Shown: positions 1-55,634 of the stretch, one piece after another
Layout: each line of letters opens with the position of its first letter
Numbering within the stretch: position 1 is the first letter of the stretch
Origin: Candidatus Eiseniibacteriota bacterium
Lineage (GTDB): Bacteria; Joyebacterota; Joyebacteria; Joyebacterales; Joyebacteraceae
DNA: 55,634 nt
Reading direction: 5' to 3'
Assembly (NCBI GenBank): GCA_030613615.1
Contig: JAUWLR010000002.1
Location: 1-55,634, forward strand
Program-made: the position numbers and the translations under genes
Notes under the pieces: model-generated
Told to the model about the DNA's origin: nothing
The model's database searches: none
Seen by the model: only the letters and a program-made list of their open reading frames with translations

Positions 1-667
1 CCTTCGGGTAGAGGTTCATCATGTCAACGAGCACGCGCGTCGCGCCAGCCTCTGCCATCGCTCTCAGCATCTCAGCTATCTCATCGCCGGTATCGGTGAA
101 CGTGGGCAGCACCGGTCCGAAGAAACCCCACACGGGGATACCCTCCCGCGAGAGCTCTCGCATCGCCGCGAGCCTCCGCGAAGGGGACGGCGCGCGCGGC
201 TCGAACACGGCTGCGAGTCCTCGGTCGAGACACGTGATACTGAAGCCCACATCCGCGTTCGGTAGTTTCGATAGCACGTCGATGTCGCGGAGCACCAGGT
301 CCGATTTCGTGAGCACACCGACCTCGAAGCCCTCGGCATCGATGAACGCCTCGAGACACGACCTCGTGATGCGGTACCGCTCCTCCACTGCCTGATAGGC
401 GTCGCAGACCGTACCGAACGAGACGACACCGGGCTTCCTGCGGGGGATCTCCTTCCGCAGAACATCCGGCGCATTCTCCTTGACCCCGACGAAGCTGCCC
501 CATTCGTCCTTGATGTCGCTGAACCTCGCCATGAACGTCGCGTAGCAGTAGACGCACGCGTGCTCACACCCAAGGTAGGGATTGATGGCGTAGTCGAGTG
601 ATGGGATCTTCGACTTCGTCATCAGTGTCTTGCACTCGATCGGGAAGACCCGGGGTTTCGCCGTCAC
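1..667 (-). CDS. Radical SAM protein, SplB/COG1533-like (3' end lies beyond the window edge)
   Basis: Not in the ORF track because it runs off the window. Manual minus-strand translation gives VTAKPRVFPIECKTLMTKSKIPSLDYAINPYLGCEHACVYCYATFMARF...GVLTKSDLVLRDIDVLSKL... The CxxxCxxC cluster (CEHACVYC) is encoded at 545-568. GGGAG lies 5 nt upstream of the GTG at 667; an alternative ATG is at 622. Confidence 0.7.
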   Translation of the reverse strand, partial: MTAKPRVFPIECKTLMTKSKIPSLDYAINPYLGCEHACVYCYATFMARFSDIKDEWGSFVGVKENAPDVLRKEIPRRKPGVVSFGTVCDAYQAVEERYRITRSCLEAFIDAEGFEVGVLTKSDLVLRDIDVLSKLPNADVGFSITCLDRGLAAVFEPRAPSPSRRLAAMRELSREGIPVWGFFGPVLPTFTDTGDEIAEMLRAMAEAGATRVLVDMMNLYPK

Positions 668-699
668 TAGCGCTCCCTAGGATTGGTCAGACACCTTCT

Positions 700-746
700 G
701 TCGGTTTGACCCAGCGGCGGGGCCGTCGGTTTGACGTCAGCGGGGG
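700..746. repeat. Two direct copies of a ~22-nt element (GTCGGTTTGAC-NN-CAGCGG-GGGG), 25-nt period, upstream of the radical SAM gene
   Basis: Copy 1 is 700-722 (gtcggtttgacccagcggcgggg) and copy 2 is 725-746 (gtcggtttgacgtcagcggggg). Copy 2 contains the palindrome TGACGTCA. The repeats lie 33-80 nt upstream of the GTG at 667 on the minus strand. Confidence 0.5.
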
Positions 747-779
747 AATGGTGCGCGCACGCCGCTCAACTACGGCCCA

Positions 780-809
780 GGGTCCGCGCCAGGACTCCGG
801 CGTGGACCC
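780..809 (-). terminator. GC-rich hairpin downstream of the lipoprotein gene (terminator-like, no U-tract)
   Basis: gggtccgcgcc (780-790) pairs with ggcgtggaccc (799-809): an 11-bp stem with one G-U pair. It lies 24 nt after the stop at 833. No T-run follows. Confidence 0.3.
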
Positions 810-832
810 GCTGCGTTCGCTCTCCCTCGTGC

Positions 833-1726
833 TTACTTCACCAGCTCGGTGACCATGCTGTACTCGCGGGTGACGGGGATCATCATATCGCCGTTGGGGC
901 CGTGCACCACGATGCTGCCGTCCGCCGTGCCCTCAGTGACATCGCGTACAAGAATACCTTCCTTGTACGCGAAGTACCACGTGCCGCTCCCGTCCATGTC
1001 CGACTGCATCGTCCATTCAGCTCCCTGCTGGGTGCCGCCCCCCTCGATGGTACCGGTTAGGACGGCCGCTATCTTCGCGCACTCAAGGCCTTCTACCGTT
1101 TCGAAACCCTCGAGCGTGTTGACGGCGTGGACCGTGATGAGGGCGTCGCCCTCGTCGTTCTCCTCCGCGACCTCCACCGTGGTGGGCCACGTATCGCCGA
1201 TCGTGATCGGGCCCTCGGGCAGATCGGGGAATATCACGCCGAAGCCCGTAATGAGGCTCTTCGGACCTTGGGGTCCGATGGTGTACTGCAGGACGTCGGG
1301 GTCGGGCAATCCTCCCTCGGCTCCCAGCTTCGAGAGCGTCATGTCGAAGCTCTCGCCCACGACGTTCTCCGTATCAGCCTCGATCTCGCCCTGGGGGCTC
1401 GATACCGTCACGGTGAGATCATCGATGGTGATGCCAAGAGCATGTTCCCCGTCCGTCATGCCCTTGGGCTCGACGGAGAACGAAAGGACCTCCGTTGATT
1501 CAATCGGAATCGACTGGCCCTGGACTTCCATCGTCTGGACGAAGTCGCTCGTGAACCTGTAGGACATGGCATCGCCGCTGGACATCCGGTACTCCAGGAT
1601 GAGCCCGGTGTCCAGGTCTCCCCACGCGCAGGCGCCGGTCTTCGCCGCACAGCCCGTGAGAACGACGGTCGCAGCGGCAATGGCCACGACACACGACGCC
1701 ACGCCAAGGATCTTCTTCAGATGCAT
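833..1726 (-). CDS. Lipoprotein of unknown function
   Basis: ATG at 1726 is preceded by GGGGGGAG. Signal plus lipobox: MHLKKILGVASCVVAIAAATVVLTGC. Coding-like acidic/Thr/Gly composition. The upstream 16 codons of the tracked ORF were rejected. Confidence 0.6.
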   Translation of the reverse strand: MHLKKILGVASCVVAIAAATVVLTGCAAKTGACAWGDLDTGLILEYRMSSGDAMSYRFTSDFVQTMEVQGQSIPIESTEVLSFSVEPKGMTDGEHALGITIDDLTVTVSSPQGEIEADTENVVGESFDMTLSKLGAEGGLPDPDVLQYTIGPQGPKSLITGFGVIFPDLPEGPITIGDTWPTTVEVAEENDEGDALITVHAVNTLEGFETVEGLECAKIAAVLTGTIEGGGTQQGAEWTMQSDMDGSGTWYFAYKEGILVRDVTEGTADGSIVVHGPNGDMMIPVTREYSMVTELVK

Positions 1727-1825
1727 CACTCCCCCCTTCAGGTGAACGCTCGACACAGCCGGCCCCTCATGCAAGTAGTTCGCGTGAACCGTAGTGGATA
1801 TTCGTACCCCCGCCGTCCAGTTTCG

Positions 1826-2107
1826 CTACTCGCCTTCTTGGTCCTTCTTCATCAGTTCCTTGATCTTGCGCTCTTCCCACTCCGGACCCCAGAAACGGCC
1901 GGGACCGAAGACAGACCCCGCGTGCGCCAGAACACCCACTCCCCAGCCGAAGAGCGGCCAGTAGAACCAGAGGCTCCCTGGAGACGTGATGAGATTGAGA
2001 ACGAAGAGCGCGAGATTCACGAGGACGTAGGTCAGGAGGTGGGTGTAGAACCCCTTTATCTCCTCGACCCTCTTCCTCGCCTTCTCGTACCGGGCCTGCT
2101 CATCCAT
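1826..2107 (-). CDS. 2TM domain-containing small membrane protein
   Basis: ATG at 2107 is preceded by AGGAGG. The sequence MDEQARYEKARKRVEEIKGFYTHLLTYVLVNLALFVLNLI...WFYWPLFGWGVGVLAHA matches my memory of the 2TM (PF13239-type) layout. The longer tracked ORF N-terminus is Arg-rich junk. Confidence 0.6.
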   Translation of the reverse strand: MDEQARYEKARKRVEEIKGFYTHLLTYVLVNLALFVLNLITSPGSLWFYWPLFGWGVGVLAHAGSVFGPGRFWGPEWEERKIKELMKKDQEGE

Positions 2108-2195
2108 CTGTGCCTCCTTTGGTTCGGGGTGTGGCGGAACCGCCACGTGTTCGTGCGCCGGGGAACCGCCGGGCGCGGCGGTCCACCGGATGAAC

Positions 2196-2531
2196 TCAGG
2201 CCCCATACCTTTCTCTGAGCCGCGGGAGCCTGAACACCAGCCCCGAGCACATCGTGAAGAGCGCAACCGCCCCGAGGATTGCGACCAGGCGGATCCATGA
2301 CTGCCCGGCGGCCTCGCGGGCCGACGCCAGCGCAACGGTCGTTCGGATCCACTCGGCTCCGCCGGCGATCAGAGCGATCTGCACCACGCGCGGGACCCAC
2401 CTGCGACGAATCACCAGGATCACGGCGACCCCGACGGCGATGGCCAGAAGCGGGAAGTTCCTGGCGCGAAAGAAGTGCGCCGCCAAGAACAGCGTGCTGA
2501 TGAGAACGGGCGTCAGGCGGAGTGCGTTCAT
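2196..2531 (-). CDS. Small integral membrane protein, unknown function
   Basis: ATG at 2531 with AGGAGGA 5 nt upstream. About four hydrophobic segments (MNALRLTPVLISTLFLAAHFF...LAIAVGVAVILVI...). Confidence 0.5.
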   Translation of the reverse strand: MNALRLTPVLISTLFLAAHFFRARNFPLLAIAVGVAVILVIRRRWVPRVVQIALIAGGAEWIRTTVALASAREAAGQSWIRLVAILGAVALFTMCSGLVFRLPRLRERYGA

Positions 2532-2626
2532 GCGGTCCTCCTGATGTGACGGTCGCAAAAGAAGCACCCGGGCAACACTTGTAGGTTCCTTCCCCCCCTG
2601 TAGCAGACGGAACGCCCGACGTCCAG

Positions 2627-3904
2627 CTACGTCTTCCGCTCCTTCTTCTTCGCAGCGGGGAAGAGGACGTTGTTGAGTATCAGGCGATAGCCAGGGGAGT
2701 TCTTGTGCATGGAGAGAATCGTCGGCGGGTCGCCCACCAGGTGGCGGTAGTCCTCGGGGTCATGCCCGCCCATGAAGGTGAAGGTGCCGCGCCCCAAGTT
2801 GCCGTGGACGTACTTGACCTCGTTCTGGCCCGGGTAGTCACCCAGCACGGTAACGTGCTTCTTGACCAGACTGCGCCTGTAGCTCGTGGTCTGGCCCATG
2901 AACCCCTTGACCACATTGACGTGGCACTGCGTCAGCATGGTGGGCACGGGGTCGTGCTTGGCCGCGAACTCGAACAGCGTGAAGTAGTCGATCTCCTCGG
3001 GACGAAGGGCCGCGACCTCGGTCATGTCGATGTCCGAGAACTCGTAGACGTTGGGACTTGGTATCAGCCTGAAGTCCGTGAACGCGAGCGACTTCGAGTA
3101 ATCCAGCTTGCCCTGGTAGCCGGGCTCCGGAGGAGTCCAGTCAAACGGGGTGTCGACGATGTCCACCCCGGCCGCAGACAGTGCGATGTCGAAGCTGTCC
3201 GTGGCGGAGCACATCGCGAAGAGGAACCCGCCGCGCCGCACGTACTCCCTGATCTCGCGCGCGCTGGCCTTCTTGTGCTCGGTGACCGACGGGAATCCCT
3301 GCTCGCGGGCGAGGCGTTCGTAGTAGGTCTTCTGCTCCTTGTACCAGTCGGCGTTCCGGAACGACGCGTGGAACTTCCCGTACTGGCCCGTGAAATCCTC
3401 ATGGTGCAGATGGAGCCAATCGTACGTCTCGAGTTCCCCGGATTGAACTTCCTCGTCCCAGATTATCGTGTAGGGGATCTCGGCGTACTCCAGAGCGAGC
3501 ATCACCGCATCGTCCCATGGCTGAATGTTGTCGGGAGCGTAGAGCGCTACAGCCGGGGCCTTCTCGAGAAGGACAACCTCCATGTTCTCCTCCTCGATCT
3601 GCCGGTAGATCTGAGCGAGAGTGGCCCCATCAGGTTCTTCCCACGCGACGCCGCGGTACCGACACTCCGACCGCACGTCATCGAGCCCGTCCAGGATCAG
3701 GAAGGACCCGCTCCGGTAGTTCAGGAGCCACTCGACGCGATATCCCTTCTCGAGAGCCCAGTACGCGACTCCGTACGACTTGAGATGGTCCGTCTGGGTC
3801 AGGTCCATCGGGATCAGAGCCACTGCGTGCGCGGTCGCGCACGAGAGCAGCAGCGTCGCGGCGCAGAGTGCCAGAACAGCCGGGGCAACACGGGCTCGTC
3901 TCAC
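2627..3904 (-). CDS. Secreted protein of unknown function, last large gene of the DUF4159/DUF4175/TPR operon
   Basis: GTG start overlaps the TPR gene stop (GTGA). Signal peptide MRRARVAPAVLALCAATLLLSCATAHA. 425 aa with good coding composition. I cannot name a catalytic motif. From memory, it may belong to a family often auto-annotated as GATase1-like or asparagine-synthetase-B-like (unverified). Confidence 0.5.
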   Translation of the reverse strand: MRRARVAPAVLALCAATLLLSCATAHAVALIPMDLTQTDHLKSYGVAYWALEKGYRVEWLLNYRSGSFLILDGLDDVRSECRYRGVAWEEPDGATLAQIYRQIEEENMEVVLLEKAPAVALYAPDNIQPWDDAVMLALEYAEIPYTIIWDEEVQSGELETYDWLHLHHEDFTGQYGKFHASFRNADWYKEQKTYYERLAREQGFPSVTEHKKASAREIREYVRRGGFLFAMCSATDSFDIALSAAGVDIVDTPFDWTPPEPGYQGKLDYSKSLAFTDFRLIPSPNVYEFSDIDMTEVAALRPEEIDYFTLFEFAAKHDPVPTMLTQCHVNVVKGFMGQTTSYRRSLVKKHVTVLGDYPGQNEVKYVHGNLGRGTFTFMGGHDPEDYRHLVGDPPTILSMHKNSPGYRLILNNVLFPAAKKKERKT

Positions 3905-5748
3905 TCCTCGATTCCCTCCCCTCGTCTCAGCCGGTCCAGCTTCCGCCTGGCCTCGCCCGAGAGGACATTGGGCGGAAGGTCCTCAAGGATGGCCAGATAC
4001 TGGTCCATGGCTTCGCGTATCCGTCCCATTTTCACGGAGAGAATGTCGCCCTTCCTCATCATGGCCTCCGCACGGGCGGTGATTCCCTCGGACCCCTCGA
4101 TGATGCGGTCGTAGTAAGCGATGGCCTTCCTGGGCTCGTCGGCCACCGTCGCCGCCGCGCCAAGCAGAAGGAGCGCCTCCGTCTCGACAGCGGCGCCGGT
4201 GCCTTTGTTGGAGAGCGTCTCAAGCAACTCGCGCGACGACTTCTCGTCGCCCCTGATCCTGGTGGCGTGGGCGTCCGCGAGGAGGTTGACCGGCTCAACG
4301 TCGCCTGCCTCCTGTGCGTTTGCGATCACCAGCATGAGGCGCAGCGCGTCGTTGACGAGAGTTCCGGCCGCGTCCGCCTCGACCATCACCCTGAACTTCT
4401 CGACGGCCTTCGTGTGGTCGTGCTTCAGGAAAGAGATGAAGCCCAGCGCGAACATCGCGCTCTCGCGGATGTTGTCGGGTACGTCATCGCGAGTCAGCCC
4501 TGCCGACCGCTCGTACGCCTCGTCAAGCCGCCCCTGCTTCATGTAGGCGTCCACTTCTATGAGAGTCGCCTCCTCGTTCAGCCTGCGTGCCCGCTCGCCG
4601 AACCGCTCGCGCAGTTCCGCGACCGTTGTGAGCGCTGCGTCCGGGTCCTTGAGTACATCCAGCTCGATCTTGGCCGCCTCGAAGAGCGCGTAAGCTCCTC
4701 TGGACGAACCATCGAACGCGTGAGCTACAGACCGAAGTTCGAGGACCGCTCCAACGGGGTCGCCCTCCTCCGCAAGGATGCGCGCGGCGGCGGTGCCCGC
4801 CTGGGCGGCGCTCGACGTGCCGGGGTGGCGCTCGACGACCATCAGATAGGCCCCGCGCGCCTGCCCCCTGAGTCCTTCGTCCCTGAGTATCGTGGCGTAT
4901 TCCAGAAGCTCCGATCCCTGCCCTCCGGCGACCTCGTCGGCTCGGAGGAATGACTCGAGCGCCCTCTCGGGCAGGCTCAGCACCAGGTAGACGCTGCCGG
5001 CGAGGCCGAGCTCACTCACTGTTGCTCCCTCTGCGTCCGCTATCGTCGCCATCTTCGCGCGGACGTCGCCGCGTTTGGCTCCTTCCTCCAACATGAGCTC
5101 GATGCGATTGGTCGCCCATGACACGGCGCCGCTGTGGTTGTTGACGGTAACAAAGCACTCGTCGATCGCGGCGTCGAAATCACCGAGAGCGGTGTGGGCG
5201 GAGGTAAGCTCCTGGCTGAAAAGCGATTCGCTACGAAACGCGTCCCGGCCGGTCATGAATGTCTCGAGGGCCTGCTCGTACATCCTGTGCCTGATCTCGA
5301 GCATTCCGATCTCGGAGTAGCTGCCCGCGTCGGGCGGACCGTCCGCGAGCACCTCCAACCAGAGCTCGTGCGCCCGCTCGTGGTTCCCCACCTTCGCGTG
5401 AGCCCGGCCCAACTCCATCTTCAACTGGGTCTCCCGGGGCCGCTCCTCGAGCCTGCGCTCGAGCATCGGTATCAGGGCTTCCTCCTCCATACCGCCGGAC
5501 GAGTAGAGCCGCACCAGTCCCCAGAACGCGCGATCGTTGCCCGGGTCCTCCTGGAGGACCTCCGTGAATATCCGTATCGCCTCGTCGACCGCTCCAACCG
5601 CGGCCGCCTGCCGCGCGCGCTGGACCTTTCTCTCGGCGGGGCCCTCGTCTTCGGCGGGCACAGCGAGGGCACCCGCCGGCGCCCCCAGTGCCACCGTCAG
5701 TGCAAGAACGAGCGCCACAGTACGGGAGAACCCAGACACTCGCATCAT
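3901..5748 (-). CDS. TPR-repeat protein with signal peptide
   Basis: ATGA overlap with the upstream gene stop. Signal MMRVSGFSRTVALVLALTVALGAPAGALA. Repeated helical A/L/Y/G patterns typical of TPR run throughout (e.g. AIRIFTEVLQEDPGNDRAFWGLVRLY, ELGRAHAKVGNHERAHELWLEVL). Confidence 0.7.
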   Translation of the reverse strand: MMRVSGFSRTVALVLALTVALGAPAGALAVPAEDEGPAERKVQRARQAAAVGAVDEAIRIFTEVLQEDPGNDRAFWGLVRLYSSGGMEEEALIPMLERRLEERPRETQLKMELGRAHAKVGNHERAHELWLEVLADGPPDAGSYSEIGMLEIRHRMYEQALETFMTGRDAFRSESLFSQELTSAHTALGDFDAAIDECFVTVNNHSGAVSWATNRIELMLEEGAKRGDVRAKMATIADAEGATVSELGLAGSVYLVLSLPERALESFLRADEVAGGQGSELLEYATILRDEGLRGQARGAYLMVVERHPGTSSAAQAGTAAARILAEEGDPVGAVLELRSVAHAFDGSSRGAYALFEAAKIELDVLKDPDAALTTVAELRERFGERARRLNEEATLIEVDAYMKQGRLDEAYERSAGLTRDDVPDNIRESAMFALGFISFLKHDHTKAVEKFRVMVEADAAGTLVNDALRLMLVIANAQEAGDVEPVNLLADAHATRIRGDEKSSRELLETLSNKGTGAAVETEALLLLGAAATVADEPRKAIAYYDRIIEGSEGITARAEAMMRKGDILSVKMGRIREAMDQYLAILEDLPPNVLSGEARRKLDRLRRGEGIEE

Positions 5749-8700
5749 GGCGTCTCCTCCCCGTCGCGCGCGACGTCGGTCGTGAGCGCATGGAAGTACG
5801 CACGTATCAGCTCGCGGTACTCCGACGGGTACCCACGCTGCATCGCCCTCAAGAGGTCCTCCCGAAGCTCCTGCCTGACGCGCTCGATATCTTCAGGCAG
5901 ATCGCCCGGCCCGGACCGCGCGTAGCGGTCCGCCGTCTCGGAGGTCCGCTCGCGCGTGTAGTCGCGCCGCCTGAGCGACCTCTGGGCGTCGAGCAGGCGC
6001 GAGAGGATGCGCTTCTGCCTGTCGACCGTCTCCTGTGATGCCCCGCTCCTCTCCATCTCCTGCAGGGTTTGCGCCATCTCCTCGACGGTGTCATCCAGCC
6101 TGCCCAGGATCTCCCGGCGGTTCCCGAACTCCTCGGCGAGCCTCCTCGCCTCCTCCAGGATGCGTTCCTGCCGTCCCTTCATCTCGGCGAGCTGCCGCTC
6201 GAGTCCCGCGCTCATCCCGAGCTGCTCCATCTGCTGGCGAAGCCCCTCCGTCATGTCGTTGAGCTGAGACTGCTGCTCGCCCATTCGTTGGAGCTGCTGC
6301 ATCAGCTGGCTCATCGCACTTCCGGCGGAACCGGACGAGCTCTGGTTCGAGGTCAGAAGGCTCACGATGAGGGCGTTCACGCTGCCGAGCGCCGAGCGTG
6401 CCTCCTTGTGGCCGGCCGCGGAGCCTCCGTCGGCAATGTGCGAGGCGGCCCGGGTCATGGTCATCTGGACGGCACCGAAGGAGCGGTAGATACCGGGGTC
6501 GATGACGAAGGAGTCCTTGGACACCTGGAACATGCGATTCGCGATCGCGGACATGGCCTCGACGAGGTCGGCCTGCTTCGCAACGAGCTGCACCAGTTCA
6601 GCACGCGGGATCCTGCGGCGGCCGGCGACGGCCTTCACCACCCCTTCCTGCTCCGTCGATACACCCAGGAGCTCATCGATAGCCCGGAGCGTCGCGGCGC
6701 GGTCACGGTTCTGCAGGTTGCAGGACATGCCACCCTGGCACGACGACAGCCGCGTGAAGAGAGTCAGAAGATCGCTGGACGCCGACTGGCACATCTGCGA
6801 GGCCTCCGTGGGTTTGCTCTCGGAGAGCTTCGATCGCGCCTGCTCCATCTTCTCCGAGATCTGACAGGCTTCCATTTCAGCCGCGGCCTGGGCCATCTCG
6901 CGCGCAGCCGACGGGTCGACCTTGCTCATCTCCTCGATCGCGCGCTCGAGGTCGGCCTTGAGCTTCTCGACCTCCGCCTGCAGACTCTCCTGCTCCTTCG
7001 CCAGCGCCTGGCACTCCGAATCACTCGGGGACTGCTCTGCCTCGCGCGCCAGCTGTTCCTCCCGCGCCGCGAGGTCCTCCGCGCGGTCAGCAATGTCCGC
7101 GAGCGACTGTTCCGCCTTGGCGCGCCTCAGAAGGTTCAGCGTCTGCTCAAGACGCTTGAGGTAGTCGTCCTGGGTGATCGAGAGATTCTCCATCGCCTCA
7201 CTGACGTCCTCGGGCCTCACCCGCTCCATGGCCTCGCGAATCGCCTCGAGTAGTTCCCTCATCTCGTCGGTCGCCACCTCTTCAAGGAGCCGCTGTATCT
7301 CATCGATCTTCTCGAGCGTCTCGATCGTGATGCGGTCGGTCTCGCTCATGGAATCGGAGAGGTCGCTCAGGCGGTCCGCCATCCTGACGACATCGTCCGC
7401 GAGCTCCTCCTGCCGCTCCAGCGCACCTTCGACCCGCTCTTCGTCCTGCCAGTCGATCTCGGGCTCGCTTCTGATATCTTCCTGCATGTCCTCGAACTGT
7501 TCCCTGAGCATCTGCTGTTCCTCGAGCAGCTCACCCAGCTCGTAGGCGATGTCGTCGTGCTCACCTTGGACGTCGCTGTAGAGCTCCGACATCGACGGGA
7601 AACGCACGACGTAGCTCTCACTTCGGGACGACTTCGGGCCGGTCACCTGGTCGTTGTCCGTAACCTCCGCGTAGTAGATGAGCGAGCGCCCCGGAAGGAG
7701 CCCGGTCCCGGAGAGGTCCCACGCGGTCTCGCGCGACAGCTCACGAGGACCGCCCACGCCAAGATCCTCCAGCCTGACGATCCCCTCCTCGGACGAACCC
7801 TCGAGCGAGTACCGGAGCGACAGTGCGGAGATGCCGTAGTCGTCGACGGCCGACATGACAACAGGGAGCATCATGCCGCGCGGGGCCTCTCTGTCCTCGC
7901 CCGGCTCGACGATCCTCACCAGTGGACGTTCGTCACGGATGGCCACGATAGAGTAGGTCGGCGGGGCCGGGTTCGTGAGACCGTCCGTGTCCGCAAGCTC
8001 AATCGAGTATCCGCCGTCAGCGCGTACGGCGATCGTCGCTTCGAACGAGCGGGGCTCAAGCTGCGACATCGGGACTCGCTCACCTCCCTCGAGCACGAGC
8101 GCGGCCCGCGTGAGAGGCTTGCTCGCCGTGATTGTGACGGCGACGTTCGTGCCCCGGAGGGCCGTGATGTCGCCGTTGTTCTCGTCTACTGTTCGAGGAA
8201 GAAGTCCGCTGTACCGAGGGAAGTGGTAGTCCAGACGGATGTTCGTCACGAAGGGGCGCTCCACGACGGTGACTTCGTAGGTCGGCGACGACGCGTCTCC
8301 GACCTCCACGGAATACGAGAGGTCGCTCCTGACGTCCCTCAGGGTGGCGCGGAACTCAGCGCCAACGTGTCCGGCAGCCGTGACCTCCTGCGGCGTCATC
8401 GCCTTCAGGGAAGGCCGCTCGCCGTCGAACTCGAACACGAGAGACGGGAGGCCGCGATAGGACCCTCCCAGCGCAGCGACGACCTCGAGATCGTCGCCCG
8501 CGACGAGCGTAGCGTCGCCCGGCTTCACATCTATGCGGACGGCCGGCGCCTCGACCACGTCGAGCGGACGGGTCAGGCGTGCGAGCGCGGGTGCGAGGCG
8601 CGCGCCGAGCGCCATCATCCCCGCGGCGGCGATCAGGAGTACGGCTACCATGACACTGACGGTGCGCCGCGTGCTCCCGGGCCGGGGCGCGATGCGGAAA

Positions 8701-9179
8701 TCTACCCCCGCCGCTTCCGCGACCGTTCGCAGTATCAGCGCATCGATGAGCTCGACCGAGTAACCGTGGCGCCCCCTGCCGCGCTTGTCCCAGAGTTCAG
8801 CTGACGACTCCAGCCGCTCGCCCAACTCCGGAAGCCGCTCCTCGATCTTCGCCGCGAGTTCCACCGCATCGACCGGGCGAGCCAGCACACGAACCACCCA
8901 CAGGAGCGCTCCGCCGATGAGCAGGACCAGCGCGACGGCGAGCCACGCGACCCGGACGACCGGCGACAGCACGACCAGCGCTTCCAGAGCAACCAACGCC
9001 GCCAGCACGCCGACGATGACGGCCGTGAGCCGCACCAGCCCTGCTGCAGCTGCCTGTCTCTTCCAGTGTTCGCCCGCCGCCTTGATGCGGCGAACCAGTT
9101 CCCTGTGGCCGTGTTCCGGGCTCCGCGTTGTCACCTTCACCTCTTCAGTTCCGTTCCTTAGCGTCCCGCCGGCCAGCAC
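5745..9179 (-). CDS. Large membrane protein, DUF4175-like (N-terminal TM helices, beta-rich periplasmic region, long acidic/Gln-rich coiled-coil tail)
   Basis: 1144-aa ORF. TM segments: LVRLTAVIVGVLAALVALEALVVL, VAWLAVALVLLIGGALLWVV and VSVMVAVLLIAAAGMMALG. The C-terminal low-complexity E/Q/R/M-rich region ends ...YPSEYRELIRAYFHAL. It sits next to a DUF4159 gene. The start is uncertain: GTG at 9179 or GTG at 9134. Confidence 0.55.
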   Translation of the reverse strand: MLAGGTLRNGTEEVKVTTRSPEHGHRELVRRIKAAGEHWKRQAAAAGLVRLTAVIVGVLAALVALEALVVLSPVVRVAWLAVALVLLIGGALLWVVRVLARPVDAVELAAKIEERLPELGERLESSAELWDKRGRGRHGYSVELIDALILRTVAEAAGVDFRIAPRPGSTRRTVSVMVAVLLIAAAGMMALGARLAPALARLTRPLDVVEAPAVRIDVKPGDATLVAGDDLEVVAALGGSYRGLPSLVFEFDGERPSLKAMTPQEVTAAGHVGAEFRATLRDVRSDLSYSVEVGDASSPTYEVTVVERPFVTNIRLDYHFPRYSGLLPRTVDENNGDITALRGTNVAVTITASKPLTRAALVLEGGERVPMSQLEPRSFEATIAVRADGGYSIELADTDGLTNPAPPTYSIVAIRDERPLVRIVEPGEDREAPRGMMLPVVMSAVDDYGISALSLRYSLEGSSEEGIVRLEDLGVGGPRELSRETAWDLSGTGLLPGRSLIYYAEVTDNDQVTGPKSSRSESYVVRFPSMSELYSDVQGEHDDIAYELGELLEEQQMLREQFEDMQEDIRSEPEIDWQDEERVEGALERQEELADDVVRMADRLSDLSDSMSETDRITIETLEKIDEIQRLLEEVATDEMRELLEAIREAMERVRPEDVSEAMENLSITQDDYLKRLEQTLNLLRRAKAEQSLADIADRAEDLAAREEQLAREAEQSPSDSECQALAKEQESLQAEVEKLKADLERAIEEMSKVDPSAAREMAQAAAEMEACQISEKMEQARSKLSESKPTEASQMCQSASSDLLTLFTRLSSCQGGMSCNLQNRDRAATLRAIDELLGVSTEQEGVVKAVAGRRRIPRAELVQLVAKQADLVEAMSAIANRMFQVSKDSFVIDPGIYRSFGAVQMTMTRAASHIADGGSAAGHKEARSALGSVNALIVSLLTSNQSSSGSAGSAMSQLMQQLQRMGEQQSQLNDMTEGLRQQMEQLGMSAGLERQLAEMKGRQERILEEARRLAEEFGNRREILGRLDDTVEEMAQTLQEMERSGASQETVDRQKRILSRLLDAQRSLRRRDYTRERTSETADRYARSGPGDLPEDIERVRQELREDLLRAMQRGYPSEYRELIRAYFHALTTDVARDGEETP

Positions 9180-9228
9180 CGTCCACCCGATGCGCTCCGC
9201 GCGACGTATCCCGCCAGCGGCGCTACCG

Positions 9229-9924
9229 TCAGTGCGAGAGCGCGTAGACCACGATATTGATGCCCATCCTGAGCGCCGCCTCGTGCTTCTCCGGCGGGTC
9301 GTTATGGACCTCGGCGTCCTCGAGGCCGTCGCCTACGTCCGTGTTGAAGCTGTAGAACAGCACGAGGCGGCCGTCCAGGAACGCACCGTATCCGTGCGGC
9401 GGACCCCCGTCGTGCTCGTGGATCTTCGGGAGTCCCTCGGGAAACTCGTAGAACGAGTGGTAGATCTCGTGATCGAACGGAAGCTCGACGAGCGGAGACC
9501 CCGGCAACACTCGGTCCATCTGCGTGCGGAAGTGCCGGTCCATCCCGTAATTGTCGTCCGCCCACAAGAACCCGCCGCGCTCGAAGTACTTGCGCAGAGC
9601 AGCGACTTCATCGCCCGTGAAGACGATCCTGCCGTGTCCCGTCATGTGGATCATCGGATAGATGAAGAGCTCGTCGTCGTCGGCCGCCACGGTGGCCGGT
9701 CTCTCCGCCACGTCCAGATCGCTGCGGCTCGAGACCGCCGCGAGTAGATTGGGTAGCGCTGTGGGATTGGCGTACCAGTCGCCTCCCCCGCGATACTTGA
9801 GCTGGGCGATAGTGAAACCGGCCGACGAGTCCGCGCCGGGACAGCTCTCCGTCAGTAGGGCTCCTGTCAGAAGGACACAGAGGAGAACCACGAGCGAGCC
9901 GGTGAGTGGGTTGCGGTGCGTCAT
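9229..9924 (-). CDS. DUF4159 domain-containing secreted protein
   Basis: ATG at 9924 is preceded by GGAGGTAGGAGG. Signal peptide present. The motif FTIAQLKYRGGGDWYANPTALPNLL and the rest of the sequence match my memory of DUF4159. Confidence 0.7.
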   Translation of the reverse strand: MTHRNPLTGSLVVLLCVLLTGALLTESCPGADSSAGFTIAQLKYRGGGDWYANPTALPNLLAAVSSRSDLDVAERPATVAADDDELFIYPMIHMTGHGRIVFTGDEVAALRKYFERGGFLWADDNYGMDRHFRTQMDRVLPGSPLVELPFDHEIYHSFYEFPEGLPKIHEHDGGPPHGYGAFLDGRLVLFYSFNTDVGDGLEDAEVHNDPPEKHEAALRMGINIVVYALSH

Positions 9925-9954
9925 CCTCCTACCTCCGCCACGGTGTCCGGTGTG

Positions 9955-10002
9955 GACGGTGCCTCATGTGGGTGGTGCCTCATGTCGACGGTGCCTCTTA
10001 TG
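9955..10002. repeat. Three tandem 16-nt direct repeats in the leader of the DUF4159 operon
   Basis: gacggtgcctcatgtg (9955-9970), ggtggtgcctcatgtc (9971-9986) and gacggtgcctcttatg (9987-10002). On the mRNA strand each unit reads CA(U/A)(G/A)AGGCACC. The repeats lie 31-78 nt upstream of the ATG at 9924. Confidence 0.6.
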
Positions 10003-10063
10003 GATAGACGCGCCCGCGCCTGAAGCGTTCACCGCGAATCCACCCGCGCCTTCCATCTGTTCC

Positions 10064-10092
10064 ATTCTAACCTCCACCGGTGTCGCGGACAA
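10064..10092 (-). promoter_or_regulatory. Sigma70-type promoter candidate for the DUF4159 operon (TTGTCC-17-TAGAAT)
   Basis: On the minus strand, the -35 TTGTCC is at 10087-10092 and the -10 TAGAAT at 10064-10069, with a 17-nt spacer. AT-rich hexamers are rare in this GC-rich DNA. Confidence 0.4.
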
Positions 10093-10125
10093 AGCGGTGA
10101 GACTACCTCTCTCCGCCATGTACGC

Positions 10126-10154
10126 CGGGGGCCCGCCACACAGGCGAGCCCCCG
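10126..10154 (-). terminator. Hairpin downstream of secF (terminator-like)
   Basis: CGGGGGCCCGCC-ACACA-GGCGAGCCCCCG forms an 11-bp stem with one mismatch, 43 nt after the secF stop. There is no clear U-tract. Confidence 0.35.
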
Positions 10155-10196
10155 ATGCCAAATCGACCTGACGGTCCGTATGGTCCCGACCATTCT

Positions 10197-11108
10197 CTAC
10201 CTGTTGTGCCTGCGCTTTCTCCGCCCCTCAGCGCGGATGTCCCATTCGACGACGAGCGGGCTCGCCACGTAGAGCGACGAGTAGGTGCCTACAACGCCCC
10301 CGATCATCAGCGCGAAGGCGAAGTCGCGAATCACCTCTCCGCCGAGGAAGAAGACACAAAGCACCACGAGAAGCGTCGTCAGCGACGTGACGATGGTCCT
10401 CGAGAGGGACTCGTTCAGGCTTGTGTTCACGATCTCGACGAAGCTCTTCCCGTAGAGCTTCCGTCGGTCCTCGCGAATCCTGTCGTAGATGACGATCGTG
10501 TCGTTGAGCGAGTAGCCGACGACGGTGAGGAACGCGGCAATGACGGGCAGCGACAGCTCCCTTCCCGTCAGTGAGAACATGCCGAGCACTATCAGAACAT
10601 CGTGGACCAGGGCCGCCACGGCGCCGACCGCGAACTTGAACTCGAACCTGAGTGAAATATAGATGAGGATGCCGAACAGCGCGTACAGGATCGCCAGAGT
10701 CGCTTTCTTCCTGAGCTCGCCGCCCACCTTCGGGCCGACCAGCTCCTGCCGCCGCACGTCCGCCTGATTGTCCGGGTTGGCCTCGTTCAGCGCCTGCAGG
10801 ATGGCCCCCGTCAGATCCTCCCCTCCCTGGTCCCGGGTCCTGATGATGGCCTCCCGGCCGCTTCCGAAGTGCTGGATCTCGGCGTCGGCAAGCCCTATCT
10901 CCGCGAGCGTCTCGCGGATACTCTCGGCGGCTATGGGCTGCTCGAACTGCACCTGAAGCAGGATCCCGCCCTCGAAGTCGATGCCAAGCTTCGGACCGCC
11001 CTGAATCACGAGAGAGATGAGGCCGACCGCGATCACCACCGCCGACAGGATGAAGGCGCCCTTGCGGTGCCCGAGGAAATTGATGTGTGTCCCTACGAGA
11101 AACTCCAT
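10197..11108 (-). CDS. secF: Protein translocase subunit SecF
   Basis: Family-typical sequence: INFLGHRKGAFILSAVVIAVGLISL, LGIDFEGG, and the C-terminal six-TM block with VGYSLNDTIVIYDRIRE. GGAGGA lies upstream of the ATG. It directly follows secD. Confidence 0.9.
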   Translation of the reverse strand: MEFLVGTHINFLGHRKGAFILSAVVIAVGLISLVIQGGPKLGIDFEGGILLQVQFEQPIAAESIRETLAEIGLADAEIQHFGSGREAIIRTRDQGGEDLTGAILQALNEANPDNQADVRRQELVGPKVGGELRKKATLAILYALFGILIYISLRFEFKFAVGAVAALVHDVLIVLGMFSLTGRELSLPVIAAFLTVVGYSLNDTIVIYDRIREDRRKLYGKSFVEIVNTSLNESLSRTIVTSLTTLLVVLCVFFLGGEVIRDFAFALMIGGVVGTYSSLYVASPLVVEWDIRAEGRRKRRHNR

Positions 11109-11173
11109 GCCTTGTCCTCCACTGCCCGGTCAGCTATGCGCGACGCCGGGCGCGATACTGCGCTCACCCGCGC

Positions 11174-12820
11174 CTATATGCTCAGGTGCTTGACGTTCCA
11201 CTTGACGGTGATCAGATCGAACACAACTCGCGTTCCCACGATGGCGGTGAACATGCTGGCGATAATGCCGAGCGAGAGCGTCACGGCAAATCCCTTGATG
11301 GGACCGCTCCCGAACCACAGGAGGACAGCCGCCGCGATCAGGGTCGTAATGTTGGCATCCATGATGGTCGTGAACGCGCGCTCGTATCCGTCGCGAATCG
11401 CGGCGCGGACGGTCTTGTTGTTTCTGAGTTCCTCGCGAATTCTCTCGAAGATCAGCACGTTCGCGTCGACCGCCATCCCGATAGTCAGGATGATGCCTGC
11501 AAGTCCAGGGAGCGTCAGCGCCGGCTTCGGGCTGACGGGAAGACTGGACATGAACGCAACGATCAGGAAGATGTTGCTCCCCAGCGCGCCGACCGCGATG
11601 GCGCCCGCCGCCCGGTAGTAGATGAGCATGAAGAGAACGACAAGAACGCCGCCTATCAGCATCGCGCGCACGCCGAACTTGATGGAGTCCCGTCCGAGCG
11701 ACGGACCGACGGTCCTCTCCTCGACGATCTTCATCGGCGCCGGCAGCTTGCCCGCACGGAGGAGGATCATCAGATCGCGGGCTTCCTCGTCCGTGAAGTT
11801 GCCCGTGATGGATGTCGGCGTACCCGCCGGGATCCTCGATTTGATAACGGGAGCTTTCTGAACGACTCCGTCGAGCACGAGGGCGAGATACTCGCCTATG
11901 TGGGCACCGGTGTGAGCAGCGAAGACGCGGCCGCCCTCACGCGAGAGCCGGAGTTGGACGCCCGGCGAGTTGGGGTAGTCCGGATCCAGACCGGGCCTGA
12001 CGGTCGCATCGGCGACCACGGACCCCGTCATCAGAGCCTCCGCGTCCATGACGTAGAACGGAAGATACTCGTTGTTGTCCGGGCCGGTTCTGGACTCCTC
12101 GCCCCAGCCCAGTCTGTACCTCGGATCGCCCGGCTTGTCCTCATCCGACGGCAGGATCTCACCGAGGTCGAGAAGGGCCACCTGCTCTTTCACCCACGCA
12201 ACGTCGTCTATCGGGACGAACGGCAACTCAAACATAAATCTCACGCGTGAGGAGAAGGGGTGTTCGCGCGCAAGCCTCTCCGTCTCGGACTCAGGAAGCC
12301 CCTCGGGCGGCTCGGCCGAGAGCTCGCCCATGGCGATCAGCGTGTCGGCGAGCGCTCTGTCAAGAGCCCGCATGACGAGGTCGGTCTGCTCCGCCGGAGC
12401 GATGGCCACGAACTCGAGTAGCGCGGTTCTGCCGATGAGATTCTTCGCGCGCTGCTCATCCTGTAGACCCGGCAGCTGCACGATGATCCGGTTGTCGCCT
12501 TCGCGCTGTATGGACGGCTCGGCCACTCCGAACTGGTCGATCCTGTTGCTGATGACCTCGAGCGCTCGTTCCATCGCGTCCTGGGCCTCGTCCGCCGGCA
12601 ACCCTTCCTTGTCCACCTCGAGGACCAGGTGCATTCCACCCTTGAGATCCAGTCCGAGCTGCAGCGACCGGCTCTCGAGGGCCTCCACCTGCTCGGTCTC
12701 CATCCCGGCCTTGTCCTCGTCGGTGAGCGACAGGAACCGGAACGTGTATGAGGCCTTCCAGGCGGAGAACACGAGGATGACCAGCACAAGTACGATCTTC
12801 CACCTCATCTTAGACGTCAT
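11174..12820 (-). CDS. secD: Protein translocase subunit SecD
   Basis: MRWKIVLVLVILVFSAW, LGLDLKGGMHLVLEVD, GPSLGRDSI and AVDANVLIFERIREE are typical SecD blocks. GGAGGGG lies upstream of the ATG. Confidence 0.9.
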   Translation of the reverse strand: MTSKMRWKIVLVLVILVFSAWKASYTFRFLSLTDEDKAGMETEQVEALESRSLQLGLDLKGGMHLVLEVDKEGLPADEAQDAMERALEVISNRIDQFGVAEPSIQREGDNRIIVQLPGLQDEQRAKNLIGRTALLEFVAIAPAEQTDLVMRALDRALADTLIAMGELSAEPPEGLPESETERLAREHPFSSRVRFMFELPFVPIDDVAWVKEQVALLDLGEILPSDEDKPGDPRYRLGWGEESRTGPDNNEYLPFYVMDAEALMTGSVVADATVRPGLDPDYPNSPGVQLRLSREGGRVFAAHTGAHIGEYLALVLDGVVQKAPVIKSRIPAGTPTSITGNFTDEEARDLMILLRAGKLPAPMKIVEERTVGPSLGRDSIKFGVRAMLIGGVLVVLFMLIYYRAAGAIAVGALGSNIFLIVAFMSSLPVSPKPALTLPGLAGIILTIGMAVDANVLIFERIREELRNNKTVRAAIRDGYERAFTTIMDANITTLIAAAVLLWFGSGPIKGFAVTLSLGIIASMFTAIVGTRVVFDLITVKWNVKHLSI

Positions 12821-12900
12821 GTTTACCCCTCCGGGTACTCTGAAACGGGCCCGGGTAGCTTAAGCCCGGGCGAGGTGTTCTTTTCGTAGGACAACACTTG

Positions 12901-12929
12901 ATGGTAACCCGTAAGATGCGGCTGGTCAA
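12901..12929 (-). promoter_or_regulatory. Sigma70-type promoter candidate for secDF (TTGACC-17-TACCAT)
   Basis: On the minus strand, the -35 TTGACC is at 12924-12929 and the -10 TACCAT at 12901-12906, with a 17-nt spacer. The predicted ~75-nt leader contains a 7-bp hairpin (12849-12871). Confidence 0.4.
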
Positions 12930-12983
12930 CGGGAAATGGCCCCCGGTTGAGGCAACGCATGCGTACATTGTGACCCACGCGGC

Positions 12984-13015
12984 GGGGGGAGGCGGCTCTG
13001 GCGCCGCCTCCCCCC
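12984..13015 (-). terminator. Perfect 13-bp GC hairpin downstream of the beta-helix gene
   Basis: ggggggaggcggc (12984-12996), tctggc, gccgcctcccccc (13003-13015). It lies 42 nt after the stop at 13057. No U-tract. Confidence 0.4.
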
Positions 13016-13056
13016 TGTCGAAGCTGAAGGGACCAGGGAGTGGTCCCCGATGTGAC

Positions 13057-14310
13057 CTACCTGTACATCGCCTTGATGGTCGCCCACGACGTGGACTCGA
13101 CCGCCACGGCGCCGCTGCATCCCTCGCCGAACGCCCCGATCTGCTCGCCCCATGGGTTGTTCGGCGGCAGACAGACCGATATCTCGTCGAGCGTCAGATC
13201 CCCGAGCAACATATCGCAGAAGTAGGGGTTCTCGTAGAGGATGTCGCTGTAGGTCCCGCAGGGGTCGTTCCCGACCACGTTTCCGTAGAAACAGCACCTG
13301 GTCACAGTGGGGGCGCCACCCGCGTCGCACGTCATCGCAGGTCCGCTGCCGAAGGCGACTATGCAGTAGGTCATGATCATGTCGCCCTGCGGCGGTCCGC
13401 AGAAAATGCCACTGCCTGTTGGTGACCACCCGCCGACGAACGTGCAGTACTGGACGTCGGCCCGCGTTCCGCACGCGTAGCCGGCCCCCCGGAAGCTCGC
13501 GGTGTTGTCGTAGAACAGGCAGTATCTGAGCGTGACCAAGCCAGAAACCCCACTCCCCAGGCCCCCACCACTGTACGCGGTGTTCCGGGAGAAGACCGAG
13601 CTTGTGATGGTCACCGCCGAGTTCTCACACCTCAACCCGGCGCTGTACTCTGCGGCGTTGTCCTCGAAGACCGTCCCGTCGACCGCGGCCGTGCTGCCGG
13701 CCCGAAGCATGACGCCGCCACCAAGGTGCCCCTGGTTGCCCTCAAAGAGGCAGGCCTTGAGGTCTACTGAAGAGTAGTCGGAGCACCGGATCCCACCGCC
13801 TGCGGCGCTCGCGAAGTTCTCCCTGAACGCACAGCCGATGAGCGTCGGCGCCGCGCTAAGGACGCAGTCCATACCCGCGCCGCGCGATGCCGAGCACTCC
13901 ATGATCTCACAATTCACGATCGTCGGGGACGCGCCACTACAGTAGATGCCGCCGCCGTCGCTGGCCGCGCCGCGGCGCATGACAAGTCCCTCAATCCGTG
14001 CAGCTGGTCCCTCTCCGTTCTCGAAGATGAAGCAGCGCCCCTGCATTTCCGCGTCGACAACCACCGGGTCGGCGGCGACCATCGCCACGACAACGATGTC
14101 CTTGCCCAAGAAACTGAGGTCCCGGTTGAGCCCGCCGGTGTAGACCCCAGGGGCCACGAGAACAGTCTCCCCGGGGGCCGCGGCGTAAATCCCCTGTGCC
14201 AGCGTCAGGTAGTCTCCGCCACCGTTCAGGTCCACCACAATGGTCGTCGCTGTCGCCGGAAGCGCAGCAAGGAGGAGAAGAGCCACACCTATAAGAACTG
14301 CCCGTGCCAT
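13057..14310 (-). CDS. Secreted right-handed parallel beta-helix repeat protein with a Cys-rich C-terminus and a ...SWATIKAMYR tail
   Basis: Signal MARAVLIGVALLLLAALPATA. Repeated ~22-aa units (GGGIYCSGASPTIVNCEI, GAGMDCVLSAAPTLIGCAF, GGGIRCSDYSSVDLKACLF, GGGVMLRAGSTAAVDGTVF and so on) are typical of pectate-lyase-fold repeats. Confidence 0.7.
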   Translation of the reverse strand: MARAVLIGVALLLLAALPATATTIVVDLNGGGDYLTLAQGIYAAAPGETVLVAPGVYTGGLNRDLSFLGKDIVVVAMVAADPVVVDAEMQGRCFIFENGEGPAARIEGLVMRRGAASDGGGIYCSGASPTIVNCEIMECSASRGAGMDCVLSAAPTLIGCAFRENFASAAGGGIRCSDYSSVDLKACLFEGNQGHLGGGVMLRAGSTAAVDGTVFEDNAAEYSAGLRCENSAVTITSSVFSRNTAYSGGGLGSGVSGLVTLRYCLFYDNTASFRGAGYACGTRADVQYCTFVGGWSPTGSGIFCGPPQGDMIMTYCIVAFGSGPAMTCDAGGAPTVTRCCFYGNVVGNDPCGTYSDILYENPYFCDMLLGDLTLDEISVCLPPNNPWGEQIGAFGEGCSGAVAVESTSWATIKAMYR

Positions 14311-14422
14311 ACCAACCCTCCCTTCTCTTCGAGGTGCAGAGCCTCAACACGAGGAGTCGACAGGCTCTCACCTCTCACGCCAGTGATGCGAGTCCGGTCA
14401 CAATACTTGCCGAGTAGTAGCA

Positions 14423-14452
14423 AGTTTAGCAAACGCAGGCCCCTCCTGTCAA
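14423..14452 (-). promoter_or_regulatory. Sigma70-type promoter candidate for the beta-helix gene (TTGACA-18-TAAACT)
   Basis: On the minus strand, the consensus -35 TTGACA is at 14447-14452 and the -10 TAAACT at 14423-14428, with an 18-nt spacer. Confidence 0.4.
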
Positions 14453-14513
14453 TGCTCCCGGCGACTCCCCCCGCGCACCCGCCTCCGGAACGCCCGTGCA
14501 GGGCAGAAACGGC

Positions 14514-14542
14514 TTGCCGTCCGTGTGGCGGCCTCATAAACT
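14514..14542 (+). promoter_or_regulatory. Sigma70-type promoter candidate for the methyltransferase gene (TTGCCG-17-TAAACT)
   Basis: On the plus strand, the -35 is at 14514-14519 and the -10 at 14537-14542, with a 17-nt spacer, about 45 nt upstream of the ATG at 14591. It is divergent from the promoter at 14423-14452. Confidence 0.35.
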
Positions 14543-14590
14543 CGCCTCCACGGCTAACCAAACCTGCTTCTTGAGCTTCGGAGCGTGCCA

Positions 14591-15295
14591 ATGTCCACCG
14601 AGTGGTCGTCCTTCTGGCTCGACGTCCGCAATCTCCACTGGGGCGCGGTCGACGAGGTCATCCTCGAGAGGATCGCGAACGCGTTGGGCTGGGGGCCCGA
14701 GCGCAGCCTTCTCGAATTCGGCGCAGGGCGCGGCCTTCACAGCAAGCGTCTGTACGAAACCATGAGATGCGCCGACCCGGACGTTCACGACCCCTGCCGC
14801 GAGTCGCACGAGTTCATGAAGCGGGCGGGACTGAACGCCATCATGGAGGACGCAGGACTGAAGGCTGAGTACGACATCGTCTGGTCGAACGGACTCGTCG
14901 AGCACTTCGAGGGCGACGAGCGGCAGACGATCGTAGCAAAGCACTTCCGGTTCTCGGGGGATTGGGTTCTCCTCATCATCCCGCGAAAGAACTGGCAGAG
15001 ACGGCTCTTCCGGCCACGCAAGGGCGTCCCGCACCAGACTGAGTACACGAATGAGGAACTCGAGGAGCGCATGCGAAACGCCGCCGTGGAGGCCTGGGGC
15101 CAACCGCCGGCGACGCTCGTCGTAGATTCGTTCTGTCCCTTCTTCGCCGTCAGGCACATCCCGGACGCGTGGTATCCAGTGCTGGACAAGCTCCTGGGCT
15201 GGGCGCTTCCAGACGGACTCTTAATCGGGTGGGCGAGGAAGGCCGGGAACCCGGAGCCTACTCCCGAGCCTCCAGTAGAGCAACCATCTCCCTGA
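14591..15295 (+). CDS. Class I SAM-dependent methyltransferase
   Basis: Motif I LLEFGAGRGLHS and post-I/II-like blocks (DIVWSNGLVEHF). ATG at 14591 with GGAG 7 nt upstream; the tracked ORF starts at GTG 14585. Confidence 0.65.
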   Translation: MSTEWSSFWLDVRNLHWGAVDEVILERIANALGWGPERSLLEFGAGRGLHSKRLYETMRCADPDVHDPCRESHEFMKRAGLNAIMEDAGLKAEYDIVWSNGLVEHFEGDERQTIVAKHFRFSGDWVLLIIPRKNWQRRLFRPRKGVPHQTEYTNEELEERMRNAAVEAWGQPPATLVVDSFCPFFAVRHIPDAWYPVLDKLLGWALPDGLLIGWARKAGNPEPTPEPPVEQPSP

Positions 15296-15977
15296 CAGCG
15301 AGATCCATCCCGACCAGCACGGCGCGTGACACGACGCTGTGCCCTATGCTCAGTTCCTCAATCTCATCGATCCCCGCTATCGCCTGCACGTTCCTGTAGG
15401 TGAGACCGTGCCCCCCGTGCGCTCTGAGTCCCATCTCTCTCGCCGCGATGGCGGCCACCCTCACCTTTTCAAACTCCCTCTGGATCTCATCCGGATCGGT
15501 GGCCTCCGCGAAGATACCGGTGTGGATCTCGACGATGTCTGCTCCTACCGCCTTCGCGCGCCCTACCTGCACGACATCCGGGTCGATGAAGAGACTGACC
15601 GTGATCCCGCTCTCCTTGAGCTTCGCCACGGCATCCCGCAGCTGCGACTCCTCCGCCATGACGTCGAGGCCGCCCTGCGTCGTCAGTTCTCCATCCCCTT
15701 CGGGCACCAGCGTGCACATGCCCGGACGAATCTCGAGGGCCGTCGCGAGCAGCTCCGCGGTCGCTTTCATCTCCAGGTTCAGAACTCCCGCCACGGTCTT
15801 CTTCAGAAGCAGAACATCGCGGTCCTGGATGTGCCGTCTGTCACCGCGAAGGTGGACCGTAATCCCGCACGCCCCCGCCAGCTCCGCCTGCGCCGCGGCC
15901 CATACCGGATCCGGCTCGTCGGCCATCCTCGCCTGCCTGATGGTCGCGACGTGATCGACGTTGACCGACAATCTCAT
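15258..15977 (-). CDS. pdxJ: Pyridoxine 5'-phosphate synthase
   Basis: MRLSVNVDHVATIRQAR..., ITVHLRGDRRHIQDRDV and ...HTG... with EELSIGHSVVSRAV are typical PdxJ blocks. 239 aa. Confidence 0.9.
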   Translation of the reverse strand: MRLSVNVDHVATIRQARMADEPDPVWAAAQAELAGACGITVHLRGDRRHIQDRDVLLLKKTVAGVLNLEMKATAELLATALEIRPGMCTLVPEGDGELTTQGGLDVMAEESQLRDAVAKLKESGITVSLFIDPDVVQVGRAKAVGADIVEIHTGIFAEATDPDEIQREFEKVRVAAIAAREMGLRAHGGHGLTYRNVQAIAGIDEIEELSIGHSVVSRAVLVGMDLAVREMVALLEARE

Positions 15978-15991
15978 CGTGTGTGCCCCTC

Positions 15992-17203
15992 CTATCTCAC
16001 CAGCTCGGAGACGAAGACCAGATCGATGCCCTCGCGCTCAAGTTCCGGAAGCACCTTCCTGAGCACGCGCAGGGTCTCGGGATGAGGGTGGCCCAGGCCG
16101 ACCGCTTCCCCGCGCTTTCTTGCTATCGCCACCAGCTCGGCGAGCTGTGACTCGACATCGATGCGGCCCTGCTCGTCCACGGGGCTGTCTATGAACATTC
16201 TATTGCGCGTCGTCGGTACGCCGGCGCGTCTCGCCTCCGACACGCCGACGGACTCCGGTGTCGTCATGCTGTCGAGGAAGTAGAGCCCCGCATCTTTCAG
16301 TTTGCGCATCACCACTCTCATGGGGATGTGCTGTGACGTGAACGCCGATCCCATGTGGTTGTTCGCGCCCTCGGCGTGTGGAACGTCGTCGAGCGCGGCG
16401 TCGATTCTCCGCACCAGCTGCTCTTTCGTGTGGTCGTTCATCAGTGCGCCCTCTCCCGGATCGATCTCCGGGTAGCCGCGCGGCTCCATCGGGATGTGGA
16501 CGATTACCTCCTTGCCGGCGCGGTGAGCGGCGTGGGCGATGTCCGTTGTGTGCGGACAGAGGGGAAGCACGGAGATGGTGATGGGAAAATCCAAGTTTAT
16601 CATGCCCATAACCGTTTCGGACCCGCTGTAGCCGAAGTCGTCGATGACTATCGCGATCCTCGGAGTCGATGTTGCGGAGGCGAGGCCGTCCCTTTCGTCC
16701 GCCCCGGCGGACTCCTTGAGCGTCAGACGGTGGGTTTCGATATCACCGTGCCCGATCCACATGACGAGCGTTTTCAGCCCACGGTAGTCCGGGCCCTCAT
16801 CGGCCCCGCGGATGACGCGTCCCCCCGCCCTGCGAACCGCCCGGGTGATGGCGAGATTGCACTCGTAGATGCTGATGTCGTGGGGAATGCGACCGTTCTT
16901 CTCAACGTGCGTCCAGGTGTACCGCCCGTCCTCCCTGTCCTCACGCTCGCTGGTCGCTCCCGAGACACCGAGCTTCACCAGTTCGCCGTCGATGGCGCGC
17001 GTAAGCTCCGTCACGATACCGGTCAGATCACGCGGCCCCCTCAGCTTCGTCGCGAAGGAACCGAGCTTCCCGCCGGATATGAGTTCCAGCCCGCCAAGGA
17101 TGAGGACGAGAGCCGCCGCGATGGTCACGGCCGCTATTCTGATGAGCGAGAAGGTCCTGGCTCGCGCCGCGTTCCGCGCCTTGCGCGACCTGCCCCTTGG
17201 CAT
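15992..17203 (-). CDS. Divergent polysaccharide deacetylase family protein (YibQ-like), membrane-anchored
   Basis: N-terminal TM FSLIRIAAVTIAAALVLILGG. Core blocks are RIAIVIDDFGYS, FPITISVLP, HIPMEP and NNHMGSAFT, as remembered for the YibQ/DUF610 family. Confidence 0.7.
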   Translation of the reverse strand: MPRGRSRKARNAARARTFSLIRIAAVTIAAALVLILGGLELISGGKLGSFATKLRGPRDLTGIVTELTRAIDGELVKLGVSGATSEREDREDGRYTWTHVEKNGRIPHDISIYECNLAITRAVRRAGGRVIRGADEGPDYRGLKTLVMWIGHGDIETHRLTLKESAGADERDGLASATSTPRIAIVIDDFGYSGSETVMGMINLDFPITISVLPLCPHTTDIAHAAHRAGKEVIVHIPMEPRGYPEIDPGEGALMNDHTKEQLVRRIDAALDDVPHAEGANNHMGSAFTSQHIPMRVVMRKLKDAGLYFLDSMTTPESVGVSEARRAGVPTTRNRMFIDSPVDEQGRIDVESQLAELVAIARKRGEAVGLGHPHPETLRVLRKVLPELEREGIDLVFVSELVR

Positions 17204-17289
17204 GTGAGAACACCTCCAGAAGAGAAGCGATCCAGAGCACCGCTCTGGATTCTATGGGCTGCCGCTGGTGCAGTCAAGAACGCCGCCAT

Positions 17290-18861
17290 CTAGTCACCGA
17301 GAAGCGCCTGCAGTGTTTTCACAAGGACGATCCCGTTGCTGAGGGCGACGCCCACGGTACAGATGACGAGTGGCGCCACGGCGTTCCACCTGCGCGCCTC
17401 GAGCGCGGACACGGCGGCGCCAATGAGAACCAGCAGAGAGACATGCCAGTGCTGCGAGTACAGGAACTGCTCGCCGCCCCAGAACCCGTGCAGGATCCAG
17501 TTGAACGCCAGAACGACCAACGACGCGCGGGCGAGCGACCGGAACGTGGAACCCAGCCGCTTCTCTTTGAGCGCGACCCAAGCCAGCGTCGCCAGGAATG
17601 CGACCCCGATGAGGTTCCTGAACGACCACGGTGTATGTGTACGCTGGAGCGTCAGGCTGAAGGGGATCACGCGGCCCGAAGCGTCCCGCACCGCGGCGCC
17701 CGCCGTGTCACCACCTGGCGCATCTTCAGGAGCGGGGTCCGGCTGCGACCGCGGTGCCGGATCGGGAGCGGCGGAACGGGTCTCGACGACGACGGGAACG
17801 TCGCTCTCGCTCGCTCGCGCCGGCCTGGAAATGCCGGGCATAGGCGCGCGCCGCCGCTGGCCCGTGGTCCCCCCGCTCTTCGCGGCGGCTTTCTCAGCTC
17901 TCAGTGCGAACACGTTCGGCCTGCGTCCCGGAACGGGAGGGGCGATCCCATTGATCACTGCAGTGGGAAACGTCGTAAGCTGAATGGCGCGGTCGTCGAC
18001 GAGGTACCGCGATATCCACACGATCTCGTCCGGCGTGCCCCCGGGCTGCGCATTGAACAACCGGTCCAGACCCAGCCCGCCGGCGAACGTCACGACCAGT
18101 GTGAGCGTGGCCATTCCCGCCGTTCTGACGAATCTCCTCCAGAGGTTCCTTCCGAGCTGCACCTCCCGAAGGAAGTAGAGGACAGCCACGACCGCGATGT
18201 TCGTGACGGTGATGCCCGCCGTCAGTACGCCCAACGCGATCCACGCCAGCTCTACCCGGACGCCACGCCGCCCGCGAGTCCATAGGAACAGGAGGTACCC
18301 GAGCGAGATGCAGAGAGCGCTCAGGCAGTACGATTCCGGCATGCTGCCGAAGACGATCCTGCTGAACGACAGGGAACCCAGAAGGACGAGCAGGACGGAC
18401 GAGCGAAGAGAGAGACCGGACCACCGGAACAGACGGAGCCATACAAGCGCTTGAAGTCCGGCGGCGGCGGGCACCACGACCAGCGCGAGCGAGCGCCTTG
18501 TCAGTATCTCGTCGAGTCCACCGGACGTCAGAAGCGATCCGAGATCCACGATCCACGTGATGGGAATGCTGAAGAAGTACTCAAGCAGCGGATGAGACAG
18601 GTGATTGCTCCCACCGCCGCAGCATATGGCTTCAAGCGTCAGGCCCGGATCGGCATTGAAGAGCGTGTTGAGGCAGGCGAAGGCCCCCAGTGCCCTGAGT
18701 TTCGACTCGAGCACGAGGTGGAACGCAAAGACCGCAGTGAAGAGGAGAAGTCCTACCAGCAGCTCTCGGCGCGTGCCTCCCGTGTTGAGCCCGGACGCTG
18801 AGACCACTCCGTCGCCGGCGGCGCCGACCGTGTCGTGTGTATTCATGTACCGCTCCGGCAT
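17290..18861 (-). CDS. Polytopic integral membrane protein, unknown function, with a Pro/Ala/Arg-rich loop
   Basis: At least 10 hydrophobic helices. An internal ~100-aa low-complexity loop reads PPVPGRRPN...APDPAPRSQPDPAPEDAPGG. The start was taken at ATG 18861 (alternative 18846), because the longer tracked ORF overlaps the divergent gene and is Arg-rich. Confidence 0.5.
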   Translation of the reverse strand: MPERYMNTHDTVGAAGDGVVSASGLNTGGTRRELLVGLLLFTAVFAFHLVLESKLRALGAFACLNTLFNADPGLTLEAICCGGGSNHLSHPLLEYFFSIPITWIVDLGSLLTSGGLDEILTRRSLALVVVPAAAGLQALVWLRLFRWSGLSLRSSVLLVLLGSLSFSRIVFGSMPESYCLSALCISLGYLLFLWTRGRRGVRVELAWIALGVLTAGITVTNIAVVAVLYFLREVQLGRNLWRRFVRTAGMATLTLVVTFAGGLGLDRLFNAQPGGTPDEIVWISRYLVDDRAIQLTTFPTAVINGIAPPVPGRRPNVFALRAEKAAAKSGGTTGQRRRAPMPGISRPARASESDVPVVVETRSAAPDPAPRSQPDPAPEDAPGGDTAGAAVRDASGRVIPFSLTLQRTHTPWSFRNLIGVAFLATLAWVALKEKRLGSTFRSLARASLVVLAFNWILHGFWGGEQFLYSQHWHVSLLVLIGAAVSALEARRWNAVAPLVICTVGVALSNGIVLVKTLQALLGD

Positions 18862-18904
18862 GTCGCTTCCTCGTCGTCCGCACCGCGGTCGCTCGATGTC
18901 CGCG

Positions 18905-18933
18905 ACTATCGCGCCCTTCGCGCGTCGAGTCAA
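18905..18933 (-). promoter_or_regulatory. Promoter candidate for the membrane protein gene (TTGACT-17-GATAGT)
   Basis: On the minus strand, the -35 TTGACT is at 18928-18933 and the -10 GATAGT at 18905-18910, with a 17-nt spacer, about 40 nt upstream of ATG 18861. Confidence 0.3.
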
Positions 18934-19036
18934 GCCATCGTGGCGAGACCTCTCCCGGTACCGTATACTGTTGGGGGTGCGGGTCGGGCGTGTTGCTTCG
19001 ACGTATCGGAGGCTGGCTGTGGATCGAAGAGCGATC

Positions 19037-20479
19037 ATGCTCTCTCTGGGAGCACTCGTCCTTCTCCTGGTTGGGGTCTTGCTGTTGAGCCGCAGCCCCA
19101 TGTCCGAGGGCCACGCCGCGCCGGCACGCGGGTCCTCGGCGACACGCGATGCTCCGTGGAACATCGTGGTCATCGTTATGGACACGGCGCGTCAGGACCG
19201 GCTGTCCTGCTACGGTCACGACCGCGAAACATCCCCCAGGCTGACCCAGCTTGCCGAATCGGCGACCATCTACTCCAACGCATACTCCACCAGTTCGTGG
19301 ACGGGACCCGGCCACGCGTCGCTCTTCACCGGACTTTACTCGGTCTCCCACGGGGCGACCCAGGAGAACTGGAGCATGAGCGAGGACCTTCTGACCTTCG
19401 CTGAGGTCCTGTCGATGCGGGGCTACCGCACGGTCGGCGTGGTGGAGAACCCCATGCTTCTGTCGGACCGTGGCTACGCTCAGGGCTTCTCCGAGTACTA
19501 CGAATCATGGCGCACGGGGGCCAAGAGGAGTAGCGGCCAGGCAGTGGAGGACTTCCGCAGAACCCTTGACGGCGGGGCGCCGGGACAACCGTTCCTCGTC
19601 TTCGTGAACCTCATCGCTCCCCACTCGCCCTACGACTCCTCCAGGCAGTTCCGGAACAGCTTCGTCACGCGGCCGGAACTTGGAGTCGACAGCAGCATGT
19701 GGCGGGAGTACTACACGGGCCGCCGATCGTTCTCGGCGAATGAGATCCAGCATCTTAACGAGCTCTACGACGCGGAGCTCCTCTACACGGACTATCTTGT
19801 CGGTGAGATGATCGATGAACTCGTCGCGCTGGACCTGTGGGATGACACGGTCTTCATCGTCACCTCGGACCACGGGGAGAACATCGGCGACCACGCCCAC
19901 ATGGACCATGTGTTCACGCTCTTTGAGACTACGACGAAGATCCCCCTGATCGTCCACCAGCCCGAGCTCTTCCCCGCGGGTATGACGAAGGACGTACCGG
20001 TGCAGCTGACCGACATCTTCCCGACCGTGCTCGAGATCGCCGGAGTCGACGTTCAGGACTTCCTCTCGCACGGCTACTCACTTCTGGGAGACGCGGTGCC
20101 CGAGAACCGCGAGATCTTCACCGAGTACTACTACCCGACGCAGATTCTGTCGTGCTTCGGAAGGGAAGAGCACAGACAGAGTTCCTTGTTGACGCCGTAT
20201 CTGCGCAGGATCAGGAGCCTGACGAGGGGCGACATGAAGTTCGTTTGGGGCGGCGACGGGCGGCACGAGCTGTACGACCTTGCGCACGACCCCGACGAGC
20301 TCACAAACCTGATCGAGTCCAGGAAACACTCCGACGTGCGGCACGACATGGAGACCCGCCTGACCGCCTGGTTCCGGGAACTCGAACAGGACCGCGACGA
20401 CGGGCCGCCCGGGGACAACTCGGAGGAGCTGGACGAGGCGACGAAGGAAGCGCTTCGGTCTCTGGGCTATATGGAGTAG
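19037..20479 (+). CDS. Sulfatase-fold (alkaline phosphatase superfamily) hydrolase/transferase, membrane-anchored, without the formylglycine motif
   Basis: TM/signal MLSLGALVLLLVGVLLLS. Metal-site blocks are IVVIVMDTARQD and VTSDHGENIGDH. The nucleophile region reads SSWTGPGHASLFTG where canonical sulfatases have C/S-x-P-x-R. The start was taken at ATG 19037. Confidence 0.7.
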   Translation: MLSLGALVLLLVGVLLLSRSPMSEGHAAPARGSSATRDAPWNIVVIVMDTARQDRLSCYGHDRETSPRLTQLAESATIYSNAYSTSSWTGPGHASLFTGLYSVSHGATQENWSMSEDLLTFAEVLSMRGYRTVGVVENPMLLSDRGYAQGFSEYYESWRTGAKRSSGQAVEDFRRTLDGGAPGQPFLVFVNLIAPHSPYDSSRQFRNSFVTRPELGVDSSMWREYYTGRRSFSANEIQHLNELYDAELLYTDYLVGEMIDELVALDLWDDTVFIVTSDHGENIGDHAHMDHVFTLFETTTKIPLIVHQPELFPAGMTKDVPVQLTDIFPTVLEIAGVDVQDFLSHGYSLLGDAVPENREIFTEYYYPTQILSCFGREEHRQSSLLTPYLRRIRSLTRGDMKFVWGGDGRHELYDLAHDPDELTNLIESRKHSDVRHDMETRLTAWFRELEQDRDDGPPGDNSEELDEATKEALRSLGYME

Positions 20480-20517
20480 GCAGGGCACACGGTGAACACC
20501 GCTGCGCGCAGAAAGAA

Positions 20518-20541
20518 GGGGGCGACCGGAAGGTCGCCCCC
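20518..20541. terminator. Intrinsic terminator between convergent genes (perfect 10-bp stem, GGAA loop)
   Basis: gggggcgacc-ggaa-ggtcgccccc. On the minus strand it is followed by UUCUUUCU, so it terminates the lipoprotein operon. It also lies 39 nt after the plus-strand sulfatase-like stop. Confidence 0.7.
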
Positions 20542-20566
20542 TGATATCGTTCCGCGTAAAGGACCG

Positions 20567-21241
20567 CTACTGCATGAAGAGGCTCTTGAGCTCACTGAGC
20601 GAGACGCGCTCGACGTTCGGATCCTCACGGCTTCCACCCCGCTCCACGAGGTCGAACCAGTAGTAGATCTCCCACCATAGCACGTCGTCGGGATCGGGAA
20701 TCGGATTCGGCTGGTCTATGTCGATGCGCATGCGGAACTCAGATGGCGCCGTCGCCAGGAAGGTGGTGTCTCCGAAGAGATTCACCCGAAGGTCCACTTC
20801 CACTATGCAGATACAGGTGTCGTCCCGGGGGTCCTCCGGAAGACCATAGTCGTACACAATGCTGGCGATAGTGAGGGTGAGCGTGATGCTCTCGACGTCC
20901 GAGCCGTGCGCGAACATGCTCTCGTGTATGAACTCCTCGTCGATCTTCCACCACACGGGGGGGATGTCGAGCTCGGGGTTGTTCACGTCGTCCTCGTTCG
21001 GGAAGAACTCGAAATCCTCGGACAGGCAGTCGAGGTACTCGCCGGAGTCCATCCAGATGTATGCCGTCCTGAGATTGTGGAGGACATCCTCCGGCGTGAG
21101 CCGGTCGTGGTAGTCTGGAGGATCGATCTCCACCGGATCCCCTTCCTCCGGAGCGAAGGGGTTCCAGCAGCCACCCAAGGTCAAAACAAACACGGCCAGC
21201 AGCGCGGAAACCGCCAGCCTCCTGATGGGAAACCTCACCAT
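20567..21241 (-). CDS. Lipoprotein, paralog of 21449-22150 (unknown family)
   Basis: ATG at 21241 with GGGAGGAG upstream. Lipobox AVFVLTLGGC. Shares with its neighbour the blocks P-x-D-VL-x-NL-x-A, Y(L/M)DC, DF-x-F, W-x-x-D-E and LW-x-I-x-x-W-x-D, plus a related C-terminal tail. Confidence 0.65.
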   Translation of the reverse strand: MVRFPIRRLAVSALLAVFVLTLGGCWNPFAPEEGDPVEIDPPDYHDRLTPEDVLHNLRTAYIWMDSGEYLDCLSEDFEFFPNEDDVNNPELDIPPVWWKIDEEFIHESMFAHGSDVESITLTLTIASIVYDYGLPEDPRDDTCICIVEVDLRVNLFGDTTFLATAPSEFRMRIDIDQPNPIPDPDDVLWWEIYYWFDLVERGGSREDPNVERVSLSELKSLFMQ

Positions 21242-21283
21242 GTGATAACTCCTCCCGTTGTTTCCCCACTCACACAACTAGTG

Positions 21284-21312
21284 ATTATATCAAGGACCTG
21301 GGCCCAAGTCAA
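21284..21312 (-). promoter_or_regulatory. Near-consensus sigma70 promoter with extended -10 (TTGACT-17-TGa-TATAAT)
   Basis: On the minus strand, the -35 TTGACT is at 21307-21312, the spacer is 17 nt, TG is at 21291-21292, and a perfect TATAAT is at 21284-21289. It lies about 40 nt upstream of ATG 21241. This is striking in GC-rich DNA. Confidence 0.55.
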
Positions 21313-21448
21313 GAGGGCCGTGGGGCTTCTCCCCGCACCGCAGGACGCATAGAAGCCGTAATCGCCTTGCCCATCGGCACTTTCCAGCCCTGAGGCAGCC
21401 TGCAAGCAGCGTGCCTTAACCCCGCCCGTGGCTCTCCAGAGCCCCCCG

Positions 21449-22150
21449 CTAGCGGTAGTCTCCCCTCAGAACTCCCCAGGTTGCGCTTCCACCGGGATCG
21501 GCCGCCCTGCGGTCGACCCACTCGAAGATGGACCAGAGCTGGGTCTCATCACGCCTCATCCAGAATGTCGCCTGGCCGCGATAGGTCACGGACTCACCGG
21601 GCTGGTGGTCGCCGTACTGCCAGACGATGGTCAGTTCGTAGTCCTCGCGGCGGTAGGTCTCGTCCTCGCTCTCGTCCGGCTCCTCCACCGTGGTGAACAC
21701 CACGTCGATGCCCATGGTCGAATCCAGAAACACCCCGTCGACGTACGTGGCCTCGTCATCTCTCCTCCAGTGGGCGTAGCGGTCCTCCCCCTCCTGCCCG
21801 GCGTCCAGGGAGTCCTGGGGGTCGACGTGGAATCTGAAGCTATCAGTGGGGCTGTCCATAATGAAGCAGTCCATGTAGTTCGAGATGCCCTCACCGGCCA
21901 GGGCCGCCGCGAGGTTCTCGAGCACCTTGTCCGTGTCCGTCGGGGTGACCCACGGGATATCGGGCCCCTCGTCCGGCGGCCCGTCCGCGTCGCGCGGGCC
22001 GAAAAGGCAGCCGGGCACGGCAACGAGAAGCACGCCGGCGGCGAGCCAGGCAAGCGCCACTCGCGCCCACGCCGCTACTCGCGCCCGCGTCCATGATGCG
22101 CCGGACGTCTCTCTTAGAAGGTCCGGTTGAGATTGGCCGCAATGTTCCAT
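21449..22150 (-). CDS. Lipoprotein, paralog of 20567-21241
   Basis: Lipobox LLVAVPGC. Ends ...SATWGVLRGDYR. The start is uncertain: ATG 22150 overlaps the last 12 codons of the barrel gene, and a GTG about 80 nt downstream is also possible. Confidence 0.6.
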   Translation of the reverse strand: MEHCGQSQPDLLRETSGASWTRARVAAWARVALAWLAAGVLLVAVPGCLFGPRDADGPPDEGPDIPWVTPTDTDKVLENLAAALAGEGISNYMDCFIMDSPTDSFRFHVDPQDSLDAGQEGEDRYAHWRRDDEATYVDGVFLDSTMGIDVVFTTVEEPDESEDETYRREDYELTIVWQYGDHQPGESVTYRGQATFWMRRDETQLWSIFEWVDRRAADPGGSATWGVLRGDYR

Positions 22151-24177
22151 ACTTCGCGCTGCCTTTCACTGATGTTCGTGGCGTTACGATGAGTCCTGGC
22201 GACGCTGATCTTCAGGGCCGTGCCGTCAGGTAACGAGTACTCCGTGCTCGCCTTGCCGACGATGCTCGTGTCGAACTTGTCCCAGACCGGTGTCCTGTCG
22301 CCGTCCTCATCGATCTTCCATTTGTCTTGGACGCCCAGATTCTGCCTTACTTCAATCGTTATCAGGTCGGCTATCTTGTAGCCGAGAGTGATGCCGAGCT
22401 TCTGGTCTATGCGTTCGCTGTTCCTCCCGTAGCCCTCGACGCCTTGCTCATTCTCGGCGTAGGAGCCCTCGTCCTGCGCGCGCCAGGTGTGCTCCAGCCC
22501 CAGCTCGAGCGGGTCGAAGGGCCTCCAATTGAGACCGGTTGTGATGGACATGTTGCGGATGAGAAAATTCGCGTTGGTATCGTAGTGATAGAACGTGTAG
22601 TCCGCCGAGAGCTGATACCTCTGGCTGGCTCCGAAGCGGGGAGTGAACGATTTGCGGATGAACGGCTCGATCGCGAACTTCTGTGTCGTCTTGTTGTCCC
22701 CGGTTCGTGAGCGCCTGATGTAGATGAGCTGGTCGTCTCTGATTTTGATCACGAGCCCGGTCGTGATGTCCTTCCTCATCTTGTAGTTCACAGTGAGCGT
22801 TGCCTCTCTGTCGAAGAGGTCTCGGTCCTTGTCGTTGGCCTCTATGTCGTCGTAGTGGACCGACAGGAGACTCATTCTCCCGCGGAGTGAGGCGTCGAGC
22901 CCCTCCTTGAATGTGTGCGCCACGCTCGCCGACAGAGTGTTGGTGTAGTTGTCGCCCGTCCGCACGTCGAAGTAGTCGTTCCTCTTCCGGTCGGAGGCCA
23001 GATTTGCTCTGAACATCGTCTCGCCAAGATCGTAGGTCATGCGCGCCTCGACGCCGCGCGCTGCGATATCGTTGTTCCTCGAAGGCTCGATTCTGTAGTA
23101 CTGCTGTTTGCGCGAGTATTTGAAGGAGAACTCCGCACCAAGACCCTCGAGCAGACGGAGATCCGCCGTCACGCTCGTGGATTCATTCTCCCGCTCTTTG
23201 TGCTCGGTCTGTTCCTCTTTCGGGTACTGCTGTGTTCCTGTGGACCTCCGCAGGTCCACGGTGAAGCGGTGCATCTGCCAGTCGTAGTCGATGTGGCCGG
23301 ACAGGTCGTGGTTTACCGACTCGTCTTTACTTCGCAGACTGCCCTGCTCCGAGTCGAGCAGCGAGTGATTCCCCGTGTACGAGAACGACGTGCTCAGATC
23401 CTCGATCGGCGAGTAGCCCAGCTTGCCGGTAATGCCCTGTGTCCCGCCCCTGCTCCTGACATTCGTGTACCTGTTCTTCTCGATTCCCGCAGTCGCTCCC
23501 AGCGACACGTCGAGGCCCTGCATGTAGACCTTGTGATACGACGTGGAGAGCTTGACCGACTCTTTCTCTCGCGCACTTCTGGTCTCGTTTGCCTTACCCT
23601 CGTTCTGCACGTCGACGTGCTTGTTCCTGCGGAACTTCAGGCCGGTGGTGATCGCGCCGCTCACACGCGCGTCGAGCCCGGCGGTCCAGGTTTCCTGCCG
23701 GTTGAGACGGTTGGACGCATCGTTTGTGCGCGTGCTGATGTTCGCGGTGGAGCCGAAGGATATCCTCTCGCTGATGGGGTAGTTCATTGTGAAGCCGTGG
23801 GTCCACGAGGCAACGTCCTGGTCGCGCCTCTGCTCGAGACGGTAGCTGGGGTGGAACTCCCGGTGCCACACGTATCCTTCGGGCAGTTCCCCATCCCCTC
23901 CCTGTTGGCCGGGGGGCTCGTTCTGGAAGTCCGGACGGTCGGTGCTGCCCTCGTCGCCCTCGCCCTCTTCACCGTCGGGCCCCTGCTCCTCGCCCTCTTC
24001 GCCCTCGCCAGCCTGCTCCTCGCCCTCTTCACCGTCGGGCCCCTGCTCCTCCCCGTCGACCTGCCCCTGCTCCTCCCCATCGTCCTCCTCGTCGTCCGCC
24101 ACGGCGGGCGCGACGGCGAGAAGCACGGCCAGGAGAACCATGAGCGGCAGGAGGTATCGTAGGAGCGTGCGCGACAC
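22114..24177 (-). CDS. Outer-membrane beta-barrel protein, uncharacterised, with an acidic low-complexity N-terminal region
   Basis: GTG at 24177 follows GGAGGAAG. Signal VSRTLLRYLLPLMVLLAVLLAVAPAVA. Next comes an ~55-aa D/E/G/Q tract, then ~600 aa of alternating amphipathic strands rich in Y/T/S/N/R. The protein ends in the OMP-like terminus ...NLNRTF. Confidence 0.65.
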   Translation of the reverse strand: MSRTLLRYLLPLMVLLAVLLAVAPAVADDEEDDGEEQGQVDGEEQGPDGEEGEEQAGEGEEGEEQGPDGEEGEGDEGSTDRPDFQNEPPGQQGGDGELPEGYVWHREFHPSYRLEQRRDQDVASWTHGFTMNYPISERISFGSTANISTRTNDASNRLNRQETWTAGLDARVSGAITTGLKFRRNKHVDVQNEGKANETRSAREKESVKLSTSYHKVYMQGLDVSLGATAGIEKNRYTNVRSRGGTQGITGKLGYSPIEDLSTSFSYTGNHSLLDSEQGSLRSKDESVNHDLSGHIDYDWQMHRFTVDLRRSTGTQQYPKEEQTEHKERENESTSVTADLRLLEGLGAEFSFKYSRKQQYYRIEPSRNNDIAARGVEARMTYDLGETMFRANLASDRKRNDYFDVRTGDNYTNTLSASVAHTFKEGLDASLRGRMSLLSVHYDDIEANDKDRDLFDREATLTVNYKMRKDITTGLVIKIRDDQLIYIRRSRTGDNKTTQKFAIEPFIRKSFTPRFGASQRYQLSADYTFYHYDTNANFLIRNMSITTGLNWRPFDPLELGLEHTWRAQDEGSYAENEQGVEGYGRNSERIDQKLGITLGYKIADLITIEVRQNLGVQDKWKIDEDGDRTPVWDKFDTSIVGKASTEYSLPDGTALKISVARTHRNATNISERQREVWNIAANLNRTF
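23961..24050. repeat. Three tandem 30-nt in-frame repeats inside the barrel gene (units 1 and 3 identical)
   Basis: cgccctcttcaccgtcgggcccctgctcct (23961-23990 and 24021-24050) flank cgccctcttcgccctcgccagcctgctcct (23991-24020). The units encode EEQGPDGEEG / EEQAGEGEEG / EEQGPDGEEG. Confidence 0.8.
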
Positions 24178-24250
24178 GATTCGGTCTTCCTCCGCTGAGC
24201 GTGGGCGCCATGATGTGTCGGCGCCGGCGATGTGCGTTCGGACACGCGAC

Positions 24251-25171
24251 CTACACGCGCGCCCCACCTTGACCGTCGCCGACGAGCGCGCAGGCCAGAT
24301 CATCGAACTCCTCCACCGACAGCGTCTCTCCTCGACGGGACAGGGCAATGCCCGTCACCTCCTCGAGTTCAGACGCGGTCCTCCCCCGTTCACTCATCAT
24401 CGCCTGCAGCGACTGACGGAGCATCTTCCGTCGCTTGCCGAACGCTGCGTGAACGACGGCCTCGAAGTCGTCCGGGTCGCTCCGGCGCCCAAGGTTACGC
24501 TCGAACACGATCTCGATGACACCCGAGTCCACCTTCGGCCGAGGATAGAAGCAGGTTCGCTTCACCGTGAAGAGCCGTCGGACACGGGCGTGGTATCGCA
24601 TAACGACCGACAGACCCGAGTAGTCACTCTCGCCGGGCTCGGATGCGATTCGCGCGCCCACCTCCGACTGGATCATCAAGAGGCACCGGGCGACGTGGTT
24701 TCGCTCGTCCGTGAGCCGGCGGACGAGTGGGCTCGTGATACTGTACGGAATGTTGCCCACGACCACGAGCTTGTCAACGCCATGATGCTCTGCTGCCTCC
24801 GCGAAATCCAGATCCAGAATGTCGCCGACGACGAGCGTTATGTCCTCGCGTTCGCCGTACTCGGCCCTGAAAGCACCGGCTATACCTGCGTCAATCTCCA
24901 CTGCAATCACATGACGGGCCGCCTGCGCAAGCCCAAATGTCAGGGCGCCGAACCCGGGACCGATTTCCACGACCACGTCGTCGGGTGAAAGCCCCACCGC
25001 GGACACGACCTTCCTTATCACGTTCCCGTCGGAAAGGAAGTTCTGACCCCTCTGCTTGGACGGCGCCAGCCCATACTTCCCCAGCATCGCCGCCGGCGGT
25101 GTGGGGCTCATCGCGGCCGCTTCACTCGCCCGATTGCCCGGTCCTCTGCCGTGGTTGCCGTCTTCGCCCAT
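24251..25171 (-). CDS. rsmA: 16S rRNA (adenine1518/1519-N6)-dimethyltransferase
   Basis: KQRGQNFLSDGNVIRKVV, VVEIGPGFGALT, and the rest of the sequence is KsgA-like. ATG at 25171 overlaps the upstream TGA by 1 nt (TGATG). The N-terminal ~29 aa may be an extension; alternative ATGs are at 25111 and 25087. Confidence 0.85.
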   Translation of the reverse strand: MGEDGNHGRGPGNRASEAAAMSPTPPAAMLGKYGLAPSKQRGQNFLSDGNVIRKVVSAVGLSPDDVVVEIGPGFGALTFGLAQAARHVIAVEIDAGIAGAFRAEYGEREDITLVVGDILDLDFAEAAEHHGVDKLVVVGNIPYSITSPLVRRLTDERNHVARCLLMIQSEVGARIASEPGESDYSGLSVVMRYHARVRRLFTVKRTCFYPRPKVDSGVIEIVFERNLGRRSDPDDFEAVVHAAFGKRRKMLRQSLQAMMSERGRTASELEEVTGIALSRRGETLSVEEFDDLACALVGDGQGGARV

Positions 25172-26550
25172 CAACGCACCCTCAACGGAACGCCCAGGTC
25201 GCCCGCGACCAGGCGCGCGGCCTCGATATCGATCTCGGGCACATCGACAACACTGACGCTCACATCAAGGCCGGCCTTCACGCTCTCACCCACAAAGGCC
25301 AGCACGTGCTCGTAGGCCTTGACCCCGAACCGCGAGCCGCAGATGCGCTCGTAGGTCTCGGCGTCCTGGGCATTCAGGCTGACGGACACAGCGTCGACGA
25401 CGTTCGCCAACTCGGGCACGATATTTCTGTTCCAGAGGAGACTGCCCTGACCGTTCGTGTCCAGGCGAACGCGCGCGCCCTGCGCCTTCAGCCTTCGTCC
25501 CACCTCCAGAATGACGTCGAGCCTCATCGTGGGCTCGCCGTACCCGCAAAACACTATCTCCCGATACCGCCCGGGGTCGTCGATGGCCGCCATCACCTCA
25601 TCGGCGGTTGGCTCGGTCCTGAGTCTCAGATTATAGCCCCACAGCGTGTCGGTCTGGTTCCGTATGCAGAAGCAGCAGCTGTGCGTGCATTGGTTGGTGA
25701 TATTGAGATACAGATTGCCCCACATCTCGTAGGCGATCGACGGCTCTGCCACGGTCGGGAAGCCGAAGAGTCGGGTGCTGTTCCCGGTCGTCGCGCGCGC
25801 AAGATCCTCGACCGACATGCCACGGATCTCGGCTACCCGCTCGGCCACCAGCGCGACGTAGGAAGACTCGTTGCGTCCGCCGCGGTGGGGCTCGGGTGTG
25901 AGCCACGGCGCGTCTGTCTCGAGAAGGAGTCGATTGAGTGGGACCGCCGCCGCGACCTGGGCCAGGCGGCCTCTCGCGGAGTACGTGACCGGCCCTCCGA
26001 TTCCGATGTGGAAGCCGCGTTCCACGACGCGCTCCGCGTATGCGGCGTCGCCGGGGAAGCAGTGCATCACCCCGCCTATCTCGCTCGCGCCCTCGTCGTC
26101 GATGATGGCTAGACAATCGTCGAGCGCGTCCCTGTTGTGAATGATCAGTGGGAGATTGAGCTCGCGAGCAAGTCCTATCTGCCTGCGAAACGCCCGCTTC
26201 TGGTCGTCTCTCGGGGAGAGGTCACGGTAGTAGTCCAGCCCGGTCTCACCGATGGCGATGACCGTCGGGTGCGATGCAAGTTTCGACAGGTGCGCCAGGA
26301 GGTCGTCGGTAAGGGTAGACGCGCTGTGAGGGTGGAGCCCCACCGACGCCCGTATGAACTCGTGCTCCTCCGCGAGTTCGATGGACGCGCGGCTGGTCGC
26401 AAGGTCGAAGCCCACGTTGACCATGAACCCGACGCCGGCGCCCAGGGCCCGGGCGATGACTTCCGGCCTGTCCTTGCGGTAGGCCTTGAGATTAAGGTGG
26501 ACGTGCGTGTCCGTGAGGAGCGGAGACTTCGGCTCGCTGTCGGCACCCAT
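25171..26550 (-). CDS. TatD-family metal-dependent hydrolase fused to a small radical SAM domain
   Basis: N-terminal TatD blocks: LTDTHVHLN, IGETGLDYY, PLIIHNRDA, GVMHCF and LLLETDAPWL. The C-terminal ~190 aa carry CTHSCCFC (CxxxCxxC, encoded at 25666-25689) and a GYGEPT SAM-binding block. ATG at 26550 with GGAG upstream; the tracked ORF starts at GTG 26568. Confidence 0.75.
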   Translation of the reverse strand: MGADSEPKSPLLTDTHVHLNLKAYRKDRPEVIARALGAGVGFMVNVGFDLATSRASIELAEEHEFIRASVGLHPHSASTLTDDLLAHLSKLASHPTVIAIGETGLDYYRDLSPRDDQKRAFRRQIGLARELNLPLIIHNRDALDDCLAIIDDEGASEIGGVMHCFPGDAAYAERVVERGFHIGIGGPVTYSARGRLAQVAAAVPLNRLLLETDAPWLTPEPHRGGRNESSYVALVAERVAEIRGMSVEDLARATTGNSTRLFGFPTVAEPSIAYEMWGNLYLNITNQCTHSCCFCIRNQTDTLWGYNLRLRTEPTADEVMAAIDDPGRYREIVFCGYGEPTMRLDVILEVGRRLKAQGARVRLDTNGQGSLLWNRNIVPELANVVDAVSVSLNAQDAETYERICGSRFGVKAYEHVLAFVGESVKAGLDVSVSVVDVPEIDIEAARLVAGDLGVPLRVR

Positions 26551-26567
26551 ACGCTCGCTCCGCGGCA

Positions 26568-28562
26568 CTAGCTCACCCTGGTTCCCGGGGACAGTTCCTT
26601 GTCCGGACCGACAAGAGAAATGCCACCGTCCCCAACGGCCGCGAGCAGCATGGCCCGGGACTCGATGCCGCGTATCTTGGCGGGTTCGAGGTTCGCCACA
26701 ACGACGACCGTTTTGCCGACCAGTTCCTCCGCGGTGTAGCCTTCCGCAATCCCGGCGACCATCTGCCGCTGGTCCCCGTCACCGAGGTCAACGGTCATGC
26801 GGATAAGCTTGGTCGTTCCTTCCACCTTCGCGGCGTCCGTTATGCGCGCCAGTCGGAGGTCCAGTTCCTTGAATCGATCAAAGGACAGCATTCTCTGGTC
26901 GCCCTCCTCCTCGGTAGCTTCTGTCTCCGCTGTGTCTGTCTTTGGGGTGCTTGTCGTGACGGTTCCCGTCCCGGGAGCTTGCGCGTCTCCGGGCGATTCA
27001 CCGCCGGCCGTGATGTCGAACTTCTGCGCCAGTTCCTCATCGGAGTATTTCGGGAAGACCGCCGCGGGTTTGCTTATCTCGATCCTGCCCGGCCAGCCGG
27101 TGCCCCAGCGCAGGAGGTCCGTGAGCGACGCCTCCCCGGGGCTGAGGGTGAGTCCGAGCGACTCCAGTATCTCCTCGCTCTTACCCGGCATGACGGGCCA
27201 CGCGAGCACCGCGCCCTGTCGTATCGCCTCGAGCACGGAACCGAGAACACCCGGGACGCGCTCTGGGTCCTTCTTGGCCAGAACCCATGGTTTCTCTTCC
27301 TCTATGAATGCGTTCGCTCTTCTGACCAGCTGCCAGATGGCCGCGAGCGCCGTCTGGGGCGCGTAGCCATGCATCGCCTCGATGACCGCCCCGCGTGTCG
27401 TCTCGGCCAGCGTCACGAGTCCGCCGGCCGCCGCGGCATCTCGGACGGCCGCACCCTCGATCGTCCCGCCGAGGAACTTCCCCACCATGGCCGTCGCCCT
27501 GGACACGAGGTTTCCGAGGTCGTTCGCCAGCTCGGAGTCGTAGCGCGTGCGGAAGTGTTCCCACGTGAAGTCGATGTCGCGCCCGTAGGTGCCCTCTCGC
27601 ATGAGGAAGTACCTGAGAGCTGAAGGGCCGAAGACGTCCGCCGCCTCCAGCGGGTCCACGACTACCCCGCGGCTCTTGGACAGCTTCTGCCCCTTGAAGT
27701 AGACGAAGCCGTGTCCGTAGATGGTCTTCGGGAGCGGGATACCCGCGCTCATCAGCATCGCCGGCCAGATGACGCAGTGGAAGCGCGTGACGTCCTTCCC
27801 GATCACGTGCACGTCGGCCGGCCACCATTTCTCGAATCTTGCATCGTCGGTGCCAAAGCCGACGCCGGTCGCGTAGTTCGTGAGCGCATCGACCCAGACG
27901 TATATGACCTGAGACTCGTCCATGGGAAACGGCGTGCCCCAGTCCGTGCCGGCGCGCGTGACGCTGATATCCTCAAGCCCGCCCTTTATGAACTGGACGA
28001 TCTCGTTCTTCCGTGACTCCGGCTGGATGAACTCCGGGTTCCGCTCGATGTGCTCGAGAAGCCCGTCGGCATAGCTCGAGAGACGGAAGAAATAGTTCTC
28101 CTCTTTGATCCACTCAGGCCTGGTCCCGTGCGTCGGGCAGTTGCCGTCAACGAGGTCCTTCTCCTGAAGGAACGCCTCGCAGGACTCGCAGTAGTACCCC
28201 TCGTAGTGCCCCTGGTAGATGTCGTCTTTGATGGCCTCGAAGAGCTTCCTCAGGCCCACAACGTGGTCGTGCTCGGTCGTCCGGATGAACCGGTCGAACT
28301 TGATCTCGAGCTTCTCCCACACCTGCCGGAACACGATTTCCATCTCGTCGCAGTACGCGAGCGGGGTGACACCCTTCGCCTTCGCTGAGCGCACCACGTT
28401 CAGGCTGTGCTCGTCCGAGCCCATCTGGAAGTAAACCTCGTCCCCCAGGAGTCTCCGGAAGCGGGCGAACACGTCAGCCGAGATTTTCTCGTACGCCGTC
28501 CCTATATGGGGTGGGCTGTTGACGTAGTCTATGGCCGTGGTGATGTAGTACTTACCCGGCAT
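26568..28562 (-). CDS. metG: Methionine--tRNA ligase with C-terminal tRNA-binding (EMAP/Trbp111-like) domain
   Basis: HIGH-type motif PPHIGTAY and KMSKS-type motif KLSKSRG. The C-terminal block LDLRLARITDAAKVEGTTKLIRMTVDLG...VVVVANLEPAKIRG is typical of the OB-fold tRNA-binding domain. Confidence 0.9.
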   Translation of the reverse strand: MPGKYYITTAIDYVNSPPHIGTAYEKISADVFARFRRLLGDEVYFQMGSDEHSLNVVRSAKAKGVTPLAYCDEMEIVFRQVWEKLEIKFDRFIRTTEHDHVVGLRKLFEAIKDDIYQGHYEGYYCESCEAFLQEKDLVDGNCPTHGTRPEWIKEENYFFRLSSYADGLLEHIERNPEFIQPESRKNEIVQFIKGGLEDISVTRAGTDWGTPFPMDESQVIYVWVDALTNYATGVGFGTDDARFEKWWPADVHVIGKDVTRFHCVIWPAMLMSAGIPLPKTIYGHGFVYFKGQKLSKSRGVVVDPLEAADVFGPSALRYFLMREGTYGRDIDFTWEHFRTRYDSELANDLGNLVSRATAMVGKFLGGTIEGAAVRDAAAAGGLVTLAETTRGAVIEAMHGYAPQTALAAIWQLVRRANAFIEEEKPWVLAKKDPERVPGVLGSVLEAIRQGAVLAWPVMPGKSEEILESLGLTLSPGEASLTDLLRWGTGWPGRIEISKPAAVFPKYSDEELAQKFDITAGGESPGDAQAPGTGTVTTSTPKTDTAETEATEEEGDQRMLSFDRFKELDLRLARITDAAKVEGTTKLIRMTVDLGDGDQRQMVAGIAEGYTAEELVGKTVVVVANLEPAKIRGIESRAMLLAAVGDGGISLVGPDKELSPGTRVS

Positions 28563-29529
28563 TCTTTCCCTCTTTGTCCTCGCGCTTCTGCGGCTCGCCC
28601 CGCTCTTCGGGCTTCGTCTCGCCGCCCCCTCCCTCGATGTCTCTCCAGTAATCGTCCAGCGCCGACCGCGCCTCGTCGTTGCCGACGTCGGTGATGCGCC
28701 CCTTCTTGAAGTCCTCGATCGCCACGACCGTGGTCGCCCCTTCTTTGTCGGAGAGGGTCACGCGGCCGTGGAAAATGTCGACCGCGACGACCTTGCCCTT
28801 ACCCCTGCCCTCACCCATCTCGATCCTGGTCCCTATCTTGGGGTACTCTCTGTTCGCTTCCTTATAGAAGTCCCTCTCGTACCTGAGACAGCACATCAGC
28901 CTGCCACATCCGCCCGAGATCTTCGGAGACCCCGGCGCCAGATGCTGTTCCTTCACCATCTTGAGCGTCACGGGATCGAAGTCGTTGATGACGCCCCGGC
29001 AACAGTAGTAGCGCCCGCAGCGGCCATACCCGCCGAGCCTGCGGGCCTCGTCGCGGACGCCGATCTGACGCATCTCAATCCGCGCCTTGAAGATGCTCGC
29101 AAGATCGCGTACGAGTTTTCTGAAGTCGACGCGCCGGTCTGACGTGAAGTAGAAGCGGATCTTGTTCGAATCGAATTGCCACTCGACGTCGACCAGCTTC
29201 ATCGGCAACCCCTGCTTCGCGATGCAATGCTGACAGGTTCTGTGCGCCTCGGTTTCCTTCTCCCGCAGGGACAGCATTGTCGCGACGTCTTTGCTCGTTG
29301 CGCGGCGCAGGATGGGTCCCTGAATCCCCTTCGACCTGAGCTTCTTGCTCACCTCGCTGCCTTCGCGAATCACCTTCCCGATATCGTGGCCGCGCTCGAC
29401 GTCAACCACGGCGAAGTCGCCGATCCGGAAGGGTATGTTCCTCGGGTTCGCGAAGAGCGCCTTCCTGCCCCCCTTGAACTCCATCTCGAAGGAGTCGGGC
29501 GTCGTGCCCAGTAGCCCCTCAGGCTGCAT
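28552..29529 (-). CDS. PSP1 domain protein (YaaT/RicT-like)
   Basis: FRIGDFAVVDVERGHDIGKV, IRFYFTSDRRVDFRKLVRDLASIFKARIEMRQIGVRDEA and CGRLMCCLRYE are characteristic PSP1 blocks. It sits directly downstream of holB, as in many bacteria. Confidence 0.8.
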   Translation of the reverse strand: MQPEGLLGTTPDSFEMEFKGGRKALFANPRNIPFRIGDFAVVDVERGHDIGKVIREGSEVSKKLRSKGIQGPILRRATSKDVATMLSLREKETEAHRTCQHCIAKQGLPMKLVDVEWQFDSNKIRFYFTSDRRVDFRKLVRDLASIFKARIEMRQIGVRDEARRLGGYGRCGRYYCCRGVINDFDPVTLKMVKEQHLAPGSPKISGGCGRLMCCLRYERDFYKEANREYPKIGTRIEMGEGRGKGKVVAVDIFHGRVTLSDKEGATTVVAIEDFKKGRITDVGNDEARSALDDYWRDIEGGGGETKPEERGEPQKREDKEGKNAG

Positions 29530-30649
29530 GGTTGATACCTCTCTTCGTTGCCGTCTCCTTGCGCGCGACCGCCATGTCCAGGAGGACAGATGTGAAAACG
29601 ATAGTGGGGTTCGAGTATCGTTCGATCGCCCGTCGCGCGTCGTTTACCTTGTCAATCAGACGTCCCAGCGTCTCGACGTCCATCGCGTCGGCAGTATCTG
29701 TCAGCTCTGCCAGGTGCCCCGAGTAGAGCAGGTGAGGCGTGGCCGCCTCCTTACCTCTCTCCGAGAGCTTCAGGACGTCGCGATACCACAGCAGCATCAG
29801 GTCCAGGAGCCGCTGCTGTTCCGTGCGGCCCAGTCGAAAGGCCAGCCCCGTCGCTTCATTGACGAGAGACGCGACGTCCTTGGTTCGCCTCCCCACCATC
29901 AGATCGGCGACGCGCTTGAGGTCGACCATCGGGCCCTGCTTGTCTGTTCTGACCGCTACGCCGACGCTGCCCTGGGCAAGCAAGGAGGCAGCCCTCGCGC
30001 GCGCCTCGTCGAACCCGAGCCGCGGGTCCGCGAGCAGCACTTCCTCGACCACGTCTCTCCCGAGGCTCGCGAACGGTATCTTCTGACAGCGCGAAACGAC
30101 GGTCACGGGCAGCGCGTTCGGCCTCGAGGTCGTCAGGATGATGACTGTTCTGTCAGGAGGTTCCTCCAGCGTCTTGAGCAACGTGTTGGCGGCCTCCGTC
30201 GTCATCATGTCCGCGTCGGCCAGCACGAACACTTTCCAGGGACCAAGGTAGGGCCGCTGGTTGGATTTCGCCACTACCTCCGAAAGGACCGTCTCCACCG
30301 AGATAATCGCGGTCTTCCGCCCGAAATCCTGCTCGCGGTAGCCGTCCCTCGCGTACCCCACGAGGAGTTCACGTCTCTCGGCGGGCTTGAGCGTCCCGGG
30401 AACCGGGAAAATGAGGTGGATGTCCGGGTGCGAAAGCCCCTCGGCCATCCTACAGCTCGCGCACGTGCCGCAACCAGAGAGCCCTTCCTCCTCGCAGTTC
30501 AGCGCCTTCGCGAACGCGAGGGCGGTGGTCTCTTTCCCGACGCCATCCGGGCCCTGGAAGAGATACGCGTGCGAAAGTCTCTCCGACTCAAAGGCGGCCC
30601 TGAGCAGGCCGATGGCCTTGTCCTGCCCTTTGATCCGCGCCAGGCTCAT
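29519..30649 (-). CDS. holB: DNA polymerase III subunit delta'
   Basis: ATG at 30649 with GGAGGAAC upstream. HAYLFQGPDGVGKETTALAFAKALNC, zinc module CGTCASC, and sensor block VVSRCQKIPF. Confidence 0.8.
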   Translation of the reverse strand: MSLARIKGQDKAIGLLRAAFESERLSHAYLFQGPDGVGKETTALAFAKALNCEEEGLSGCGTCASCRMAEGLSHPDIHLIFPVPGTLKPAERRELLVGYARDGYREQDFGRKTAIISVETVLSEVVAKSNQRPYLGPWKVFVLADADMMTTEAANTLLKTLEEPPDRTVIILTTSRPNALPVTVVSRCQKIPFASLGRDVVEEVLLADPRLGFDEARARAASLLAQGSVGVAVRTDKQGPMVDLKRVADLMVGRRTKDVASLVNEATGLAFRLGRTEQQRLLDLMLLWYRDVLKLSERGKEAATPHLLYSGHLAELTDTADAMDVETLGRLIDKVNDARRAIERYSNPTIVFTSVLLDMAVARKETATKRGINHAA

Positions 30650-30791
30650 CGTTCCTCCAGGAATCGCTTCACGGGTGGGCACTCCTGCCCGGTAGTTCCG
30701 CCCCATGGTCCGGATGGACCCTTGGCCCAATTCGCCAAAAGCCCCGGGGGGACGTCATCAACCCGAACTGCCCGCCCGAAGCTAACTTACG

Positions 30792-30821
30792 ATTCTATCT
30801 GGCACTTCGAGCGGCAGTCAA
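30792..30821 (-). promoter_or_regulatory. Internal sigma70-type promoter candidate ahead of holB (TTGACT-18-TAGAAT)
   Basis: On the minus strand, the -35 TTGACT at 30816-30821 overlaps the pdxA TGA stop. The -10 TAGAAT is at 30792-30797, with an 18-nt spacer. Confidence 0.45.
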
Positions 30822-31888
30822 GCCGATTCAGCGAGACGCCCCGCGATGCCTGCCGCCAGGCGCACTGCCGCGATCATACTCCCCGGATCCGCCTCTCCTC
30901 GCCCGGCGATTCCGAAAGCCGTCCCGTGGTCGACAGACGTGCGGACCACCGGGAGACCAAGGGTCAGGTTGACGCATCGTCCGAAACCCCAGAGCTTCGC
31001 CGCGATCGTGCCCTGGTCATGATACATCGCCAGGATCGCGTCGTACAGGGACCCCGGACCGCCGGAATCGCGGTCACCGTGCCCGACGAAGATCGAATCG
31101 GCGGAATAGGGACCCGACGCATCGATGCCGGCGTCCCGCGCTCTTGCTACCGCCGGCGCAATGACGCGCTCCTCCTCGTCACCGAACCTCCCGTCCTCTC
31201 CCGCGTGTGGGTTGAGCCCGGTCACCGCTATTCTCGGCGAGCGGACTCCCAGCCACGACCCGAGGCCGCGCGCGAGTATCTCCAGCTTCCCGGCAACGAG
31301 CTCCGTGGTGAGGGCCGCCGGCACTTCTGCCAGAGGGAGATGCGTCGTGGTGAGAGCCACGCGGCGTTTCCCTTGTACGAAGGTCATGACGAATCCAGCC
31401 GCGCCCGTGAGAGCTGCCAGGAACTCCGTGTGCCCCGGGAAAGCGACGCCGGTGGCGGCAATCGCCGCCTTGGAGACCGGTGCCGTCACCATGGCGTCCG
31501 CACCGCCCGACATACAGAGACGAGCGGCCGCTTCGATCGACGCGAGAGCAGCGCGGGCCCCGCCGTCCGTCGGGCGTCCGGCGTCCACTGCGCCCGCCGA
31601 GACGCCGACATCCAGAACGCTGGCAGGAAGAGGAACGGACAGCCGGCGCGCCCACTGCTCAAGGACTGCCGGGTCCGCGGCAATCGTCAGGTCGCAGTCG
31701 CGCGAGATCGAGGTATCGGCAAGGACCTTGAGCGCCACCTCAGGCCCGACCCCGGCCGGGTCGCCCATCGTAAGCACAAGCCGGGGCCGGCGGGCCGCGC
31801 TGCCGCCCGCGGCCACATCCGCGCCGCCCGAGCGTGAAACTGAGAGGGCCAGCCGTGGCTGGCCCCTAGGCGTCCGACGCATGTGCAT
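30818..31888 (-). CDS. pdxA: 4-hydroxythreonine-4-phosphate dehydrogenase
   Basis: LTMGDPAGVGPEV, TAPVSKAA, FPGHTEFLA, GLNPHAGE, MYHDQG and RTSVDHGTAFGIAG are typical PdxA blocks. The start is uncertain: ATG at 31888 or 31882, or GTG at 31816. Canonical PdxA would start about 35 aa later than 31888. Confidence 0.85.
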   Translation of the reverse strand: MHMRRTPRGQPRLALSVSRSGGADVAAGGSAARRPRLVLTMGDPAGVGPEVALKVLADTSISRDCDLTIAADPAVLEQWARRLSVPLPASVLDVGVSAGAVDAGRPTDGGARAALASIEAAARLCMSGGADAMVTAPVSKAAIAATGVAFPGHTEFLAALTGAAGFVMTFVQGKRRVALTTTHLPLAEVPAALTTELVAGKLEILARGLGSWLGVRSPRIAVTGLNPHAGEDGRFGDEEERVIAPAVARARDAGIDASGPYSADSIFVGHGDRDSGGPGSLYDAILAMYHDQGTIAAKLWGFGRCVNLTLGLPVVRTSVDHGTAFGIAGRGEADPGSMIAAVRLAAGIAGRLAESA

Positions 31889-32132
31889 CTTCAATGACCT
31901 CGTAAAGGGTGCGCGCCTTCTCCTTGCTCACGTTGCCCCTGGGGAGCTCGAGCACCCTCACCCGGAGAGTCCGGTCCCGAAGACTGACGGTGAGCTCGTC
32001 GCCCACCTTGATCACCGTTCCCGCCTTGGCCTTCCTGCCGAGTATCGAGACGCGCCCGGCATCACAGGCCCACTTCGCCACGCTGCGTTGCTTGATCAGC
32101 CTGGACGATTTCAGGAACTGGTCGAGTCTCAC
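31866..32132 (-). CDS. S4 domain RNA-binding protein (Hsp15-like)
   Basis: MRLDQFLKSSRLIKQRSVAKWACDAGRVSILGRKAKAGTVIKVGDEL is a typical S4 fold signature. 88 aa. The GTG start overlaps the surA stop (GTGA). Confidence 0.7.
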   Translation of the reverse strand: MRLDQFLKSSRLIKQRSVAKWACDAGRVSILGRKAKAGTVIKVGDELTVSLRDRTLRVRVLELPRGNVSKEKARTLYEVIEDAHASDA

Positions 32133-33487
32133 TCCTCCGGTACCATAGCTGTCCGGATGTCGATGAATATCTCCCGGGAGAGCCGGTCGATTAACTCTCC
32201 ATACGCCTTCTCGGCCTTGCGCGCGAAGAGGTAGTCCTTGAGATTCTCGCGCACCTCGTCCAGCGTTGCTATCCGGGCCTCCTGGTGCTCCAGAAGCTTG
32301 AGCACGTAGAAGCCCGCCTCTCCGGCCGTGACGTCAGACACCTCGCCCGGAGAGAGCTCTGTTACGACGTCCTTGAAGGATGGAGCGAGGTTCTCGTGCG
32401 TGAACCACCCGAGAACACCGCCTTCCTCGCGGGTTCCCGGGTCATCGGAACGCAACCTGGCAAGCTCGGCGAAGTCCTCTCCGTCGACCACGCGCTGCCT
32501 CAGGCTCTCCGCGGTGGCTCTCGCCCTGACCTCATCCTCCGGTCCCGGCACGACTCTCGCCAGAATGTGGCGAACGTGCACGCTCGTGTCGCTTCTACTG
32601 AGGATCTCCACGATATGGAAACCGAACCGTGTCGGGACTATCCCACTCACCTCGCCCTCTTCCATCGCAAACACGGCATCGTCGAACTCTGGCACCATCA
32701 CGCCCCGGTCAAACGTCCCCAGGTCACCTCCGGCCGCAGCACTGGCGTCGTCGGAGTATTCCCGTGCGAGTTCATCGAACGGCTCACCCGCCGCGAGTCG
32801 CTCTGACACCTCCGTCATGCGGTCGATGGCAGCCTGTTTGGCATCCTCGGTGTTCTTCGGCATCAGCATTATTCCGGCAACCAGAAATGCCTCCGCGGTC
32901 TGCCCGACCTCCTCGGCGTGCTCGGCGTAGTATTCCTCAACCTCGCCCCAAGTGACATCTATGCTCCCGTGCACCTTGCTGCGCACGACCTTCTCGGCGA
33001 GAAGCCGCCTTTCGATCTCGTCAGCGTAGAGGTTTCTGAGCTCGGGCAGCGTCAGCCCTTCCTCCGCCAGGGCGGCGTCGAGGGCCTCCGCCGAGCCGTG
33101 CCGCTCCACGAGCTCGGCCACGCGGGATTCCATCTCTTCCTCGAGTTCACGCGGGTCGAGTCGCAGCGTATCCCTGTGCGCCATGGCCACGAGCAGCATC
33201 TCGTTGACCATCTCGCGCACTATCCCCGATCTGACGCGAGCGATGTCGTCTGGGGACAGCCCTGACGTTCCCGAGCGCATCTGGTAGATGTAGAACTCCT
33301 CGTCGACTTCGCTCTCGAGGATGATCTCATCTCCCACGACAGCGGCTATGCCGTCGACTAGTTGTCTCGTCGTCCCGCTCTCCGCAGGCCCGGTTTCGTC
33401 CTGTGCGAACACCGGGGAGACGAGCGTGGCGAGCAGGAGTGTCACCACAACGGCGGCCAGAGCTTCTGCCTTCCCTGTCAAAGCCAT
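32129..33487 (-). CDS. surA: SurA-like periplasmic chaperone with two parvulin PPIase domains
   Basis: Signal peptide followed by a SurA N-domain-like start (IAAVVGDEIILESEVDEE). Two parvulin blocks: GGDLGTFDRGVMVPEFDDAVF...FGFHIVEIL and GGVLGWFTHENLAPSF...AGFYVLKLL. Confidence 0.75.
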   Translation of the reverse strand: MALTGKAEALAAVVVTLLLATLVSPVFAQDETGPAESGTTRQLVDGIAAVVGDEIILESEVDEEFYIYQMRSGTSGLSPDDIARVRSGIVREMVNEMLLVAMAHRDTLRLDPRELEEEMESRVAELVERHGSAEALDAALAEEGLTLPELRNLYADEIERRLLAEKVVRSKVHGSIDVTWGEVEEYYAEHAEEVGQTAEAFLVAGIMLMPKNTEDAKQAAIDRMTEVSERLAAGEPFDELAREYSDDASAAAGGDLGTFDRGVMVPEFDDAVFAMEEGEVSGIVPTRFGFHIVEILSRSDTSVHVRHILARVVPGPEDEVRARATAESLRQRVVDGEDFAELARLRSDDPGTREEGGVLGWFTHENLAPSFKDVVTELSPGEVSDVTAGEAGFYVLKLLEHQEARIATLDEVRENLKDYLFARKAEKAYGELIDRLSREIFIDIRTAMVPEE

Positions 33488-33512
33488 CTCTCGTCTCCGT
33501 CTCTTTTTTCTC

Positions 33513-34409
33513 TTAGGGGATTACGACGCCGGTCGTCTCGCTCGGTGCCTCTTCGTGGGTGTCGCTACCGCTTCTTATTCGTGCGCGCGCCTCTTCGCGA
33601 AGAAGCGTCGTGTCGATGATCACGGTCGCACGCGCTTCCAACTCGACGAGCCAGTCGTCGAACGCCGTGCGCCGCCGCCGCGAGGTGAGGAAACTCATCA
33701 CCGCGGACTGCTTCGAGTCGAACGACGGCTGACCCGCTCCGGGGTGGCGGTCGAGCACCTTGATGATGTGGTACCCGTAGCTGCTCGCTATGACGTCTCC
33801 AACCTCCCCGACCTTCAGCTCGAACGCTGCCTCCTCAAGCTCGTGGACCATCTCGCCGCGCGTCATGTAGCCAAGGTCTCCGCCCTGTGCCGCCGTCTGG
33901 TCTATCGACACACTGGATGCGACGTTCTCGAAGGGCGTGCCGGCACGGATCTCCGCGAGCACACGTTCGGCCTCCGGTCTGCTCCGCACGAGAATATGCG
34001 CCAGGCGCACTTGGATCGAGTAGGTGGACCTGTGCTCCTGGAAGTACTCCCTCGCCTCTTCGTCGGTCACCTCCGGGACGTCCTCCACGAAGCCGCGGAT
34101 ACACTCCTCCGCGACCAGCTCGCGCTCGATCTTTCTGAGTCTGCGACGCAGGCCCGTATCGTCACCAAGACCGCGACGGAGCCCCTCTCCGTAGAAGAGC
34201 TCCGTCTTGGCCCATGTCTTCAACGCCTCTTCCTGGTCGTCGAGGCTCATTACCGCGAGCAGCTGCTCCGGGACCGACGCGTAGAACTCGTCGGCAGTCA
34301 GGACCGAGTCGTCGACCCTGGCTATCGCCTCGGACGTGTCATCACGGCCACAGCCGACCGCAACGCCCGCGGCGACACACAGCACTGCGAAGAGAGCGCC
34401 TCGTCTCAC
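33513..34409 (-). CDS. Parvulin-type peptidylprolyl isomerase lipoprotein (PrsA/PpiC-like)
   Basis: GTG start with GAGGTG upstream. Lipobox AAGVAVGC. Parvulin block VRLAHILV...GGDLGYMTRGEMVHELEEAAF...SSYGYHIIKVL. Confidence 0.7.
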   Translation of the reverse strand: MRRGALFAVLCVAAGVAVGCGRDDTSEAIARVDDSVLTADEFYASVPEQLLAVMSLDDQEEALKTWAKTELFYGEGLRRGLGDDTGLRRRLRKIERELVAEECIRGFVEDVPEVTDEEAREYFQEHRSTYSIQVRLAHILVRSRPEAERVLAEIRAGTPFENVASSVSIDQTAAQGGDLGYMTRGEMVHELEEAAFELKVGEVGDVIASSYGYHIIKVLDRHPGAGQPSFDSKQSAVMSFLTSRRRRTAFDDWLVELEARATVIIDTTLLREEARARIRSGSDTHEEAPSETTGVVIP

Positions 34410-34480
34410 CTGACACCTCGACCCATGAATCCCAGGGGCGGACCGTCGAGCCCCTGGGGCAGCCAGCCTCGGGGACCCGC

Positions 34481-36307
34481 CTAGTTCATCTTGATAGTGA
34501 CCGACTCGCCGCCCGTCTCGCCGCTCGTCTTCTCCTTCAGAACCTCCGCCGGGTCTTTGATGTACTGGAAGTTCTCCTCGATGAACTCAACGGTAACGGT
34601 GTTGCGCGCGTCTTCGAGCAGCGCGGTCAGAAGAGCTTCTCTCTCTATGGCAATGACCGACTGCTTCACCACGCCCCCAACCTCGTCGAATCCCATCTGA
34701 CGTTCCGGGTACTGCGCGAGCACCTTCACGAGCGCGTACCCGCCGGGAGCGCGCACCGGCCCGCCTATCTCACCTATTTCGAGGTCAAACGCCACTCCCT
34801 GCAGATAGTCGAGCCGCCTCTCACCCTGACGATACGTCGGTATCACGCCGTCCTTTGCCTTGCTCCACGTGTCTATGGAAAGCGTCCTCACCATGTCGGT
34901 GAACGTCGCCTCTCCCGATTGGATGCGCTGAAGGATGCGGTTGGCCTGCGCCTCGGTCGACACGATCAGCTGCTGGACGTCCACGCCGGCGGGCTCGACG
35001 AAGCTCTCGAGATTCGACCTGTAGTAGTCGCGAATCTCCTGGCCTGTCGGCTCGTCGACCTTCTTCACAACCTCCTGATCGTACGTGATGTCTATGATGA
35101 ACTCCTCGGTCCGCTGCTCGAGGAAGTCCTTCATCTCCTGGCTGCCGCGGTAGCCCCCCTCCTGAATCTTCGCCTCGATGCTCTCGCGCTGGATGTTGCG
35201 CGTCATGAAGGATTCGATGCGCACGCGGTCGCCGGTCTTGACAGTCTCTATGCCGGGCACTTCCCCGCACCTCCGAGCGAAGTCGCCAAGGGTCACGACC
35301 CTCTCGTCACCGAAGATATTGTAGGTGAGAAGCACCATCTCCGCCTCTTCGTCGGTGAACTCGGGGATGACAGAGATGCGGGCGCGCTCCATGCTCTCCT
35401 CCCTCGTCGCCGCCTCCGTCTGCGGGATGGCCTCGAGGACGGCCTCGTCGATCTTCGTCCCACAAAGGTCAATGTTGTCATCCACGTAGACGGCGTTCGA
35501 CGACTCGTCCCACTCCCTGAAGAGGTAGTACTCGATCATGTTTCTCTTGAAGTTGCGCGCCTCAGCGCTGATGCCCGTGAGGTGATTTCCCTCGAGGGGT
35601 TTCAGGTTGGGCGGATCCTTCCGCGACAGAACCTTGTAGATGTAGTAGGTGGCGCCGATCTTGTGTACGGGCGTGATGGCGCCCGTTTCGAGGTAGCGCA
35701 CTTCGACTCGCGTCAGTGGATGCAGGTCCGTCCAGACCGCCACCGGCATGCGTCCCTCATCCTGCGCGGTCCCCGCCGTGGAAACCTCACCCGCGACGCG
35801 CCCAAAGTCTTCTCCACCCTCGGTCACGCGGCGGTGGGCGTCGTTCGCCACGTCTTCATCCATCGAGCTGATCTCCTGAAGCTGGAACAGGTCGTCACGG
35901 ACCGCGTAGTAGTCCTCGACTTCCTCCGGCGTGACCTGCGCCGGACTGACGATGAGTTCCTCCCTGAGCATTTCCTCGGCCTCGGAGTCTTCGAAGTACT
36001 CGAGGGCGCCCGCAAGCCTGTCGTCACTCAGAACACCCAGCCTGATACCGTAGATGACGAGCAGCTCTTTGCGGACGACCTCGTCCATGAACTGCCGCTT
36101 CCCCTCGTCTCCGGGGACGTCCGGAACCATTCCGGCTGGTACTCTGTCCAGTCGGTCATTGATGTAGCCAACGGAGACCTCGCGGGGCTCCACTACTCCC
36201 TCGTTATCGGTCAGTCTGATGGCCGGCTTGTCCTCGACGGACGAGCAACCCGCGGCCATGGCGGCCACTACGACAGCAAGAACGAAGAAGGCTGTGAACT
36301 TCCTCAT
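34481..36307 (-). CDS. SurA/PpiD-like chaperone lipoprotein with degenerate parvulin-like domains
   Basis: ATG with AAAGGAGAA upstream. Lipobox AMAAGC. Parvulin-like segments: ...GATYYIYKVLSRK and VDVQQLIVST...APGGYALVKVL. Confidence 0.55.
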   Translation of the reverse strand: MRKFTAFFVLAVVVAAMAAGCSSVEDKPAIRLTDNEGVVEPREVSVGYINDRLDRVPAGMVPDVPGDEGKRQFMDEVVRKELLVIYGIRLGVLSDDRLAGALEYFEDSEAEEMLREELIVSPAQVTPEEVEDYYAVRDDLFQLQEISSMDEDVANDAHRRVTEGGEDFGRVAGEVSTAGTAQDEGRMPVAVWTDLHPLTRVEVRYLETGAITPVHKIGATYYIYKVLSRKDPPNLKPLEGNHLTGISAEARNFKRNMIEYYLFREWDESSNAVYVDDNIDLCGTKIDEAVLEAIPQTEAATREESMERARISVIPEFTDEEAEMVLLTYNIFGDERVVTLGDFARRCGEVPGIETVKTGDRVRIESFMTRNIQRESIEAKIQEGGYRGSQEMKDFLEQRTEEFIIDITYDQEVVKKVDEPTGQEIRDYYRSNLESFVEPAGVDVQQLIVSTEAQANRILQRIQSGEATFTDMVRTLSIDTWSKAKDGVIPTYRQGERRLDYLQGVAFDLEIGEIGGPVRAPGGYALVKVLAQYPERQMGFDEVGGVVKQSVIAIEREALLTALLEDARNTVTVEFIEENFQYIKDPAEVLKEKTSGETGGESVTIKMN

Positions 36308-36376
36308 CAGGTTTCTCCTTTCGTGTCACCAGAGCCGCCGGATGGTGCCGGCGCCCCTCTTCCATATGGGAAACGC

Positions 36377-36412
36377 GCTACCTCAGAAGAACGAGCTACC
36401 CCACGCTACCCC
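36377..36412. repeat. Three copies of GCTACC(T/C)C (GGGGTAGC on the gene strand) in the mfd-PPIase intergenic region
   Basis: gctacctc at 36377-36384, and gctacccc at 36395-36402 and 36405-36412. They lie between the mfd terminator and the ATG at 36307. Confidence 0.4.
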
Positions 36413-36426
36413 AGTAAAGGCGAAGA

Positions 36427-36442
36427 AGCCCGTGAACGGGCT
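36427..36442 (-). terminator. Intrinsic terminator after mfd
   Basis: On the minus strand, AGCCCG-UUCA-CGGGCU is followed by UCUUCGCCUUUAC. It lies 14 nt after the mfd stop at 36456. Confidence 0.5.
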
Positions 36443-36455
36443 CCGATGCGTAACG

Positions 36456-39400
36456 CTAGAGTTTATCAGAGTCTGCGAACTGCTTCAACACCTTTCTCCC
36501 CAGCTGCAGGGCTTCTCTCCTGCCACCGGGCGATGCGAATTTCATCGTCAGTCCCCCTGCTGCATCGAATTCCAATGGCGTCTCGCACGACTTGAGGGCG
36601 GCCCGCAGGCGACCGGGCTTCGGTTCGAAGCCGGGCGCGAACTCCGCCTCCACGGTCCCGGCCGCCAGACCTATACGCCTGACACCTACCTTTTCGCACA
36701 CGACTCTCAGGGCCTGGACCTCCAGAAGTCCGGCGACCTCCGGAGGCAGCTTCCCAAACCTGTCGGAAAGTTCGCTCGTCAGCGCATCGACCGCACCGAG
36801 GTCACCGGCGTCCCGGATCCTTTTGTAGATGTCTATCTTCATGTCGGTGTCCGCAATGTACGAATCTGGAATGTATGCGTCCACCTTGATATCAATAGAT
36901 GCCTGGTGTTTCTCAACGACCGCCTCTCCTTTGAGCCGCTTCACGGCGCCCCTCAGGAGTTTCGCGTAGAGATTGAACCCCACCGCCAGCATGTGACCAT
37001 GCTGCTGGGCGCCCAGGATGTTGCCGGCGCCCCTGATCTCGAGATCGCGCATCGCAAGCTTGTACCCGGATGAGAGGTCGGTGAACTCCTGGATGGCGGC
37101 TAGGCGGCGTCTTGCTATCGGCGTGATGCCGCGGTCGCGCGGTATCAGCAGGTACGCGTACGCCCTGTGATTGGAGCGCCCCACGCGCCCCCGCAGCTGG
37201 TAGAGCTGGGCAAGGCCAAAGCGGTCCGCCCGGTTGATGATGATCGTGTTGACATTCGGGATGTCCAGACCGGATTCGATGATCATGCTGCACACCAGGA
37301 CGTCGATCTGACCATCGAGAAATCTCATCATCACGGACTCGAGCTGCCGCTCCGCCATCTGCCCGTGGCCGACGTCGATGACGAATCCGGAGAGGAGCCC
37401 CCTGAGGTAGGTCGCCATGCCCTCGATGGTCTCCACCCGGTTGTGCACGAAGTAGACCTGGCCGCCCCGGTCCATCTCACGAAGGACGGCCTCCACGATC
37501 AGGTCTGCGTCGAAGGCCGCGATCTCCGTCCGAACGGGCAGCCGATCCCTCGGCGGCGTGTTGATGAGCGACATGTCCCGGGCGCCGACCAGCGACATGT
37601 GAAGCGTGCGCGGGATTGGGGTGGCCGTCATCGTGATGACATCCACCGATCCCTTCATCTTCTGGATGGTCTCCTTGTGCAGGACGCCGAACTGCTGCTC
37701 TTCATCCGTGACCAGAAGCCCGAGGTCGTGGAACTTGACGTCCTTCTGCACGAGCCGGTGTGTACCGATGATGATATCGACCTTGCCGCTGGCGACGCGC
37801 TCGAGGACCTGTTTCTGCTCCTTGGCGGTCCGGAACCTCGACAGCACGTCGATCTCGACCGGATAGTCGGCGAGACGGTCCCTGAAGGTCGTGAGGTGCT
37901 GCTGCGCCAGGATCGTCGTGGGCACCAGCACGGCCACCTGTTTGCCGTCCATCACCGCCTTGAACGCCGCACGTATCGCGACCTCCGTCTTCCCGAACCC
38001 AACGTCGCCGCACACGAGCCTGTCCATTGGACGACTGGACTCCATGTCGCTCTTGATATCCTCGGTCGCCCTGAGCTGATCCTCGGTCTCCTCGTAGATA
38101 AACGAGGCCTCGAGCTCCTGCTGCCACACCACGTCCTGGCCGAACGCGTGTCCCGGACGCGCCTTCCGCGACGCGTAGAGCTGGAGGAGTTCGCGCGCGA
38201 GTTCGGCCACGGCCGCCTTGGCCTTCGCCTTGGTCTTCGTCCACGCCGCACCGCCGAGCTTGTTGAGGCGAGGCTTCACCCCATCCTTCCCGACGTACTT
38301 CTGGAGGCGGTCGATCTCATCGGACGGAACGTAGAGCTTCCCGCCATCCGAGTAGTCGACCACAACGCAGTCGACCAGCCTCCCGTCGGCCTCGAGGCGC
38401 GTCATGCCGACGTACTGTCCGATGCCATGATTGATGTGCACGACGTAGTCGCCCTGGACGAGCGTCTCGAAACTCGATAGGGGCGCTCCGCCGCGGAACT
38501 TGCGGCGCCTGCGCCTCCGGTACCTGTCGAAGATGCCGTGGTCCGTGTACACAACGAGGCCGGCGGCAGGCAACGCGAAGCCCTTCTCGAGGCTTCCGAT
38601 CTCGAGGGCGACGTCGGTTGTGGCCTCTCCGAGGAGCTCGGTCAGCCGCATGGCCTGTCCCCTGTTGTCACACATGATGAGGACGCGGTTGTCCCGTGAG
38701 AGTTCCCTGAGGCGCTTCCTGAGAAGCTCCAGGTCGGAACCGAACGACTCCTGCAACCTGGTCTCGACGGTCCACCGCTTGTGGCCGTGGAGGTGAGCGG
38801 GGGCGACGAGCCCAGAGCTGACGATCGGTCTCTTGCCCACCCTCTCCATGAGCCTGTCGAACGGGACGAGGAGCGCTTCCGGCTCGCACAGCGGCACCTG
38901 TTCCCTTTTGTCGTGGAACAAGTTCGCCGCCTCCAGGGAAAGCTGCTCGGCGCGATCCCAGACCTCGTCCGAGCGAACGACCATCACACCCGCCGCATCG
39001 GGCAGATGATCGATGAGCGTCTCCGTGTCCCTGTTGATGCTGGGAAGGTATTGCTCGACACCGTCGAAGTAGAAGCGTGATTCCAGCCCGTTCAAAAGGT
39101 GGTCCTTGTCCTCCGAGTCGCCGGGGTATTCCTCACGAAGACGCTGAACGATCTCGCCGGTACCCTCGCCCCTCAGAACGACCTCACGTCTCGGAAGCAC
39201 GGACGCCTCGTCGAGCTTGCGAACGGAGCGCTGGGTATAGACGTTGAACTGGCGGATCGACTCTATCCGCTCGCCGTCGAGCTCGAGTCTCAGTGGATCG
39301 TCGTATCCGAAGGGAAGGAGGTCGATAATGCCCCCGCGCACGCTGAAATCGCCCGAGTCTTCCACCATGCGCACGCGCTTGTAACCGAGGTCGACGAGCG

Positions 39401-39872
39401 ACCGCGCGAACACTTTGAGGTCGAGCGTCGTTCCGACGGACAGCCTGTGCGTGACATCGGTCAGAAGACGTCGCGACAGAGTCGTCTGCATGATGGCCTT
39501 CGGCGGGGTGACGACGACGATGGGCTCCCCGGCCGCCAGGCGTGAGAGCGTCAGAAGTCTCGACTCCGTGATACTCGCGAGGGGGGAGCGCCGCTCGTAG
39601 GGAAGCGTCTCCCACTCACCGAAGAGCTGGACGCTGTCCTCGCCAAGGAATGTGCTGAGATCGTCACAGGTGTGCTCCGCCTCCGAGAAGGTCGGGACTA
39701 TCACGACCCAGACGTACGGAAGCTCACGCGCGAGCACCGCCGCGAGAAGCGACTTCGAGGAACCGAGCAGACCGCTCACCCAGAGCCTGCGCCGCCCACC
39801 TCTGATGCTCTCGACTATGTCACGAAGAGGCGCAGCAGCTCGTGCTATGTCGACGATCCTGCGTCCGGGCAT
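36456..39872 (-). CDS. mfd: Transcription-repair coupling factor
   Basis: 1138 aa. UvrB-homology N-terminus, CarD-like segment (GDYVVHINHGIGQYVGM), superfamily-2 helicase motifs (GDVGFGKTEVA, DEEQQFG, TATPIPRT) and a TRG/TRCF C-terminus. Confidence 0.95.
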   Translation of the reverse strand: MPGRRIVDIARAAAPLRDIVESIRGGRRRLWVSGLLGSSKSLLAAVLARELPYVWVVIVPTFSEAEHTCDDLSTFLGEDSVQLFGEWETLPYERRSPLASITESRLLTLSRLAAGEPIVVVTPPKAIMQTTLSRRLLTDVTHRLSVGTTLDLKVFARSLVDLGYKRVRMVEDSGDFSVRGGIIDLLPFGYDDPLRLELDGERIESIRQFNVYTQRSVRKLDEASVLPRREVVLRGEGTGEIVQRLREEYPGDSEDKDHLLNGLESRFYFDGVEQYLPSINRDTETLIDHLPDAAGVMVVRSDEVWDRAEQLSLEAANLFHDKREQVPLCEPEALLVPFDRLMERVGKRPIVSSGLVAPAHLHGHKRWTVETRLQESFGSDLELLRKRLRELSRDNRVLIMCDNRGQAMRLTELLGEATTDVALEIGSLEKGFALPAAGLVVYTDHGIFDRYRRRRRRKFRGGAPLSSFETLVQGDYVVHINHGIGQYVGMTRLEADGRLVDCVVVDYSDGGKLYVPSDEIDRLQKYVGKDGVKPRLNKLGGAAWTKTKAKAKAAVAELARELLQLYASRKARPGHAFGQDVVWQQELEASFIYEETEDQLRATEDIKSDMESSRPMDRLVCGDVGFGKTEVAIRAAFKAVMDGKQVAVLVPTTILAQQHLTTFRDRLADYPVEIDVLSRFRTAKEQKQVLERVASGKVDIIIGTHRLVQKDVKFHDLGLLVTDEEQQFGVLHKETIQKMKGSVDVITMTATPIPRTLHMSLVGARDMSLINTPPRDRLPVRTEIAAFDADLIVEAVLREMDRGGQVYFVHNRVETIEGMATYLRGLLSGFVIDVGHGQMAERQLESVMMRFLDGQIDVLVCSMIIESGLDIPNVNTIIINRADRFGLAQLYQLRGRVGRSNHRAYAYLLIPRDRGITPIARRRLAAIQEFTDLSSGYKLAMRDLEIRGAGNILGAQQHGHMLAVGFNLYAKLLRGAVKRLKGEAVVEKHQASIDIKVDAYIPDSYIADTDMKIDIYKRIRDAGDLGAVDALTSELSDRFGKLPPEVAGLLEVQALRVVCEKVGVRRIGLAAGTVEAEFAPGFEPKPGRLRAALKSCETPLEFDAAGGLTMKFASPGGRREALQLGRKVLKQFADSDKL

Positions 39873-39975
39873 ACAGTTGTCCTCGTCTCACACAGGCTGG
39901 CCGGTGGGCTCTCCCCCTGGGGCTCGGGCAGTCCGCAGCGCGGGCCGCCTCGCCCTGCGGGGCAGGTCCGACACG

Positions 39976-42150
39976 CTATCCGAACCGCGGCCGTGCCAGG
40001 TACATCTCTACGCCCAGAAGCGCGAGGGCGACGTAGAGAAATGCGCGCCACAGCTCACGCCCGTACCTCGCCTGGAGCACTTCCTCCTCAAGCCGCGCGT
40101 CGGGTTCTATGAACGTGCATGGGAGCGGCGATAAGTACTCCTCAATCTCGGTCCAATCGGCGGGCTCAAGGTCGGATTCGCGCGGGTCCACATTGACGGC
40201 CCCGAGCGCCACCGTTCGCCCGCCCGCGGGGAAGCGGTAGATTCCCGGTTCGCCGACGCGCTCAACGACCGCCGTAGAAGCGCCCGTCAGCCTGAGCTCA
40301 GTGGTCAGTGTGCGGCCGGAAGGCAGCTCCACCTCCACGCGTTCGGCCGGAGCATCGCCGAGCCCGGCTACAAGGTCCTCCCCGACCATGGCGGCCACGG
40401 GACGCGAATTCGTCCGTGACAGCCGCTCGACCAGCCGGTGCATGAGCGGGACAATGAACCCGCTCCGCGGCAGGTCGCTCCAGGAGGGGTCGATGCCCAT
40501 CATGAGGGCAGCGACTTCCCCTCTCGGCGCGGCGGGATCCAACGCCGCGTCGTCCGCGACAGTACGGTTGACGACGAGCGCCGGCCCGATGCCCGGCAGC
40601 TCCAGGACCTCCTCGACCCCCGCCGCGCGCACATCGAACGCGCGCCGCACCACTATGTCGTCGATCAGACGCTCACCGAACACAAGCCCCTCGAGCAGGG
40701 GGTGCCCCTGCAGGGCGGGCGCGAGCCGCACGCCCTCGGCGCGCTCAATGGGCGCCCTGATCTCGATCCCGGTGAGCCCCGGGAGCAGTCCCGCGTTCCA
40801 GAAGCGAACGTCGGTTCGATTCCCGAACACGATGAAGACGCCTCCACCGCCGTCGACGTGCCGCCTCAGCCACCGCTCGGCGGCGGCGTCCAGCCTTCCT
40901 ACGTCCGCAAGGATGACCACCGGGAACCTGTCGCCAGCCTGGCGCGACAGCGTGTTCAGCGGCACCATGGAGACCGAAAACCTCTTGCTCTCGGTCGTCG
41001 GGTCGAGCGCCCGCTCAATGTAGTCCGCGTCATCGAGCCCCTGTGCGAGGTCGGGCCGAACCACCAGGATCTCCGTAAGACGCGCTGCCGGGATCACGAA
41101 GTAATGTCTGTTGTCGGCCGTGAATGCATCCGGCGGGAGCTCGATCCAACCCTCGTGCCATTCCGACTCGTCCACCGTAACCGCGAAACGCGCGACCGCG
41201 GACCCTCCGCGCTCGACGTCGATACCTGCCTGTCCGGCTTGCTCTCCGTCGACGAAGAGCCTCACCAGAACCTCGCGGCTCCGCCCGGCATGGCTGGACA
41301 CGCGCACGCTGACAGAGTACAGGCCCGTCGTGCCACCGTACTTCCGCTCGACGATGGCGGAGCCCAGTCCGAGATTCCCCGTGGGACCGTCGAAGGGCAA
41401 CAGGTAGGCGCGCGCCCCATCCTCGCCTCTCTGAGCCTCCGCCTCGCTATCTGGAGCTCCGGCTGCCTCAGATGAGTTCCGGACAGCCGGTCGCACCCAG
41501 CCGGTGCGCTGCAGGTCGCCTAGCACGTAGAGTTCGCGGTTGAGATTCCTGGATGCGCCGAGCAGGTCGAGCGAGAGATCCAGTGCCCCCGAGTAGTCTG
41601 TAGCGGCGTACCCCGCCTCCATCGAGTTCAACGCCTCCAGCAGAACATCCGGACTGAACGTGCCTTCGCCCAGCACCGCGTGGGCGGGATCGCTCGCCGC
41701 CACCAGGAAGGCCTGGTCTCCGTCATCGAGAAGGCCTGCTATGTCACGCGCGGCCGCCAGTGCTGCCGAGAGAAGGTCGCCGCCATCCCCGTCCCTCTTC
41801 ATGCTCGCGCTGTTGTCGATGACGATAGTGACCGAGGTCCTGGCGTGCGCACCACCCCCACCCGCAAGTGTCCCCTTGAGGGTGGGACGGGCCAGCGCCA
41901 GTGCCGCGGCGAGTATAATGAGGCTTCTGACGATGAGCAGCAGGATCTGCCTGAGGCGCACTCGCCTGATCCGTTTACGCTCGAGCTCTTTGAGGAACCG
42001 AAGCGAGCTGAAATCGATCGTCGCGACGCGCCGTCGGCTGATGAGATGGATCAGGAGTGGCAGGAGCGCCGCCAGTGAGGCGAAGAGGAACGCGCCGTTC
42101 AGGAAGGTGAAATTCAACCTGCTCTCCTTCGTGTCCGTAGCCTCGGACAT
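39976..42150 (-). CDS. BatA-like membrane protein (N-terminal double-TM aerotolerance-regulator-type domain plus VWA-like domain and large periplasmic extension)
   Basis: FLNGAFLFASLAALLPLLIHLISRRR, then a second TM and a VWA-like start VTIVIDNSASM. 724 aa with a C-terminal TM. It follows MoxR and DUF58. A TTG start at 42117 is possible. Confidence 0.65.
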   Translation of the reverse strand: MSEATDTKESRLNFTFLNGAFLFASLAALLPLLIHLISRRRVATIDFSSLRFLKELERKRIRRVRLRQILLLIVRSLIILAAALALARPTLKGTLAGGGGAHARTSVTIVIDNSASMKRDGDGGDLLSAALAAARDIAGLLDDGDQAFLVAASDPAHAVLGEGTFSPDVLLEALNSMEAGYAATDYSGALDLSLDLLGASRNLNRELYVLGDLQRTGWVRPAVRNSSEAAGAPDSEAEAQRGEDGARAYLLPFDGPTGNLGLGSAIVERKYGGTTGLYSVSVRVSSHAGRSREVLVRLFVDGEQAGQAGIDVERGGSAVARFAVTVDESEWHEGWIELPPDAFTADNRHYFVIPAARLTEILVVRPDLAQGLDDADYIERALDPTTESKRFSVSMVPLNTLSRQAGDRFPVVILADVGRLDAAAERWLRRHVDGGGGVFIVFGNRTDVRFWNAGLLPGLTGIEIRAPIERAEGVRLAPALQGHPLLEGLVFGERLIDDIVVRRAFDVRAAGVEEVLELPGIGPALVVNRTVADDAALDPAAPRGEVAALMMGIDPSWSDLPRSGFIVPLMHRLVERLSRTNSRPVAAMVGEDLVAGLGDAPAERVEVELPSGRTLTTELRLTGASTAVVERVGEPGIYRFPAGGRTVALGAVNVDPRESDLEPADWTEIEEYLSPLPCTFIEPDARLEEEVLQARYGRELWRAFLYVALALLGVEMYLARPRFG

Positions 42151-42211
42151 GTCCTTCGGTCGGAGCGCGTCCGCGGCCAGGGACTGATGGTTCGCGCGAG
42201 TGCGGCGAGCG

Positions 42212-43111
42212 CTACCCGAGCTTCTTGCGCTTCTCCAGATAGGAGAAGAGCGCGCGGTCGTACGGCGTCGACGTCAGCACGGGCACATAGTCGATCCTGC
42301 TCTCCGCGCACTCGCGCTTCAGCATTGTCTTCCACCGCTCTACTGCCTCCACATAGTCGCCGCGAATCGAGAACGGCTCCGTGGTCATGAGCTCACCTGT
42401 TTCCATGTCGCGGAACGTCGCATCCGCCTCGAAGCGGAACTCCGCTTCGGCAGGGTCCAGCACGTGGAAGACGATGACCTCGTGCTTCAGATGCCGGAAG
42501 TGCTTCAGTCCTGGGAGCACGCGTTCCGGGTCGTCAAGCAGGTCGGATATCAGTATAACGAGCCCCCGCCTTCGCACGCGCAGCGCCAGATCGTGGAGCA
42601 CGATGCCGATGTCGGTCTCGGCCGAAGCCTCCGCCCGGTCGAGTTCCGCCAGCAGTGTATGCAACTGTGTCGGACTCGATCTCGGAGCGACGAACTCGCG
42701 GACGGCCTGGTCGAACACCATCAGTCCGACGGAGTCCTGCTGCTTAAGCATGAGGTAGATAAGCGCGGCCGAGAGAAAGCGCGAGTAGTCGAGCTTCGAG
42801 ACACCTTCCGACCCGTATTCCATCGACCTGCTGGCGTCGAGGAGGATGTAGCCCCGGAGGTTGGTCTCTTCCTCGTACTCCTTGATGTAGAGCCGGTCGG
42901 TCTTCGCGTAGACCTTCCAGTCGATGTGTTTGAGTGGGTCGCCGGGCATGTACTGACGATGCTCCGCGAACTCGACGCTGAAGCCCTTGTACGGACTCCG
43001 ATGCATCCCCGTGACGAAGCCTTCGACGACGAGGCGCGCGCGCAGCTCCATCGTCGCGAGCTTCGACACGACAACGGGGTCGAGGAATCGTCTGTAGGAC
43101 TCGTCGGGCAT
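42212..43111 (-). CDS. DUF58 domain protein
   Basis: GMHRSPYKGFSVEFAEHRQYMPGDPLKHIDWKVYAKTDRLYIKEYEEET is the hallmark DUF58 block. It lies downstream of MoxR. Confidence 0.85.
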   Translation of the reverse strand: MPDESYRRFLDPVVVSKLATMELRARLVVEGFVTGMHRSPYKGFSVEFAEHRQYMPGDPLKHIDWKVYAKTDRLYIKEYEEETNLRGYILLDASRSMEYGSEGVSKLDYSRFLSAALIYLMLKQQDSVGLMVFDQAVREFVAPRSSPTQLHTLLAELDRAEASAETDIGIVLHDLALRVRRRGLVILISDLLDDPERVLPGLKHFRHLKHEVIVFHVLDPAEAEFRFEADATFRDMETGELMTTEPFSIRGDYVEAVERWKTMLKRECAESRIDYVPVLTSTPYDRALFSYLEKRKKLG

Positions 43112-43228
43112 CGTCGGTCTCTCTTGTGTGCGCCGGGTTGTGTGCGCGTCCGCGGCCTTCCCCCCGGGGCGATTCAGCCCGGCTGAGGGCTGTTGGAGCC
43201 CTGGGGGGAACGGCCGGGGACGCTAGAG

Positions 43229-44239
43229 CTAACGTGCGTCCTTCACGAGGCGATCGACGATGTCCGACGCGGACACGCCGTCGGCCTCGGCATTGAAGTT
43301 CGTGACGATGCGATGCCGTAGGACCGGCTGCGCGACCGCCTTGACATCCTCGGTCTCGGGCGCGAACTTGCCTCTGAGGATCGCGCGGGTCTTGGCACCG
43401 AGGCCCAGATACTGCGACGCGCGCGGGCCGGCGCCCCAGCTCACCCAGTTCCGGATGTAGTCGGGTGAATCGTCAGCCGGGCGCGTGCTCCGGGCGAGGC
43501 GAACCGCGTAGGCCAGAACGTGGTCCGGCACGGGCACTCGGCGGACGAGTTTCTGGAGCCTGAGGATGTCCTCTCCGGTAAGGACTACCTTGAGATCGGG
43601 AACGTAGGCGCTCGTAGTCGACTCGACGATCTCCCGCTCTTCCTCCTCGGTCGGATAGTCCACATGGATACTGAACATGAAGCGGTCGAGCTGCGCCTCC
43701 GGAAGTGGATACGTTCCCTCGAGCTCGATGGGGTTCTGCGTGGCCAACACGAAGAACGGCAGGTCGAGCGAGTAAGTATTGCCCCCGGACGTCACCTGCT
43801 TCTCCTGCATGGCTTGCAGCAGGGCCGCCTGGGTCTTGGGCGGGGTTCTGTTGATCTCGTCGGCGAGCACCACGTTCGCAAACACCGGGCCCTTGATGAA
43901 CTTGAAGCTTCGGGCGTGGGTCGTCGGATCCTCCTCGATGATGTCTGTCCCTGTGATGTCGGACGGCATGAGGTCGGGCGTGAACTGGATGCGCTTGAAC
44001 CCAAGATCGATGACGCCCGCGAGCGTGCTTACCATCAGGGTCTTCGCGAGTCCCGGCACACCTATGAGCAGGCAGTGCCCGTCCGCCAGTATGGCCATCA
44101 TGAGCTCGTCGATCACCTGGTTCTGCCCGACTATCGCCTTCCGCACCTCCCTGAAGATCGCGTCGCGTGCGCTTGCCAACGCCTCGATGGTCTCCAGATC
44201 TCCCTTGCCACTACGGGGCAGTGCGCCTTCTGTGCTCAT
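43229..44239 (-). CDS. MoxR-family AAA+ ATPase
   Basis: Walker A LLIGVPGLAKT, Walker B VVLADEINR, and the blocks LLQAMQEKQV and FVLATQNPIELEGTYPLPEAQLDRF are typical of MoxR. Confidence 0.9.
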   Translation of the reverse strand: MSTEGALPRSGKGDLETIEALASARDAIFREVRKAIVGQNQVIDELMMAILADGHCLLIGVPGLAKTLMVSTLAGVIDLGFKRIQFTPDLMPSDITGTDIIEEDPTTHARSFKFIKGPVFANVVLADEINRTPPKTQAALLQAMQEKQVTSGGNTYSLDLPFFVLATQNPIELEGTYPLPEAQLDRFMFSIHVDYPTEEEEREIVESTTSAYVPDLKVVLTGEDILRLQKLVRRVPVPDHVLAYAVRLARSTRPADDSPDYIRNWVSWGAGPRASQYLGLGAKTRAILRGKFAPETEDVKAVAQPVLRHRIVTNFNAEADGVSASDIVDRLVKDAR

Positions 44240-44416
44240 GGTCTTCCTCGTTTCCCGTGGGAACCTGTCAAGACTCGTGGTTTCATCGGAACATGAATGG
44301 GGTAGCGTGAATGCACCTAGCCGCCGCGCCGGGCCGTGTGCACGTCCCCCGCGCCGCGGTTATGTCATCTGAGAATCCAGGGACCACACACATCTTTGAT
44401 ACATGCGGTCCGGGTC

Positions 44417-44446
44417 AGTCTAGCAGGATATGAGGGCTCTGTTCAA
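44417..44446 (-). promoter_or_regulatory. Promoter candidate for the MoxR operon (TTGAAC-18-TAGACT)
   Basis: On the minus strand, the -35 is at 44441-44446 and the -10 at 44417-44422. It implies a leader of ~170 nt. Confidence 0.3.
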
Positions 44447-44520
44447 GGGCCGCTCGCCGAGACGCGGGGGCTTCCGCGCTCCCGTTCGTAGCCTCGGAAC
44501 GGCGGTTGCGCGTGGCGATC

Positions 44521-45102
44521 CTATCGATAGAGCGCCTTGATTGAGCCCCAGGTCGCTGCCTCTACCGGCACGACGGGGAAGCACTCCTCGTCACCCTCGA
44601 GCGCGTCCTTGCCCACTCCTCCGTGCATCCAGACGCAGTAGAAGTCGAGCTCCGGATATGGTTCGTGACAATCCACGACCCAGCGCGGGTAGTCGGGGTG
44701 GTCGAGGATCATGATATCGCCCGGGGTACCCGTGTAGATGAGATCGAGCCTGGCCACATAGAGGAACCGCTCCGTGTGGCACTCGGCCGACGCCATGGAG
44801 ATGCCCACGTCCCACGAGCCGATGCTGATACTCCCGGGGAGCAGATTCGTGAACCAGGTGTTGCTTGACATTTCTGGCGTGACGTAACCCGTGAAGGAGA
44901 TGCCCGAAAAGGCGTTGATGCCGTAGATGCAGATGTACGCGTCGAACAGTTCGTAGGGCTCGGGGTCGATGCGGCTCTGCACATTCGACCACGACGTCGC
45001 GGTACCGGAGAAGTCGATGCACACTTGACAGTCCGGGTTGTCACCGGCGAACGCTGAAATGGAGCAGGCCACCACGACGACAATCACTAGTGTTATCCTC
45101 AT
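44521..45102 (-). CDS. Small Cys-rich secreted protein ending in ...TWGSIKALYR
   Basis: ATG at 45102 with GGGAGGA 7 nt upstream. Signal MRITLVIVVVVACSISAFA. 193 aa. The 165-codon upstream extension of the tracked ORF was rejected. Confidence 0.6.
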   Translation of the reverse strand: MRITLVIVVVVACSISAFAGDNPDCQVCIDFSGTATSWSNVQSRIDPEPYELFDAYICIYGINAFSGISFTGYVTPEMSSNTWFTNLLPGSISIGSWDVGISMASAECHTERFLYVARLDLIYTGTPGDIMILDHPDYPRWVVDCHEPYPELDFYCVWMHGGVGKDALEGDEECFPVVPVEAATWGSIKALYR

Positions 45103-45159
45103 GATGCAATCCTCCCTTTTCCTTTTCCCCACCGCTGTGACAGACACACTCGATTGTGA

Positions 45160-45188
45160 ACAATACCACATACGACAAGGCTTCTCAA
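45160..45188 (-). promoter_or_regulatory. Promoter candidate for the small secreted protein gene (TTGAGA-17-TGg-TATTGT)
   Basis: On the minus strand, the -35 is at 45183-45188 and the -10 at 45160-45165, with an extended TG. The spacer is 17 nt. Confidence 0.35.
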
Positions 45189-45239
45189 GGAGAGATGTGT
45201 GGACTCCGTGCACCCCTCGCGGACTGCCGTATGGGCGTG

Positions 45240-45245
45240 TATAAT
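45240..45245 (+). promoter_or_regulatory. Perfect TATAAT -10 box upstream of the M28 peptidase gene (no convincing -35)
   Basis: TATAATCACT at 45240-45249 lies 42 nt upstream of ATG 45287. The same 10-mer, TATAATCACT, occurs at the promoter at 21284-21312. Confidence 0.3.
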
Positions 45246-45286
45246 CACTTGTACAGTCTGCGATTCTCTCAACCGGGATTCTCCCT

Positions 45287-48200
45287 ATGACACCGCTCCC
45301 TGCCCGCCGCACAAGAGCAGTCGCGTGCGCCTGTCTCGCGACCGCAATCCTCTGTGGAAGCATCGGAACCCAAGAGCCGGCGCACGCTGCCGCTGCCGGC
45401 GCGCCGGCAGCGGCATTGCCCCAACGCGCCCCCCTGGCGGTGACGCTCGGGGCAGTCGAGGCGCCCGCTTGGGAGCGCCCCAAGGGCGCGGCGCTGCTCG
45501 GCCGCGATCCGGACGAGCTCATCCTTCGCGCTCCGCCCGACTCGCTCATCGCCGCATTGATGGACTCCACGAGTCTGACGAGGATTGTGGGTACCATCCA
45601 GCGGCTTCAGGACTTCGACAGCCGTTACGTGGTCGTCGACTCCTGCTGGGCGGCCGGCTACTGGATCCGGGACAAGTTCCAGGAATACGGCTACTCCGAT
45701 GTTCGCCTTGACACCTTCCGGACGATGTCCTTTCAGGACAGCGTCGACGCCATGAATGTCATCGCCGTCAAGGAGGGGACGACGCGACCGTCTGAGTACG
45801 TTGTACTTGGAGGGCACTACGATTCCGTCAACGCGGAGAACTTCCACGACCCGTTCGCCCTTGCGCCCGGCGCCGAGGACAACGCCACCGCGGTGGCCGC
45901 GGTGCTCGAAGCAGCTCGCCTGCTTGAGGGTGTTCCCACAGACCGCAGCATCATCTTCGCCTGCTGGTCCGCAGAGGAGATGGGGCTGTGGGGCAGCCGG
46001 CACTTCGTCGCCGAGGCTGTCGAGGAGTCGCTCGACATCGTCGTCTATCTCAATATGGACTGCATCGGGTACCTCGAGCCATCCCCCGATGAGGCCCCGG
46101 TGATTGTCTTCACCGACTCCCTGTCGCTCGCCATAGCCGGATACATGCAAACGCTAGCGCACACCCACACGCCGTATGAGTTTCAGACCTGCATCCGCCC
46201 CATTGGCGCGAGCGACCACACGAGCTTCTGGGAGGCCGGGTACAACGTCGTCGACATGGGCACAACCATCGCCTCGCCCTACCGTCACACGACCGACGAC
46301 ATCATCGACAACATAGACACCGACTTCGCCCGGGCGCTCGCCGCCGTGAACGTCGCTGCGACGGCCGCCGTCGCCGGTGTGACCGGAGAAGACGCCAACC
46401 TGCCACCAGAGACCATGCGCATCGCCAACTGCGCCGCTTCCGTGTCACCCCTCACCATGCGCCCGACGTTCGAGTGGAACGGAATGGACTTCGACGGGAG
46501 CATCGCGCGCTTCGACTACGCGGTCGAGTCGGACACCGGGGACGGCGCACGCCGGGACCGACCGCCCGACTGGAAGCCGCTGCCCCCACACCAGACATCG
46601 CTGACGCTCGATGACCTGGGTGAGGGCTCGCACATCCTGTACCTCCGGGCGATCGACGACAGGGACGTCGCGGACCCATCACCCGTGGTTTATGAGTTCG
46701 TGACGGACGCGGCGCTCCGCCCGACGCTCACGGTGGACCTCAACTTCCACCCCGGCACGCGGACGTTTCATGGGGGGCGGGCGAGAGACCGCACACCGCC
46801 GGTCGTCGTTTACGAGGACGAGCGCCTGGTCTTCACGGTCACCTCCGACGCGTCCTCATACTGTGGCTCGGCCGACTCGGTCGCGGTAGCGCTCGCCGAC
46901 TCGACGGCGTGGTCGGACTGGCACCGGTCGCCGTACGAGTTCGTGCTGCGCCCGGGACCCGCGGACACGGTCGTGTTCATGAAGACCCGGGATGAGAACG
47001 GCGCGGTGACCACCGGCAGCGTTTCCTTGCGCACCGTTCCCGCACCGATGGACCGGCCCCTCCTGCGCGTGGACGACTGGTTCTTCGGTGACGTTCCGGA
47101 AACCACACACGATGCGTTCTACAGCGATGTCCTCGCGGGTGAGAGCTGCGACGTCTGGGACCCGTTCGAGCACTCCGAGAACTACGTGCCTACGCTGCCC
47201 CCCATGGAGGAACTGGGCCGCTACCGAACCGTGCTCTGGACACTCGACTGGCGGGGCGGATTCCTCCGCCCCGTGCAGGCAGAGAGCGCATACCACTTTC
47301 TTGAGGGATTCGTCCGAGCCGGCGGGAACGTCATTCTGGAGGGGCAGGCCTCGCTGTGGACGATGTGTGGCGCGGATCAGTACCTGTGGGACGTCACCTA
47401 CGAGCCCGGCGGCTTCATCTTCGACCACGTCGGGGTCGACAGCCTGAGAAACGCCAGAGCAGGCACGAACGCGTCGTACCCCAGTGGGTACGGCTACGCG
47501 TTCCTGGGCGGAATCGCCACGGGGACTGTGGGCCTTCCCGACGTTCCGGTCGACACGCTGGGAAAGTGGGCTGATGGCTACCAGGCGTACGGCGGCCTCC
47601 CGTACTGCGAGATCGTACGGCCGCTGGAGCAGACACGAAGGCTCTACCTCTTCGACTCGCACATCAACCCGGACCTGAGCGAGCGCCCCTGCGCCACGGT
47701 GCGGTACCCCGATGACGGGACCGGCACTTTTGCCTACTTCGGGTTCCCCCTCTACTATCTGCAAACCGACCCGGCCGCTGAGATGCTGGGGCTGCTTCTC
47801 GACTCAATGGAAAGTTGGCAGCAGCCGGCCGCGCTCTCCTACTTCATCTGGGAAGCGCAGCCGGATTCCGTCACGTTGTCCTGGTACCTGACTCCGGCCG
47901 GCGGTCCCCTCGGCTGCGGTCTCGAGCGCGCGGCTGGCAGCGGATCCGGCGCATACCACGCGCTGAGCGACAGCCTTGTGCGACCATGTGACAACGGACG
48001 ATACCGGTTCGTGGACGATTCGGTTGAACAGTCAACGGCGTACTCGTACCGCCTCACCGTCACGGAGCAGTGGGGCGTGACCACGACCCATGGTCCGTGG
48101 GAGATCCCGACACCCAGCTCGCGGATATCCCCGTGGCTGGAAAGTCCAAGGCCGAATCCCTTCTCGGAGACACTCAATCTCCACTACGGCGTCGCGGCGG

Positions 48201-48406
48201 ACCATCGGTGGGTGTCAGTCGGCGTGTTCGATATCTCCGGCAGACTGGTCAGAGCGCTGCGCGAGGGGGCGGCGCAGACGGGCGAGTACGACGTGACCTG
48301 GGACGGGACCAACGAACACGGCGACACCGTCGCCAGTGGTGTCTACTTCGTTCGCGTGCGCGTGGGACAGGAGACGCTCGAGCGCAAGGTCGTGCTCCTG
48401 AGGTGA
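45287..48406 (+). CDS. Secreted M28-family metallopeptidase with a large uncharacterised middle region and a FlgD-Ig/T9SS-type C-terminal domain
   Basis: Signal peptide present. M28 blocks: NVIAVKEG, VVLGGHYDS, APGAEDNATAVAAVLE, FACWSAEEMGLWGS and GASDHTSFWEAGY. The C-terminus PNPFSETLNLHY...VGVFDISGRLVRAL...YDVTWDG...GVYFVRVRVGQETLERKVVLLR is typical of FlgD-Ig-like/T9SS sorting domains. Confidence 0.75.
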   Translation: MTPLPARRTRAVACACLATAILCGSIGTQEPAHAAAAGAPAAALPQRAPLAVTLGAVEAPAWERPKGAALLGRDPDELILRAPPDSLIAALMDSTSLTRIVGTIQRLQDFDSRYVVVDSCWAAGYWIRDKFQEYGYSDVRLDTFRTMSFQDSVDAMNVIAVKEGTTRPSEYVVLGGHYDSVNAENFHDPFALAPGAEDNATAVAAVLEAARLLEGVPTDRSIIFACWSAEEMGLWGSRHFVAEAVEESLDIVVYLNMDCIGYLEPSPDEAPVIVFTDSLSLAIAGYMQTLAHTHTPYEFQTCIRPIGASDHTSFWEAGYNVVDMGTTIASPYRHTTDDIIDNIDTDFARALAAVNVAATAAVAGVTGEDANLPPETMRIANCAASVSPLTMRPTFEWNGMDFDGSIARFDYAVESDTGDGARRDRPPDWKPLPPHQTSLTLDDLGEGSHILYLRAIDDRDVADPSPVVYEFVTDAALRPTLTVDLNFHPGTRTFHGGRARDRTPPVVVYEDERLVFTVTSDASSYCGSADSVAVALADSTAWSDWHRSPYEFVLRPGPADTVVFMKTRDENGAVTTGSVSLRTVPAPMDRPLLRVDDWFFGDVPETTHDAFYSDVLAGESCDVWDPFEHSENYVPTLPPMEELGRYRTVLWTLDWRGGFLRPVQAESAYHFLEGFVRAGGNVILEGQASLWTMCGADQYLWDVTYEPGGFIFDHVGVDSLRNARAGTNASYPSGYGYAFLGGIATGTVGLPDVPVDTLGKWADGYQAYGGLPYCEIVRPLEQTRRLYLFDSHINPDLSERPCATVRYPDDGTGTFAYFGFPLYYLQTDPAAEMLGLLLDSMESWQQPAALSYFIWEAQPDSVTLSWYLTPAGGPLGCGLERAAGSGSGAYHALSDSLVRPCDNGRYRFVDDSVEQSTAYSYRLTVTEQWGVTTTHGPWEIPTPSSRISPWLESPRPNPFSETLNLHYGVAADHRWVSVGVFDISGRLVRALREGAAQTGEYDVTWDGTNEHGDTVASGVYFVRVRVGQETLERKVVLLR

Positions 48407-48435
48407 TGCGGAACCGGCGGGCGTCACCGCCCCGA

Positions 48436-48465
48436 TTGACCGCCCCCCCAACCTGCTGGTATATT
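48436..48465 (+). promoter_or_regulatory. Sigma70-type promoter candidate with extended -10 (TTGACC-18-TGg-TATATT)
   Basis: On the plus strand, the -35 is at 48436-48441, TG at 48457-48458 and the -10 at 48460-48465. It lies upstream of the DUF364-like/decarboxylase pair. Confidence 0.45.
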
Positions 48466-48572
48466 GGCAACCGGCAGGGCGAATGCGTGATCGACCCAAC
48501 AAGCGCCACCGCGACGGAGCCAGCCGCTCTACAGACGCGCTCGCCAGCGAACCCACGAGCCCAGGAGACACC

Positions 48573-49379
48573 GTGACTCTGCTCGAGCAAATAGCCGAAA
48601 TCGGACGGGCAAGGAGCAAAAACTACCCGGATGAGTCATTCCTCGTCCGCGGACTCTGGCGCACCGATCTTCTGTTCCGGCCCAACCCGGAGGAACGGAC
48701 GTTCAACTACACATTCCTCCTCATGCAGACCGTCGGTGAGGGCGCGTGCTACTGTTCGACGATACCGGCGCTCACCGAGGGATTCTCACTTCTGGGCAAG
48801 GACTGCAGAAATATCCACCCGGAGTACCGGTGCTTCGAGGTCGCCGCCACCGACGCGATGTTCTCCGCCTTCGAGAAGCGGCCGGACGAGACGAAGACCA
48901 TGACGGGCTCCTCGGCCGAGAAGGCGGTGTGGCGAAGCCGCATAGTGGTCGACGAGGTCCTGAGGCAGCTTGAGCTCGCGGGCGTAGAAGACGGTTGCGT
49001 GGTCAACGTCGGCGTCATAGGCAACATCATCAAGGCACTCACGGCGAAAGGTATCAAGGTCACCGGAACCGACGGTGACCCCACTCTCGTCGGAACGGAG
49101 ATAGGCGGCGTGCCGATCTTCGACGAGGATAAGACGCTCGAGTACGTCGAGAAGTGTGACGTCGCTGTGATGACGGGCATGGTCATCTCCACTGACTCGC
49201 TCGAGGGTATTCTCGACGCGGCGAAGAGGGGTGGCACGCGGCTCGTGCTGTTCTGTGAGACAGGAGCGAATCTTTGTGAGGAATACGTGAAGCTGGGGGT
49301 CGACAGCGCCATCGCGGAGTACTTCCCCTTCTATATTTTCGGCGGCACCACGCGAATAGACGTCTTCAGGAGGAAGTAG
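48573..49379 (+). CDS. DUF364-like Rossmann-type domain protein (putative chelation/unknown function)
   Basis: GTG at 48573 with AGGAG 5 nt upstream; the tracked ORF starts at ATG 48483. The C-terminal half, VVNVGVIGNIIKALTAKGIKVTGTD...KCDVAVMTGMVISTDSLEGIL...LVLFCETGANL...GVDSAIAEYFPF, resembles the DUF364 layout from memory. Confidence 0.5.
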   Translation: MTLLEQIAEIGRARSKNYPDESFLVRGLWRTDLLFRPNPEERTFNYTFLLMQTVGEGACYCSTIPALTEGFSLLGKDCRNIHPEYRCFEVAATDAMFSAFEKRPDETKTMTGSSAEKAVWRSRIVVDEVLRQLELAGVEDGCVVNVGVIGNIIKALTAKGIKVTGTDGDPTLVGTEIGGVPIFDEDKTLEYVEKCDVAVMTGMVISTDSLEGILDAAKRGGTRLVLFCETGANLCEEYVKLGVDSAIAEYFPFYIFGGTTRIDVFRRK

Positions 49380-49401
49380 CGGCCAGACAGGAGGCAGCAC
49401 T

Positions 49402-50700
49402 CTGTTCAGAAACTTCACTGAGACCGACGGCGTTCTCGAGGTGGGCGGCGTCCCGATCACGACCATCGTCGACCGGCACGGCACGCCGATGTACGTCTAC
49501 GACGGGGACATGGTCTGTTCACGCTACGAGGCACTCAAGAGCGCGTTCCCCTCCTTCGAGATCTTCTACTCGATGAAGGCGAACCCGTCATTCGCCCTTG
49601 TGGGGCTGCTGAGGCATCTGGGCGCGGGGTCCGAGATCGCGTCCGGTGGCGAACTCTTCCTCGCGAAGGAAGTGGGTCACGATCCGCTCGACGTCGTGTT
49701 CGCGGGTCCAGGCAAGACCGACAGGGAACTCGAGGACGCCATCATCTCGGGCGTCTTCGCGATCAACATTGAATCATTGAGAGAACTCGAGCGTGTCGCG
49801 CGCATAGCGAAGCTGATCGGCATCCCCGCGCGCGTGGCTCTCAGAATCAACACGGCCCTCGGACTGTCCAAATCCGGCGGCGGCTCGGCCGGCCCGCTTC
49901 ACGAGCGGATGGCGGGGGGGCCCAGCAAGTTCGGTATCGACGAGGAAAAACTGGACGCGCTCGCCGACCATTGGGACAAGCGCGCTGTCGAGATCGTGGG
50001 TATCCACATCTACACGGCCAGCCAGATCCTGGACGCCGCCGAGATTGTGGAGAACGCGAAACGTACGGTAGCCGCCGCGGAGCACGTGGAGAGGATCACC
50101 GGCGAGCAACTGATGACCATAGATTTCGGCGCGGGTTTCGGCGTCCCTCACTACGAGGAGGAAACGCCCCTGGACCTCCCGGCACTCGGAGCGCGCGTCG
50201 AGGATGTGTTCAGGCCCTTCTCAGACCGCGAGGACATGAGGCTCATACTGGAGCTTGGCCGATACCTCGTGTCGGAGTGCGGCGTCTTCGTCACTAGAGT
50301 GATCGAGCTCAAGGAGTCCCGGGGAGAACGGTTCGTCATCACCGATGGCGGAATCAATCAGTTCGTGCGCCCGGTACTGATGAAGGTCGAACACGAGGCG
50401 CGTGTGATAAGCAGACTGTGCTCGCCGACCACGACCGTCGCTAAGGTCTCGGGGCCCTTGTGCACGCCGATCGATATCATGAGCGAGCAGATCCAGGTTC
50501 CGGAAGACATCTCTCTTGACGATCTTATCGGCATCTTCAACGCCGGCGCCTACGGGTTCTCAATGAGCCCGCAACTCTTTCTCTCCCACCCTTCGCCGGT
50601 CGAGGTCCTGGTGCTGGACGGGGAGATTATCGAGGCGCGAAAACGTGGAACGTATGAGGACTTCCTTCTGAAACAGAACCCTCTTCCCGGCTCCGTGTAG
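49402..50700 (+). CDS. Fold-type III PLP-dependent decarboxylase (Orn/DAP/Arg decarboxylase family, BtrK-like CTP variant)
   Basis: GTPMYVYD, the PLP-lysine block FYSMKANP, ELGRYLV and GPLCTPID (where LysA has CESGD). AGGAGG at 49389-49394 lies 7 nt before an in-frame CTG at 49402. The tracked start is GTG 49441, which has no SD. Confidence 0.7.
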   Translation: MFRNFTETDGVLEVGGVPITTIVDRHGTPMYVYDGDMVCSRYEALKSAFPSFEIFYSMKANPSFALVGLLRHLGAGSEIASGGELFLAKEVGHDPLDVVFAGPGKTDRELEDAIISGVFAINIESLRELERVARIAKLIGIPARVALRINTALGLSKSGGGSAGPLHERMAGGPSKFGIDEEKLDALADHWDKRAVEIVGIHIYTASQILDAAEIVENAKRTVAAAEHVERITGEQLMTIDFGAGFGVPHYEEETPLDLPALGARVEDVFRPFSDREDMRLILELGRYLVSECGVFVTRVIELKESRGERFVITDGGINQFVRPVLMKVEHEARVISRLCSPTTTVAKVSGPLCTPIDIMSEQIQVPEDISLDDLIGIFNAGAYGFSMSPQLFLSHPSPVEVLVLDGEIIEARKRGTYEDFLLKQNPLPGSV

Positions 50701-50751
50701 CCGGGTGAAGCGTTCGGCCAGTCCGGCCGCGGCGCGATCCGGAGCAGGCAC

Positions 50752-51507
50752 ATGACGCGCAGAATCACCCCCTTGGTTGCAGTGGCCACCGCACTGGTTC
50801 TCCTCTCGGCCGGTTGCTCCGACGATATCATTTGCCCGGAGGCGGGACCGGCAGAGACAGCACCCTACATCTCAGCAGAAGTCGTGCAGAACTCGGATGG
50901 TCCAGATGAGTCGACACACGCGGAGGTCGTCTGCACGGCGGACCCGCTACCGTCGTCCCTCATCGCGTTTATCAACGGGCGCGAACTCCCCCCCGTAGTG
51001 CCTCTGGACGGCCTCGGTCTTCTCGCCGTCCTTGATGACGACGTGGTGCTGTGGCAACCCGGAACCTGGTGCCTCCTTGAGGTGACAATGGAGGACTACG
51101 GCCTCGCGACCGCCGCGGTGGTCATGCCCGCCGCGGCCGCGGTGACGGCTCCCACTGAGATCTCTCTGGGTGACACACTGAAGCTCGTTTGGAGAAGCGT
51201 GACGGACGCCGACTACTACGAGGTGTCGGCCGTTCTGGTCCCGGATGCCGGCGCGCTGACGCGTGGCGCCCCGGGCGGCCGTGACACGCTCGCCCTTTCG
51301 GCGGCCACTCGCGAGACCTTTGCGGTGTTCCTGCCGGGGAGTATCGTCTCAACGGGTGTCGTTTCCGGCTTCGTAGCGACCGTAGCCGGGCCGTTTCCCG
51401 AGGGCGGCGCTGTCGGGAACGTCTCGGGAGATGGCTGGGGGTTCTTCTCGCTTCGGTACATGGATCCCGGAAGCGCTTTTGATGTCCCCGTGTCGGCCGT
51501 GCCGTAG
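50752..51507 (+). CDS. Lipoprotein of unknown function
   Basis: Lipobox VLLSAGC. 251 aa with beta-rich composition. It lies 51 nt after the decarboxylase stop and is probably co-transcribed. Confidence 0.55.
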   Translation: MTRRITPLVAVATALVLLSAGCSDDIICPEAGPAETAPYISAEVVQNSDGPDESTHAEVVCTADPLPSSLIAFINGRELPPVVPLDGLGLLAVLDDDVVLWQPGTWCLLEVTMEDYGLATAAVVMPAAAAVTAPTEISLGDTLKLVWRSVTDADYYEVSAVLVPDAGALTRGAPGGRDTLALSAATRETFAVFLPGSIVSTGVVSGFVATVAGPFPEGGAVGNVSGDGWGFFSLRYMDPGSAFDVPVSAVP

Positions 51508-51560
51508 CGACTGCGGGACCCTTGGGGCGTTGCGTCAGCCGGCGGGTGGACCCGCAGGAC

Positions 51561-53192
51561 CTACCTCCCTGACGCCAGAATGCGCGGGCCGAAATAGACG
51601 GCCAGGAGCCGGCCCGCCTCTTTGAGAGCAAGCACCTCCGCCTCGCGCCTTCCTTCCTCGGAATCCCCAACGTCGACGGTTTCCATCGCAGTGATCCGGG
51701 TCGCACCCAGTTCGGACGCGGTACGCTGATCGAACGCTGACGCGGAGAGGACCACCTCAGCCGTCCACGAGTCTCGCGCGCCGTACGTGCTCAACGAGAA
51801 CGCTCCAGTGACGACGACGGCCACACCGGGGTCGCACGCGCCCATCCTGTATCCGTCTCTCTCCATCCTCCGTGTAAAGCCCGACATCACCTGGGCCGCG
51901 TCGGCGTCGGGCCGCTCACCGAACTGCGCGCAGACAGAGATCGCATGCGCCCCCGCAACCAGGTGGATGGTCCCGTGCGCCAGGGGTCCCGATAGATGCG
52001 CCGGAAGAGCGGCCGCCGAATCGACGGGCGCGCCGGCCGGCCCGGGTGGCCGTGACACGGCCGCTTGTGCGGCCGCGCCATCCAGCCTGACAGTGAGTTC
52101 GTACGCACCGGGAGGGCCGTAGGCCGCCACGATCCGGCACGTCGCCGTCCCGGACTCATCGGTCAGCGGGTCGACGTCCAGCACGGCCGCCGCGCCCGGC
52201 ATCTCGAAACGGACCGGCACGCCGACCGCCTGGACCGTCACTCCGTTCCACTCGTAGGTGCAGTGAAACTCCACGGTCGCATCCGCCACCGCACCGACCT
52301 CGACCACGTCGACCACGCCGCCGGCGCGCGCGGTCAGAGTCTCAGTAGCGCCGGCCGCTAGCCGCGCCCACCGAAGCAGTTCGCGCAGCCGGGCATCAAC
52401 TGAGGCCAGCTCGCGGGCCGCCGTGGACTCCGGCGCATCGTCCACGATCGCGATGGGCACACCCGTCGTGGGCACCCCCGTTGCCAGGACAACACCCGCA
52501 ATCCTCGCGGCATCCAGAAGCCCATCGTGCCAGCGGCCGGCCGACAGGTGGTCTTCTGCCGATGCCCTGAGGACCTCCGCCTCGTTGGCCGCCCTGCCTC
52601 TCTCCCAGAGAACGTTGTTCACGTCGCCCCGGAGGTACCCTATTGGGTATTCCACGAGGATCGCGGCTCGCCACATGGTGTCGGGGCCGACGGCTGTGCC
52701 CTCCGCAACCGCGACGCACTCCTCCCAACCGCGAGCAATTATGGCCATGCGCGGGAACGCAATGTCCGCGCCCCTGACCGCGGTACCGACAACGTCGTCA
52801 ACTATCCCACGCCGTCGCTCATCGTCGTACGCGACTCCACGCTGGCTCAGAAGCTCCAGCGCCGCGCCCGCAGCGCACTCGGCAGCATCCGCCATGGCGT
52901 CCCCCTGAGTCGTCCTCCCGGGAGGGCCTGGTTCCTCGTGCCTCGTCCGGTGAGTGGAGAGCATGTTACCGCCCTCTACCGTCCAGGACTCAGAGCGCCC
53001 GGCAAGCTGGTCGGCGCCGGGGCCGGCGAGCGGCAAGCAGGTCCACTGGCGCTCAAGGACGACCGGCCCGTCCGAAACGGGCTCCCCACCGACGGGCCGG
53101 CGGGGCGCGCAGCCGGTCATGGTGAGAACGAGCGCCGCGGCAACGATGGCCGCGCGCGCAACTCCTGTCCAAGCTGTTCTTCTTGCTCTCAT
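51561..53192 (-). CDS. Lipoprotein of unknown function (543 aa)
   Basis: ATG at 53192. Lipobox LVLTMTGC. Ala/Gly/Val-rich. The C-terminal ~100 aa loosely resemble LPP20/FlgT-type lipoprotein domains (weak). Confidence 0.45.
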   Translation of the reverse strand: MRARRTAWTGVARAAIVAAALVLTMTGCAPRRPVGGEPVSDGPVVLERQWTCLPLAGPGADQLAGRSESWTVEGGNMLSTHRTRHEEPGPPGRTTQGDAMADAAECAAGAALELLSQRGVAYDDERRRGIVDDVVGTAVRGADIAFPRMAIIARGWEECVAVAEGTAVGPDTMWRAAILVEYPIGYLRGDVNNVLWERGRAANEAEVLRASAEDHLSAGRWHDGLLDAARIAGVVLATGVPTTGVPIAIVDDAPESTAARELASVDARLRELLRWARLAAGATETLTARAGGVVDVVEVGAVADATVEFHCTYEWNGVTVQAVGVPVRFEMPGAAAVLDVDPLTDESGTATCRIVAAYGPPGAYELTVRLDGAAAQAAVSRPPGPAGAPVDSAAALPAHLSGPLAHGTIHLVAGAHAISVCAQFGERPDADAAQVMSGFTRRMERDGYRMGACDPGVAVVVTGAFSLSTYGARDSWTAEVVLSASAFDQRTASELGATRITAMETVDVGDSEEGRREAEVLALKEAGRLLAVYFGPRILASGR

Positions 53193-53438
53193 ACGCTCCT
53201 GCTCCTGATGACCAGGTACCCTACCATATAGAGGAGCGGCCCCACGCGCAAGGGCCGGACAACGCGGCGAACGAACAGCCCCCGGAAGCCCTGCCTGCCG
53301 AGGGACCGATTCCCGCGCACACAGCGCGTGTGTACATAGACAACGGCCGGCTTGTGCCGCGCCGGCCGCTCACCAGCTACCGCTGAGTATTGTCCCCGCG
53401 AAGGGCCCCCTATCCTCCCCCGCCTGCTTCCCGCCCGC

Positions 53439-54746
53439 CTACTCCTCCAAGTAGAGCTGGACCTGCGATGCAAGCATGTTCGTGTCTATGGGCTTCGTAA
53501 TGTAGCCGCGGCAGCCTACGCGGGCCAGCTCTTCGATGTTGCCGGGCACATCTCCCGGGGTCAGCGCGACCACGGGGACGTCCTTCATCTCCTCCATCTG
53601 GATAATCCGTCTCGTCGCCTCGAGCCCGCTCATGCCCGTGAGCTGCAGGTCGACTATCACGAGATCCGGGTGCGTCGTCTTCGCCAGAGACACTCCCAGT
53701 TCCCCGTCGGCGGCCTCGACGACTTCGTAGCCGCTCGCCCGGAGGACCAACGATGCAACGCTGCGGTCGTAGTCGTCACCTTCGACGAGGAGGATCCTGC
53801 TGGTCGCGGCCCCTTCCGACTCGAAGCCGTCATCGCTCTCGGAGAACGCGACAACGCAGCGATTGCGACCTTCCGACTTCGCCCGGAACACCGCAGAATC
53901 GACCATCCGCATGAGGGTGGGAGAGTCACTGGCGTGATCCGGATACGTGGCGATTCCGCAGCTGACGGTGACGGGGGGCTCTCCTTCGCCGAGGCACATC
54001 CCGCAGTCCTCAAAGCCCCTGCGCAGCCGCTCAGCCAGCACTGCCGCCTCTTTGCCAGTGGACTCGGGAAGTATGACAACGAACTCCTCGCCTCCGTACC
54101 GCGTCACGATGTCGGAGGATCGAGTGATCGACAGCAGCACGTCCGCGAGGACCTTCAGCACACCGTCGCCGACCTGATGCCCGTGCGTCGCGTTGACACG
54201 CTTGAATTCGTCTATGTCGACCATGACGCACGAGACCTTACGGCCATACCTTCGTGCCCGTTCAATCTCCACCTCGAGGCGCTCGTCGAAGTACCGCCTG
54301 TTGTAGACCCTGGTAAGCTGGTCCCGCTTCGCCGCCGCTGACTCCTGATGCGAGTCGGACGCAACCCTCAGCATAGCGCGCACGCGGGTGAGGAGTTTCT
54401 CCTGGCCTGTCGATTCGTCAATCCAGTCCAGACTGCGGTCGCCCCGTACGAATCCGGCCATCCCGTCGCCGCCCTTCGTCAGCACGAGCGTCGGCGCGGG
54501 TACCTCGCTCTCGGAGCACAGTGCCACCATCTTCGCCTGCTCGTCAGGGTTCATACCCTCGAGGCTAACCACCATGAGGTCGGGATGCTCTTCCATCGCC
54601 ATCTCGACGAGCTTCCTCGTTTCCTTGTACCGAATCAGATGGTAACCGGAGTCGACGAGCCACCGGGCGAGGCGCTCTCCAGCACGGTCGTCGGGCGCGA
54701 CGACGAGTATCCTCTGTCGGGTTGACGAAGAGGCGCTGTCTGTCAT
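53439..54746 (-). CDS. Diguanylate cyclase with N-terminal pseudo-receiver and C-terminal canonical receiver domain
   Basis: GGDEF domain with an intact RYGGEEF and an RxxD I-site (RSSD) 5 residues upstream. The N-terminal REC-like domain has Ser at the phospho-acceptor position (DLMVVSLEG). The C-terminal REC has DLVIVDLQLTGMSG, ...ALT... and KPI. Confidence 0.8.
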   Translation of the reverse strand: MTDSASSSTRQRILVVAPDDRAGERLARWLVDSGYHLIRYKETRKLVEMAMEEHPDLMVVSLEGMNPDEQAKMVALCSESEVPAPTLVLTKGGDGMAGFVRGDRSLDWIDESTGQEKLLTRVRAMLRVASDSHQESAAAKRDQLTRVYNRRYFDERLEVEIERARRYGRKVSCVMVDIDEFKRVNATHGHQVGDGVLKVLADVLLSITRSSDIVTRYGGEEFVVILPESTGKEAAVLAERLRRGFEDCGMCLGEGEPPVTVSCGIATYPDHASDSPTLMRMVDSAVFRAKSEGRNRCVVAFSESDDGFESEGAATSRILLVEGDDYDRSVASLVLRASGYEVVEAADGELGVSLAKTTHPDLVIVDLQLTGMSGLEATRRIIQMEEMKDVPVVALTPGDVPGNIEELARVGCRGYITKPIDTNMLASQVQLYLEE

Positions 54747-54850
54747 GTCGAATCCTCACTTGAGACGCCGCGCGAGAGACACCGCGGCAACGCTCGCCCG
54801 TCTCATGACGGCCGAGTAGCCGTGCCGGCCCAAGTCTACATACCGTAACT

Positions 54851-55447
54851 TTAGCAAGGTGTGTGCCACCATGGGGCTCCGAGGGATCCGCTGGCGGCCG
54901 TGGTCGCGAGGGCCGGGATAAGACTGACCGCTGGCTCATCTGGTGGTTGCGGGTCCCGAAAAGGCGGGGCCAGCAGGCCCGCTCCGTCCTCGTCCGTGCA
55001 AAAGGCAGTCAGTAACGCTCTTCCTGCATGCCTTACCCAACTGCCCCATTCGGGGTAGACAGGCGTCACGATTGCCCTTCTGTTCTGACTTCTGTTGGCC
55101 TCGCTGTCGTTCGGCACGAGCGCCTGCTGCTTACCGTAGCCCACAACGGTAACACGCGCCGCGTCGATGCCTTTCTCCGCCAGGTTATCCCTGACCGTGA
55201 CCGCCCTGCGCTCCGAGAGGACCTGATCGTACTCGTCCAACTGTTCGTTGGACGCGTGCCCACCGACGTCACCGGTGACGGCCTCGTTCTCGTCGCGGTC
55301 GCGCCCGCTGGGTTGCATGACGCCGACAGCGACACCGAGCGCCGTGTCGTCGACCCGCGGCTGTCCGCTTGCGGCACCGCCGAAAAGGAGCGGCAGCACG
55401 ATGGCCGAGGGACACGCTCCCTTGCTCCGGCGCGGCAGTTCTGACAC
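54851..55447 (-). CDS. Atypical OmpA-like C-terminal domain protein (possibly truncated or decayed)
   Basis: Only the distal half of an OmpA-like domain is recognisable: LSERRAVTVRDNLAEKGIDAARVTVVGYGKQQALVPNDSEANRSQNRRAIV, encoded at about 55052-55333. It is followed by ~65 aa of low-information tail. The start was guessed at GTG 55447, with a signal-like SELPRRSKGACPSAIVLPLLFGGAAS. Confidence 0.35.
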   Translation of the reverse strand: MSELPRRSKGACPSAIVLPLLFGGAASGQPRVDDTALGVAVGVMQPSGRDRDENEAVTGDVGGHASNEQLDEYDQVLSERRAVTVRDNLAEKGIDAARVTVVGYGKQQALVPNDSEANRSQNRRAIVTPVYPEWGSWVRHAGRALLTAFCTDEDGAGLLAPPFRDPQPPDEPAVSLIPALATTAASGSLGAPWWHTPC

Positions 55448-55524
55448 AATCCTACCCGCGCGCTCACACTGCGGCGCCTGCGACAACCGCGAGCATTGAC
55501 GACGCCGAGCAACCGGAGGAACCC

Positions 55525-55634
55525 ATGCTGACAAAGGACATCGCACATCTGACACCCATCCCCGTGGCCGACCACTCCATGCTGCGGGAGATCCTGCACC
55601 CGGAGAGAGACCCCGTGGACATCCGCTACAGCCT
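55525..55634 (+). CDS. Cupin-domain protein (5' part only, continues beyond the window)
   Basis: Not in the track (partial). GGAGGA at 55515-55520 is followed by the ATG at 55525. MLTKDIAHLTPIPVADHSMLREILHPERDPVDIRYSL... matches the N-terminal pattern of small cupin_2 proteins from memory. Confidence 0.45.
   Translation, partial: MLTKDIAHLTPIPVADHSMLREILHPERDPVDIRYS

Follow-up and report, generated by a model that had tools for sequence, protein, structure and literature searches.

Each of the C-terminal sorting signals LPXTG, PEP-CTERM and the T9SS domain has led to a dedicated machinery, and such signals are used to predict surface proteomes. T9SS sorting domains of type A/B (TIGR04183/PF18962 or TIGR04131, including the FlgD-Ig-like PF13860) are 70-100 residues long, have an Ig-like β-sandwich fold and are found at the C-terminal of diverse Sec-exported surface and secreted proteins. 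The CTERM signals (PEP-, IPTL- (TIGR04174), GlyGly- and MYXO-CTERM, together with LPXTG) are short, lineage-specific C-terminal motifs on unrelated exported proteins. They are tripartite, with a hydrophobic transmembrane helix and a basic cluster behind the signature motif, and are served by a dedicated sortase, exosortase or rhombosortase. Dockerins, the partners of cohesins, contain about 60-70 residues, in which a calcium-binding loop-helix motif occurs twice; like SLH and LysM modules they are modular, repeatable and can be placed at either end of a protein. Other systems use a C-terminal helix. In PBP5/PBP6 (DacA/DacC) an anchoring helix follows a linker and a Sec-exported soluble domain, and in the secretin S-domain/pilotin pairs (PulD-PulS, MxiD-MxiM) a short and disordered C-terminal peptide turns helical when its specific carrier, a lipoprotein, binds it and brings the secretin to the outer membrane. 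The β-signal of outer membrane proteins, recognized by BAM, is a conserved C-terminal peptide with an aromatic residue close to its end.

We analyzed a stretch of 55,634 nucleotides (the window) of a Candidatus Eiseniibacteriota genome, in which exported proteins end in a conserved peptide, the tag, that resembles several of these systems and is identical to none. As with the T9SS domains, the tag is C-terminal, is carried by diverse Sec-exported surface or secreted proteins, occurs in the same genomes and alternates with them on homologous cargo; yet it has only about 16 residues, is predicted to be a helix on a linker, can be present in tandem, internal or N-terminal copies and is matched by no T9SS HMM. 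With the CTERM signals it shares its short length, its lineage specificity and its unrelated exported hosts, and with IPTL-CTERM (IPTLSEWG...) also an S-x-W-G element and the same slot on β-helix homologues, but it has neither a transmembrane helix nor a basic cluster and the protein ends 7 residues past W-G. A dockerin can also take this slot on a β-helix homologue, and one host family of the tag is cohesin-like; the tag, however, is a single short peptide without calcium motifs. The helices of PBP5/PBP6 are longer, loosely conserved and lipid-binding, whereas the tag is strictly conserved and its amphipathicity is not significant. The pilotin system is a functional analogy only, as the S-domain is specific to secretins while the tag is modular, with hundreds of cargo families, and there is no sequence similarity between them and no pilotin-like partner was identified. 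Finally, the β-signal ends in Phe or Trp and forms the last strand of a β-barrel, whereas the tag ends in Arg, is predicted to be helical and is carried by soluble folds (β-helix, β-sandwich and similar) and not by β-barrels.

The tag and its copies in the window

The tag follows the pattern [TVS][PAS]-V-E-x-x-[ST]-W-G-x-[IV]-K-[AS]-[LM]-[YF]-R, about 16 residues, of which SPVEDATWGSIKALYR is an example. An earlier note on this DNA had placed four tails in the window, and translation of the window positions finds all four there, all on the minus strand (Table 1). Two of them close the 417-aa β-helix protein and the 193-aa cohesin-like protein, which, as that note had held, are unrelated exported proteins that both end in the tag. 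In the strongly degenerate copy the Trp is replaced by Leu but the K-S-L-F pattern is retained. Scanned by regex in all six frames, the window contains the full motif three times, every copy at the end of an ORF, and a degenerate DNA pattern results in 2 matches where 0.00 are expected (100 shuffles). The first description of the tail opened with a Cys, C-x(3,4), before the VE/W/K/YR core. This core stands, but only about 10-20% of tails have a Cys 4-7 residues before V-E; it is the end of particular cargo domains and lies outside the tag.

Table 1. Positions of the tag copies, their genes and the T9SS-type domain in the window
Feature	Position	Strand	Basis or remark
Cargo gene 1: 417-aa protein, signal peptide and right-handed β-helix	13057..14310	-	PF13229 E=1.6e-20
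Tail CSGAVAVESTSWATIKAMYR and stop	13057-13119	-	C-terminal end of the 417-aa ORF 13057-14310
Tag core VAVESTSWATIKAMYR, canonical, Ala instead of Gly after Trp	13060..13107	-	Stop codon 13057-13059
Strongly degenerate tag VSLSELKSLFMQ and stop	20567..20605	-	Paralogous lipoprotein gene 20567-21277
Degenerate tag SATWGVLRGDYR and stop	21449..21487	-	Lipoprotein gene 21449-22150
Cargo gene 2: 193-aa protein, signal peptide and cohesin-like β-sandwich	44521..45102	-	Homologues, Foldseek
Tail CFPVVPVEAATWGSIKALYR and stop	44521-44583	-	C-terminal end of the 193-aa ORF
Tag core of the VVPVEAATWGSIKALYR type, canonical	44524..44571	-	Stop codon 44521-44523
FlgD-Ig / T9SS type A sorting domain (contrast, not tag)	48140..48406	+	C-terminal end of the M28 peptidase (45245-48406); PF13860 E=4.3e-10, PF18962 E=4.4e-5

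Prediction of both canonical hosts by AlphaFold2 shows, in two unrelated folds, a short helix that is detached from the domain on a low-confidence linker, with a helix pLDDT of only 55-68. In the 417-aa model (mean pLDDT 93.8) residues 409-416 are helical and are preceded by linker 399-408, and in the 193-aa model the helix spans residues 182-191 after a linker of about 170-181. The 193-aa protein belongs to no Pfam or NCBIfam family, and its start (MRITLV...) is backed by homologues of the same 193-aa length, such as P0004 at 96% identity. Nearly all of its 114 homologues carry the terminal tag, even at 35-40% identity. In one host family which is overall only 35-40% identical the W and the K of the tag never vary and P-V-E is conserved to at least 90%, and such residue-specific conservation argues for a specific protein partner over generic lipid binding.

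The tag is absent from the Pfam, NCBIfam and PDB libraries and from the literature searched, where nothing relevant to it was found. Neither in 107 tagged proteins and the four window proteins nor in tail-only peptides at E<=10 is the tail covered by a Pfam or NCBIfam model; such coverage is what the earlier note had named as refuting a new tag. A PDB profile search with the tag gave only chance matches, one to the sequence WGAIKADY at the C-terminus of an RNase H and one to a designed coiled coil. The NCBIfam CTERM models and the dockerin models match no tagged protein and no tail-only peptide, and TIGR04183/PF18962 match neither the tagged proteins of the window nor tail-only peptides (E<=10), nor do they appear as a family shared by 107 hosts. 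As positive controls, the T9SS models match the M28 peptidase of the window, TIGR04174 matches three β-helix homologues (P0316, P0339 and P0345) and the dockerin model NF041540 matches a further one (P0343). There is no similarity between the tail and the FlgD_ig / Por_Secre_tail domain of the M28 peptidase, from which it had already been told apart; this domain shows that the same organism also uses a classical long C-terminal sorting domain.

Lineages, hosts and neighbours of the tag

For its distribution, the motif was written as a stop-free DNA pattern and searched in the GTDB species genomes. It matches at least 118 stretches, where roughly 4 are expected by our own calculation with uniform base composition. 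The tag is restricted in lineage: the labelled records with matches are mostly Eisenbacteria and Krumholzibacteria with some Latescibacteria or Gemmatimonadota, and all are MAGs. Among the matches listed, a stop codon directly follows the motif in 102 of 127 (binomial p ~1e-110 against 3/64), so that no space is left for a transmembrane segment after [YF]R, the motif is within 9 residues of the protein end in 125 of 127, and Arg is the last residue in 106 of 125 tails. A 17-position tail HMM searched against 1.84 billion representative proteins yields 303 clusters at E<=1e-3. By regex, the motif is present in 144 of the 146 HMM matches that were checked among the 150 listed, and it is located at the C-terminus or within 3 residues of it in 143 of the 146. 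An index of 5.8 billion proteins, queried with a two-sequence 47-column tail alignment, returned only 3 near-identical fragments; its word filter is over-strict for short queries. The enrichment at C-termini on which the earlier note had made its idea depend is therefore observed in genomes and in protein libraries alike. The motif had also been called strictly terminal, and here only near-terminal holds: there are rare tandem copies (four in P0119, two each in P0128 and P0130), internal copies (P0122, P0133, P0121, L064 and L089) and N-terminal copies (P0118 and P0253), which show that the tag does not strictly need a free C-terminus.

The hosts, 110 proteins from at least 118 stretches, fall into 64 unrelated BLAST clusters, and 90 library hits fall into 39, so the tag is modular. 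A signal-peptide-like N-terminus was found in 98 of the 107 complete hosts (~92%) against 128 of 253 neighbouring ORFs (Fisher p = 5e-15). The earlier note had asked whether the tag is confined to signal-peptide proteins; most of its hosts are of this kind by a rule that is crude and is positive in 51% of the control neighbouring ORFs. The cargo domains of the hosts (choice-of-anchor J/W/P/V/X, LTD, CHRD, Cleaved_Adhesin, DUF11, P_proprotein, pectate lyase and β-helix) are typical of surface proteins. The tag coding sequences use all synonymous codons and the DNA downstream is unrelated between hosts, which indicates selection at the protein level and excludes a DNA-level repeat or mobile element that provides gene ends. 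The view that there is no tag at all, only a strand or helix that is part of the host's own fold, or else an artefact of chance or of a DNA repeat, has nothing but the short length of the motif in its favour and is refuted by the 64 unrelated host clusters, the detachment of the tail from both folds, the 2 window matches against 0.00 expected and the free variation of synonymous codons before unrelated downstream DNA.

A co-occurring protease, sortase or barrel gene had been proposed as something to look for, and there is no partner candidate in the window or among the neighbours at the at least 118 loci. No gene recurs beside the tag genes as a specific partner in an all-against-all BLAST of 835 ORFs from these loci, where the recurrent neighbours are generic only (T9SS-domain, TPR and radical-SAM-like proteins, GTPases and a large, ~800-1100 aa, unannotated family). 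Sortase, exosortase and rhombosortase are found neither in the window nor among these neighbours, and the window contains no sorting machinery genes, including those of the T9SS (SprA/PorV/PorU).

Inferred function of the tag on exported cargo

In the homologues of the β-helix cargo, the C-terminal slot is filled by the tag (at least 41), by a T9SS type A domain (TIGR04183), by IPTL-CTERM (TIGR04174) or by a GC-type dockerin (NF041540), and the tag and the T9SS domain, which alternate on one cargo family, are never found together on a single protein. Because it occupies the slot where related proteins carry known surface-sorting domains, the peptide probably serves as a sorting or tethering tag of a kind not described before; its function is inferred from the context and its machinery is unknown. 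It has the features that define this functional class: it is modular and near-terminal, its hosts are unrelated proteins with export signals, and on homologous cargo known anchors can take its place. The earlier note had read the tail as a sorting, tethering or processing signal, a reading that its position and its unrelated exported hosts support but that has not been demonstrated. All carriers are uncultured and for this reason there is no experimental evidence of localization.

We lean, if only slightly, towards a self-contained and modular peptide on unrelated Sec-exported proteins that is recognized by a receptor, a partner which is inferred and of which none was found. In such a mechanism, proposed for Eisenbacteria, Krumholzibacteria and the uncultured phyla close to them, a short flexible linker would join the ~16-residue tag to the C-terminus of the cargo. 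Once the protein is exported, its ~10 terminal residues may fold into a short helix on which Trp, Ile and Leu/Tyr make up a hydrophobic stripe between Lys and Arg. A dedicated envelope protein (receptor, carrier or translocon) would read this helix by its sequence and either sort the cargo to the outer membrane or the cell surface or tether it there. The tag would then fill, on homologous cargo, the role of a T9SS sorting domain, IPTL-CTERM or a dockerin. The formation of the helix on binding, the specific receptor and the surface sorting or tethering outcome are all inferred. Tethering is favoured over translocation, since copies in tandem, inside the protein or at its N-terminus are at odds with a classical secretion signal that is cleaved from the C-terminus.

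One other option is that the tag needs no receptor and is itself a membrane anchor, an interfacial amphipathic helix lying in the membrane leaflet or the LPS as in PBP5/PBP6 of E. coli. The short detached helix predicted by AlphaFold2 would suit such an anchor, as would Trp/Tyr with Lys/Arg, which are typical interfacial residues; the four copies of P0119 suggest avidity, and in P0118 and P0253 the N-terminal copy is placed where the paralogues have the Cys of their lipobox, as if in substitution for a lipid anchor. Yet we consider this unlikely, as the helix has only about 10 residues, its mean hydrophobicity is about 0 and its hydrophobic moment, 0.45 at 100 degrees against 0.35 +/- 0.17 in shuffled controls, is not significantly raised and fails to distinguish a helix from a strand. 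Furthermore, P-V-E and the invariant W, G and K are kept across phyla, far more strictly than a lipid-binding helix requires.

Another hypothesis, to which we give little credence, is that the T9SS or a derivative of it reads the peptide as a minimal signal in place of the ~80-residue Ig-like domain and then removes it. FlgD-like T9SS domains are present in the same phyla and genomes, both in the M28 peptidase of the window and in 28 of 118 tag-carrying loci among the matches listed, and the alternation on one cargo family, never with both on one protein, also speaks for it. Against it, there is no similarity in sequence or fold (no TIGR04183/PF18962 match, and a predicted helix versus a β-sandwich), up to 9 extra residues are tolerated past the tag, and we know of no internal, tandem or N-terminal copies of T9SS signals such as the tag has.

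It is also conceivable, but improbable, that the helix acts as a small dockerin which docks non-covalently on the tagged cohesin-like 193-aa proteins, so that chains or a scaffold displaying tagged enzymes would form on the cell surface. The top PDB matches of the 193-aa model in Foldseek are all cohesins (E about 7e-5, TM 0.45-0.58), its family is the second commonest host family among the at least 118 loci and occurs in tandem arrays (e.g., 4 copies in L011 and 3 in L042), and a GC-type dockerin sits in the tag slot of a β-helix homologue. The TM scores are modest, however, for a jelly roll that is a common fold, the tag lacks the calcium-binding signature of dockerins, and in the AlphaFold2 model the tail, with a pLDDT of about 55, is not docked on its own domain in cis.

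A very unlikely reading is that the tag is recognized by a periplasmic protease, PDZ-type or tail-specific, for processing or degradation and serves regulated turnover or maturation instead of localization: its near-terminal position on a flexible linker would allow this, but Tsp/Prc prefer non-polar C-termini and the tag ends in a charged Arg, the residues past the tag and its internal copies speak against a free carboxylate as the feature recognized, and localization is what its alternation with anchoring domains on the same cargo suggests.

If the receptor-recognized reading is correct, the tag may mark a system for sorting or surface display that has gone unrecognized in Eisenbacteria, Krumholzibacteria and allied uncultured phyla, with an undiscovered envelope receptor or translocon that serves hundreds of cargo families in parallel to the T9SS, a proposal that we find attractive but would not quite commit to. 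The cohesin-like 193-aa family could possibly be a docking scaffold for the tag. In these phyla, which are known from metagenomes only, the tag marks a large and diverse exported set that is currently annotated as hypothetical throughout and that includes β-helix and pectate-lyase-like enzymes as well as adhesin-like and choice-of-anchor domains. An HMM of the tag would immediately improve their annotation and define the likely surface and secreted proteome of these lineages, and the tag offers a handle on the partner machinery by phylogenetic profiling and AlphaFold-Multimer screens. Should the partner be new, it would represent a new envelope sorting or tethering pathway, and a portable 16-residue tag could be used for surface display.

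Lipoproteins with degenerate tails

Upstream of the two lipoproteins a 746-aa OMP-like protein is encoded, which was considered as a dedicated translocon and rejected; it was assigned to no family, no homologue adjoins the L064 and L067 lipoproteins and no relatives were found in the metagenome scan. The lipoproteins themselves had been described as paralogues with degenerate versions of the tail. Both of these tails can be aligned column by column, without a shift in register, to the canonical tails of their own family, which bears out that description. The less degenerate lipoprotein clusters with the L064 and L067 proteins that bear the canonical tag, and its paralogue with the strongly degenerate tail is 40% identical to the L067 protein.

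Distribution and conservation of the C-terminal tag

The earlier note had proposed that nearly the same peptide ends two unrelated exported proteins and, in degenerate form, two paralogous lipoproteins. All four tails are present on the minus strand, and they are indeed distinct from the end of the M28 peptidase. In the window, three full copies of the motif turned up in a six-frame regex scan, always at ORF ends; a degenerate DNA pattern for V-E-x-x-[ST]-W-[GAS]-x-h-K-[AS]-h-[YF]-[RKQ] has two matches there, where shuffled sequence leads one to expect 0.00.

Tag-bearing genes and other features of the window (each tail sequence is followed directly by a stop codon)
Feature	Position	Strand	Remarks
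Beta-helix protein, 417 aa	13057-14310	minus	PF13229 right-handed beta-helix; C-terminal end CSGAVAVESTSWATIKAMYR
193-aa protein (cohesin-like)	44521-45102; C-terminal end at 44521	minus	terminal sequence CFPVVPVEAATWGSIKALYR; start site backed by homologues also 193 aa long
Two adjacent lipoprotein genes	21449-22150 and 20567-21277	minus	C-terminal ends SATWGVLRGDYR and VSLSELKSLFMQ
Protein of ~690-746 aa	22114-24354	minus	directly upstream of the two lipoprotein genes, operon-like
MoxR-like AAA ATPase gene	43229-44239	minus	sequence only; adjoins the cohesin-like tagged gene
ORF	42212-43222	minus	same neighbourhood
BatA/VWA gene	39976-42273	minus	Pfam; same neighbourhood
M28 peptidase	45245-48406		terminates in an unrelated FlgD_ig / Por_Secre_tail domain
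ORF, 1195 aa	5745-9332	minus	only weak coiled-coil-type (SMC-like) NCBIfam matches, no Pfam family
TPR protein	3901-5892		comes after the 1195-aa ORF

The same pattern, with the stop codon deliberately omitted, was run on one genome per GTDB species and gave at least 127 matches in at least 118 stretches, where ~4 are expected at uniform base composition by our own calculation. Among the 127 matches listed, the stop codon comes directly after the motif in 102 (p about 1e-110 vs 3/64) and one residue later in 13, and only 2 lie more than 10 residues from the ORF end. A 17-position HMM of the tail (alignment A5), searched against 1.84 billion representative proteins, returned 303 clusters at E<=1e-3; given the shortness of the model, this is a minimum. 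In a regex check of 146 of the 150 HMM hits listed, 144 contain the motif; the exact ...[YF]R terminus is found in 123, and 20 more have the motif within 3 residues of the end. The tails of the matches listed, with pattern-free positions included, give the consensus [TVS][PAS]-V-E-x-x-[ST]-W-G-x-[IV]-K-[AS]-[LM]-[YF]-R. Two details of the original description need refining: the upstream Cys is not conserved among the tails, and the motif is near-terminal but not strictly terminal, as there are trailing residues and tandem, internal and N-terminal copies. Up to 9 polar residues are tolerated after the tag among the matches listed, and therefore a free carboxylate is not required. Labelled carriers among these matches are Eisenbacteria (~25), Krumholzibacteria (~11), Gemmatimonadota (~8), Latescibacteria (3), Effluviviaceae (3) and Zixibacteria (1), plus a few probable mislabels; all these records are MAGs and none is cultured.

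Synonymous codons in the tag vary freely, with all Val codons and both CGN and AGR for Arg, and the two window copies have no related DNA on their 3' side; the target of selection is therefore the peptide, and an origin as a DNA repeat is ruled out. In a family just 35-40% identical overall, W and K never vary and conservation of P-V-E reaches at least 90%. Such strict conservation, judged on sequence alone, argues for recognition by a specific protein.

Host proteins and predicted structure of the tail

When the tail is removed, 110 tagged proteins from the matches listed fall into 64 BLAST-unrelated clusters, so that the hosts are otherwise unrelated, as had been claimed; 90 library hits with a length of 130 aa or more form 39 clusters. 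The expected association with signal peptides was also found: by a crude h-region rule applied alike to both groups, the N-terminus resembles a signal peptide in 98 of 107 complete hosts vs 128 of 253 neighbouring coding ORFs (Fisher p = 5e-15). The host domains (beta-helix, pectate lyase, CHRD, lamin-tail domain, Kelch and PD40 propellers, P-domain, Cleaved_Adhesin, DUF11) are of kinds usually typical of surface or secreted proteins. NCBIfam choice-of-anchor J, W, P, V and X domains are also present; the name of these families reflects their co-occurrence with differing C-terminal anchors. In public sources the hosts are unnamed or "hypothetical protein", apart from a few beta-helix homologues with generic JGI labels, e.g., "predicted outer membrane repeat protein". 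The tagged set has no Pfam or NCBIfam family in common, tail-only peptides retrieve nothing relevant there at E<=10, PDB sequences give only chance matches for the tail and literature searches gave nothing on the motif, in line with the earlier view that it matches no named C-terminal sorting class. That the tail is a genuine modular tag can be stated with high confidence.

Two unrelated hosts were modelled confidently by AlphaFold2 from family alignments: the 417-aa protein as a beta-helix (mean pLDDT 94), and the 193-aa protein as a beta-sandwich (mean pLDDT 87) for which all the top PDB matches are cohesins (E about 7e-5, TM 0.45-0.58). Neither Pfam nor NCBIfam matches the 193-aa family, whose genes stand in tandem arrays of 2-4 in several MAGs (loci L011, L042, L049 and L112). 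In both models the fold is followed by a ~10-residue low-confidence linker and a short detached helix made of the last 8-10 residues, [ST]WGxIKALYR (pLDDT 55-68). If helical, the tail has W, I and L/Y on one face, K and R at the edges and polar residues at the variable positions, as can be read straight from the sequence. Its hydrophobic moment does not set helix apart from strand, nor does it rise significantly above that of shuffled sequences, which leaves the AlphaFold2 models as the only basis for the helix. A helix that binds lipid directly is an unlikely explanation of the tail.

Alternative ends, additional copies and possible role

The 120 listed homologues of the beta-helix protein have a common C-terminal cap, DP-x-FC...SPC...G-x-G-x-GC, which is choice-of-anchor-Q-like, and diverge after it, the tag standing in the slot that known anchors fill in other members. 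The cap is followed by the tag in at least 41 and by FlgD-like T9SS ends in 12 by regex, with several more by eye; P0297 and P0328 exceed the TIGR04183 cutoff. Three homologues (P0316, P0339 and P0345) have IPTL-CTERM ends above the TIGR04174 cutoff and one (P0343) ends in a GC-type dockerin (NF041540). No protein was seen to carry both the tag and a T9SS sorting domain. The two do share genomes: both are in the window, and a sorting domain resembling that of the M28 peptidase is found in 28 of the 118 loci listed. A minimal T9SS signal is an improbable explanation, as the tag has neither a T9SS HMM match nor an Ig-like fold.

A second recurrent ending, ...P.QALVG....LTNL.VLEV[RKE], was observed before the stop codon in nine homologues (P0317, P0326, P0337, P0338, P0347, P0350, P0368, P0378 and P0379). 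In the two tested, P0337 and P0350, it comes after a choice-of-anchor Q domain and no NCBIfam model covers it; it may be another undescribed C-terminal module.

In the lipoprotein family of the two window paralogues, P0119, P0128 and P0130 carry 2-4 tandem C-terminal tags, and tags lie between duplicated domains in P0122, P0133, P0121 and L064. Two relatives of lipoprotein 21449-22150, P0118 (a six-sequence cluster) and P0253, bear not only the C-terminal copy but also one right behind a signal peptide of non-lipoprotein type, in the region that holds the lipobox Cys in paralogues; this second copy may substitute for lipid anchoring. Such multivalency looks more like tethering than a cleaved translocation signal. 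In L089:1658-2935 (+) the tag, SPVEDVSWGKLKAMFRPDSD, is internal, and the 291 residues after it belong to a second copy of the ~408-aa 'GCGPGAAG..DDIW.E' host family, an arrangement that suggests either the fusion of two tagged genes in tandem or the loss of a stop codon.

The most likely reading, held with moderate confidence as to mechanism, agrees with the sorting or tethering role first proposed: the tag would be recognised by a receptor as a sorting or tethering peptide, and the host would thereby be localised to the surface or outer membrane. It is supported by the residue-level conservation, the host types and the anchor-slot evidence. A co-occurring partner gene, suggested as a check, did not emerge in the window or among the neighbours in the 118 loci listed. 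It is very unlikely that the tag is a mini-dockerin for the cohesin-like family. A processing or degradation tag seems far-fetched, and a structural element or artefact can practically be dismissed. The tag differs from dockerins in being too short and without calcium-binding loops, from tripartite CTERM and LPXTG signals in lacking a transmembrane helix and a basic tail, and from the OMP beta-signal in its terminal Arg and soluble hosts. It thus fails the defining tests of every named class compared (T9SS, tripartite CTERM/LPXTG, OMP beta-signal, dockerin), and it is closest to such anchors in function; mechanistically it perhaps resembles the secretin S-domain/pilotin pair. It is best placed among C-terminal sorting or anchoring tags, and could prove categorically new if the machinery is new.

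Gene context in the window

The tag genes are dispersed among housekeeping genes (secD/secF-like, from sequence only; mfd and holB, from family hits) without forming an island, and the neighbourhood of the cohesin-like gene (39976-44239, minus) looks like ordinary housekeeping context. The protein encoded upstream of the lipoproteins combines a signal peptide with a long acidic low-complexity stretch (EEDDGEEQG...), a beta-barrel-like alternating sequence and the terminus ...NLNRTF. It belongs to no Pfam or NCBIfam family, the metagenome scan gave no relatives of it, and the lipoprotein homologues in L064 and L067 do not have it as a neighbour; it could be a partner of the lipoproteins in the outer membrane. 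The region 45245-53369 is syntenic with L070 (CAZQSB010000002.1), the closest genome relative of the window among the loci listed, with 47% identity for the M28 peptidase and 72%, 65%, 40% and 38% for the next genes; there, the M28 gene is preceded by a different tagged protein.
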